From the NCBI GenBank assembly GCA_035084275.1, contig CM068743.1, positions 52,204,001 to 52,268,000 of the forward strand: a stretch of 64,000 bases of DNA, given 5' to 3'. This DNA comes from Hydrolagus colliei (Eukaryota). This document shows positions 1-64,000 of this stretch, one piece after another. The position numbers and the translations under genes are program-made. Position 1 is the stretch's first letter. Each line of letters starts with the position of its first letter. The notes under the pieces are model-generated. The model saw only the letters and a program-made list of their open reading frames with translations, had not been told where the DNA came from and did not search any database.

Positions 1-1139
1 ATTTTTTCTTTAGATAAATAATGCTTGTCTCCTGTTTTTCCTAATTCAGTACAATTAATATTTTAGTAGTACACAGCACACTTAGTGTGGATCCCAACTG
101 CAACATTGTCTGAGATAACTAATGCACAATTGGGATTCAGACCTGCAATATGAATTGTGCCATTGGATATGGCAGTTTACTCTCTAAGCCATCATATAAC
201 CCACTTTATGTTATCTCTAATTCCCAATATTCTGTAATAATTTGTATGCCTCCTCAAGATTGCTGAAAATGAAATAAAAGGTTATCTTAAAAATGATTCC
301 TAAAACAATATACTGTACATATCTTTACTCTACACAGTTTGCAGTAACTGGTTACTGGGCTTTCAGATGATCCATCAGTCAGATGATTCTTTACTCACTC
401 ACTGTCTGGAAAGATAAGACATCAGTGTCACCGTAACTAGATGCTGCCTCTACAGTCCTCATGAACCATAATAATATTAATAACAATATGTCCAGCACCA
501 GAAACAGTAGATCACATATTGTCATCATGTCCAGATCCAGAGAATCTCATTCAAAATAACAATGTAGCTAAATATATTCACTGGATAATTGTATAAATAC
601 ATTGATATTGACGTAAAGTCCAACTGGTATGAATATCAGCTAGCAAAAGTGACATCAAACAATAATATCACAATAATATGGGACTTGCAAATGCAGATAG
701 AGAGAACAGTCATCTGCTTTGTAATATAACCTCAGGTTCTTTAAGACTTTGAGGTGTTTAATATCCACCTGAACCACTGGAGTAGTTAGAAAAGAGATTA
801 GATTGAATTCTATGCCGTTACAGTGGGGACCTTGGTTGTGCCAATGCTACACTATAATTTGTAATTCATGTCACGTGAGATTTATCAGAAAATTACTGTT
901 TACTGAACCACAATGGACAGAATAATAACGTTTACGATGTATAGAAGCACTCTTTAATGTTGAGGGTAACAATTTCTTGTTTGAATTCAGCATGAATAAA
1001 CAATACGTGTATACTGTTCAATGTAAGTTTTGATTGATTGAATGCTTGGGTACACGCACAACTCACTGAGAGGATTGAAACCTACTATTGGCTCAATATT
1101 CCGGGAGTCAAATGTTGAAAAAGATTATGTTAATTTACA

Positions 1140-1400
1140 AGTTTCATTTTGTACTGGTTAAGTGTCCTGGCCTCAACCATCCTCCCTGACAGTCATTAAT
1201 TACTCTCTGGGTAAAGAAAAATATCCTGGATATGCCTCGACATTGCCATTTGGTATCTAAACCTGTGTCCTCTTGTCTTGATAATTCCTAAAGTATTGTC
1301 CTGGGATTCCTATTTCAATAGTATTTCAAAAGTTCTACACCTCTGTGAAGTCCCTTCTGAAAAGCCTTTTCTCCAGAAAAAAAAAGCCAAAAGCTAAGCA
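1140..1400 (-). mobile_element. Decayed CR1-clade LINE 3' fragment
   Basis: Reverse complement resembles a CR1 ORF2 C-terminus (cttttcagaagggacttcacagaggtgtagaac, roughly RRLRGDLIEVYK; caagacaagaggacacaggtttaga, roughly TRGHRFK). Confidence 0.55.
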
Positions 1401-1569
1401 TACCCACCACCCCAGAATATCTAGCAAATTATGAACTGGTATGTACATAATAATACTTGTGCTGTGAAATACTATTCTGATTAATAGCTTGGTTCCGAGA
1501 TTGTATTTCTTATATTGTAAAGATATTCAATGCTATTTTACTCAATGGGAGTAAAGTACTCAATAAAAA

Positions 1570-2530
1570 ATACAACAAAATTACACTTGTATATCACCTT
1601 TCACGTCAGAAGGACGTCCAAAGGCACTGGACAGACATTGTTTCAGAACCAAGCTGGGGTTGGGGAAAGGGAGGGTTGAGAGAAAGGAGGGCATTTGGGA
1701 TGACCAATGGAACTGTTCAGGAGGGGGTTTTGAGGTGGTATTTGAAGGAGGCCAGGAGGGAGGGGGTGAGGTGGAGGGATTGCGGGATGGCGTTCCAGTG
1801 GTTAGGGGCAGAGTGGCTGAAGGCTCGCCCGCCAAAGGTGGGGCAGGTGGGTCGGGGGACATGGAGTAGGCTGGAGCCTATTGAGCGGAGGTGGTGGGCA
1901 GGTTGGTAGGCGATTAGGAGGTCACAGAGGTAGGATGGGGCAAGGCCCTGGAGGGCTTTGAATGTTAGGTTCATGAGCTTGAATTGAATCCTCTGATGGG
2001 GAGCCAATGGAATCAGGTGAGGATAGGGAAGATGGGGGTCATGAAACATGAAGCAGTAGAAGACATGGGGCGCGGAGTTCTGGATTATCTGCAGCCTATG
2101 GAGGGAAACATTTGAAAGGCCGACAAGCCTTCTTGGACTACATTGGCGTAGTTGAGCCTGGATGTGGTGAAGTCATGAATGAGGGTTTCGGTGGCTTGAG
2201 GGGTAAGGGAGTAGTGGAGTTGGGCAATATTGTGGAGGTGAGGGAAGGCAGAGCGGGTCATGGCTTGGATGTGGGGGAGGAAAACAGTTGAGGATCGAAT
2301 AGGACACCTAGTTTCCTGACTGGCATGGTGTGGTTGAGTGTGCAACCATGGAGGTTGATGCTGCTCGTGCCTGATGTGTGAAGGCACTGGAGCAAGCCAA
2401 TAAAGAGGCTTTCGGTCTTGTTGACGTTCAACTGCGGAAAGTTAGCTCTCATTCAGGACTTGATGTCTGACAGGAAGTCTGTCAGGACAGCAGTGGTCCT
2501 GGAGTCAAGGGCAGAGGCAGAAAGATAGAG
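1570..2530 (-). mobile_element. L2-clade LINE 3' ~950 bp (frameshifted ORF2 RT C-terminus plus 3' tail, subfamily A)
   Basis: ORF fragments QLNVNKTESL...VRKLGVLFD, HLHNIAQL...ETLIHDFTTSRLNYAN and QRIQFKL..LTFKALQGLAP.YL...GGRAFSHSAP.HWNAIP are typical L2 ORF2 motifs. Ends in the ...cgtgaaagg(c)g(c)tata..aa.tgtaattttgttg tail. Confidence 0.92.
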
Positions 2531-4397
2531 TCTCCTTTCTGTTACACTGAAAAAGCAAGCTTTGATAAGAGGATCTGCCGCTAGAAAAATAAAAGTGCTC
2601 TCAACCACACCTGTTAAAGATGCACAATTAAAGAATTTATTCTAATAAAATGGGAATATTTGCACCACAGAAAATGTCTTCAGAATTTGGTATGTTTTTT
2701 GAAAAAAAGTGTTATAGTTTTCCCGCCAAATCCCATCACTTTTGAATTAAGTTGCTACCAGAGATGATATGGAATTTAGACCTATGATCTCTAAAGTATC
2801 TCAACATTAAACCCATTGACTAAAGAACAGTTAGTATAGTTTCACTGGAAAAGACATGTGATCCTCGTCCCACAACCTCATCCAGAAGTAAAATAAATCC
2901 TTAGACAAATCCTCATGCTAATGGTGGTAGAGAGAAGGGAGGGGGGAAATTACAAAAGTGGATAAATGGAGCAGAAACAGAGGAGTGATCTTCCTTATAA
3001 AAGAGTGAGAGTGACAGGTGAATATGATAAGCCGTTTAGTAACAAATTGGCTGCTTAAATTCTAATTAAAATGGTGAACGTACGGTGTGGCCGAGATTAA
3101 TCTCGGTGTGCTTTACCCATCAATTAATACACATCCTGGAGTTCATTATTGATAATTATAGAAACGTTCAGATTAAAAACCATAGAACCCTTCCGCCTAT
3201 TATATTTCAGGAATTTATCTTGATCGAGGCTTCTCGTAAAACTGTATTTAATTTCCCTGCTTTGAATGCTCCGAAGAGTATTCGAGTTAAAATTCTTTTT
3301 TTTCTAACCTTCCCAAAGAAGTGCCAACCTTCAGATTATAGTTTCTGCCTGAGGTATTTTGCAGGATAATAACATCCTGATAGATAATTTCAAAGCTCCA
3401 ACAAAAGTGAGGATTGTGAAAGGGCATTCAGCGCATGAAACTCCACAGATCGTCTACAAAATACACAGTCACTACATTTTACAGTAAACCCTGTGAAGCA
3501 TTTTGAGACATCCACCTAAAGTGAAAGGCGCTATATCAAATGTAAGGATTATTATTGTTGTTATTAGATTTTTTCACTCTGGTGGAGAGATTCAAAACAA
3601 GCGCACATTTCCCCGAGTTAAAACTTCACATGTGGATTTGCAAACTGATTCTGATTTACAGCAGTTTTATTTTATTTGCAAGCAGCCAATTAAGCAAGAT
3701 AAGCCAGCAGCAGGGAGTCAGATGCTGGTCAGTAAAGGAAAGTGGTTAAGATTATTGATAATTAAGGAATTAATGAAGCTATTCCTTAAAGATTCCTTGT
3801 TTAAATTAGCCCTAGGAATGGTAAAAGAATAATGCAAATTTTGTTTCATATGTTCATCTCAGTTTATACAAATGTAATAATCGCTATACAAATGTAATTT
3901 TGTTGTTGTACCTACACCTACATCCTCCAATACTATGAGGTATGCATCCACCAGTAAACTTAAACAATTTGACAATGCAGAGGTATCTGCTTTTGTTGGC
4001 ATTCTGTGACACAGGTTCATTGCTGAACAAAAAAAAGCGTCTGATCTCCAGCCATACTTTAAGCTTTTTAATTTTAAACTTAAGGTTTCCTCTCAAATGA
4101 ATGCTTTGCAATAACTGTTTCTTTAGGAAATACCAGAACTCCTGTTTATTGTCATACATCAACAAATCTGTTTTTCAATTGCATGGACTAAAATGACCGA
4201 AAATCTTCTGGACTAAAACATATGTTTAATGAATATTTTGGGACTGGATGCTGTACATCAAGTAATCAAAGCCTCACATTTTCTTAACTATTTAAACCAA
4301 GTCATTATTATTAAACCAAATCCCAGTTTCCAGTAAAATATATTTGTTATGTTTCTTAAGTGAAGCAAAAGTATGATTTTATATTTTAGTGATAACA

Positions 4398-4700
4398 TAT
4401 AATAATCCTTGCATTTGTTAAAGAGCTTTTCATTTCTTCTAGACATCACAAAGTGCTTCACAGAATATACTGTAAACTGAATTGACTGCATATATTGGGA
4501 GAAAAGCTACAGCCAATTGCGCACAGCAGTGTCCCACAAACAGTCATGGATTAAAATGACCAATTTATTATTTTTTGAGGGATTATCATCAGGCGCGTGG
4601 AGTAAGGAAACTTGCCCAAGTTTTCACCCTGCCTGGAATCAAACCCAGGACTCTTGCTTGTATGGTGAGTGTTCTAACCACGGAGCTACAGGAGTCCACA
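4398..4700 (-). mobile_element. tRNA-derived SINE, full length (short variant)
   Basis: Head with A-box (tagctc.gtggtt) and B-box (ggtttgattcc), cttgggcaagtttccttactccac body, tail ...aaatgcaaggattatt. Matches about 20 copies in the window. Confidence 0.9.
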
Positions 4701-4845
4701 TTATCCATATTGGGGACTGTCTTTAGCATAACAGCTAGAAGCAGTCTTGTTGTTCCCTCCTATGTTCCAATAATATGGAACTATTATATATGATACTGAG
4801 TCACAGTGGTACATTGGTGCTCTTAGTGTATCATACAGATAATAA

Positions 4846-5160
4846 TATAATAATAATAATCCTTGCATTTGATATCGTGCTTTCACATCTTATCAACGTC
4901 TCAAAGCGCTTCACAGAATATACTGAAAAGTGAATTGACTGTATAGTTGTGGGTGAAATGAGGCAGCCAATTGTACCTCACAAACAGACATGGATTGAAA
5001 TGATCAATATTTATTATTGTGTTTTTATTCAGGACGGATTATTATTAGGGATGTGGAGTAAGGAAACTTGCCCAAGGTTTCGCTCTGACCTGCTGGATTC
5101 GAAACACAGGTCTCATGCTTGTAAGGCGAGTGCTCTAACCACTGAGCTACAGGAGCTCCA
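4846..5160 (-). mobile_element. tRNA-derived SINE, full length (short variant)
   Basis: Same family as 4398-4700, same orientation, (ATT)n tail. Confidence 0.9.
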
Positions 5161-6099
5161 CCATACAGTTCACGCACAATTAATGTACATGTTTACAACC
5201 TTTTGTGGTTTTACAGAAGAATATTAAAAGATATAATAAGCATGAGCTCTCAGCCTTGCTGAGAGCATGAGCGTAGGATTAGATAGTGTATGATAGCGTG
5301 GCTGATGAGGAGAAATACACTAGCACAAATGTAGTGGGACAAATGACCTGATTTTGTGCTGTTGTTTTTTTTAATTCTCTACATGTTGATGTGAAATCCA
5401 TTTAGACTGTGAATCTAATTAATCCTTTGACATGCATAATAAATGTACATGATCTTCTACTCTCCTGCAGTACAAAATGTGTCGTTTAGCGTAAAACCAT
5501 ATAAAAGTTGTGAACATGTTAATGAAACTGGGCACAAAGAGGATTGCTAAACACTTCAAGTGCAGATACGTGACAACCTGTAAAACTGAAGATTAAAGAG
5601 CATTAAGGTTATTGTTAAAAAAACTCATGGACACAAAACATTTATAAAAAGCATGATGATGTGATGGGAATATTTACATCATTGATTTTCTTCTTCCTGA
5701 CCACCCATTCTCTCTCTTCGAAATGGACACAATCATAAATCCCCTAATAACTCTGGCACAAGATCAGTCCACAAGGATGATTCCTTGGTCCTTATCTCCT
5801 CGCCATCTTCTCATTTTCTGCATTCTTCTAAAGCAATACATCTTCCCAATTTTGCTTTTGAAGTTGTTTTACTGTGGGATGGCTAGTCTCCATTTCCTTC
5901 TTGCCCTCCCCATGACTGATTTTGGATTGGTAATGATGCTGGTGAGGCCTTCCTCTGCCAGCTGCTCTTCATCTTTTGGGAGATACACTCTATAGAGTAG
6001 ATTGTACAGTAGAATAACTGAGCCTTGCAACATGCATATCCTTGCTGTGTGTTGCCCCTATTTTACATATAAGCTGTATAGACACTGCATACTCATATA

Positions 6100-6335
6100 A
6101 AAACTCATGCTTCTTGGAGAGGTTTTCAAAGGAATAATGCATTGGATGTATATTGACATGGCTTTAAAGTTGGGGATATTTAAATTACTATGGACCTACT
6201 GGACACCTATTTGGACAGAATGATCCCTCAAGGGATTAAATGATTGGATAGAATTCAATGATGGGTACGTGATTGGAGCAGCCTTGATGTGCCAAACTAG
6301 CATTTTTTCCCTTCTATTCTTTCTTTAGTTCTTAT
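6100..6335 (+). mobile_element. Old CR1 3' UTR/tail fragment
   Basis: gattggagcagccttgatgtgccaaactagcattttttcccttctattctt resembles the CR1 terminal hairpin and tail. Confidence 0.45.
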
Positions 6336-6547
6336 AACCAGTTGTAATGGGAGCCTCTCTTTTATTGGATAGTTTGTTATTTCAATTGTTCCTGAGTATC
6401 ATCATCTGCAGTCTCATATTGTAGAGTGCACAGCTTTCTGTTATGCTCTCAGGACCTTTGAGGCTTCGATGGGGTCCTGAAAACGTGCTCTTTGTTCTTA
6501 AAGAATTGATATACAAGCTCGCTTTGTGGCTATAACATGGTTTCTTC

Positions 6548-6622
6548 ATATGTATGTGCGTGAATGTATTTGTACGTGCGAATGCGTGTGTATGCTTGTG
6601 AGAAAGTATGAATGAGTATGTA
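6548..6622. repeat. Degenerate (TG)n-type microsatellite; a similar tract lies at 6940-7025
   Basis: tgtatgtgcgtgaatgtatttgtacgtgcgaatgcgtgtgtatgc. The two tracts flank the SINE at 6624-6935. Confidence 0.8.
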
Positions 6623-6623
6623 T

Positions 6624-6935
6624 AATAATAATAATCTTTGCATTTGATGTAGCGCTTTCCACGTCTTCAAGATGTCTCAAAGCCTCCACTGAATATACTG
6701 TAAGGTGAATTAAATGTATATTTTGTAGGCGAAAGGTGGCAGCCAATTGCGCACAGCAGTGTCCACAAACAATCGTGAATTGATAAAAACAATTTATTAT
6801 TGTTTTTTATTTGAGCGATTATTATCAGGTGTGTGAGTAAGGAAACTCAACCAAGGTTTTGCCCTGCCTGGAATTGAACCCAGTGTCTTGCTTGCAAGGT
6901 GAGTGTTCTAAATATTGAGCTACAGGACTCCACAA
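6624..6935 (-). mobile_element. tRNA-derived SINE inserted in a TG-rich tract
   Basis: Full head, body and tail match the window's SINE family. Confidence 0.9.
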
Positions 6936-8829
6936 TAAATGAATGTGTGAGTGAAATTGCACAAATATGTGAATGAATAAGTGTGTATATATGTGTGAAT
7001 GCATAAGTGTGTGTCTCTGTATGTTGGAGGGATACATTTTTTCTTACAATCACAATTCCACAAGTTCCATTGGGACACTTTTCATTGACTCAGCTGAGAG
7101 CAGTCATACAATGCTTGTGAACCTGTTGCTCAAATTATTGAAATGAAAAAAAAGTTCTTCTGTGTTGCTCTGTATCAAAACTATTTCCACAGAAAATCCA
7201 TTCACCCCCGAGGCTTCATTTTGAACAGATGTCTTGAGGGACAGTCCAGCCTGTGCAACATCTTCAACAGCACAAGAAGTGTTCAGTGTCGCCTTAAAAA
7301 GCTCCAGACCTGGGGGCAGAGGCAGGGAAACACTGCTGGATATATTTAGTGAGTTAGAAATAAAAGCCACCTTAAATCTAGGTTGACGTATTTCATGCTC
7401 TTAGCTAGATTGAATGACCACTACTCTTCAGAAATTTAAAAAGTGACTCATGACATTCAGTGTGACAGGAATGATGGTTACATTATGCTTTTTAATCGTT
7501 ACAGTGGCAAAAAGGCAGCAATTGCGTGTGCGCTGAGTGAGCGCGTGATGGATGTTGTCACAATTGGAATATTTATTATCACTTTTATCTGCCAGGGACT
7601 GAATGAGGACATTAATAGATGCTGTGCTATTCATTCTACTCATTAAAGCTGCAGTATCCCTTGGCAAGTAGTCTTGCTTGTCATTTTAATTGCTTCTACC
7701 ATACTCTGTGAGCTTCAGCCGGTGGGTCTATCGTGGCTGGGTGTCAAAAGAAGAATGGATGGCAAGAATTTTCATGGGTGTCAATGCACTATTCAACATT
7801 GGCTAGTTTTTAGCACTGGCTTTTTTTAATGTCCATAAAAAATGCACATATATCGAAAGGGATATTATAGCTTTCATCTTCAGCCACTATTCCCCAATCC
7901 TCTGGAAACCCGTCTGTCTTGTCCCCTCTCTTTCTATTCTCAAAAGCTGCCTAAAAACCTACTTTGTTCAGCCTACAGTGACGTCCAACTTCCCTACCCT
8001 TGCTCAGTGTTCTGTACCATCTCCACAAAACACTCACATTACCCTATGTGTAAAGCACTATATGAATTAAAGTTGTAATCCAAAATATTATTTGTGCACA
8101 CAAGATAGCAGCAACCAACACTCCTCCCCTCTTATACTGTAAGATATTCAATAAACATTTCAACTGGTTTAATTTGCAATACATTGTTAATGGGATTCTT
8201 TAACAAGAATTTGTGTAGTTTCAGACCTAGAAATAGACTCAGTAAGCAGGGTTTCTGCAGGTTGACATGGCATATTCCGATCACTGGAAGCAATCTCCAT
8301 TTATAATTCCTTATTAAGAAAGCATTTACCTACAAAAATACTGCTGTTACATTTTGTAGTGAATTCTGTGAAGCACTTGAGGATTGTTCTCTTGACGTGA
8401 GAAACGTTATATCAAATACAAGGACTATTATTAGAATTTCCATTAATATCCTAAATTAAATCCAATTTATTCCAATTATTCTGGCATTTACTACAATCAC
8501 AGTTTCACCTATTGAAAAATACTAGTAGTTCAATAGGTCACTGGGTACTTGCTGTATGCCAACATGTTAGATGGACAATTTCCTTTAATAGCAGCAATTC
8601 AAAGTTGTAGCTACATCAGACTTCACTTTATTATCCTAATTAGTGAATGACCCTTTAAATGCTACAGATGCTAACTTTCATGTAGAGGTGGCATACATTT
8701 TCTGTTGGTATATTAGATATATTATTTACTAAGACTTTTTAAAAATCCTTGCATTTGATTTGGCATTATATCAAGTAGTCGAAAAGTGTCAAAGTGTTTT
8801 GTAAGATTCATAATAAAGAGAGTACTCCT

Positions 8830-9030
8830 CAATTTGCTATAGCACCTTGGGAGAAGGTCTCAAAGAGCTTCACGGTTTTTACTGTAAAGTAGAATGACTG
8901 TGTGTTTTGTAGGCAAATCTGACAGTCCATTTGTGCACAACAGGGTCCCACAAACACCCATGAAGCAAATCACAATTTTACTAGGGATATTGTTGGTCAA
9001 GACACCGGGAGAAACTCCCAGTATTCCTTT
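8830..9030 (-). mobile_element. Ancient Deu-domain SINE relic
   Basis: catttgtgcacaacagggtcccacaaaca...tgttggtcaagacaccgggagaaactccc resembles the reverse complement of the DeuSINE (AmnSINE1/SacSINE1-type) 3' region. Confidence 0.65.
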
Positions 9031-12000
9031 GTCAAGTATAGTGAAAGTGTAGTTGTAGATGAGAAATACTCCAGTATCCTGTCCCGGGAGTATCTATTGA
9101 ACAGACAACAATTCTGAGAAGAATAAGCACAGTGGAATGGCACATCTGCTTTGTAGCTTTCAGCCATTATACATTAAGTGGGAATGCACATCAGGCTTTT
9201 GGCAGAGCACATATATCTGGTTCCAGCTGCAAGCTTTCAAGTCATGGATGGTGGAGCCGATTTTTCAGGGACACCAAACTTTAAGCAAACGCTTCTTGAG
9301 CACTATTTAAATTTGTCTGTGATGGAGAATTGTTCTGAGAAACAACATTTGTAGAGAAAAAGAGAATTCATTTAAAGAGGAACATCAGCCAATGTACACA
9401 ACTCGAATGGTCACATTTCCGTCAACATTCGAGTTGTGTGCACAGGCAAAGCAGGGCTAACATCAATATACTCAGTTCCACACTAGTTGCCTCAAAGAAC
9501 TACTGGGTAAGTCTGTCTGGTCTCAAATTCTAAATATTCTGTTCACCACAACCCAACATAATTTGCAAATCTGTAATCCAGATGGGGCAGGTTCAGCTCA
9601 GTTTCCACAAATACAAGCTTTGATTTTGCCTTAGGCTCAAGGTTACAACCATTCCTCACCCATTGACAAATAGCAATTGGGCCCAGTTCTGCTGTTAATG
9701 TTAATTCCACAGGTATTCCAATTACAAATGGTCCCCCAACCCTTGAAACTGTTTAAGGATTAGCTCCACATCTAGACAGCAGGGGTAGCCAGGTCACCAC
9801 CAGGGCAGCTTGCTAAATTTTGCATGTTCTTTGTCTTTGCATTTTCTCAATTTTCTTGTTGACAAGCTTCAATAACTTGGAAATAAATCTGCAAAAGAAG
9901 TGATCGTAACTTTGTGCACAGCCCAATAATAGCCATAACTTATAGGTATATTGTGCTTTAAAAAAAACTGTACTGGCAATTCTTCTTTTCTTGAACCATT
10001 TCTTGAAGTTGGATGAAAGTGCATTTTATTCGGTACTTAACATGCAATTTGCTGGCCTTTGGTAGTGTGGGTTTCTAATGGGTTCTCACTCCATCACCGC
10101 TCAATGAGTCTATCAGCAACTGTGCTATACTGTGACTAGCCCCAAAACTTCTGAGGGTATTATTTGCTCTGATTAAAATTGCTCTCCTATAAAAAAGGAT
10201 TCCTTCTACATTAATAAAATGTTGCAGAGCAAGTACCAGCACCATCACGTTTCACTTGATGTAGCAAAATGCATTCAAATCTGTCCAACACTTTCCTCAC
10301 CTCAATCTCTCTGTTCAAGCAGGAAAATGTTGGCTGTAAGCAGAGCTAGGCGGCATATCAGACTACATAATTTTAGATATAAAATTTGAATTTATGTTAA
10401 GGACAAGGAGGCTTTAAGGTAAAGTTATTTTGAGCCCAATCCTGCAGAATTCCTGTTGACCTGACACCTCTAAGCCTTTCACTAGATGTTATTGTACATG
10501 TTCTCTGTTTTAAATATCTTCTAAAAATCGCCTGTTCTGTCAGGATGCTTGTTTTTTTTAGGCAAAATACTTCACAAATGTCTTTTCCTTTATGTGAAAA
10601 TTGCCTCATCTGATGTTCCATACATTTAAGCTGTTATTGCGTCTGCAGGCAATTGAAGCCTACGAATCATAAAGCTAATACACTATGCAGTAAATCCCGT
10701 GAAGCGCTTTGTGATGTCCTACCAACATAAAAGGTGCTATATCAAATACAAGGATTCTTATTATATATTATCTTAAGCCAAACTGTTGAATTTACCTGTC
10801 CTGACTGCTGACTAATTAAATGCAACACACGTAATAATCTGAATAATCTTCTCAGCATGACTCCTTCAGTCAGGTAAATTACCCGAGATTACGTTTCAAA
10901 AATCAAGCATTAATGTCTCGCTCTGAGACTGAGAAGCAGGTGTCTGAAAATGTTCATGACCTTTTGCTATTAATACTGACTTCTCCGAATCCATAGTTTC
11001 CTTTCTTCACTCAAAGAGAATATTGTTTGACTGCTCCAATTAAAAAGGCATGACAATTTTTTTGATTTCTCATATCTAATAGGGAGCACTTCTCTGTGCC
11101 AAATGGTATATTCTTTATTTCATCTGGAGGTTTCTTTCGTCTGTGTAAACCAAGCACATTTCCATTGTACATACTCTAAAACTGTCCCTTTTAATTAAAG
11201 CTACATCAAGCAGCAATCTGGAAGCCATTACTCAGTAACTCTTCATCGTAATTACTTGCAGCTGAGAATCCAGGTCTCAGTAACATAAGAATAAAAGGGA
11301 AACTTAGTTAGTAACAAGTGCAATTGATTCCATTCAAAATTCCCCTGGTGTGCTGCCATGTTTGAGAGGAAACAAGCTTTTTTCAAGCCAGGAAATGAAT
11401 TGGCAGACTTGAGATGGACGATGTGCTGTTAGACTCACATTTTCAGATGGTCCTTGTTAAATCTGAGACTTTGGGGCTCCTGCTGTTGCCAGGATATTTT
11501 TTTTCTTGTAGCTATATATGCTTACCACTTCTAGGGAGGCTAATACGTTGACAAGCCACAGAAACCTGCCTCAGTGTTGCACTCCCGTGATAATTACCTC
11601 TTACCCTATTAAAACAAGATATCATCCCAGTTCGTAGACAGTCCTGGATTTTAAAAATCCTCCCAATCAAATGCGCATAATTTCTGATGTCGCAAACCGG
11701 TTTCGACAGAAACTTTGAGGACGATTTTGAAATATTCCTTTTAAAATATTATAGGTCGCAACGCACACATTTACACACATGCGAAGATACCTTCATTGAT
11801 GGCTTCTGTGTACGTACAGTTTGACATAAGCACAAACCACTGTTAACAGAAGCCTATTGAACAACAACTTGCATTTATATAGCACCCTCCTCTGAGGCAG
11901 CATCCCAGAGCGCTTAAGTAAGCTTACAGGTTATTTATATTGTAGGGTTCTTCACTTCACAGCTATTTGTGGGACAATACTGGCATAAATTACTGCCAGG

Positions 12001-14967
12001 TTTCTCTGTAAATACTGTAACTATGCTTGACATCAATTACCTGTGAAATGGTTTGACACATCTTTACATGAGAAGGTGTTGTGAAAATGGCAAATTATTT
12101 CCTTTCGCTGACAAAGGGCCAATGGTTTTCCCTGTTGATGGATCTGTTTTAATAAATAATAACATAATTGACATGTTAAAATAGATACATTTATCAGCAA
12201 ACAAAACACAAATACATCAATAGAGAATACCTTGCCATTGTCGGTGAAATTGTAAGTAAGGGGACGGAGAAATCTACAGAAGACTAGATTATTCCTATTT
12301 ACGGAAATGGACACTCTATAACAGAGAAAATGAGAGCAGAAGAGGAACAATTGAAATTGCTCACCTGAAAACTGAAGGAGAAATATAGTCAAGTCAGGTT
12401 AAATGCACGACAACTGGAAGATTCAGGGTCCAAATCCCTGACTGTCCAGTGCCTTGGGTCGTCTGCCCGATGTGAAAGGCACTATACAAAGGTAATTTTG
12501 TATTGTATGTTAAAGCAACAACTTGCATTTATATGTATAGTGATCTTCATGCGGGATAGCGTCCAGGAGCGATTTTAATAAGTTTAGATGTCATGGAAAA
12601 TAGCAGGTTTTGGTCCCTTATTTATTACCAAGCAATGACAAATTCAGCAACTTTGGATGTCACACTGACTTCCCAGCGGCAGTTACAGCGACTGTGGAAA
12701 AAACAAGCGAGAGTGCACTTTTAATTTAAAAAGTGTTTCAGCAAGATAAATCACAGCGTTATGTTGTAGATTTATTACAAATAACATTAAAAGATTTTAT
12801 TAAAAAACATTCTTGTTCCAAATAAATCTTAGCAGCCGATTGAACGAAACACTTCATCTTGAATCCAAAAGATCTTATCTGAGTCTGAAGTAGTAAAAGC
12901 TTGAGATCTGAGAGCTGAAACTAGCAGACCTTGGCAGTAAAAAAAAGTTTTTCCATCAACACTTGGTACAAAAAAGGCGCTTGTATTTCTTTATTCTAAT
13001 GAAATGGGCTAATCTCACAGTTTGGGTGAACCCTCATTTCAGGATCAATAACCATGTCTTATTTCAGAAAGAAACATCTTTGAGACATCTCAAAGTCGCG
13101 ATAAGGACTATATCAAATACAAGGATTCTTATTATTATAAAGGAACTGTGGAGTCTCTTGTAAAGCAAGACGATGAAATATATCCTCAATGCTACGGATT
13201 CCAGCGAGAGGCCCAGTGTAAATGATAAACAGTGCATCAGTGGTGTGGCTCCTAAAAAGGCAAGAAATGGTGAAAGAAGCTGATTGCTCTTCTGTATTTG
13301 CCTGCATGAAAGATGTTGCCCATGTGTCTGCCTAACCAAAAAATCCAATCATTAGATCATATGTCCTGTGCAGTCGTCAGTAAGCCATGTGAAGAGCTGG
13401 ATTTGTGGCATGTTTAAACTTTAGTTGTGGTTTGTACATTCTGTCAAGAAGACTCAACACATTATTTTCCAGACCTCAGGTCAGGATCAAGTTTCAAAAG
13501 AGGAGACCCAGTGAACTATGATTCAGTTGACAGGGAATTCCAATGTAACCGTTTTAAAGTTTACTCTGTTATTTTATGGCTTTGCATTGTGATCAGACAA
13601 ATGTTTTCAAAAATAAAGAAAGGGACTTTTTCTGGAAGCATGTTCTAAGATAGATTGCATTATTCCTAGACGAAACTGAGCAAACCTTAGAATGGCCATT
13701 TGCACCAACAGGAAACAAGCAAGCTATCCATAGCTACAATAGCTAGGTCCACCTAAGCCACAGCTGAGGAGAAAACTTGTTCTTAAACTGAATTAAGCAC
13801 CAAACTGCTTTAAAACTGTAGGTCACCACCTTATCTTACTTCATGAGTTCAAAACTTACAACAATAATACCTGCATAATGTGTTTCAGAGCATGCATGCC
13901 ATCCCTATCACTAATTCATTTAAGATTCCCACAGTTGTGCATACAATGCTCAGTGAAAAGAGATGGCACCTTATTTTTATTGTTGTATGAAACCACTAAC
14001 TTTTTTCACACAGCATGAAGTAGACTTAAAATTAAACTCACTCCTGAAACAATGGTAATGACTGGATTTGGCTGATAAGGATAAGGTGCTGAGATGCCTC
14101 TAGAAGACGTGAAAAGCGCTGTAGAAAATACAAGGAAAGAAGAAGGTATATTCTTAATATTTTTAGTGGGGTTAAGTGGATAGGAGAACCTTGTCCAGAT
14201 ATCTCATCTTATCAAGTTATAGCAACAATACAACCAGTTGGTGTATTAAACACTCTTACCCAAGAAAAACCCCTGAATTATCACCCTTGTTTAGAAAGAA
14301 AAGACTGTCCATATTTATTCTGTATTCTCTGGCTTTTGGTGTTCACTTTAGTAAAATGGGCACTTATCCAGAGATAACAAGTATTTCCTGCTCTCAGCTG
14401 GGGTCCATTTTTGGATTCTTAATAATCATTCCTATTCTCTGATGAGTATCCTTCAGAAATCATCCCCAAAAGGCATCTTGCTGAGACTCAGGAATTTTGT
14501 TTCTTGCCCCGTCTCTATCTGTCTTGAAGTCCTGCCTTAAAACTTTCCTCTTTGGTCACGCCTCACTTCACCTCCCTCTTTCTTTTCCCCCTCTCCCTTC
14601 TCAGTTACTTGACATCCAACGCGGGCATTGTGAAACACACTTCACAGTGACATATTTCTGGTTACCCAAAGGATTCCCATTTAGGCTGCAGAGTTCTGGA
14701 TTGCCTGTAGCCTGTGTAAGGTAGCACTGGGAATTTGGTAAGAAGCAGAACCAATTCAGCAGTTCTGCCTCTGGCATAGCCATCTCACATCAGGAAAGGT
14801 GTCATATTAAATGCAAGGATTATTATTACACTGTATTTTGTGGCAGCCAGTTTGTGCACCATGTCTGCATGGAGTGAATGACTGATTTTATTGATTGAGA
14901 AGTACAGTACATGGAATATCTGGAATGCTATAAAAGTGCAATACGCATCTTTGACAATGCCTCCTTT

Positions 14968-15406
14968 TAATAATAATAATCCTTGCAATTAGTGTCTGAC
15001 GATATATCGATATATCGGTTATATTGGTATAATTTTTCATATTGATATGCCGATATTGGAAATTCAAATATTCAGTATATCGAAAAATTCGATATGAAAA
15101 AAACAATATCGGTAGATCCCAAATATCGGTATATCGTGTCCGGCCATATATCGATATATCGGTTATATCGGTATAAAGTGAACTTTTTCAATTTACCCTG
15201 TCGCCAGCATTGCAAACCTCCTGGGCCTAGAGCACGAATGTGCGCGCATATCGGAATTTTATTAGTGTGTTTTTTTTTGGAGGGATTATTATTAGGCATG
15301 TGGAGTAAGGAAACTTTCCCAAGGTTTCGCCCTGACCTGCCTGGATTCAAACACAGGTCTCAAGCTTGTAAGGTGAGTGGTCTAACTACTAAGCTACAGG
15401 ACTCCA
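14968..15406 (-). mobile_element. tRNA-derived SINE interrupted by a DNA-transposon end
   Basis: Tail at 14968-14989 and head/body at ~15255-15406. The central part is replaced by GATATATCG-rich sequence. Confidence 0.8.
14990..15254 (+). mobile_element. hAT-like non-autonomous DNA transposon end with (CG)ATATATCG/ATATCGG subterminal repeats
   Basis: Starts tagtgtctgacgatatatcgatatatcgg, like the TAGGG..GACGATATATCG ends of fish hAT MITEs. Many ATATCG copies with intact CpG. Confidence 0.6.
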
Positions 15407-15864
15407 GGACCAATACGTTTTTGCAAAAAGAAAGAAAATTGCAATTTACACAATCTGCATTGGGATAATTGGGTATTGATGCAATTTCAGTTGTATTACT
15501 ATGGGAAATTTGCTAAATGGACTTGATAGAAAAATGAAAAACTATAGGTAAAACAAGCCCTCATTTTGCTCAGGGTAGTAATATTTCCATTGGTGCAGAA
15601 ATGCAGGATCATCTCCAACATATAGTCAGTCTACTTTACAGTAAATTCTTTGAAGTCCTTTGAAACGTCCTCCCAATGTGAAAGGCGGTAAATCAAATGT
15701 ACAGATTATTATTAAAAATTAAATAATACAGAATTTGCAGGAAATATTTAAGACGTAGTTGCTAAAATATATACTAAATTCCTCAAAGGGACCAATACTA
15801 GCTTTCTTTCTTTGTACCTGCTTCTCACTTACCTGTCTCTGAAAGAAATAATACAGTCCATAAA

Positions 15865-15990
15865 TAGTTTCCTACTGACTGTTAGGTGAACAGAGGTGTG
15901 CAGAATAATTGCCTAATGTTTCGCCCTACCTGGGAATAGAACCTAGGTCCTTTCGCTTGTGAGGTGAGTGCTCTAACCACTATGCGACAG
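15865..15990 (-). mobile_element. SINE 5' half (long variant)
   Basis: Reverse complement reads gtggttagagcactcacctcacaagcgaaaggacctaggttctattcc...cctctgttcacctaacagt. Confidence 0.8.
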
Positions 15991-16194
15991 CACGCATCAT
16001 TTTTCCCATGTTAACAAAAGTAGTCCAGTTGACTTAGTTTAAAAAAAGAATTGCTGTAACTTTGGACTCGTTTTCAAATCATTCTCCTTTTTGTGTATTC
16101 ACAGCTCTGCCCTTTTGGTAAGGTTTCACTTTCCACTCTACCAGCAAGCCAGTATAATAAGCTGAAATTCCATGACAAGAATCGCGTATTGGAT

Positions 16195-17300
16195 CAAAAT
16201 AGGAACAGGACAGGCCATTCAACCACTCAAGCCTGTTCTACCACTCTATAAGATCATGGTGATTTATACCTCAATTCCAATTACCCACTCTTGCCCCAAA
16301 TTCCTAAATACGCTGATCTAATAAATATTTATCCATCTCAGTCTTGAAAATGTGAATCGATCCAGCATTCACAGGCTTTTGCATGATAGAATTCCAGATT
16401 TCCACTACCCTTTAGGTGAAAAACTGTCTCTTGATTTCACTCCTAAATGGCCTACCTCTAATTTCAAGATTGTGCCTCCTACCTCTCCGACCTGCTGTCC
16501 CCTTATGAACCTGCCAACCCCTCTATTCAGTGGGCTTCGGCCTGCTCCATGTCCCCCACCCAACCCGCCCTACCATCAGTGGACGGACTTTCAGCCTCTC
16601 TGCTCCCGCACTCTGGAACTCCATCCTACAATCCCTTCGCCTCGCTCCCTCCCTCGCCTCCTTCAAGGCCGGTCTCAAGATCCTGCTCTTCAACCGTGCC
16701 TTTTACTGCCCTCCCAACTCTCTCCCACCCCTCCGCCCTACTCTGCCCCTCTCCCTCGCTTGGGTCCCGTCCTGACTGTTCAATACCCTAGAATGTCCTC
16801 CCAACGTGAAATGCATTCTATAAATGTAATTTTGTTGTTGTTCTGGATTCTCCAGCAGAGGAAATAGTTGCTCTGTGGATACCCCATCGAACCTCTTTAT
16901 TATTTTAAAACCCTCAATCAGATCACTTCTCAACCTTCTCAACAAAAGGGAAGAGAGACTATGTTTATTCAACCTGTGCTCACAATTTAACCCTTTACTC
17001 CCTGGTATCATTCTGGTGAATTTGCACTACACCCCCTAGAGCCAATATATCCTTCTTGAAGTGTGGTGCCCAAACATGAACACAGTACTCCAGCTGGAGT
17101 TTGACCAACTCCTCTAAATAGTTGAAGCATAATTTCCTTTCCTTTATATTCCAGACCCCTTGAGATAAATGTTCAACTGCCCATCAGCCTTTTTAATAAC
17201 ATTTTGAACCTGTGAGCTTGGTTTAGTGATTTCTGTACATTGACACCCAAATCCCTTTGCTCTGCCACAGTTTTTTAGTTTCTCATCATTTAGAATCATT
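16195..17300 (-). mobile_element. CR1-clade LINE 3' end, split by an L2 insertion
   Basis: The ORF at 16703-17011 contains LRRLRSDLIEGFKIIKRFDGVSTEQLFPL (CR1 ORF2 C-terminal motif). CR1 tail ggccattcaaccactcaagcctgttc at ~16210. Confidence 0.85.
16475..16840 (+). mobile_element. L2 3' fragment (subfamily A) nested in CR1
   Basis: LLHVPHPTRPTISGRTFSLSAPALWNSI..SLRLAPSLASFKAGLK motif and tail aaatgtaattttgttgttg. Confidence 0.9.
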
Positions 17301-17467
17301 TAGATCTCTAGCCAAATTGCTATTGATATACCTCTCCTGAGGCTAACAGGAGAGGTATATGCTGGATGTAATATTGTATTTTAAATGGAAATGAAAAAGT
17401 GAACCGAGTACAATAATTCAGGATGCACCAGGATAATAGAACTAGAGGATATAAGTTTGGAACAAAA

Positions 17468-17602
17468 GCGTAAAATACTGCAGATGCGAGAAATCTGAAA
17501 CAAAAACAGAAATCACTGGGAACACTCAGCAGGGCAGGCAGCATCTATGGAGAAAGGAAAAGTGAGTCAACGTTTCAAATCCACGACACTTTGTCAGAAC
17601 TC
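17468..17602. mobile_element. One arm of the palindromic Penelope-type element, with a minus-strand hammerhead-like core
   Basis: Clearly homologous to 44184-44315. Appears to lie within an old + strand CR1 3' fragment (~17340-17690). Confidence 0.75.
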
Positions 17603-17914
17603 AAGCTTATTGCTGCGATATGAAGATGGTAGGTTTTGGACGAATGAGATCAGTTTGGTTGAATGGGCTTCTTCATTCAAAACAAGCTTGTGCTCTTGAA
17701 ATGATCCTGTTGTTGTGATTGATGGCCAGGTTGTTTGCTCTTCTGGATCTTCATTCCAACGAGCTGCTTTATTTAATCAAAGCTATCAATTCTTTCAATT
17801 CTGAGCCTTCCAGAGGCGATCGTGCGCATACCGGAAATAATCGACATTAACATTCCCACATACAAATGCTCATTCCTTAATTCCAAAACCTTTAGCTCTC
17901 TGAGGATAAATGCA

Positions 17915-18130
17915 CTGGAATTCTGAACCTATCACATTTCAAAGAACTCAACAAGTAATTACTGTTGGATGCAGTCACGTTTATTTTTGTAGGTAAACAT
18001 ATCAGTTACACACAGCAAAGTCCTACAAACAGCCATGAGATGAATGACTAATTGATTTGGAACACTGTTGGTCAGGACATCGGGAGAAATTCTTCTATTT
18101 ATGAGCAATCTAAAACCATTGACTACAGTC
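17915..18130 (-). mobile_element. Ancient Deu-domain SINE relic
   Basis: cacagcaaagtcctacaaacagccatgagatgaatgacta...tgttggtcaggacatcgggagaaattcttct. Confidence 0.65.
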
Positions 18131-18469
18131 CTGACAGTGAACCTTGGCATTATAGATGTGAAAAGTCCAGCAATCCAGCTGAAGAAAATATAGAAAATCC
18201 ATTTGGACAAATACAAGTAATGCCTGGCAGAGAGCACAGTCAAACGACAATCTCTTTCCAATGAAAACGTCTTGCCGGTATTTGCAAGAAACATTTGTAC
18301 ACAGAGATATTTTCACTTAATTTCCTTCAGCTCAAAGCCAAAAGGAATATATAGGCCTCATTTATCACATTCGCCTCCGTCCGGTGTGTTTGGTAATTTT
18401 GCTGCAAACATTTTCAAAACTATTTTGATGAGCGATGAGCCAATCAACTAAGAACTGGTTTCCTATATC

Positions 18470-18582
18470 TTGCAAGGTAAACAGAGGTGTATGAAGTAAG
18501 GAAACTTACCTGGCCGGGAATCAAATACAGGTCCTCTCACTTGCAAGGCAAATATGCTAACCAAAATGCTTTGGCACTCCAC
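18470..18582 (-). mobile_element. SINE 5' half
   Basis: ggtaaacagagg...agtaaggaaactt...gggaatcaaatacaggtcctctcacttgcaaggc. Confidence 0.75.
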
Positions 18583-19539
18583 TCTTTACCACCGTCAACA
18601 ACTAAACGAATATCTTCTTCGTGCTTGCTCTCATGCATAGGGTTTGAACCCTCATGCTACTAAATCAGAGGTGACCGTGTGAGCAACTGAGCCAGGCTGA
18701 CAATTACAAAATATAGGCACAAGGAGCAAGGAGTATATTGAATATTGTAAAATTCAATGTAAGTTGTTCATACAAATCATCGTAAATATCTACAATATAT
18801 CATTAATGTTATGGATATTTCGCTCAATGGTGGTGTGTGAATTCTCAGATTACAGTTAACATACACATCTGACAGGAGCAAATAGAATGATGATCACACT
18901 AAAGAAGGGAACTCTACATTTGCAAGGAAACAAAACCAGCACCACACTTTGTTGCTCCTCCGAGTCGTAGTTTTTTTTCTTAGCCTTTTAGAATGTGCAA
19001 ATTTATGCTAATTCTTCAATTCTTAATTTGGAAGCTGGTTTGGACATATATAAAGGAAGTTTTTTTTGGTCAACTCTTAAGCATCACCACGCATATGAAT
19101 GCATGCATCCCATCTACACATGGAAATTCCCAAGATATTTGAATTGGAATGCAATGCGCACTCTTTCCCTGGAGGGGTGCATCCTGTTTACCTAATATTC
19201 CAGAGAATATTAGGTGCAGTTTGGCATGAGATATTAGAGTTTTTAAGTGCTCCAAGACACTATTCTGTGGGAAAGGCGCTATATAAATGCAAATTGTTAT
19301 TCCCGTTGTTGACGGTATTGAGCTGAGTGGGAAGAATCCTTGCCCTCAGTAACTGTTTGACCTTCCAAGTCCTACCAATGAGCCAGCCTGCAGGGCAGTC
19401 ACCAGCAGTCCTTGGAGTTCTGTGAATCTGCCTTGCTTAGTAACTGGACTCCTAAGGGAACCACAGAGGGTTGGCTCAATTCTGATATTCTGTTGCCAAA
19501 CAGGTCACCTTGGAGCCAGCTCAGCTCTAATAGATCCTG

Positions 19540-20520
19540 CTTGTGAATACAGGGTGTTGATATTTGCAGATAACACCAAACAGAGGAGTATGGTAAATAA
19601 TGAAGACATTGCAAAGATATAAGATGACAGACAGGCTTCTAGATTAAGCCTATAGGTGGCAGATGAATTTAAATATGGATAAATTATAATAATCCTTGAA
19701 TTTGATATAGCGCCTTATTACATTATCAAGACACTCAAAGGCTTTCATAGGATATATTGTAAAGTGATATGGCTGTGTGTATTTTGTGTGTTGAAGTGAT
19801 TCACTTGGATAGGATGAATAAAGAAATCCCTCATAAATTAAATAGTAAGAACCTAAGAGGAGCAGAGGAGAAAGGGATCTGGGGATTTAGATGAATAATT
19901 ATCTAAAAGTAGCAACACAGGTAGATAGGGCAATAAAGAATGCAATATTGTCATGGACTTTATGCCCAGAGGAATAGAATAAAATAGCAAGGAGGTAATT
20001 TTATATTTCTATAAAACCTTGCTTAGACCACATTTGTAATACAGCTCTGGTCACCATTCTACAAGAAGTAAATTGTGGCAATGGAGAGAGTGCAGCATTG
20101 ATTTAACTGAGAAGGTAGCATGGATGAGAGGATACAGTGATCTGGAAAGACTGAAATGGTTAGAACTTTTTATCCTGGAGATGGAATAATTGAGTTGGAT
20201 GGGGTGGGGGGAGGGGGGCATGGTGCCTTGGAAGAGGTATTCAAAATTATGATGATGTTCCTTATTGTTGGCAAATCCATAACAGGGGGCATAAATATAA
20301 GATAGATTTGAACAGATCAAAAAGAGAGTTTAAGAAAGTGGTGAGAACTTGGAACCCGTTACAGAAGAAAGTTTAAATGTATTTAAGGAAACATGATGTA
20401 TAACTGAAAGAAGGGATTGGAAGTGGAAGAAGGAGACTAGGGAGGGGGATTAGGATGGGTGATCACTCCCATGAGTATGAACACTGGCAAGGACAAGTTG
20501 GAATAAAACGACTGTTTCTT
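19540..20520 (+). mobile_element. Decayed CR1 ORF2 3' part, with a SINE tail inserted at ~19685-19790
   Basis: IFADNTK (FADDTK RT motif) at ~19560, W-Q-M-x-F-N (tggcagatgaatttaaat), YKTLLRPHL (ctataaaaccttgcttagaccacatttg) and a CR1-type tail. Confidence 0.85.
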
Positions 20521-20724
20521 TTTTTCACTAATTTAAAATTATGAGGGAACTCCTGTATAATATCAAACAACTCTATCAGGCCTTCTCTCAGTCATTCTAT
20601 ACAAAACAAATTAATACATAATTTATTTAACACTCCTTTTCCACCCAATTGTTTTTTTTAAATAAATGTTTATTATACTTGCCACCTGGTTGAACTCCAT
20701 GATCAGGGATATTAATAAATAACA

Positions 20725-20945
20725 GCAATAATCTTTGCATTTGATATAGCACCTTATCAAGTCATTGAGATGTCTCAGAGCACTTCACAAAATATACTGT
20801 AAAGTGAATTGATTGGACAACTGTGCATAGCCATTTTGTGGGCAACTGTGCAGCCAACTGTGCATAGCAGTGTTCCATAAACCGCCATGGATTGAATGAC
20901 CAAATTATTATTATTTTACTTATTTGTTTGAAGGGATTAATAAGC
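20725..20945 (-). mobile_element. SINE 3' two-thirds
   Basis: Tail and body match the SINE family; no head. Confidence 0.8.
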
Positions 20946-23019
20946 ATTTAACACAATGTTAAACACATCTAGTCTTGAGGTACGCTGATAATACCATGAA
21001 AAGGGGCCTCACTGTCATCATCCATTTGCTCAGTGGGAATTAGGTGGTGATATTATTGAGAGTAGTCCTACATGGCTAAATAGGTCTATGAAGTACACGG
21101 CTAATTATTTGGTGAAGTTTACTGTAGTTTCTATAAGCTAACCAGACAGTTAATAGTGACACATGCTAGGAGAATCATGCCGGCACTGGGTAAATTATAA
21201 TTTCAGTTGTAGATATTTGCTGTCCCTAAGCTCATAGCTTTGTGGGTTATATGATTCATTATGTTTTAGGCATGTGCCTGGTGGGGGAGTGAATGCAGTG
21301 ACATGGGACTGAAAAAGTTCAACACTGTGTGTTTGATATATTCAGGATTAATCATGGCATTCACATCAGTAAATAAGTCAAAAGTGTGGAAACGAAAACA
21401 GGCAGTGAGGCAGCTAAGTAAGAGTGCAAGAGTTCAATCCCCAAAAAATCACAACCCTTATATCTGAAAATCAGATCTGTTTACATACATAAACTTGTCA
21501 TTGCATTTTAAAGAATGATAAAAAAGTTGTTTATTCCCCGTCTGCTCATGAATCAGATCTTATTCTCCTCCTTGCATCCTGATCTACTTCATGATCTCAG
21601 TATCATATAACATAGCAACATAAAAACAATCCAACTGGACAACCAATAACTGCAGTGCCTTTTATGATTTTTGGACTGAACTAATGCTTTTTTAGCACAT
21701 TATTTATGAAAATAACATTCTGCCAGATCTAAATACTGTTTGTACTTCAGGACAAAGCTATAGTATGTGAGCGATGGAAAGTATATTCCAGGGGAATCTG
21801 AAAACATTGACAATTTGCAGACTCTCAGCATTCTCAGATGTGCTGCAAACTACACAACATGTAAGTGCAAGTCATACAATTTCACAAGAGAAGCTCAGAT
21901 GAAGAAGCCTCTTCCATACTTTTAGACCAAACCTCCTGGTTGTACCTAATCTGCCATATTTCCATGACAGCGTTAAGCTATTTGTTACATTTAAAAACAG
22001 CTTGATATTACAGTACTTTAAAAAAACAGTTTGATGCTATGACTAGGTGGGTGTTTTGGAAAGATGAGATCAGATTGTCCTGGTCTCAACCACTCTTCCT
22101 AGAAACTTGATCCATTTGTTCGTTACCAGATGACAAAGGGTTACCCAGGATTTTGAAAGCCCCTTGAAAACGTAATCCAGTCCTGGGTAGTTATACAGTT
22201 GTGGTAAGAAGAAGTACAGGTAAAGGTACAGAACGTGAGACAGAAGAGACATCAAGTGAGCAGGTTTCAAAATTGAGGGGCAATTAATTAATTGTTACAA
22301 ACTGGGGACATCTACGGAAACACTGCACAGATCATCCCACTCGCGAAAGAAAAGCCATAATTTGTCAAATCTGCAAACAACGCATTAAATTGGGTTTGGT
22401 TCCTAAGTGATTAAAAAAAGTTTTTAAAAAGTGATTAAACGTGATTAAAAATGCTTTTATTAGAAAGCAAGTTGCACCATAACATGTGAAAAGATGAAAC
22501 ATCTGGCGCCTGCTTTACTCTCCAATTCTTAACATTGGAGATGACTTGGTGAAGGGTAATCTGAGTAAAAGCTTCTTCACTCCTAGTGCTTCTGTACAAG
22601 AATGTAATCTGTTTCCCGGTCAACAATCCCTCAGTTAAACTTGAATGGCAGAATGGTGGAGTGTTATTAGTGAAGGTGGGTTGGGTTAAGGAGATGAAAG
22701 TCAGGCTAAATTCCCATTTGCTATGCTATGTTGTATAGGCTCAATCAATTTCTTTGCCAAATTTCTATCTAATTCTTCATTGAAAAATTGTGTGCACCAA
22801 CCTTTATGGTTTGCAAACAAAATAAATTTACTTGATTGAATTTTTCCTGATTGATGCCATAAATCAGGAAATATTCAATCAAGAAAGAACTGAAAACACA
22901 CTTATGATTGAACACAGGTTGGCTGCCATTGTCCTTCACAATGTGCCTCTGCTGGCTCCCTGGGAGGTCTATGCTACTTATTCACCACTCTTTGTGTAAA
23001 GTAATTAAATCTGTCCACG

Positions 23020-23137
23020 TTTTGCCCACAAAATATATAGTCAATTCACTTTACTGTATATTCTGTGAAGCATTTTGAGACATCTCAAAGAACTGATAAG
23101 GCACTATATCAAATGCAAGGATTATCATTATTATTAT
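23020..23137 (+). mobile_element. SINE 3' fragment inserted in an old minus-strand CR1 piece (~22900-23200)
   Basis: ttttgcccacaaaatatatagtcaattcactttac...tatatcaaatgcaaggattatcattattatt. Confidence 0.8.
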
Positions 23138-23330
23138 TTTTATTTGGGGTTTGCCTTTGTGTCCCCTTGTTCTGGATATTTTTACTTCTCTAACCTTCAT
23201 TGCTGTCAAAGCTCACACAATGCATAATAACCACTAGGATGGAATCTGCTACAGTGGAAATGTATCAAAGAAAGGGGAGCCAAATGTGCATTCAGGAGCT
23301 GGGAGAAGGGAGGAGAACATTAGAGAAAAC

Positions 23331-23389
23331 ACCCTTGTAAAAAAGTACCATGGTAATGTTGGTAGTACATGGTACTTTTTTACAAGGGT
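23331..23389. mobile_element. 59-bp miniature inverted-repeat element with perfect 22-bp arms
   Basis: acccttgtaaaaaagtaccatg (23331-23352) and catggtacttttttacaagggt (23368-23389) are exact reverse complements. Confidence 0.7.
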
Positions 23390-23421
23390 AATCAGAGTGG
23401 GAAAAAATAAGTGCTTTAGCA

Positions 23422-23512
23422 TCTAGGGGGTTGCACCCGAGGTCTGAAAGTACTTTGAGATGCCGTCCGGTGTGGAGGGCACTATATAAATCAAAGTTGT
23501 TATTGTTGTTGA
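23422..23512 (-). mobile_element. L2 subfamily-B 3' tail (tail reads on + strand: gagatgccgtccggtgtggagggcactatataaatcaaagttgttatt; strand should be taken as +)
   Basis: Matches the tails at 25500-25577 and 52040-52128. Confidence 0.6.
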
Positions 23513-24584
23513 AATCCCACCTACCTCAGGTGAAATTAGAGGAATGGACCTAGATTGAACTCCAATCATGATTTGGTGTGATAAACCAAAACAAATTGTG
23601 GAATTTAGCATATATTTTAACAACATACATTTTATTCTCACCAATTCCATTACTTTTTAAGTACTTCACTGGTAGAGAAATGCACGGAATTTCTAGCCAC
23701 AGATGCTGGCTTGTTAGAGCTGGGCCTAAATGAACATGCAGCAATGTGGACTCTTGCCAACAACTGTTAGTGTATTTTCTGAACTAAAACATATTCCCAT
23801 AAACTCAGGTTAATATTACCACACACAGCATGCTTCTGACAGAAATTCTTATTTACACCCCCTGAAAAAAAAAGTAGTGATAAGAGAGACTGTAACCTTG
23901 TTGTAAGTCATCACCCCAGAGGGAACTAAACCTGTCATGGAAAATGTTGCTTTTGTTTATTAAGCTGCAGGTACAGCACGCTGACTGGCTGCAACACCTG
24001 CTCCTAATTGTGCCAAGGAATTCGTCACGTTGCACTCGCTCCTGTATGAATAACTCTTCCCCCTCGGGGTGCCATGTGTGCTGGCAGTGAGCGAGTTGGC
24101 ACATTATAGTTACGCTACTGTGGCATTATATAAAGGAGAATAGATATTTGTACACTTTTGCCCCAGCATTAAGAGTCTATTGAGCTAGAGGAGACACACC
24201 TGGCAAAAGCCTGCAGGAACCCAGGGAAAATTTAGGGGATGCATTCAATACCTCAAATCTGCAAGTCCAAGGCTTTCCCCCTCCCTCTTGCCCTCAGCAT
24301 CCAAACCTGTCCCAGAAAGTGCTCTGAGACATTACTCTATGTGTGTCAGTGCTCATAAGTGAGACAGCATCAGGAAAGAAGTGCATAATTAATGACTATT
24401 TTACTCATAAAATACCCTGAGCACATTAAGGCGACCTCATTCATTGTTAGCACATCAGCGCAGGTGTGCTAGCGTGCTGACAATGAGTGCATTATTACCT
24501 GTGATGTGCCGACTCATTGATTGACAGGTGTGTTGACAACGAATCAGTTAGCACATTATGGTTATTAATGCAGTGTAAGGTAGA

Positions 24585-24933
24585 GCTCCCAAGTCAAGCT
24601 CAAAAAGGACAGAAAGCTCCTGTGAACCAGAAGGGAAAAGCTCCCTTGATTTTAATTTTCAGTATGAAAATAGACGGTGAAAGTAGGGCCTCACGATTCT
24701 GTTGGGTTTGGGAATTGTAAGCAGGAGATGTCAGGGATAACCGGCTTGTGGCAGCTATAGCATTGTCATGTACTGATCCTTCAACACTGGCTCTTGCAAT
24801 CATTGCAGAACTGAAGGAGGATTGTCTCACCCACTAATAGGGAATGTGAGCTGGGGTTTGACCATTATAAGTCAGGTTGGTCTTACATTCCACCGATGAT
24901 GTGTTGTTGCAATCGTAATTCTGAACCAGAGGA
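24585..24933 (+). pseudogene. Decayed 28S (LSU) rRNA fragment, domain V 3' part to the sarcin-ricin loop
   Basis: Collinear matches to conserved eukaryotic LSU stretches: ggacagaaa.ctcc.gtg.a.cagaaggg.aaagctc.cttgat, gtgaaag..gggcctcacgat, gggataac.ggcttgtggc, cacccactaatagggaa.gtgagctgg, gatgatgtgttgttgc. Contains many substitutions and deletions. Confidence 0.9.
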
Positions 24934-25029
24934 TCCAATACTATGTTTACACTGTGGATCTGCTGAATGTTTTTATATACCATTAAACATTTCTCCTCAT
25001 TTGAGGTAAAAAGCAAGATATTCCAGTTG

Positions 25030-25577
25030 TCTCTGACCCAAAAGCCACTGAAAACTTGGTCCATGCCTTTGTCACCTCTCGGCCGGACTATTGGAACGCC
25101 CTCCTTGCCAGTCTCCCCTCCACCACAATCCACAAAATCCAGCTAATTCAAAACTTTGCGCCCGCATAATCACCCACTCCAAGCTGTCCCTGAGAGGATC
25201 GACTTCAAGATCCTCACCCTTCTTTTCAAGTCCCTCCACTCCCCTGCACCCCACTACCTCTCTGATCTCCTCTCTCCCCAAACCAGCACCCGCTGCCTTC
25301 GCTCAACCAGGTCTGGCCTCCTCCATGTTCCCCGAATCCCCTGCTCCACCCTCAGCAGCCGTGCCTTCAGCCAATATGCCTCAAGGCTCTGGAACTCCCT
25401 TCCTCATTCCGATCGCCTCGCCCCCTCTCTTTCCAGTTTCAGGTGACAGCGCCTTGTCCACCTTTGGTCACCTTTCTATCCCTGCCCCTGGCTCGGTCCC
25501 GGGATCCGCTACTGTGAAATGCTCTGAGACACCGTCCAGCATGGAGGGCGCTATATAAATTGAAGTTGTTGTTGTTG
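25030..25577 (+). mobile_element. L2 3' fragment (subfamily B)
   Basis: LVHAFVTSR.DY, ERIDFKILTLLFKSLHSPAPHYLSDLL...SRAFSQYASRLWNSLP; tail ggagggcgctatataaattgaagttgttgttg. Confidence 0.92.
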
Positions 25578-27789
25578 CAGCAGTAGCCATGTGTGCTAGT
25601 TATAGGAGAGTCCCATTATCAGCACACAACATCAAAATCATTGCCCTTAGCAACAAAAGGAGTATCAATTTTGTTGGTGGTGTTCCTTTGAATAATCAAA
25701 AAATAGATTTAAAAGGGAGGTTAGAGAAAAGTCTTTACACAGAGGATTGTGGTATCCTCAATCCAATTAGTGAATTGTAAAACTCTCTGCTGCAAAGCAT
25801 TGATGAAACAGTTCAAGGCTGTAGTCTCATTGTTCAAGTTCCCCACATCACCTTGCAAATCTGCTATTGTCATTGGTGTAACATGGTAGGTGCCCAGTAA
25901 TTATTTATTCTTGAAGGATAAGTGGGCAGAATATTACTAGCACATAGTGAGCAGAGGAAGACATCCCAGCAACTGCGGAAAATGCTGGTGAGAGTGGTTA
26001 CCAGCTTGAGCCTGCTCTCTCTCTTGAGCCTGCTCTTATTGTTAATATGCACAAGCCAGGTGATCCTGGCTTGTACATATTTACAATAATAAAGATTTGA
26101 CCTATAAAACAACAACAAAATTACATTTGTATAACACCTTTCACATCGGGAGGGAGTCCCAAGGTGCTCAAAATATACAGAATTAATATCAAAATATTAC
26201 TATTAATATAATATACAAATATAATTTGTTATATGATAATTATCACCGGTGGTAGGTATTGCATCACATACCCCATTGTATTGCTCTATAATTACACAAA
26301 GTTGTCTAAGCCTAAATTATAGCCTGAAAAACATTCTCAGTTGCTGTAACATTTACTTTATTGCTGTACGTCTGAATGGTTCAAAATAGCTGCTTTGAAA
26401 TCTATATTTTAACAATAAAAGAGCTAGAGATAATTGCAATAATTGAAGCAAATCTGACTCCATTACAATGTTGGTAAAGATATATGTTGGTGATGTTAAA
26501 ACTTTGGACATTGTATTTCTAGCTGGAGGCTTTATAATTTCTGAAGGATTGCAGGTTAATATTGTTAATTTGTCCCAGTCCTAATAACACACACTTTCCT
26601 TCACTTTTAGCCATGGAGTCCCTTTCTATTGACCAAATCAGCATTGATTGCATGAACGAACATATGTCTCCCTTCAGCTAAAATGAGAGACTGTCTTAGG
26701 TTACAGGCCTCAGAATTCTGTATATATGTGGAGAGCATTGTAGCTCCTATTATGAAATCAATCTGAACTTTACTTTGAGCACGCAACAGGAAACTAATCT
26801 GTGTTTGGGATGACATTTGCGACAACACTGAACTAGTTCACTGATTGCTTCCAGCAAAGCTTGTTTGATCATCGTCATCCAAAGTCTCCTTAAAAATAAC
26901 CTGAAAACACAGGGCTGACAGCTGTTTGCATGAGAAGCGAAGCGTCTCCAAGTAAACAAGGAGAATTTCAGAAGGTGTTTCTTGAACCCATGCCAGAGAC
27001 TGAGTGCTATGTGGCTCCAAGCAGACTACATTAATCTAGGAATCGTGAATTCTAGCATTACAAAGTGCTGAGGCAAATATAACCAAAGAGATTTAGTCGG
27101 TATTTTTTGTGGATCAGATGCATTCTTAGCAACTTTGTAAACTTGGGGATTAAGGATATAAATAAAAAATTAGGGATGATTTTAAATAAACAAGACATAT
27201 TAATACTTTTCATGGAGATTCTTTGCATTTGATGTTATTGTTATTGAAAATATTGGAAAGAAATATAATTGAACAATTATATGCATGTGCCCTCGGTCAG
27301 TTTTAGATCAATGAGGTGAACCCTGAAATTGGGATCATATCGTTACTGAATCCTTCACCGTTTCAAGGTCAATAAAATGAATAGATAACTCTCAATATTT
27401 TACCTGATTTCCTCGGATTGAGGGTACCTTAGTTAAGATGAACAGGCTCTGTGGATAGACTCTGGAAATCATAGCAAGGCTGAGGTAATCATAGTTTGCG
27501 GAGAACATGTTGTTTACCAGGCAGATTTACGGCTGGAGTCACATTCTCAAACCAATGCCCTGACAAATAGGGTGGTCTTACATGGAAAATTACCCTGCTG
27601 CAAGGTTACCATGAGAGCCAAACAATGTGTTGGTTGGGCTTGGGGCTGTGCTGGAGTCTTTCTTGGAGCATATGAACCGTGGAAACACCAGAGTGTTTCT
27701 TGGCAAGAAAAGTCAGCTTGATCTGCAGTGGGGCAGTTTGCCATTCAACCCCAGTGTTTCAGTTTGGGTATAGGGGTGACACAATTTAG

Positions 27790-28147
27790 GCACGGCTTTC
27801 TGATCCTGATAAATTGGGGACTTTGAGCCCCTAGTCTAAACTGACACTTCAATGCAGTGCTATGGAGTGCTGCATTGCAGGAGTGCTGTCTTTCAAATGA
27901 AAGTCTGCCTGTTTAGGTAAACATTCAAGGTAGTCTGGCACTATCGAATAAGAAAAGAGATTTTCTGCCAATCATCTAGCCAGTGGTCCCCACTTGCAAA
28001 ATTGTTCACTCAATTGTTCACTTGTGGGAAATTGCTGTGCTCAAATTGGATGCTGTGTTCGTCTACAAATTTGGGCACTACATTTCCCAGAAAATTCTGT
28101 AAAGTGCTTTGAGATATTTTAATATTACAAAGCAAGGATTATTATTA
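27790..28147 (+). mobile_element. Ancient Deu-domain SINE, nearly complete
   Basis: ctgacacttcaatgcagtgctatggagtgctgcattg..gtgctgtctttcaaatga...ggcactatcgaataagaa...gtgggaaattgctgtgctcaaattgg follows the DeuSINE order. Confidence 0.75.
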
Positions 28148-28504
28148 TGTTAGGTGACCTTAGTGCTACGAAACTTCAGGCAAGATTATGCAGAGATTGA
28201 TACATTTACTGATCTCAGTAGTATGAGTTTAAATGGGATTTTTTTAATCACATTGTAATGATAAGGAATAATCATATTGGGATTCAAATAAGAATCCATA
28301 TGTGAACATTTACCAGAGTTAGGTATGCGTCATTTTGTTAATGCACATCGAATGCCATGGAATGTACATCATATGTACACTAAATATTGGTCATTCACTT
28401 CATTGCTGTTTGTAGGACATTGCTACGTGCAAATGGGCTGCTGCATTTCCCCACAAATAGTCACTGCGCTTTACAATATATCCTGTGAAATGCTTTGAAT
28501 GGCC

Positions 28505-29062
28505 TTTTGGCAGCTGTACCAAGTGTAAGACTATTCCAATGCTTTCCTCACCGGTCTCTCCTCTATCACCATTCATGAAATCTAGGTTATCCAAAATTCT
28601 GCCGCAATCTCACTTGTACCAAACTTCGCTACCTGATTACTCCTCGCCAGACTTCACTGGCTCCCTGTCTCAGAGAGGATAGATTTCAAGATCCACACTC
28701 TTGTTTTCAAATCCCTCTACTCCTCTGCACCCACCTAGCTCTCTGACCTCCTCTCTCCTCACAACAACACCCCCTGCGTTCGCTCTACTGGATCTGGCCT
28801 CCTCGTCCTTCGAATCCTCCTTTCCACCGTCAGCGGCTGTGCCTTTAGCCACTACACCCGGAAGCTCTGGAACTCCTTCCTCACCCCCTCTTTTCCTATT
28901 TTCAGGTCATGGCTAAAGACCTTTCTTTTCGACCGCGCTTTTGGTCATCTTTTTCCCCCTCCCACTGGCTCGGCCCTGGGATCTGCTATTGTGAAGTGCT
29001 CTGTGACGCCATCTGGCATGGAGGGTGTTATATAAATCCAAGTTGTAGTTGTTGTTGTTGTT
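28505..29062 (+). mobile_element. L2 3' fragment (subfamily B), followed by an orphan subfamily-A tail at 29063-29140
   Basis: ctcctcgccagacttcactggctccctgtc (LARLHWLPV), gaggatagatttcaagatc, (GTT)n tail. Confidence 0.9.
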
Positions 29063-30559
29063 ACCAGCGCCTTGGGACGTCCTCCCGACGTGAAAGGCGC
29101 TTTATAAGTGTAATTTGTTGTTGTTGTTGTTATTATTGTTATTACTTGTACTTGGTAAATTACTTAATTGAAAAATATATAAAGTTTAGCATTAGTCCTA
29201 TCAACATCAAAAACTGTTGATGACCTATAAACATTATTTTGATAAACAGTAGTGAAGTTGGCTCCTGAGGGCTCTCTGAGGATAGATAATCCTCCCCTTT
29301 CTACATCCTTCTTGCCTCAAAGATCAATTTCAACCTCTTTACTAGCTGACAATGCTGAAGAATGATAGCCAAAATGGCTCATCTACTTTTCAATATCTCA
29401 TCTACAATTAGACCCACTTCCTTTCAGCTATGGAAAGAAAAGCAATGATATAGGATTTAAAGATTATCTATGTGCTACAAAAGGTGGGACAGAATGGACT
29501 GAACTACAAAATGGACTGAACGGCCTCCTTCTTTGTTCTTAAACAGTATCCTCATATTTGGTTTCCTTTTTTCCAACTTCTATCTTTGACTAATTTTACA
29601 TTGGTGAGAGATGTTACTCCTGAGAAATTGAATACTGTTCCTTTTCAGGCTTTGATTGTCAGAATTGAGCTCTCTTAGTTTAGATGCAGGTAAACGTTCC
29701 CTCTGCTCTGTATCCAACAATATGCCCAAGCTCCAATCACAGAAGAGCATCTTCTATACCAGCTGACATCTGTCCATCTCTCACACCAGCCATCCTTTGG
29801 GGCCTTTGAGTGAGATGTCCAATGACAGCTTTGCGCATTCATCTGAACAGCCAGTGCTGGATTTGAATGAATGAATGAAGGCCTTCAAGGGGAAAAGCCA
29901 ATGTGCTGAATACAACAATCACTTCCTCCCTCCATTTCATTATCTCTTTTTTCTGATTCAATATCTTATGCTAGACCGTTGAAACAGTTTTCACAACTGT
30001 AATCTTAATAATTTACAGTCAGTAGTAAATTATTGCCTAGGAATGCAGGCAATATACTAAGTGATAAATACTCTATATTTGCAAACATTTACTATCAAAA
30101 GTGGCTGAGCATCTTTGCATATGATGATTCACCCCCCACTTTCTGTGATTCCCTCCCACACTGTGCCTTTATTCTGCAACTGTGGGATGGAGTCACTCAG
30201 AACCTTGGTGAATCTCTGACTGTAAGTGGTGCTGGGCAGACTGGGCCAGCTTCACACAGATCTATGGTGATGATGGTGGGTGGGGTGTGTGTCTAGTACT
30301 GTACAGTATTGAGTTATAATTGCAATCAGATGCATCCCATAAACACTTCTGCATGATTCACTTAATAGGCCACAAGGGAATACAGAACAGAGGGATGCAA
30401 TTAACTGGAACATTTTGTAACCAAAGTAAATAACTAACCAGTTCTTAGAAAAAAGAACAGATGTTCAGATTTCCAGTCAATACTGTAAACATTACAATTA
30501 CACACATATAAAATACATCAGGTAAATTGTGACTATATCTGGTACGCCGTTGTTGATTA

Positions 30560-30868
30560 AGGAGTCCTGTAGCTCAGTGGTTAGAGCACTTGCCTTACAA
30601 GCATGAGACCTGTTTTCGAATCTAGGCAGGTCAGGGAGAAACCTTGGGCAAGTTTCCTTACGCCACACTCCTAATAAGAATCCCTCAAAAAAATTGGTTA
30701 TTTCAATCCACGACTGTTTGTGGGACACTGCTGTGTGCAATTGGCTGCTGTGTTTCACCCACAAATATATAGTCAATTCAATTTACAGTATATTCTATGA
30801 AGCACTTTGAGACATCTAGAAGATGTGAAAAGCGCTATATCAAAATGCAAGGATTATTATTTATTATT
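30560..30868 (+). mobile_element. tRNA-derived SINE, full length (short variant)
   Basis: ggagtcctgtagctcagtggttagagcac...tatatcaaaatgcaaggattattatt. Confidence 0.92.
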
Positions 30869-31149
30869 ATACTATAAGGGCCAGGGTGTACTTTGCGACT
30901 TCACAACTGATGCATATGCAATCGGACTCTGTTATGTGTGACACATCCATATAGATCCATATATCAGACTCCGTGTAAATCGGGTTACGTTATAGAATAA
31001 CTGTCATTTAAGGACATTGATTTTTTTTTGCTGATGTTTCTGAACTGCTCTGCAGGCATGTGTGCAGGAAGCCAGTCACCACTCTCACCAGCATTTTCAG
31101 CAGTTACTGGCAGTTCTCCTTCCTCTACTCACTATGTGCTAGAAGCATG

Positions 31150-31405
31150 TTATTTCATCTCCAGGGCCTGCTTCAGGTCCGCCACACTTCTTGTCCCACC
31201 ATTGATGGTCGAACATTCAACATCTCTGCCCTCACACTCTGGAACTCTATCCTGCAATCCTTCCCCCTCACACCCTGTCTTGTCTCCTTCAATTCCTGTC
31301 TAAAGATCTTCCTCTTCAATTGTGTGTTCGGCCACACTCTCACCCCCACCTTCCTGGCCTTCCAGTGTTCTGGTACGTCTTACAGGTGTAATTTGTTGTT
31401 GTTGT
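31150..31405 (+). mobile_element. Old L2 3' fragment
   Basis: CPTIDGRTFNISALTLWNSILQS..SFNSCLKIFLFN and a (GTT)n tail. Confidence 0.8.
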
Positions 31406-31899
31406 GATTTACAAGCACTGGGATGGAAACCAAGCAAATGAGCCAAGGGAAGGGTAAAGTCACAATAAATGATTTAAAAAGGTGGGATTTAAACCCAGAA
31501 AGAGAGGGAGGGTGTTCCAGAGGTTAGGGGCATGTAACCGTGCTACAGGACACTATGATACAAATACATAACATAGCAAATCTATTAATGTAACATTGCT
31601 TTTTTTACACATTCACGGATGATATTTCTCCATGGTTCTACTCCCTATTCCTTGCTGAGGGAAGTTTTAAAATGGGGATTTGAGATGTTTCCATGATTTT
31701 CCAGTTTGAATGTTGGATTTAAGAACAGTAATCACTCCTGCCTGAAGTAGGGGAGGCCAGAAAAATCCTGAGTAATGTCCCCAAAGGGGTTAGGATTTCT
31801 GTGGCAGAGCCAATAGAAACAGAGTAAATACAATGTAAAAGTAAAATACTGTTTCTGTTGACTATGGCAATGGAATCCTAATCCTTTTCAGCTTACTGT

Positions 31900-32000
31900 C
31901 TTTATCTATCTCTCTCTCTTTCCCCCCTCTCTCTGCCTCTTGCAGATTTACTCTCTCTATGACTTTCTCTAAGTCTATGTGTACTTCTATCTCTTTCTCT
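31900..32000. repeat. Degenerate (CT)n pyrimidine tract
   Basis: tctttatctatctctctctcttttccccctctctctgcctct. Confidence 0.7.
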
Positions 32001-34619
32001 GACTAACCCTTTTCTATACAATAATGGTAACACCTTCACAATAATGGGGGGTGGAGGGTGGGAAACACATCTGGTCATGTCAAAGTTATTTTCTGGATCC
32101 TTGGAATGAGATGTTGAATTTGCCAGTCTGAGAATGCTTTGTGTGCGAGCAACTGCTTCTCACTGGTACTTGCTGACATTTGGACAGCAGTAGAGAGAGG
32201 CTGTTTCTTGCTGAAGTCACAAAATGCAGCCTGCCTCAAATAGGTGGAAATGTGCTTAATTACAAAAAAATCAGCATGGTCTGCAGGCACAATAAAACAA
32301 ACACAATTGATGGAAATTTGAAGAGATTAGCAGCAAGTTATTATCCCCTTGGGTCAGAATAAGCAGCAAAACCAGAGTCTTGAAGGGGCCCAATTTGAGT
32401 GTTCACAAAGGACAGATATATCAGTGCAGAGAAATGGATCATATTCTTGCCATTTCAACACCAAACATTCGCAGGTCATGAGTAGTACAGCCCAGATGCA
32501 GAGCAAAGGACTCTTTATACTGTTCCAATAATGCGGTTTGCCCCAAACTTAGCTGAGCACCCACATAGTAGCATTGTCAGTTTTCATTTCCACCACACAT
32601 TATCCTTATGGTCTATCTGCACCAAACTGCCAATTTAGCGGCAATTAGAGTTAAATTATAGGCAATTTTATATTATCCTCTTATTCTGACCAACACTGCT
32701 TTGAAACTGCCTCATTTCACTTGTGATTGTTATGATCTTATACGAGCGGAGACTTCCATCCTGTCAGTCCAAGCTGGATTCACCAGTGGTGAAAAGACAA
32801 TCCCAACCAATTGCATTACTGTCCCCTACATTATCTTTACAAACCACAACCTATCCTGCATCTGGAGCAGGAGTGATCAGTCTTCATTATGTGTTATATT
32901 TTGCAGATGCTTGGTTATTGCAAAGTTAAGATAATTATTTCAAGACATTTTGTTCAGAGGTGATGAAAGGGACAATAATAATGATCCTTGCATTTTGTTA
33001 TAATGCTTTTTCATGTCTTCTAGACGTCTTAAAGCTTGGCTATTCAACAAAGTCAGTTCACTTAAACATGCATGAAAAAATGGGATTGACAGCATTTTAT
33101 GGGATTCACAACATTTTATGGGGCATAGATTTGTTTAAAACAAATACATAATAATATATTAAGAATAAAATGAATACAATATGTATTTAAAACATGTTAG
33201 TTAGATCATTAAAATCTTTCATAATAGTTTACTTTTTTTTACCTTTCAGAGGGAACTGACACTAGGTTACTTTTTCTTTGAAGATTTTAACAGATTGATT
33301 GCATTACTCAAGCAAAAAGATATGGTGTGTAAGACAGTGGTTTGTCATGTCACAGCATCACTGCCAACTCTATTGTGGTGCAAGAGCCTTTCAAGTATCT
33401 TAACCTGAAGGAGCAATGCTCTCAAAGCAACAAGCTGACCTTACATCTAGGGCACAATGTACCACGACTTTCCTTCAGATCATACTTAAAGTTGCCAGCA
33501 ATACGTTTTTAACAAACCACTAGATTGTACCTGTGACTAAAGCACTTAACTTGTCACATAGGATGCTGACAAATAACTGCAGCTCACAGAGAATTGTGGG
33601 GAGGTAATTGAAGAGAGCAGTTTCTGCCATATCACGGTGGAACAGTTCTCGATATCCACAGAACCGCACAATGGAACGTACTGCTTAAAACCCAATGTCA
33701 GACATTGCATATTCTTTCTTGCATCTAATCTGTACATTATTTTCAAGAACATTAGCTGTTGCATAAAAATATGTGAGATGGTAGACGGGCTGAGGGCACC
33801 AGAGGTGAGGTAGCATGGCATAGCTAAAGGAGGGAATAGCGATGAATAAATGAAAGAAATAAAGAGTCAATTTTGTGATGACTTTCAGCTTCAGTGTCTT
33901 TACCACAGCATAGTGTTAATAGGAAATAATACAGGGAACCTCAGTGAATGTATGAGACATTGTCTTAAAAGTTGCATGAAAAAAATCCTTGCATTTAATA
34001 ATAATAATCCTTGCGTTTGATATAGCACCTTTCATTTCTTGTAGAGGTCTCAAAGCGGTTCACAGAATATACTATAATATCACCTCTTTGGACTTCTCAA
34101 AATGCTTCACAGGATTTACTGGATTGACTATATGTTTTGTGGGGGTGAAACTTGATGGCTCACTGCTGAAGTCACTTCCTGTGTTTTGCACACATTCAGG
34201 CTATGTGCAGGAAACAATGCTGACCTCACTTGCTGTGTACTGCACATAATAATCCTTGAATTTGATATAGCGCTTTTTCACGACTTCTAGACGTCTCAAA
34301 GTGCTTCACAAAATATACTGGTATGCTGAAATTGGCTTTTACAACTCTAAGCCAATTGTTCCACTGTCTGGTGAATGCTAATGTTTTGTTCTGGGTTCAG
34401 TTTTTCAATCCCATTTAAACTGTTATTCACCTCTGTAAGGTCCCCTCAGATACGTTAAAACTGAAGAGCTCTAGTTAATTACAGGACAGTGCTTTGAGGC
34501 ACTGACATAAAATACAAAATTATAACATTAATTTTGCAGGAGATGTCAATGGATTTCTTAACAAAGCAGTGGATATTTTTGTCCTTTTATAAATTTAGTT
34601 TTCCCAATATTCATTCCAC

Positions 34620-35015
34620 TGGCACGTACCTCTCTCCTCTTGTCCTGGCTGGGACGTGGTTCCACAGATGCTGGTTGACTTCAGTTGAGTATTCGCCCAA
34701 GTAGCTATTTTTCATGTTGGCAGTGAATATGGGCTGGTAGTATTGGCAATGAGTATTGGCAGTCCATTCAGCTTTAGAGGACATCACAGCTGAGCCTGAC
34801 TTCTCTCCAACCGACAACCACACACCTGCCCCAAAATAGAGGGTGCGGAATTGGACTAGGCACAGAAATTCTGACTGGTTTCCCCTCCCCTTACTCTGGT
34901 AGGCCAACTTAGCCATCCCTTAACAACCCTCCGGCCAGCAAACCTGGCACGGACTGGGATTCAAAGCAACAAATCTGATCCATGTGGCACAGCTGTGTTA
35001 ACTACACCAACGCCT
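34620..35015 (-). mobile_element. Ancient SINE-like dispersed repeat (family not named)
   Basis: The pattern ccacagatgctgg..cccaagtagc.att..catg...ggacatcacagctgagcctga...ttcccctccc...gactgggattcaa recalls an old chondrichthyan SINE. Weaker relatives appear at ~70-190 and ~51190-51350. Confidence 0.5.
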
Positions 35016-35233
35016 TGGGTTTCTTCTTCTTAATGTCTCTCAATTAAGAAATCCAAGCGGGACTCATTCCTCTAACTGGAATTGCACTACATATGTCACT
35101 CTGACTCGGGGGAATACCTCTCGAAAAATAAATTAAGTTGGAACAGTCTTCATGCAAATTGGCATCAAGGGCTTCCAGATTTCGTAATTAACAAATACTA
35201 TCAAATTGACTCCATTGCAATAGTGTTGCCATT

Positions 35234-35630
35234 ACAACAACAACAAAATTACATTTCTATAGCGCCTTTCACGTCAGGAGGATGTCCCAAGGTGCTGGAC
35301 AGCCACTACTACAGACTTGAGCTGAGGATGGGGGAGAGGGAAGGGGGGGGATTAGGAATTGCCGTTGGGTCCATCGAAGAGGAGAGTCTTGAGGCGAGGC
35401 TTGGAGGAGGCCAGGGAGGGGGCGAGGTGAAGGGACTGCAGGATGGAGTTCCAGAGGTTGGGGGCAGAGTGGTTGAAGGCTCGCCCGCCAATGGTGGGGC
35501 GGGTAGGTCGGGGAATGTGGAGCAGGCCAGAGCCTGCTGAGCGGAGAGGGCGGGCAGGTTGGTAAGGGGATAGGAGGTCACGAATGTAGGGTGGGGCGAG
35601 GTTGTGGAGGGCATTAAATGTGAGGACCAG
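35234..35630 (-). mobile_element. L2 3' fragment (subfamily A)
   Basis: Homologous to 1570-1970; (CAA)n tail at 35234. Confidence 0.92.
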
Positions 35631-37114
35631 GATCAGGAAGTGTCAAAATGCAACAAGACATCTGAGTATATTCCATTTAAGTATATTCTAGATGTCGGTT
35701 CATTTAACAATGTGAAAGAAGTTGAAAGAAGACAACATTTTTGGCAATTATCTGTTTTTAGATTGACAGGACAGGAAGGTTCAAAAATTCATGATGGAGG
35801 AAAATACAAGTTTACCACCAAACCAACATAAAACCAGTAAAGCAATGGGGGGAACTGATGTTTGAAACCAGCATGAAAGACTCTGGAATAGGAACAAAAT
35901 CTTTGTGAGACATTAGGACGGTGAATGGACCTGTTCCAACAAAGTCATTTCAAAGGAAATACTAAAAAAGATGAAGATTTGATCTGTGATAAAATGTCTA
36001 GTCTGAGAGACTCGCTGTTCATAAAATGTTCACTGTAGTCTCAGATAAAACAGTTTTTAATGCACTCATGACTCAACCATATTAATTGCCAGATGCATCC
36101 TCCAAATCTTCTCTTGATTTTCCCATGGACTTTTCAAAACTGGTCACTGAAATATAAATATACATGTTTATAAAACAAAACCCTATGTACTGCAGGCTTG
36201 GTATCCAATAAACATCTGTTTTTATTTAGTTTCAAAGTAACATATCCCCCTGTGTATACAGTAATCACAACGCTGGCCTCCAATTTGTAAAAGTATTACA
36301 GTATATATCCATTTTCTGCTTCATAAAATCAATGCATAATGTGTTTGAGATTTTCACATGAAATTAATGTTCAGAAAATGACACCTGAATCTAGAATAGG
36401 AGGAGATCATTCAGCCCATCGAGTCAGTTATGTTAGTTTATTAAGTTTATTAGATCATGGAATATCTTTCAGCAATTTAATATTTGCTGGTGCACAGAAG
36501 TGGATGGTGTGGGGTGGGTGGGGTCTGTGGGAGTAGTTAAAAGTCTACAAACTCATTTGACAGATTCAGGTAATATCACAAGCTGTACAAAAGGTTCACA
36601 ACAGGAGAGGAATGGTCTTTCAGGTCCTTCCAACACACCATGTGCAGATTACACTGAGGGGTGTAGTGTTCACCCCCTCACATAATCTCCAGAGGGAGGT
36701 GAATAATCTTTGTAAAGATCCTAAAAAAGTTTAAACAGTAAAATTTCTCCCTTTGTCCCCAAGGTAATCAGCTCCAAACTGTAGGATATCCATCTAATAC
36801 CATTATTTACATTATTCAGCTCTGACCGGTTGCATTCCACAGATGACATTCCCATAGTCAAGACTGAAACCACAGGATTCTTATATTATTAACTCTCTCC
36901 ATGTCTATCTTCATCTTGATTATTACTTTCTGTCTTGTTCTAAATAACCAAATATTCATTCAATTTCATTTAAAAGGATTAATCAACACTGCTTTGGCTG
37001 CTTTAAAGGAAACCCGTTCCACATACCTGAAATCTTTCATCTCCCTTGAGGCTTCCCGATTTTATCCTTATGTCCTTCATTTTTAACCTTGTATTCATTT
37101 AATATTGTTGTTTC

Positions 37115-37525
37115 CCATAGGATAGTGATTAACTCACTCACCTCACAAGCAAGAGGACCTGGGTTCAATTACTGGACAGGGTGAAATCTTAGGTAAGTGT
37201 TTTACTCCACATGCTTCTGTTTACCAAGCAGTAAGTAGAAATCTGGTTGTTAATTCTTTGGTGGATCGCTTTCTCGGAGTACTAATCGCTCAGAAAAAAA
37301 AATGGTCACTCAATCCATGACTGTTTGTGAGACATAATTGTTCGCCGCATTTCGGCCATGGAACACACAGTCACTACTACACTTTACAGTATATTCTGTG
37401 GAGTGCTTTGAAACGTTTCAACATTGTGATATTATTATAATAATTATTATTATAAATTATTATTAAGGATTAATAATAATTATTATTAATAATTATTAAG
37501 GATTATTATTATAATTATTATTATG
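37115..37525 (+). mobile_element. tRNA-derived SINE (long variant) with an expanded AT-rich tail
   Basis: Head ctcactcacctcacaagcaagaggacctgggttcaatt. Tail 37428-37525 is scrambled (TAT/TAA)n containing aaggatta twice. Confidence 0.85.
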
Positions 37526-37924
37526 TATGATGTGACCAGGAAGAGTTTGAGACAAAATGAACAGTAGTTAATGCACAGCATTATACAGAAATTATAGGAT
37601 TTTAAGAATACTTAAATTAAGACAGAATACAAGACAGAAAGTAATAATTAAAGTATACAATACAAATTTACAGTTTCACATCAGGACAACATACTGAAAT
37701 TGCATTTCACCAGAAGATTTAATGTTCCTAACCATTTAAAATTGTTATGGTTTATTCCTTCTTCATTTAAAATTGTGCTTTTAGAGATTCAGCAGCCTTC
37801 AGGATTAAGAATACTGGTTGCATTCAATAAAGGCAAACAGTTTTCCTGATCATAACATTAACTTTGCAGCATAGGTGGAGGCAATTCTATGCCATTATTT
37901 CTCATTATTGTATGGTATTCAGCT

Positions 37925-38240
37925 ATTCAGTGGGCTTCGGTCTGCTCCATGTCTCCTACCTGACCCGACCTACCATTGGTTGCTGGAATTTCAGCCTCTC
38001 TGCCCCCACACTCTGGAATTCCATCCCACAGCCCCTTCACCTCGCTTCCTCTCTTGCCTGATTCAAGGCCAGTCTCAAGACCCTTCTTTTCAACCGTGCC
38101 TTCTCCTGCTCTCCCACCTATCTCCATCCCCTACCCACTATCCTGGCCCTCCCCCATGCTCGGGTTCAGACCCCTGACTGTTCAGTGCCTTGATCCTCCC
38201 AATGTGAAGAGTGTTCTATAAATGCAATTTTGTTGTTGTT
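37925..38240 (+). mobile_element. L2 3' fragment (subfamily A)
   Basis: GLLHVSYLTRPTIGCWNFSLSAPTLWNSIPQPLHLASSLA; tail aaatgcaattttgttgttgtt. Confidence 0.9.
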
Positions 38241-38477
38241 ATGGATTTTATCATAAATGAGTTTAAAGAATATTGCTTATTGCAATACAATACTATGGAT
38301 TCTTCCTTGAGGTGAAGAGTTTTTTCCTAGTGAATATACGCATGAAGGCAATTAAGGTTGTTGAACTAGCAGCAATGTGATGTTGTAAACGTAAAACTTG
38401 TATGATCCATTGCCAGATTGCATGACTTTCCAGATTGAGCAATATTTACTATGGTTTAATTTTTTAAAAACATTTAT

Positions 38478-38586
38478 TTTGTTTATTTTTTGCCCACAAA
38501 TATACAGTCAATTCACTTTACAGTATATTCTGTGAAGCGCTTTGGGACATCTGGGAGACGTGAAAAGCGCTATATCAAATGCAAGG

Positions 38587-38615
<29 letters not shown>
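38478..38615 (+). mobile_element. SINE 3' fragment with a long (ATT)n tail
   Basis: Near-consensus tail gtgaagcgctttgggac...gtgaaaagcgctatatcaaatgcaagg(att)n. Confidence 0.88.
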
Positions 38616-38617
<2 letters not shown>

Positions 38618-39049
38618 CTTCAGAAATGAGTGCTTCTTGAGAAAGGTAACACAGATAATGTACATTGATTGACCAGGATAGAATACTGACTTTTCTAACA
38701 TGTTTTAAGTATTTAAGGGGTAGTTTTAGGCCACAATCTGGTGACAAGGTGCAAATTTGTCCCTCTCCCCACTTGGGTTTACATGATTTTTAGATCTCGA
38801 GTCCGGAGACATAGTGGTGCTAAGCCAGCAAGATTATAAGAATAACATCATAACTGAATGGCCTGGCGAGAGACAGAACTCTCCAGAAACCAGAGGGTGC
38901 TCAATCCCAATTCCCCGTGGACAAAAATGACTGCTATTTCTGTGATGCTTGTCACTGGTCAAAATTCTAGCGCCTCTAGTAGCCCCGATTTGACAGTTGT
39001 CTGTTCACTGTTGTTGACATCAAGTTTCAGTGAAATAGATAAAATAGAC

Positions 39050-39250
39050 TTAACCCCCACCTACTCCCACCAGCCTCTCCTATCTCTTCTCCTCACCTCC
39101 CGTCACCTTCCATCCTCATCCCCATCTCCTTTCCCCATCTCACTGCGTCCCTTCTTTCCCCACAATCTCCTCTCTTCACCACCCACCCTTATTATTCTAT
39201 TCTCTGCTCCCACAACAGCCCTCTTCCCTCCACCTTGCCCTTTCTGCCCA
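39050..39250. repeat. C/T-rich low-complexity tract
   Basis: About 200 bp, almost all pyrimidines on the + strand. Confidence 0.7.
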
Positions 39251-39812
39251 GACAAGAATAAACCCTCAGATGTCCTAATAGACACCAGTCTAGAATAATA
39301 GACAGAATCAGTTCCGAACATGTGTCTTTAATATAGAACTATTTCAGCAATTAGGTTAAACTGGAACCTGATTATACAGGTGTTGTCTTAAATATCTATA
39401 CACAAATTGTGCACGGCATGGCTTTCCAAACATATCCCACATACTTCTGTACGTCTTAGTGCTGGACCTGCACTTTAGCTTTTATCTTCTCTAAATTCAA
39501 TGAGATTTGAAAATGAGGCCAGTAAACCTCCATTGCCACTTACCCCAGCAGAGGTGCAAAGACTGTATGATTACTAACATCTGTCCATGTATCTTTGAAA
39601 GAATGTGTAATTGTACCGTTTATAGTAAGTAACAAATGTCAGTTATAAATAGCTACCACAAGGATAAGTTGGCTGCAACCCTAAGGACTGAAGATGTCTT
39701 TCATACATCTAAGCATTTATTTATATCGTTGTCATCTTTAAAGCTGCTGTGTCCCTAGTCATGGGCCTAGCCAGGCTGTATTTCAAGATATTGAATGACC
39801 TGATTGCATTAA

Positions 39813-40002
39813 TGGAGTTCTGTAGTTTGGTGGTTATTGTGCTTGCCTTGCAAGTAAAAGGACCTTGTTTCGATTCCCGGGCAAGGCAGAACTTTGGACA
39901 AGTTTCCTTCCTCCACATGCCTCTGTTTACCTGTCAGTAAGTAGGAATTTGTTTGTTAGTCGATTGTCAGGTGGCTTTTCTGGGGGTAATAATCCCTTCA
40001 AC
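39813..40002 (+). mobile_element. SINE 5' half (long variant)
   Basis: ggagttctgtagtttggtggtt...tttcgattcccgggcaaggc...gcctctgtttacctgtcagtaagtagg. Confidence 0.85.
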
Positions 40003-41321
40003 AAAACTGAAGAAGATTGAAATACTAAAGATTTTCTCTTCTGGAATCTAATTGAAAGAAAAAACAGTACCTATACTTTGATTCCTATGTACTTTTCATT
40101 CCTTTGATTTCTATTCCTGGATTAGAACCATAGAAAACCATTGAATGATAGAAATTTACAACACAGTTGGCAATTTCTCTGTGGTGACTTTCAAAGTGCA
40201 ATCCTTTCAGTCCTATTTATCTGTCTTTTCCCCATAGCCTATAGTTTACTCCTCTTTAAATATTTATTCAATGCAAAATCCTAGCATAGCATTCCAAACT
40301 CTAACCATTCTGTGAGAAAAATGAATTCTGGTCACTGACTCACTTTTGAAAGCTGCTTTTGGTTAACTCAATTTGGCTACATTTACACAATTTCTTTAAT
40401 CAACCTGGATTTTCTTGGTCAGCTGAGTAACTGGCATATAAAAACTTGCTGGCCTGCTTAAGAGTATCTAAACAGGATTTCTGAGAGTTCAACAAATTGA
40501 TGGAAATTTCTTTTTGTGTGGGATGGAATGTTTCCTCGTTCTCCAGAGAGACACTTTTTGCCCGCCTACCCAATTCTGGACAGTTCAGGCACACTCTTTG
40601 AAAGTGTCAAGATTTAGAGACTGTTTAAGTGTACTGCTGGAGTCCAACTGAAACTACACAACTTGCCCTTACATACACTGACTGGAAAGCTTTCTCCTAT
40701 TTGTCCAGCTACACCAGCTTTGACATGCATGGTTAATGTAGCAAAGTGAGAAGAATCCCCGATTCCAGTGAATGGTCTTCTCTTTCAAACCTTACTAAAG
40801 AGCCAAGTCTCTCATCAACAGTGCTTTGAAGCCTGGCTTGGGAAATACTGAAACCTTTATTCTGATCTTCCATTGCTTGGAATGTCACCATGGAACCAAC
40901 TCAGCTCTAAACAGATACCTGTATACCGCAGCCCCCTCTACCTGAATCCACTGAGTTACCCTCAATATTGAGCTAATTCAAGCTCATTAAATCCTAGACT
41001 CTCAATCACCTGTTAACCATATTCTCATCTCCAACTTCTACCCACAATATATGATCTGCTCTTAGTCTCAGAACAGTGAGGCAGGTGGTCCCAGAGTTTG
41101 AGTTCCATCACGGATAAGTCCTAATGACCCATCCCAGACTCTGAGTCCTATGAGAGAGAATAACCAGCCTGCACTGTTTGCTAGTAATGGAATCAGCGTG
41201 GTTTCACTCTTCAAAGCTTTGCATTGTTTTGCAATGTGTAAGTTTGCTTCAGTAGGCAACTGCTGCTACAGTGTTGACATCAGAGACTGTAAGATAATTT
41301 ACGGTGCTCTAGCACTAACAC

Positions 41322-42100
41322 GGGGATGATTTTCATAAAGCTGCCAGACTGTGGAATGTTATGGCATGAACCAGATGTGAGTGCAGCACTTACAAATGGA
41401 GATTTGTGGTGGGTAATTTGCAGAATATGATGTGATAATTATCACTAGGGTTTAGCCCCAAGCCAGCAGTTAAAATGCAAGACAAAAACAGGCAAAAGCT
41501 TCTGCGCTTGTGAGAACTATTGTCAGTGTTATTATGACGATACATGAAATTCTCAAATATTGCAAATTCATATCGATGGCCATACCACTAAACGTCCTCA
41601 TGATGGAGATGATGTGCTTGAGAGCACGTGAGAGTGTGGGTGACAGTGCATGTGAGAAACAGCAGCGCCGATCAGTGTACACAGAATCCTGCGGATACTT
41701 GTCCAGCACAGAAGATGCACTTACCTTGACATGTCGGAGGGATTTTGCCTCAGTTACTCAGGCTAACAAGGGAGCAAGAACAAGATTGAACAAAACCCTT
41801 CAGATTAGGTTCATTACTCGTCCACCACCATCTGTGGCTGTCATTGTAACTTTAGCTTTCAACTTTTACCCATCTGGAAGCTTTCAGGCCTCCGTGGGAG
41901 ATATCTTTGGGGTCTGTCAGGTCTGCGTCTTGAACATTACCAGTAAAGTGACAGAGCCTATTTTCCCCAAAGGCTTCACGTTTTACTGTGTTTGACAACA
42001 GTGGGAAGCAGCAGCTGCTCAGATGGTTACACTTCTCACCAATCTCAATGCTTCTGGCAATGCAGTATATCACTGCCTCTATTTGTGAGGCTAGGAGGGG
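41322..42100 (+). mobile_element. PIF/Harbinger DNA transposon relic with a frameshifted transposase N-terminal region
   Basis: RRCTYLDMSEGFCL (41710-41751), frameshifted LRLTREQ, then PSVAVIVTLAFNFYPSGSFQASVGDIFGVCQ..ITSKVTEPIF, which fits the HARBI1/Harbinger HTH region (AL.F.A.GSFQ..GD..G.SQ). Possible left TIR ggggatgattttca at ~41323. Confidence 0.8.
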
Positions 42101-42329
42101 TCCATTAGAAAGCCACTATTATATTATCACCTGTGAATGTTGAAAAATGTGGCCAGTTGATATGTTACTTTATACACAGGTGTGACCCCCACCACCCCCA
42201 TCACCCTCCACCCCCAATGTTGCCACAATGAATAGAGAAATGTTGGCTTGTGGAGTGTGGCATTTAAGCAAACTAAGCGTAAAACATCAAATCATGCCAG
42301 CATTCCTCAAACCAGCACTGCAATACTCC

Positions 42330-42482
42330 AGGGGTTGATAGTTTTCTTTTAGAAAATAACATTATGGAATATAGTACACAGGTAGTTTGGGACATATGTG
42401 CATTGCGACCGCCAGGAAAGTGGAAGGTGAGCTAGATGGACCTTGGTCTTTTTTTTTGTCTAGCATTTCTTATGTTCTTAAT
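42330..42482 (+). mobile_element. CR1 3' tail
   Basis: gagctagatggaccttggtcttttttttgtctagcatttcttatgttctta. Confidence 0.6.
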
Positions 42483-44024
42483 GTGTGCTGTGACCAGCTT
42501 AGGGATCAATTGTTGTGACACAGGGTGGAGGGGAGGAGGTTAATTAAGATATGAAGTAGCAGCGCTACTTCACCTGGTGTAAATATCTTACAGGTCATAA
42601 CTTTAACTGTATCATTTCACTCCATCGGCGTGGGAGTGAGTGGTGATCCAGAACGCAGCTGTAGATATAGCTGCTAGTGCCATACTCTCACTGGCACTCT
42701 GCAAGGCTGACACCTCACTCTGCTGAAAATCCTTATGATGGAGATGGTAACAGTGCTCTATATGAGAAAGCACTGTTACATTATGACCAGTGATTGTTGA
42801 AAATTATAGCCTGTAGATATCATAATTAAGGCGTGAGACAAGACCCTCTTTCCCTAGAGCTATCTCTGCTGCTTTCACTGGTTGGTGAATCAGTGATTAG
42901 ACAGCAACAAGTTCGGATAGTTATCAAAGAAGCAAAGGGGGAGATTAGTAGGAGGACTGATCTTCTGTGCTATAAAGTTTTATAGTTTTCTGTAGCCCCT
43001 TCCACAGCTTTACCCTATCCCTAACATTTCCTCACTCCCTGTACTTTCTCAGCCATAAATATCGTAATCATTTGATTTTATTAGTTTATCAGTACTTTTA
43101 ATCAGCAGTCCATGGCACAATCAGGTGAAACGTATTCTGTTTAATGGTTACTTGCCATTTGCTATCATTCACATGATACATACAATGTCATTATACAGAA
43201 ATACAACAAAAACAACAACTTGCATTTATATAGTGCCCTCCACACTGGGTAGCGTCTCAGAGTGTCTCAGAGCATCACAGAGATGCTCGTACCAAGTGTT
43301 TGTTTACTCAAAATAAAGGCAAATACTAAAACTATAGTATTCTAAGGGACGTATACAGAGGTGAGAGCAAACCTTAGTGGACCACAGACATTACAGCTGA
43401 GACCAGACACCAACATTGTACTAGAGTAACAGAGATGTTCTTTTTTGTTGACTGGACCTAAAAGGAAGGAGATATAAAAGAGAGGATGCAGGAACATAAA
43501 ACCAGGCAAAAAAAGATAAAAACAAACCATACAATTATTTTAAAATCTTATAAATCGTGTTTAGAATTTTTTAAAAATCTTCCTCTCAGTCTTTTACATG
43601 ATTATTTTTTGAATAAGAGATAATCTAGCTGGCGCCATGATATGATCTACAGCCAGAGTGGATTTGTTTGAGCAGTTTCCAATTGATGCCGTTACTTTTG
43701 TGCCCAGACGTTAGCTTGTCCTGTTGGACTAAAATATGGAGCAAATGACCAACCTGTTTTCTGTTTATGTCATGGATATAAGCACAACATATCTTTTGAA
43801 AATCAAAAAAGCTGATAAGAACCAGCAAGCAGATATTAACAATGTTTAATACTTCCACTCACAGCTGGAAAATCATGGTTTGTTTTGTAACATCATTGGA
43901 AATGAGGGTTGCAGATGAAACCAGTAGTGCAAACTCGCCTGCCCATAAATGGAGTGAAACTAGTGCATTGGACATGCTGTATGATGTGTGCTGTCTGATG
44001 GCTGCACAATGCAACTCATGGTAT

Positions 44025-44157
44025 TGATTAGTGCACTCGCCTCGTAATCAATAGTCCCTGGGTTCCATTCCCAGTTAGGCAAGTTAGGCAAGTTTCCTTA
44101 CTCCATGCGCCATTGTTTATCTAGCGGTAAGTAGGAACCCGGTTGTTAGTCCAATCA
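44025..44157 (+). mobile_element. SINE 5' half (long variant)
   Basis: gcactcgcctcgtaa...ctgggttccattccc...ggcaagtttccttactcca...agtaggaacccggttgttagtc. Confidence 0.8.
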
Positions 44158-44183
44158 ATAAAACATATAATAAAAAGTAGTGA

Positions 44184-44389
44184 AAATGCAAAATACTACA
44201 GATGCTGGGAATCTGAAACAAAAACAGAAGTTGCTGGAGAAACTCAGCAGGTCAGGCAGCATCCATGGAGAAAGGAAAAAGAGTCAACGTTTCGGGGCTA
44301 CAACCCTTTGTCACTTCTGACGAAGGGTTGTCGCCCCGAAATGATGCTGCCTGACCTGCTGAGTTTCCCCAGCAACTTCTGTTTTAGTT
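44184..44389. mobile_element. Short palindromic Penelope-type retroelement with a 16-bp TSD and hammerhead-like cores
   Basis: The arms aaaacagaagttgctgg.gaaactcagcaggtcaggcagcatc and gatgctgcctgacctgctgagtttc.ccagcaacttctgtttt are inverted. taataaaaagtagtga is duplicated at 44168-44183 and 44390-44405. CTGACGA..GAAA at 44317-44341. Confidence 0.8.
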
Positions 44390-46784
44390 TAATAAAAAGT
44401 AGTGACTGCTAGAATCACACCTATTTGTCCTACAGAAGGCACATGGGCTGATAACACTTTTCTCAGGATTATTGAAATGTAATTAGTGCTTTGTTGCCAG
44501 TAAAAATGCCTTATGGTGTGAACTGTGTTTTCACAGTGCCTCACAGTGTGAATTGCGAGGTGGGAGGGAGCCGAGGTTTTGCAAGACAGCATCAAGTACT
44601 GGGTGGTTCCTTCAGTAGGGATTGCATCCCGAGGTACTTTTTCCAGCAGAGAGGCACCAGTTACACTGCAACTGTCTTGGGGTAGAGCTTTTTGAATCTC
44701 TATGTTCCTTCTATAGGAGGCAATGCAATAGATTTAGCAGTTACTCCTTTCTATTATATAGCTGGAGTTTCCCACAGCTGGATTCCAGTAATGCTACTGA
44801 TTTCCTCAGGAGAGTTTCTTCAACCCCAATTTAGTGACATGTACATAGCTCAGGCAGTCTATGTATATTTGGCTTATATTTATTCAATGGGATCAATTGC
44901 GTAAAAGGATCATATTTACCTGCTACAAGGACATTCCTGTTAACGGGCTTTTACTCTACTCTTATTGCATATCTTATGTCCACCAGCTCCATTTAGCTTT
45001 TTCTTCAAACCATTTATTACAGCTGCCTTTACATTGAGGAAGCATTTTGTACTCATTGTTAAACATAAACTCATGCAATTATCAGGAGATAAGTGGACTG
45101 CTTTCTAGATTTGGTCATGTGCCTACATTCTTCATAAAATGGTTCACCTGATCTTAATCCGAAATGCTTGATTTTTATCAGTCATTCATATTTTCCTGGC
45201 ACCGGTTCCATTTCTGTGGATTCTGTGCAACATCTGGAACATCTGTGACACCTGGTATCAATTATGGTTGGAGGAAGTGGTGGCAGACAAGAAGATTTTT
45301 GACGCTTATGTTGGTCACACAGTCAATTCCCAGTAAAAATGTTTTACGTGTGATGACCTGTGACAGGATCCATAGGGTTTTCTTTGGCGATGAAAAAAAT
45401 TGCTCTCATAGGTGATTGAAAGAGTGTTATTACATTTACCACAATAGGTCAAAGGAAAGAGTTTTAATCCAAACAGTTGCAGCACGGAGAAACAATTTCA
45501 ACTACAATCGTAGCTCTTATTTTATGAGGGACTCAGTGCTTGGTCTGGATCTTGGGTCATGCTGAATGTCATCTGTGGAGGCCAGTTGGATAAAGTTGAG
45601 TAGGGGACAGTTTGGGATGGATAGATACTTCCACGATTCTGCTTAATTGTCTTTGCTGATCACAGCCTAACTGCAGAAATGTTTGCACAGCTCAGTGGCA
45701 TAAGTCAAACAGTTGAACTTGTTCGCCACCAATCAGGTATCAATGTTGGCTCTTGAATACATTTGGTCACTAAAGTGGATTGTGAGTTTCCAGAGCAAGA
45801 ATATTTGTAGTGAGTGAAACAATCGGAGTAAATGAGATGGAATGTACGATCAGCTAGATTTTATGTGGTGAGTTTTATGAGTACAGTAGCTTGACAGGCT
45901 CTGTGGCCTTTTCAAGCACCGTGATTTCTTATTTTCTTAAATAAAAAAGGTGTGAAAAAGGAATGAATAAACTAAACAGAGCTTGTGTAACACAAGGTTG
46001 GAATCCTTCAGAGAATGTTTCAAGCTGAATACTGAATTTTTGGCTGAATGCTCTTGTTCCCTGCTCCTCAATATTGGGGATTTGCTGGAGTATTTTTCCT
46101 TTGCAAGTGTGGTAGGTGTCTTATTAAATCATAGTGTTTGGTAGAAATAAATTATCTACAATAAAACTTTATATACTTACTTTACCACAACTGCCTCCAC
46201 ATGTCTTTCAGTATTGCATCTCCATTAAAGAAGCACAGCTGCACACTTCATTATAACTACTGAAGTGTTCAAATATTTCCCCCAAATATACCTGTGTAGA
46301 AGTAAATAGAAATCACTTAACTGTTTGAAGCCACACATATACAGCAGAATTGTCTTTTATTTAAAAAGCATGAAAAATGTTTTTCGCCTGTTAATTTGGA
46401 TCTGATGTATTTAAAACATTTTGGTAATAATAATAATCCTTGCAATTTGCTATAATGCTTTTCACATCAGGAGGATGTCTCAAAATGCCTCACAGGGCAA
46501 TTAATTTAATGATAATTTGAAAATTGCAATATCGTTTTGACCTGTGCAGGTAAAATCAAAAAATTGACCGACCCCCAGCTCTGTCATTTCTCTGTAAGAC
46601 TTCTCTATTTACTGCCACACCCCTGCCTTTTCACTATACCTTGTAATTTCTCCTATTGTAATCCATCCTTCTTATGTCAAGAAGTCACTAAAATGTGACT
46701 TCTTGACATAAGAAAATGTCACATTCCAAAGTGTGAGGAATCCACCAAAATCAAGCGATGTCATTGTTTTTCTTTCTTGCCCCA

Positions 46785-46917
46785 GGGAATGCTGTGCAGA
46801 AATTTGGCTGCCATATTTGCCCACAAATTACACACAATCACACCGCTTTACAGTATATTGTGTTAAGCGATTCGACAACGTGATAATGCGCTATATCAAA
46901 TGCCAGGATTATTATTA
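46785..46917 (+). mobile_element. SINE 3' fragment
   Basis: gctgtgcagaaatttggctgcc...gcgctatatcaaatgccaggattatt. Confidence 0.75.
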
Positions 46918-47169
46918 ATGGAGTTTCTCAATCCATTCTAGCTCTCCATCTACTGGGCGAGGTAAGTACTGCGACAATTCACTTCCAAATAAAACATGAG
47001 TGCTGTTGCACTTAAGCACGGTGATGGGTTTCCGCGTATGTCAGCCGCCCGACTGACCACAAAATAAAATGCTGCTGATGCACTGTAAGAATTACGTGGC
47101 ACATGTCGAAATTCAGTTGGAATTTGTTGTGACTCTCAGGTCACTCAAGGGCAGGGAAAACATGATTAG

Positions 47170-47260
47170 AGTGCACAGGTCAGGGTCCGCAGGTTCAGGG
47201 TCCACAGGTTCAGGGTGCACAGGGTCAGAAAGGGCACAAGGTAAGAAAGCGCAGGGATGA
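47170..47260. repeat. 15-bp minisatellite (cagggt(c/g)cacaggtt), about 4-6 decaying units
   Basis: cagggtccgcaggtt cagggtccacaggtt cagggtgcacagggt cag. Confidence 0.8.
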
Positions 47261-48069
47261 ATTGCCTTAGGTCGAGATGCACAGTGCCCTGGATCAGCGC
47301 ACATTAGGGTAATGTGTATTAGATCAGGATGCACTAGGTTAGGATACTTCAGCTGCTTGAAATGATCAGGGTACACAGGGCCAGTTCTGGCTTTTAGATG
47401 AACCTGTCTCACTATAAAACCCCCAAATGATAGCATTTTCATCTGGATCTACCATTGTATGTAACCCCAATCTGGCTCTCCCTCTCCTCCTCCCAAACCA
47501 CCATCATGTTTCATGCAACACATGCTCAGATGTTGCTCTTTTTGTTGGTGTTTGGCACTAATTCCAGAGAAATCAATACCTATTGATGTTGTCCTCCCAG
47601 TGAGGTGTTGAGTTCACACTCAATTCAGTGTGAGCCTGGGTTCAAATTGCTGGTATGTTGCCCACAGCACTATTGTGATTGACAGGCCCAGTTGTCCAAT
47701 ACAAACCAGATTGGCTGTCAACTAGTCAAGTGCTTCGGTTTCTGTGCCCCAGGCAGCTCAAACCTTGTTTAATAACTGAATTTGCTGTCAGTGACTTTCA
47801 TTTTTCTGAACTGCTGGATTTTCAGAGAAGTTTTGATACCCTTTGAACAAGTGTGTATTTCAATAATGCTACATTTTCTTATCAGAACTCCTGTTGCCGA
47901 AACAACAAAACATAACCACAAAATTACATTTGTATAGCGTCTCATGTCGGGAGGACTTAACACCTGTTCAGCTTGGGTGAGACGAGCATTGCAATGTTTA
48001 GTCAGTACCGAACGGGATGGTCTTCAAACACATGTCAACTGAACACCTAAATTAACAATAATCATATTA

Positions 48070-48180
48070 GTAATAATCCTTGTTTTTTGATATAGTGCCT
48101 TAGCATGTATTTGAGATGTTCAAAATACTTCACAGAGTATACTGTAAAGTGAATTGACTGTATATTTTATGGGTGAAAAT
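48070..48180 (-). mobile_element. SINE 3' fragment
   Basis: taataatccttg...cttcacagagtatactgtaaagtgaattgactgtata. Confidence 0.75.
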
Positions 48181-51100
48181 TAGAGGCATATTAGCCTTGT
48201 CTGGACTTATTGTGAAAAGGATTTTATATATATTGTACAAGGATTGCATATTTTTGCCCACTTAAGTCCTCCAGTTTATTCAGGTCACCCGGGTATCTGA
48301 CCCATGCAGAAACTATTAAGCATGCTTAATAGTATCCAAGCCAACCTGAAATTCCATGCATCCTGCCTCCAGAGATGGAATGTTGGAATGGAATACACAC
48401 TCTCCCTAGAAGGTCGCATCCTGTTTACCTAATTCTGGAAAGTATTATGTGCAAGTGGGCAGGAGCCAGGATTTGGGGACCCAAGAGTGTATGTTGGGTT
48501 CTGCTGGAGTTTAACTAGCCAGAACAGCAAAGTTTGCCATTGATAACACAGTCTGAGAAGCTTTCCTGCTGCTTGTCAAGTCAGGGCCACTCTACCCGTT
48601 AGGGTTTGGTTTACAAGGTTAACGGCCTGAATGGGAGGATTCCCTGTCCCCAGTGAACCAGGGCCTGGATGTTTTCCAGTCCTTGCCCAGGTCACTTCAC
48701 TGAATAATAATTTGCGGATTTTATTGCATTGCGACTTTGCTAGGGTTCCACTGCAAACAGACCAAATTAAATAATAAATTCCACGAACGGAGAAATGAAT
48801 GCAGTAAATTGTATCATCCGTCTATAATAACCCTTTCAATGAAATAACCTCAACAGCATATTTGGAAACCATAGGTGCAATTTCAACAACAAAATGATTT
48901 TACAATAGGGGACATGCATATTTGAAATAATAAAGGTCAACAAATGTTTGGTGAAGCAAAATAAAATAAGATCAAGTTCAGCTTCCCATATAACTTTGAT
49001 AATAGTTTGAAATAGTACTCTTCTCATTTAAAAATAAACCTCTTGTGCTATTTTTATCTTAATACATGTCATTATTTGCAACGGAAACAACAATGTTTGA
49101 TTTTAATGCATTATCATTGCTTCTACTGGGGTCAGTATCAGGTTGAAATTAGTTCAGGTCAGTTTTCCATGGAAGCTTACAGCAGCTTATGGACTCTTGA
49201 CATTCATCTTCACTATGAAATGGGAAGAGATCTGGAAAGTGCACAAGATACAGTATCTGAAGGTTTTCAAGTCGGATGTTTAGAAACTTCATCTATTGCA
49301 TAAAAATATCCAGTCTCTGCAATAACATCACAAGAAACTTGGACTTATTCAGCACCTTCAAACACAGCAGTGAGAAACAACTAATGTATAACTACAAATT
49401 AATTGTTTGTGGTTTTTAAAGGTCTTACAGCCCATGATTTCCCATGTATTTAATCAGTAGTTGTATAATCATACTAGAGTAATTCAGATTTTTTAAATCC
49501 TAAAGTGCTCACATGGTTATGGTTCTTTGATTCTGCGAAAACATTATCCTCATGAATGGGATGTGGTCAGGACTGAAATTTTACAAGGACTGAAATTTTA
49601 CAAGCAAAAAAAGTAAGTTGGATCACATTCCCCCTTTTGAACAAAATTGTGCCAGTTTTTCACAGTGGAATCAAGTATTTAACAGAAATGACTGAGTCTC
49701 ACTCAAAGCAAATGAACCCTTGCCAGTCTGGTTTACTGAAACTTCAACAAATGCAATATCCGGAAAAGTGGTACTTGAAATAGACAGTGTATAAAATACA
49801 GAGTTCCTTGCACTGCACCCATTCCAGTGGAATGCAGAATGCAAACTGCGTTTAACAAATCCTTTAGTCCATTTAATTCTCCGTGAATGCTATAATCTGT
49901 ACATGAAAACTGATGTGAGACAAATCCTACACAGACACGTTTGTAACATTGATATTTTCACAATGTAAATAGTGTATCAGCAGATTGACATTGCAGTCAA
50001 TGTTTGCCTAATGCCAATGTGCTGTTTAAACAGTTAAACCCCAAAACACAGTTTTTATTTTTAAAAAGTGCAGTTTCATTTGTTTGCTCTGCGTTCACAC
50101 CGTTAACCAAACACACTGCCAGGGGTTTGAAATTTGGATTTTATTTCACTCATATTTCTACAGACTCTCTTGCTCAGGAAGTTAAACATGACTTCTGCTG
50201 ACTGATGTATAATATTTTCTTGAAGGATATAAATCAGCATACCTGGCTAGGAAATGAAACATGTTCTAGAATGGTTTCATTGGCAAGCTGTGATCTTAAA
50301 TTGCTTGTGGAAATCTACATACATTGTATATGTCTTCTACTGTTTCAGGACATTTCTACCTTGTTACACAATGTCAAATTCTGTTTGATTATTATTCCTA
50401 AATGGTTTCTAACATTTGTGTTCCGCAGTATTTTCACTTGCTTTACAACAGAGTTATTTTCAGGCTACTTCAATTCACAAAAGCAGAAATGAATTTGAAA
50501 GAATGTTACATTGGAAACAGAGCTAAATATTATTCTCTCTGAAATACTTCTGGATCATATTAGAAACAAAGGAAAACAAGAAGAGGAAGAAGCCATTCAA
50601 TCCATTGCGCCCTTTCCAGCAGTCCCACCAGATCTTGTCTGATCTTTTAATCGTAATCCCTTGCCCTTTTGCCAAATCCCATTATTCTTCTGATATCTGT
50701 CTAACCTTCTTACTCGCATTAGTTGTGTTAGTTCTATGTTTAGTTCTACTTTTAAGCTTATACCCCTTTGTGTTGGAAGCCCTGCCATAGGGACAAGTCA
50801 TGCACTTTATGCACTTTCCACTATTATGCAGTGGAAACAATATAGTAAATACAACAGAGGTTAAAGTTTGTTTTATTTCATCAATAGATACATATGTGCC
50901 TGAAATGCATTGATTCGCATAATTCCTCAAGAGATGGTCTGTGGTCTATGAGATTACGTGCTGACATTTAATCAATCGCTTGCTGTTTATTTTTGATGTT
51001 TTCCCCTTTTAATTTCAACCCCTCATCACCTTTGCAGCTGAGCCATGCTTCATACAGGAGAAAGGTTTCAATAAATGCGGCGTGTTCTGTTGGCTCTCCC

Positions 51101-51599
51101 GAGTGGCTATAATTTGAATGTAAGGCCGGACAGAGGAGTTAGAAACACTGTGGTCTCAACAGAATAGAATTCATGAAAGAGTCTGTACATATTGAATCCT
51201 GCCAGTAACTGGACGTGCAATATGCTGATACTACTCCACTCTGATACAACAGGAGGAAATTGGTTTGGATTCCAGCTCCTGTGGGTTAGACGTGGTACCA
51301 GCAGGATTCAATATTTACTAATCCGCTGCAAATCCTGTTGTGAATACTGCACTTTAGACTCCATTCATGTACAACGGGAACCAGATAGTCTCCAGGTTAG
51401 CCACATCGAGGAGTACATTTTCCCCACAGAATCTCTGGGGATAATAAACACCACGATTTGTTAGTTGGTTTGGTGAAATGTTATTGGTGCCGGAATTTTT
51501 TTCACCTTAAGTGCAAACTCTACCAGAATTTCTCGGTTTCAATCTTGAAAAACAAACACAGAAAAACCACCGCAATGTTTATCACCAGTAAAGACGAAC

Positions 51600-52432
51600 A
51601 TCCGATGACCTTTCCACAGTGAATGTTAGAAGGAAAGAAGTGGATTTTGATGCCAGCTTATACATCATGACCTGAGTACAAAGTCTAAATTGTCTCTCCA
51701 GTACTAGAGATCTATCCCAGAGAGGATCGACTTCAAGATCCTCACCCTTGTTTTCAAATCCCTCCACTTCTCTGCACCCCCCTATCTCTCTGATCTCCTC
51801 TCCCCACAAACCAGCACCCGCTGCCTTCGTTCCTCTGGGTCTGGCCTACTCCATGTCCCCCGAGTCCTCCGCTCCACCCTCGGCGGCTGTGCCTTTAGCC
51901 ACTACGCCCCGAGGCTCTGGAACTCCCTTCCTCACTCGCTTCGCCTCGCCCCCTCTCTTCCCAGTTTCAGGTCACAGTTGAAGACCCTTCTCTTCGACCG
52001 AGCTTTTGATCACCTTCCTGCCCCTGCTCCTGGCTCGGTCCCGGGATCCGCTACTGTGAAGCGCTCTGAGACGCCGTCTGGCATGGAGGGCGCTATATAA
52101 ATCGAAGTTGTTGTTGTTGTTGTTGTTGTAGAGATGCTATCCTTCAGATAAGACTTTGAGCTGAGGATCCACGTGTCTGGATAGGTGGATGCTGAACATC
52201 CAGTTACACTATTTAAAAAGAGATAGGCGTTTTTCCTGGTGTCCTAATGAAAAAACCTCCAGATAAATTAATCATTCATTTCATGGCTTCTTGATCAATC
52301 AATTATTTGCAAATGGACTGGTATGTTTGCCTAGAATATATATTTATAGACACTATACATGGTAATAACTACCTATGAAGTTTTTAGAGAAGTTTTAATG
52401 TTATCGGTAATGTAACACAAGCATTATTATTA
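51600..52432 (+). mobile_element. Ancient Deu-domain SINE split by an L2 insertion
   Basis: After the L2: gctatccttcagataagac..gctgagg...aggtggatg...cactatttaaaaagag..ggcgtttttcctggtgtcct, which follows the Deu-domain order. Confidence 0.6.
51712..52128 (+). mobile_element. L2 3' fragment (subfamily B), relatively young
   Basis: CpG largely intact; tail ctgtgaagcgctctgagacgccgtctggcatggagggcgctatataaatcgaa(gtt)n; flanked by tagagat on both sides. Confidence 0.93.
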
Positions 52433-53074
52433 GCTGCAATGGCTCAATGCAGACTGTGGATTGGCAAAGTCGTTTCACAGTTCCACATGAAATATAGCCT
52501 CTGTGGTCAGTCAAAGTTTGTTAAATCGTAAAAGTAAAAAAGTAAATTAAATTCCAATTAAATTTATTTTTTTATAAACTGCAAAGCCCCCATGCCATAG
52601 TTTATTGCACCACAGGAGGGCGCATGTTGCCCAACACACTCAATGCTTTGCTGCAATTTTCCATCTGTTGCACCAGGTGGCAGAGATACCTCATTTTATT
52701 TGAGCAGTTCAGGTTAAAGCCAGGGCCACCGCTTTAATTTGTACATCAAAGCTCTGAGAACCACTTCTTTCCTTGTGAGATTATTTATGAGTGTTTGTCG
52801 CATTTTGCTTTTTTAACATCACACTGAACCACACATGAGTTATACTTGGCTTGGTCAGACACTTCTATCTTTCAGACTTGTTTGCATTACAGTACTATAT
52901 TCCATTTGAAGAGCCATGATTTGGGAGATTGATAGAGTCAAGGTCATCTCATAATAGAAAGCTGTGGTTATGAAGTTATGTGGTTATCAGCACTTGAAGC
53001 TGCTTTGATAATAAATGAAAAGACAATAACAATAATACTAATACTTGCATTTGATACTAGTAATTCTTCCAGTT

Positions 53075-53435
53075 GATAATAATAATCTTTGCATTTGATA
53101 TAAGACCTCATCATGTACTGTAAAGTCGATTGATCATATTTTTGGGGCAAAATGCGGCAGCCAATTAAAAAGACCATCTGATTTGGGAGTTTTCCATATT
53201 TATGGAATACTAAAATATCACTCTTGAGATTGGTCTTTTAACAGCAACAAATGCAAATGTCTTCAGAATTTTCAAGGGAGCATTCATGCATTTGCAGTGC
53301 TGTGTGCAGTTGGCTGCTGTGTTTCGCTCACAAATACACAGTCAATTTACTGTATATTCTGTGAAGCACTTTGAGCTGTCTAGAGCTATATCAAAATGCC
53401 AGGATTATTATTATGGAAATACAAGGATTATTATT
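53075..53435. mobile_element. Two SINE 3' fragments in divergent orientation (53075-53165 minus; 53295-53435 plus)
   Basis: Both match the SINE tail consensus. Confidence 0.7.
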
Positions 53436-53985
53436 TATGCTTTGATTCACACAGCCTCCAAACCAACCTCCTCTACAAGCCCCAAATTCCACTGTCTTAG
53501 CCTACATGACAATTTTTGTCCTAAACTTTAAGGTAATGCAGAATTGTGGAAAAGATCAGCTTTAATTTGGAAGCCGGGCCTTTTAAAAACTACAGAAAAT
53601 GGTTACCAAATTGAGAATGAACTTTAAGAATTTTCTATAGTTTTATGCAGTTGAAAATTTTAAAGCAAAATGATCTCACAGGCTAAGATGGTGCCATTTT
53701 GGGCCACAAGTGGTTTCAGGAACACTGCCGCACCACGATGTTTGTACCACAAGTGGAGCATAAGAGACATGTCACTTTTCTCTTACTCTTCAATGCACCA
53801 GTTAAAACATAAATGTAGAGTCCTTAAAACTGCATCTTATCGACAGAAAACATAATTCAAACAAAAATAGTCAAAAATAAACAAAACAGTGTTAAATGTT
53901 AGCAATATGTTTTTATGTCTTTGATACTTCTGAAAGGGTTAGAGGGATAAATAGTGACAGTTTCCTTAACAGGTTTTCTTCAACA

Positions 53986-54355
53986 GGAGTTTTGTAGCTT
54001 AGTGTTTGGAGCACTTGCCTTCATAAATGAGAGGACCTGGGTTTGATTCCCGGCAGGGCAAAATCTTGGGCAAGGTTCCTTACTCCACATGCCTATGTTT
54101 ACCTAGTAGTAAATAGGAACCCAGTTGTTAATCGATTTGCAGATCATTTTTCCAGGGGTAATAATCCCTTCAAAATAAATAAATAATAATAATTTGATCA
54201 CTCAATCCACATATGTTTGTGGGACACTGTTGTGTGCAATTGGATGCCACGTTTCACCCACAAAAAAATATAAAGACAATTCACTTTACAGTACATTCTG
54301 TGAAGCACTTTGAGACATCTCAAAAACGAGCTATATGAAAGTATTGTATTATTAT
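53986..54355 (+). mobile_element. tRNA-derived SINE, full length (long variant)
   Basis: Head with B-box ggtttgattcc; includes the ~60-bp tgtttacctagtagtaaataggaaccc...ccagggg segment. Confidence 0.9.
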
Positions 54356-56039
54356 TTGAAGGCTTACCATTGAAAATAAACACTGTTGAATACAACAATG
54401 AGGAGAGGAATGATTTAATTTAATTTTTCTTGTCATATTAAAATATTCTAGAAACCACATTGTACATTAATTCCAATGGACAGTACAAGTGCAACATTAG
54501 AGCAACTTTCATAAAACATCACAGTATATTTGTACACAATGTACAGAGTTTGTGCATCAAAGAACAGTGAATCCATGCTTAAATACACGTGAATTGTCCT
54601 AGATATGCTCTAAAATTAAATTGCAATCATATGAAGGGAAATTCTGCTTCTACTTTGGGAGATGTTGTTATGGTAGTATCCTCCCATTATGAGGAAGGCA
54701 GGCAGCCGGTTGCCAATATCAACCTGTCATTCAGAAAGAAAAATAACACTGATCTCCATTCAGTTGTCAAGTACAACACTGAACAGAGATGTTCCACAGT
54801 GCACCAGTGGCTGACACAGAGTGGTACTGACGGTGACAATATAAAAGGCAATGGTCACTCATCTGTACTCACAGCCTTGATTTAACTGTAGGCAATGTTT
54901 GTTCCTTGAAAAAAAGGAACATGGGAGGGAGAAAGGGCAAACTTGCATGTGTATACCGTGAATAAACTGCTCCTAAAGCTATCTCCGACAAATGCCTGAA
55001 ATTTCTGTTCCTAGCTTATTGGACAGTTTTATTTTAAAACTTGCCTAGTTCATTTGTAAAACCTTTGCAGTTACTCTACTTATAATGATCATTTGTTCCG
55101 CATGTCTATCACATGCCGAACAATGTTTAAAAGAATGTTTTTTATGTTTAAAAAAAACTCCAACACTTCATATTCTCTTTCATTTTCCATAAATTGAGAA
55201 TTTATCTAGACGTAAAAGTGCATCACTTACATTTCTTTAACTAAAAACTAAAGTTAAATAAGAGTTAGAGTTCAATGTAAAGCATTCCCTTTTAAACACA
55301 ATATTCAGAGTTTAACATTACCTGGACAAAATAAGATGGGAACTTGTTGAGTATAATATAAGCTGCGGAAATATTGGCAAACAATTATTCACGTGTGGAG
55401 TTGAATATTGATTGATTAACTCATTATGCATTCATTTCAACTCTCAGCATTGTATGGAAAGACCCCTCCAATTGTGGATGTTATAGATTTTTTAAATAAA
55501 AGTTCCCATTAAAATTTAAAATTACACTTTAAAAATGATACTCATTTGATAAGTGGCTGTTCAGTTGTACGTGCTGACTCAGGTTTAATCCTTTCCTGGT
55601 TCATGTTGCATTCGTCCACAAATTGAAATTTTAATAAATATAAAATTCAATAGTGCCCACGATAACATTTTAACTCTGAGGACAATTGTGATTTTACTTG
55701 CTTCATTTTGGAGGTATTAATATCTAAAGGCTGATAAATTGTGATTGTCAAATCTCTTTGCTGCAGACTTGAGATATTCATATAATGAAACCAAAATCAA
55801 ATCCACTGTCAACCCTTTACTTTCAGAGGCACTGAAGATCATTCCATCCTTCAACCCCTGGTCATGTTTTCTTTTCAATCACAGTTACAGGAATGAATTT
55901 CTATCAATGTCCATGGAATGATACGATACAGAATTAGAAAAAAATACCAAATATAAAACATGATGTCCTAAAATTCATTCTCGGATTTAACTCCAATCTT
56001 GTTCCACGTTTTCTTAGTTGAGTGTAACAGTGATGTTGT

Positions 56040-56300
56040 AAACATTGTGAAGCATCAGTCCTTGTAACCTACTGATTCCATTTACCACAATACTAACCAA
56101 CTCTGAATTGAATAAGCATGAATCCTCTTGCTTGACAGGCACTTGTCTGTTTCATTTATTAAACCCTCTGTAGTCTCTTGTTGCATTACCTGTGTTTGTA
56201 GTCTGATCCTCATGTCAATCACGTTTTTACTAAAAACATATTTCCGACACTTTATGTTCTCTTTTGTAGTCCATATTTTGAGGCTATAACTCCCTTGATC
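56040..56300 (-). mobile_element. Old CR1 3' fragment
   Basis: ORF QGSYSLKI....NIKCRKYVFSKNVIDMRIRL resembles TRGH..KL....RK.FFSQRVV..WN.L. Confidence 0.6.
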
Positions 56301-58284
56301 TGGAATTTTGCATGCAGCGAAAAAATCTGAATCCAAATTTTCAAACCCTTCATAATCCAAAATACCATTGGCATATAAATCATTCTGGGAGCTTCCTGAG
56401 GTTAAGGAGATGTGATGACTTTTAAAATAAAACTCTACTTATTTGTAATGCAAAAGATGATCTATTAATATGATTACTTGGTAACAATGAAAATTCCAGT
56501 CTAGCTATTAATAAAGTAATGAGAGTTGAGGAAAACATGAGTTGCAGCCAAATGCCTCAGCGAAGTCTCTTTTTCCAATCTAACATAAGCTATTGCAGAA
56601 TGTCAATTATTAACAACACCAGATGGATTTGAAGCCCTAATGAAAAAAAAGTGGTTTTAATTTAAATGCCTGATGATCTCCAAAAGGAAATAGAGTCAAA
56701 AACTGAATCTGACTGATTGCTATAACTAGCAAACCGGGCACTGCGTTCATTTGATTCTGGGTGGATGTGAACATAAATGGAATGATAATAGAAATTATTA
56801 TCCAATATTCTATTGGCCACATAACATATTCTCAGTCAGTTAGACACATGCCATTGCATCAAGTAGCCAGTCACAGAGAAGATGATGACATAAGTAAGGA
56901 ACTGGGTAATACCAACACACAGTGTTACTTTACTGAACAACAACACAAGTTTCCCCAGGAATAACGCACCCTTCAACATTTGGCACTCCATTCAAACAGA
57001 TCCCGCAGTCAGAGCTCTAGAAGCAGGGAAATATTATTTCACTTTCTTTCTATGGTAATTTGAAATGATGTTGTACTGCATCACTTTAATTTACAGCGAC
57101 CCAATCGTACCACTGTTGTTTAGCTTATCATTTGCATTCATTCCTTTCTGTTTCTGTTTGATGGAACAAATAAAAAGGGAGATTATAGTAATCATGTTTC
57201 ACCAACAGGCTTGTATGCTCTTCCAGCCTTTTTATTCAAACTTTGTGAAGCAAATAATGAAAAAATTATATTTAGCTCAGGGCTGGTTCTGATCAGACTG
57301 AACTGATCTCGTCTAAGATACTGCACCCAAGATTAATATGTTCATTATCATCATATTAAGACATTGTCGACAGCAATTAAATTGACCTTTTCAGAGCTTT
57401 TTAAATTTACCTATCTTTCTGATTGCTATAACACTTTAGATATGATTCAATAGAATCTTTGCTTTCTCCTTCTCATTTACCTCATGAGCGTGTTGTCACA
57501 AGTTTGGTCATCATTTTCCCGAATCCAGGAATTGTTTTTCTCTTTGAGATCTTTAAATTATCAACCCAACTACCCTGGCCAATTTGGGAGGGGGTTATGT
57601 GGAGGTGTGGAGGAGGGATTTGATTTCATTTGCAATTCTCCTCTACCAATGTTAAATAATTAGGTTAAATAATCTGTGCATTTTTGGACAGGGAGCATTT
57701 CACGTCAGGATGGTGTCACAAAGCACTTCCCAGGATTTGCCTTAACTCTAGTGACTGTTTAGTACATTTGGAATACTGTAATATTGTATTTTTTCTGTGT
57801 CTTAGTTTCCTAAGGCATGGTTCATGGAATACTGTTCTGAAGGTGCTGACTTGTAGCTGCTTCGATGCACATAGTACTGTATTCCCATTTCATGTCACGG
57901 TCAATTGGTCAATTGTTAGAAAAGAAAGTGCTTGAATAATATCCTTATATTATGTCCTTATCGTCATATTATATTCTAAACCTCAAGTACTCTGCTTTAC
58001 TAAAAACCTTGTGTCTTCTGACTCTCTCTGCCTGCTGTTCTTTAGCTGAGTGCTGTGAATATACTTTGTGCAGCATAGGGTGTGCTCCTAGAAGGTATGT
58101 ACTCTGTTATTCTGTTGATATCATAATATTTCTTTGCATTTGATATAGAGCTCGCAACATTGACAAATAAGTGTAGTGACTGTATCTGTTGACAAATGAT
58201 GTGGCTGGTTTATGGACAGAAATGTCCCACAAACAGCAAGGAGTGAAACTATGACCAGTTTTTAATCTGAAGGTTTAGCTATAT

Positions 58285-58612
58285 AATAATAATCCTTGCA
58301 TTTGATATAGTGCTTTTCACATCTTATTGATGTCCAAAGCGCTTCACAGAATATACTGTAAAGTGAATTGACTGTATATTTGTGGGCGAAATGCGGCAGC
58401 CAATTGCACACAGCAGTGTCCCACAAACAGTCGTGGATTGAAATGACCAATTTTATTATTGTGGTTTTTTTGGACGGATTATTATTAGGTGTGTGGAGTA
58501 AGGAAACTTGCCCAAGGTTTACCGTGACCTGCCTGGGTTCAAACACAGGTCTCTCCAGCTTGGTCTCCCCAGCTTGCAAGACAAGTGCTGTAACCACTAA
58601 GCCACAGGAGCT
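58285..58612 (-). mobile_element. tRNA-derived SINE, full length; an older SINE tail lies at ~58130-58260
   Basis: Near-consensus. The head carries a small internal duplication (ggtctctccagctt ggtctccccagctt). Confidence 0.92.
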
Positions 58613-59814
58613 GTATTATCCCTGCACTGATTTTTCTTAAAGCATTACTATAATAAAATGAAATATACTTGCAAGCATGGCTGCCAAAGAGCCCTCACAA
58701 GGCTATGCAATACAGTTCCTATGTCAAAGGAACATATACCATTTATATCCTTGAGCCAATGCCAAATTGCCTCAACCGCCTAACCACTTGTGCTGTATGC
58801 TCAGCGTAGAAAACAATCAAGTTTACATTTCCTAGTCCTGAAAAGCAGCAGCCATTGTATTATGTAAAATAACAAATGTCTGTGAGATCGTCTGCAATGT
58901 AATGCAGCGTTAGCATGTAGATGAGCTCGCAAACATCTTGAACTTCACGTTCATGATTTGTAGAATCATCTAAGCCTCTTGATCAACTACCTTTCAGGGT
59001 ATCTATTATTCTATATGTAAGGAAAGCGCAACCTCATTACCGTGCTGACACTTATTATACCTGGCAATGTTACAAGTGCGTTGTATTTTGATGCTGCATT
59101 TTCTAACACTGTCAGTTCTTATCTTACTGAATATCTTTTGCTGTATTTAAATAATGCTCTTATTTATATTTTACAATGGAGCACTCATGTGAAGGATAGC
59201 TGGTAAAATAAACATGTCAGGCCTGAAATTTTTCAGTGTCTTAGCCACAAGACTGTTGCCTTAAAGTGCATGATTTTAAAGGAATCTTGAAATCTGTCTT
59301 GATTTGGATGAAAGCTCTCCGAGATTCTTTTTGGCAACTACATTAAACGACTTCCAAATTAAGATATTTCCAAACATCTGCAAAAGTTTAAAATGGTCTT
59401 AAGGCTAATTCAAATTAACTTCTCATGCAATACATAAATTCTACTCTGCTTATTTCAAGAAAGGTATTCCTAGAGCCTAACTTTGTGAGGTAGACTGAAT
59501 GTTAATTCACTGAACTATTTCTTCATTTGGACTGTTCCGTGAACACTGTATAGTGAAAAGTGATTATTCTACTATTTTCTATTTCTTTTCATATTGTGAA
59601 CAATATGATGGTGCAGCACTGGAGCAGTTGAATACTGTATGTCTTATTGACTGAAACAGGCAACGTTAACTGACATCAGACAAAGTGTGGATATAGAATA
59701 TTGCATTATATTGTGTGCATATTTAAGATTAATTTAACATAGGATTTATTGCAGTTTGTGAATCCACTTTTTCCAATATTAATAATGATAGCCATAATCA
59801 CACTCATAATCATC

Positions 59815-60110
59815 ATAATAATCCTTGTAATTCATCCAGCACTTTATTGCATAATTGAGAGGTCTCAATTCACGGATACACTAATTGACTATTTCATGGG
59901 TGAAATGTGGCAGTCAACTTGTGCACAGCAATGTAACCTCAAACAGCCATAGAATTACCATTTAAAAAAAAATTGTGACCCTGTTGGCCAGGACACTAGG
60001 AGAAACACTTTTCTCTTTTCAAATAGTGCCTTGGGATATTTAAGGTCCACCTAAACAGGAACCTCAGTTTAATGACTCATCTGAAGCACATATCTAAGTA
60101 TGTCATTCTA
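59815..60110 (-). mobile_element. Ancient Deu-domain SINE relic
   Basis: gttggccaggacactaggagaaacact..ctcttttcaaatagtgccttgggatatttaaggtccacct...cctcagtttaatg.ctcatctgaa is the reverse complement of the Deu core. Confidence 0.8.
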
Positions 60111-61522
60111 TGACGCTGAGCAACACTATTCTGGATCCATCAACTGTGAGACAGAAAACATGATCAAGTAAGACCGCATGATGTACAATATATGTACTGT
60201 ATTACAGAGGTCATTGTATCTTTTTCATTTAAAACTGTGTGCCAATTTAATATTGCATTGTTCTGGTGGAAAATATGTTTAAAAGATGAATGTCAAGAGT
60301 GTGTAATTTACTTTAAAAACAAAATAAGGAATATTGTGACCTCCAACATTGAAATGGTTAAAAGTGCAGATAGTTTCACTGTGGACACCTGTGGTTGCCA
60401 AGGAAATTGTGTTTGTCTTCTGGTGTGGAAATGGTTCCTGACTCCCATCTTATTCAACACCTAGGTCTCACCTTTCATGTTCTGATCAGTGCCTCCTTCT
60501 TGGCAGTGACTTCAGAGCACAAAGCAACAAAGCCAAGAGCTTTCAATGTGTCTGCATTGCTTTGTGTTAATCAGTGTCATTCAACATTCACCAAGGTAAA
60601 CTGACACCATTCATTGATCTCAATCCAGCGAGCATGTAATGCATCATATGTGGGTGTTAACTTTAGCAGCAGGGAACAAAAGGTATAGAAAGTCAACATA
60701 TATTTAAAATACAGTGTATGCACACTAATGCATAAAACACACCAGGCACATCCAATAGTATTTTAAACATTCTGTATATTATTTTCTTCACTTGACATAC
60801 AGTTGCTATGGCTGTGTACAAAGGCATTGATTAGGGAAATGCTTGTCTTTTATTGCAGTGAATACAATATTTGAATGAGAACCTTTGTGCAGCTTTCACA
60901 TGTTTGCAGCAAGCATGGTCAGGGAACATCTTAACTTCTTATCAGCTTCCCTCAAGATATATTAATTGTTGGTTTATATTGCTTTTGATAGTGCTCTAAG
61001 GATAGAGAGTATGTGAATGAAGCATAGAGGTGAGAAATTAACCTGAACGTCTTTGAATTATAAACTTTGATAATATACAGATTTGGGAGTAACTCACTCC
61101 CTCTCTTCCCATCCCTGATTTCCTCAAACTAGTTGGTCCTGAAACAAGTCTGTGAAGATCATCAACCTTCAATGTAACATGGTTCCTGGGATCATGGGCT
61201 TGAATGAACTTTTTAAAGTTGAGTTAAACCAGTGGCCCAAGACTGAAATGGTGGGGTTGGTGTGGTGACAAACCCAATGGCTAACTCAGGTCAGTCTCGA
61301 ACTCAATTAATCTGACAACATCAAGGGGGTGGAATTTTCAACAGTGTGATAATATCACTGGTGATAATTAGCACATCACCACAAATTTTTCATGCACATC
61401 ATTTTATCAGGATAGCGTCACATTGAAGTTGTAAAGGTGTCTGTCTCCTGAAGACTCGCTCCTTTCAACATGTTTGAAAATAATTTATTAACAATAAGGT
61501 GATTTTTCAAGCAGAAGAAGAA

Positions 61523-61620
61523 GAATAATCCTTGCATTTAATGTAACGCTTTTCACATTTTGGTGACTCAAAGCGCTTCACAGAATTTACTGTAAAGTGA
61601 ATTGACTGTGTATTTGTGTA
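61523..61620 (-). mobile_element. SINE 3' fragment
   Basis: aataatccttgcattt...aaagcgcttcacagaatttactgtaaagtgaattgactg. Confidence 0.8.
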
Positions 61621-62207
61621 CGAAAGAACCACCTGATTGAACTTTGGTCTGAAATATTACAGGTCTGCAATATCTATCAGTAGATTATTCCAGCTGACAG
61701 GTGTCAGTGAGTATCTCAGACACAGTATCTCCACGTGCTGGCTACTACAAGAAATTGTCAATCATTTGCAGCACCTCCTCCTCACACTGACAAACAGCGC
61801 TCCTGAATTGGCCATGATGATTTACAGGGATGTCTGCAGTGGACATTCATCATCCAACTTCTATAAATTTAGCAATGGGCAGAAACGGAGAGTTACATAT
61901 TCTCTGTAGGAACACAACTTGTGTTTGTATGGCATCCATAAGGTTTGTTCCTCCCTAGCTAGACCAAGACCTGAAAATTCAGCAAAAATGACACTGAGCA
62001 TAAAGGATAAATGAGGCAAGCAGTGTTCTTTGGAAAAATGAACTGGCGAGTGAGAGCAGAGGGCTGAACTCACGAGTGTGTTGTCAGCAAGTGCTTGATA
62101 TTTCAGTAAACCACACCTCAGACCTTATTCATGTACAGTACTTTCTATTCACCTTGCTTCCTCAATGCAATCTGTAAATAGTCCGAACAGTTGCTTGTGG
62201 GAGAAAT

Positions 62208-62518
62208 AAATAATAATCTTGCATTTGACCTAGGATTTTTCACGTCTTCTAGATGTCTCAAAGCACTTTACAGAATATACCATAAAGTGAATTGAATGTA
62301 TAATTGTGGATGAAACACAGCAGCCAATTGCGCACAGCGATGTCCCACAAACAGTCGTGGATTGAGTGAATAAATTGCTATTGTGTTTTTCTTGAGGGAT
62401 TATTATTTGTCATGTGGAGTAAGGAAACTTGCCCAAGGTTTAGCCCTCCCGAGAATTGAACCAAGGGTCTCTTTGCTGGTGAAATGAGTGCTCTAGCCAC
62501 AGAGCTACAGGAGTCCAC
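62208..62518 (-). mobile_element. tRNA-derived SINE, full length (short variant)
   Basis: Full match to the family. Confidence 0.9.
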
Positions 62519-62539
62519 AGTAGTGTCCCTCCACAGGAC

Positions 62540-62702
62540 TCCACTTCGACCGTGCCTTCGGCTCCCCCACTAACTCTTCCCCCTCTCCTTCCCCCTATCC
62601 CGCCCCCCCCACCACCAACCTGCTCGGGTCCCGACCTGACTATTCAGTGCTTTCCTCCCGACGTGAAAGGCGCTATATAAGTGCAATTTTGTTGTTGTTG
62701 TA
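62540..62702 (+). mobile_element. L2 subfamily-A 3' UTR/tail
   Basis: ttcgaccgtgccttcgg...cccgacgtgaaaggcgctatataagtgcaattttgttgttg. Confidence 0.88.
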
Positions 62703-62708
62703 GTATGT

Positions 62709-62890
62709 GTGGAGTCCTGTAGTTCAGGACCACTCGTGTCGCAAGCAAGTGGACCTGGGTTCATTTGCCATGCAGGGCGAAACGTTGGATAAGTTTCCTT
62801 ATTTCACGCGCCTCTGTTTACTAATACAGTACTAGGTAGAAACTCGGGTGTCAGTCAATTGGCTGATGGCTTTTCCAGTAGTAATAAGCC
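62709..62890 (+). mobile_element. SINE 5' half (long variant)
   Basis: gtggagtcctgtag...tcgcaagcaagtggacctgggttc...gcctctgtttacta. Confidence 0.8.
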
Positions 62891-62915
62891 ATTAAATAAC
62901 TTGTAATAATACTGC

Positions 62916-63660
62916 CTTGCAGCTCAGTGGTTAGAGCATTGCCTTGCATGTGAGAAACTTGGGCTCGATTAAAGGCAGGGTGAAAACTTGGGCAAGTTTC
63001 TTTACTCCACATGCATACTAATAATCCCTCAAAAAATATATATTAGCCAATTCAATCCATGACTGTTTGTGGTACACTGCTGTGCAATTGGCCGCTGCAC
63101 TTCACCCATAAATATACAGTCAATTCACTTTATAGTACCCTCTGTGAAGCACTTTGAAACATCTAGCTCATGCAGAATTCCACCACTTGTATTCTCACCC
63201 AAACCAAACTTCATTCCTCGGTTACTCCAGTCCTCGCCAGACTTCTCTGGCTCCCTGTCACAGAGTGGATTAACTTCAGGATCTTCACTTGGGATGTCCT
63301 CCCGACGTGAAAGGCGCTATATAAGTGCAATTTCGTTGTTGTTGTTGTTCACTCTTGTGTTTAAATCCCTTGACTCCTCTGCACCCCCTTACCTCTCTAA
63401 CCTCCTCTCTCCTCACAGCAATGCTCGCTGCTTCCGCTCTCCTGTGCTGCCCTCCTTCTTGTCCCCCGAATCCTCTGCTCCACCATCGGTGGCCTTGCAT
63501 TCGGGAATTACTTGCCAAAACTCTGAAGCTCCCTCCCTCAATCCCTTTGCTGCACCCCCTCCTTTTCCATTTTCAGGTTGTGCTATATAAATGCAAGTTG
63601 TTGTCTAGAAGACGTGAAAATCGTTATATCAAATGCAAAGATTATTATTATTATAATAAT
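62916..63660 (+). mobile_element. SINE containing a nested L2-B fragment (63167-63603), which itself contains an L2-A tail (63290-63347)
   Basis: TSD tctag at 63162-63166 and 63604-63608; TSD ttcact at 63284-63289 and 63348-63353. The SINE tail resumes at 63604. Confidence 0.85.
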
Positions 63661-63799
63661 TTGGTCACTGAATTAACATTGCAGATTATTCTATGAGGTG
63701 TTTTGAGACATCTTGAAGACTTGATAAAGCTCTAAAAGAAATGCATGTATTATTATTATTATAAATAACTGTTCAAGGTGTGGGGTGCTTACTTGTCTC

Positions 63800-64000
63800 G
63801 AATTTAAGATCCTCGTCCTCACCTACAAGGCCTTACACGGCCTTGCCCCATCCTACCTAGCAGATCTACTCTCCCCCTACACGCCCACCCGCACCCTCCG
63901 TTCAACAGGACTTGGCCTACTCCAAGCCCCCCGCCCGAACCGCCCCACCATCGGAGGCCGGGCCTTCAGTTTCTCCGCTCCCACCTTATGGAATGCCATC
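63800..64000 (+). mobile_element. L2 ORF2 C-terminal fragment running off the window end
   Basis: FKILVLTYKALHGLAPSYLADLLSPYTPTRTLRSTGLGLLQAP...IGGRAFSFSAPTLWNAI, open and CpG-rich. Confidence 0.93.

Follow-up and report, generated by a model that had tools for sequence, protein, structure and literature searches.

Penelope-like elements (PLEs) provide the closest described systems for comparison. In the account given in PMC8557442, inverted 5'-truncated copies together with a 30–40-bp tail at one end are standard for PLE insertions, and both the way in which PLEs form inverted ends with one-sided tails and the role of their hammerhead ribozymes are stated as open questions. Pen2a of A. vaga combines an inverted pLTR with a 9-bp target-site duplication (TSD) and, optionally, a 31-bp tail, and the A. 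vaga PLE TSDs described in the same source measure 8–10 bp (PMC3846280). The purified Poseidon protein of the anole cuts AT-rich DNA and extends it on both strands; it has two internal start sites whose spacing equals the tail, and it uses mostly uncleaved RNA, with hammerhead cleavage unneeded (PMC11167929). In Schistosoma, pairs of hammerheads on opposite strands are described at distances of 100–700 bp (PMC4209133).

At a locus of Hydrolagus colliei (contig CM068743.1, analysed here as a window of 64,000 nucleotides from whose first base all positions are counted), an identical 16-mer occurs twice at a spacing of 222 and brackets a 206-bp hairpin, at the center of which two damaged minimal-hammerhead cores meet (Table 1). 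Its two ends, the TSD, and the junction all fall within 238 bp. It is probably a dead, extremely 5'-truncated PLE insertion of the inverted-pLTR-plus-tail form. This layout is already known for PLEs, and the locus is an unusually clean minimal example of it. The geometry of the insert, its asymmetry, and its TSD are observed directly, as are its membership in a repeat family and the recurrence of the head-to-head form. An earlier interpretation made from the sequence alone (the sequence-only reading) had proposed a Penelope origin, and this is supported by the inverted ends, the one-sided tail, and the TSD at an AT-rich site, which together make up the published PLE signature.

Table 1. Positions of the features of the insertion and of the second family member in the window.
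Feature	Position	Strand	Remarks
TSD, left copy	44168..44183	+	16 bp, 81% A+T
Left-arm 3' extension (tail)	44184..44216	-	33 nt, without counterpart in the right arm; homologue in the second copy
Left arm	44217..44313	-	PLE sense on minus: damaged core, helix II, GAAA, ACGT palindrome, cleavage site, 3' helix I strand, then pLTR 3' sequence
Central head-to-head junction	44314..44316	.	5' edge of both hammerheads
Right arm	44317..44389	+	PLE sense on plus: intact CTGACGA and GAAA, 3-bp helix II; 25-nt deletion takes the helix III palindrome, cleavage site, and 3' helix I strand; tail-less end
TSD, right copy	44390..44405	+	1-nt ambiguity: first base matches the element too
Second family member, single arm and tail	17465..17602	-	outer limits approximate; 83% over 125 nt

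The perfect 16-bp TSD claimed by the sequence-only reading is there, with both copies identical, abutting the two element ends flush and enclosing 206 bp in which the inverted repeat that it had described was also found. The pair is one of 10 exact direct repeats of at least 16 nt at a spacing of 50–1,000 nt in the 64-kb window, and by our reading the other nine sit in dispersed-repeat copies or low-complexity DNA. The chance of such a 16-mer is 4.9e-10 per position pair, which by our arithmetic gives about 0.03 expected across the whole window. Insertion of the target-primed reverse transcription (TPRT) type, as had been suggested, is supported. Four marks of a PLE-derived insertion were present: a TSD at an AT-rich target, an inverted 5'-truncated copy of the end, a tail in the 30–40-nt class (33 nt), and, close to the 3' end, a minimal type I hammerhead, damaged in every arm.

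Among 20 inverted repeats found in the window, none is longer than the one formed by the two arms (48 nt at 96% identity, with an inner 29-nt pair at 86%), and the folded region reaches −128.6 kcal/mol (z = −15.8), a stability matched by 0 of 200 shuffles. Folded in isolation, the arms were no more stable than shuffles (z from −1.0 to 0.6). The 3' ends of the arms face the TSD and their 5' ends meet centrally, within about 4 nt of both cores. The left arm measures 131 nt and the right arm 98 nt, both counted from C3 and the latter with the 25 deleted nucleotides included. The loss of about 26 nt after GAAA in the right arm, as reported in the sequence-only reading, agrees with our alignment, which resolves it into a 25-nt gap and one substitution. 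The description of the element as palindromic stands for its inverted arms and fails for their equality: the 33 nt at the left end are unpaired, an extension that had been overlooked. With its one-sided tail, the insert corresponds to the standard inverted-pLTR insertion of PLEs in its minimal form.

The tail is family sequence, since the second copy has it, and 7 of 19 database traces of the repeat (described below) align to its last or next-to-last base. The 3' end of the family thus looks shared across traces, with alignments ending at the tail, although the reference itself stops there, so that any longer end would have been missed. Between the arms, 5 of 72 aligned sites differ, and both have helix II variants that the second copy lacks, as expected if they come from one source. 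At this level of arm divergence the probability of an unchanged 16-mer is 0.32, so the divergence is compatible with an intact TSD. A stem between the tail and the post-hammerhead region in a two-sequence consensus fold was discarded as unsupported (0 of 25 pairs compensatory). A pyrimidine run ending in CAG at the tail boundary (44198–44215, minus strand), also present in the second copy, resembles a 3' splice acceptor; PLEs keep introns near element ends.

The hammerhead core letters on both arms, and the damage to both, are as the sequence-only reading had described them. The plus-strand core, CTGACGA..GAAA, occupies 44317–44341, and the minus-strand mirror core reads gTGACaA plus GAAACGTT-GACTC. 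In this left-arm core, C3 and the 5' strand of helix I are missing at the junction and G8 has changed to A, while the ACGT palindrome and the cleavage site are retained on the minus strand. Both cores are dead here. The 7 occurrences of the bare core pattern in the window are what chance alone would give (6.07 expected; at least 7 in 37 of 100 shuffles), and the Rfam check proposed earlier, run on the whole window and on both loci, matched no hammerhead family; weak Rfam matches to microRNA precursors were attributed to the hairpin alone. A full minimal descriptor, with G8 relaxed to a purine, a palindromic ACGT, and a helix I of at least 4 bp, matched the second copy (at 17597) and nothing else in the window; among 200 simulated windows, a match was obtained in 1. 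With the bare core at chance and no Rfam hammerhead match, the identification as a hammerhead is a family-level one: it appears to follow from the sequences of three arms taken together, two at 44168–44405 and one in the second copy. So taken, a minimal type I hammerhead with a palindromic ACGT, as previously proposed, fits the published PLE consensus. The second copy has the complete minimal-hammerhead layout, helix I included, but its G8 has become A and its helix II is decayed. A search for a TSD around it found none, and its scoring as a partial tandem was dismissed, as 1,871 of 10,000 random windows score equally.

In its details, the locus resembles D. virilis Penelope and A. vaga Pen2a as described (PMC8557442, PMC3846280, PMC2377424) in its inverted 5'-truncated ends, its one-sided tail of 30–40 nt, its TSD, and its hammerhead near the 3' end. 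It differs from them in that its inverted ends enclose neither an ORF nor a direct pLTR and in that both pieces are cut back to the hammerhead edge. Its 16-bp TSD also exceeds the 8–10 bp of A. vaga, a difference that counts against reading it as a PLE insertion. With Anolis Poseidon PAc (PMC11167929) the likeness lies in the AT-rich target, the extension of both strands, the two start sites that give rise to the tail, the ACGU palindrome, and a similar distance from core to end (131 nt here, compared to about 117–124 nt by our count for Poseidon); the sequence differs, however, and no ORF start was seen in the hammerhead here. The RT proteins linked to the present family also differ from Poseidon, carrying the CX4CxxC linker of the Neptune kind (in P0025). 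The metazoan minimal PLE hammerheads compiled in PMC4209133 share with these arms CUGANGAH, the G10.1–C11.1 pair, GAAA, a 2-nt palindrome, UH, and a short helix I. No cartilaginous fish appears in the alignment as given in the supplement text of that paper, and all three arms here are damaged. In our literature search, no description of this family or of such palindromes in cartilaginous fishes was found; Repbase or Dfam may well hold the family.

A further comparison is with the animal non-LTR retrozymes (PMC7229834; 10.64898/2026.07.22.740005), which are likewise small, ORF-less, and PLE-related, with a type I hammerhead and a long TSD. The sequence-only reading had suggested that this may be such a retrozyme-like unit, in which the mobile entity would be a hammerhead-processed monomer, a circular RNA, or the whole palindrome. 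The likenesses just listed speak for it, as do the derivation of animal retrozymes from pLTRs and the occurrence of solo monomers among them (10.64898/2026.07.22.740005). The described retrozymes form head-to-tail arrays that give rise to circular RNA, whereas the arms here are inverted, head-to-head, and no head-to-tail repeat or tandem array exists at the element. The arms moreover span the cleavage site, which is internal in the left arm and in the second copy rather than at a unit end; opening either core inside the hairpin costs 25–27 kcal/mol in folding calculations, leaving both buried; and minimal PLE hammerheads are described as cleaving poorly without protein (PMC4209133, PMC11167929). 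We consider a retrozyme-like origin very improbable. No ribozyme activity is expected of the present element, and it has no evident function.

Long inverted repeats could also be the ends of a MITE or another DNA transposon, or the product of a local fold-back duplication of one PLE fragment, and the window does contain several other short hairpins. The inverted repeat here is nevertheless not terminal at the left, where 33 nt are unpaired, the duplication is 16 bp rather than TA or 8 bp, and a single-arm copy exists. On these three grounds a DNA transposon is unlikely, in agreement with the sequence-only reading, which had taken the element for a retroelement. The TSD encloses both arms, which would not be expected of a later fold-back product. 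Taken together, a transposon or fold-back origin has a very small probability.

Shark and ray genomes are rich in similar repeats. Protein databases, which stood in for eukaryotic DNA, were searched for spurious translations of the present one. A first search gave 2 matches among 7 candidates, one of them a Callorhinchus milii gene model, and a profile search gave 22 matches, including the two used to build the profile, of which 19 are translations of the repeat. The other three, P0004, P0014, and P0015, matched weakly within long or tandem-repeat proteins and were excluded from the count. Among the 19 database gene models, one is named as elephant shark; an Ig-domain gene model of this species, P0002, codes the antisense repeat at residues 128–159, which is probably an annotation artefact. 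A near-length protein search returned no match, and the element was unmatched in phage and plasmid collections. In prokaryotic genomes a 21-nt pattern hit 3 loci of 67–68% GC with 21–22 bases matched, which we judged to be chance.

The head-to-head arrangement recurs in these traces. Of the 18 testable ones, 3 (P0001, P0005, and P0006) have an antisense arm and after it a sense arm, at a quality reached by 0 of 200 shuffles, and P0017 is head-to-head at 1 of 200; of the remainder, 3 are weak (6–11 of 200) and 11 negative. The 14 of 18 traces that thus have no clear second arm count against reading the repeats as PLE insertions. At the protein level the arrangement was significant in P0001 and P0010 only, and not in P0005 (89 of 1,000 shuffles) or P0006 (132 of 1,000). 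Tail sequence is present on the antisense arms of P0005 and P0006, whose sense matches extend to arm positions 95 and 93, close to position 98, where the tail-less arm ends. The sense match of P0001 continues to position 115, part-way into the tail, which again counts against the PLE-insertion reading. These arm-end estimates are coarse, being drawn from gene models that may be spliced.

A putative link between the repeat and PLE sequence comes from one gene model, P0021, itself possibly spliced, which joins the repeat to 30 residues resembling RT. These residues match 15 of 26 candidate proteins, with 70–80% identity to RT proteins of Mobula, Rhincodon, Chiloscyllium, and Leucoraja, and one of those proteins, P0025, carries both RT and GIY-YIG domains. 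The middle part of P0021, read antisense against the GIY-YIG end, matched at 10 of 14 positions, and 5 of 30 shuffles did equally well. When the 15 RT proteins were used as tblastn queries, they matched neither the element nor any PLE-like ORF remnant in the window, where the single match was weak and unrelated (E = 0.003). Nor did any of the 421 ORFs of at least 50 amino acids in the whole window match Pfam, so neither an autonomous PLE with an RT and GIY-YIG ORF nor a host gene was found there.

The recurrence of head-to-head traces also bears on a different source for the template. Double priming would proceed as in a PLE insertion, but the RNA would be a dedicated ORF-less species of about 130 nt, reaching from the hammerhead 5' edge to the tail, with a fixed 5' end, moved in trans and often inserted as head-to-head pairs. 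Such an RNA would explain why the two arms end no more than about 4 nt from C3, and in the second copy the sequence 5' of the hammerhead is matched nowhere else in the window and contains no PLE ORF. pLTRs are described as able to act in trans (PMC3846280), and non-autonomous PLEs exist (PMC8557442). Two loci only are available at the DNA level, however, the second with an approximate 5' limit; the junctions in P0001, P0005, P0006, and P0017 fall at differing arm positions, coarse as those estimates are; P0021 sets the same repeat beside RT sequence; and no promoter was identified. A dedicated template RNA is, on this evidence, unlikely. Likewise doubtful is its broader form, in which cartilaginous fishes have a mini-Penelope RNA, ORF-less and of a fixed length of about 130 nt, that ends at the hammerhead 5' edge rather than at the cleavage site and that a PLE enzyme inserts as head-to-head pairs by priming from both nicks at two start sites. 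If it were true, two-strand TPRT would have left thousands of natural records in the form of these palindromes, and the role of the hammerhead would be that of an RT stop or a protein-binding boundary instead of a cutter.

The course of the extremely truncated PLE insertion that we prefer is inferred as regards the enzyme, the priming from both nicks, the sequence of steps, and the cause of the common stop. A PLE RT/GIY-YIG protein probably nicked both strands of the AT-rich site 16 nt apart, leaving 3' overhangs, and each 3'-OH would then have primed reverse transcription on uncleaved PLE RNA. That the template was uncleaved at the hammerhead site follows from the arms extending across it, and at both junctions a single A-U pair is, by our reading, possible between the primer end and the template. 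The left-arm cDNA would have started at the distal internal site, giving the 33-nt tail, and the right-arm cDNA at the proximal site, giving the tail-less end. Both would have stopped within about 4 nt of the hammerhead 5' edge and been joined head-to-head; gap filling would have created the 16-bp TSD, and later decay would have added 5 substitutions and the 25-nt deletion. The two-strand, two-start-site activity of the Poseidon protein would leave this element if one cDNA were made per nick, from different start sites, and both stopped at the hammerhead. Random truncation alone does not account for both arms stopping at one landmark, which counts against the preferred reading. The shared stop could reflect a non-autonomous RNA of fixed length, protein on the hammerhead that halted the RT, or chance. 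As a single locus this is a dead repeat, and its value is mechanistic, in that it fits a two-strand, two-start-site activity known in vitro.

The window around the insertion is repeat-rich, with about 39% GC, a CpG ratio of 0.32, tRNA-headed repeats, and one rRNA fragment, the latter a decayed large-subunit piece at 24544–24878 (plus strand). An abundant repeat of about 310 bp with a tRNA-like head, probably a SINE, lies at 4392–5165, 6621–6939, 30561–30870, 53986–54330, 58283–58612, and 62205–63166. A second family, of about 400 bp and with no Pfam match, lies at 1572–1994, 16477–16849, 25184–25577, 28665–29062, 35236–35634, and 51712–52127; its frames presumably resemble the 3' end of L2-type LINEs. 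Five short near-perfect hairpins with 20–29-bp arms, in otherwise unrelated DNA, occur at 9388–9447, 22828–22886, 23331–23389, 26036–26089, and 46669–46714. At 14992–15176, an internally palindromic, CpG-rich unit of 41 bp occurs twice at a spacing of 144 bp; the two copies are possibly transposon ends.
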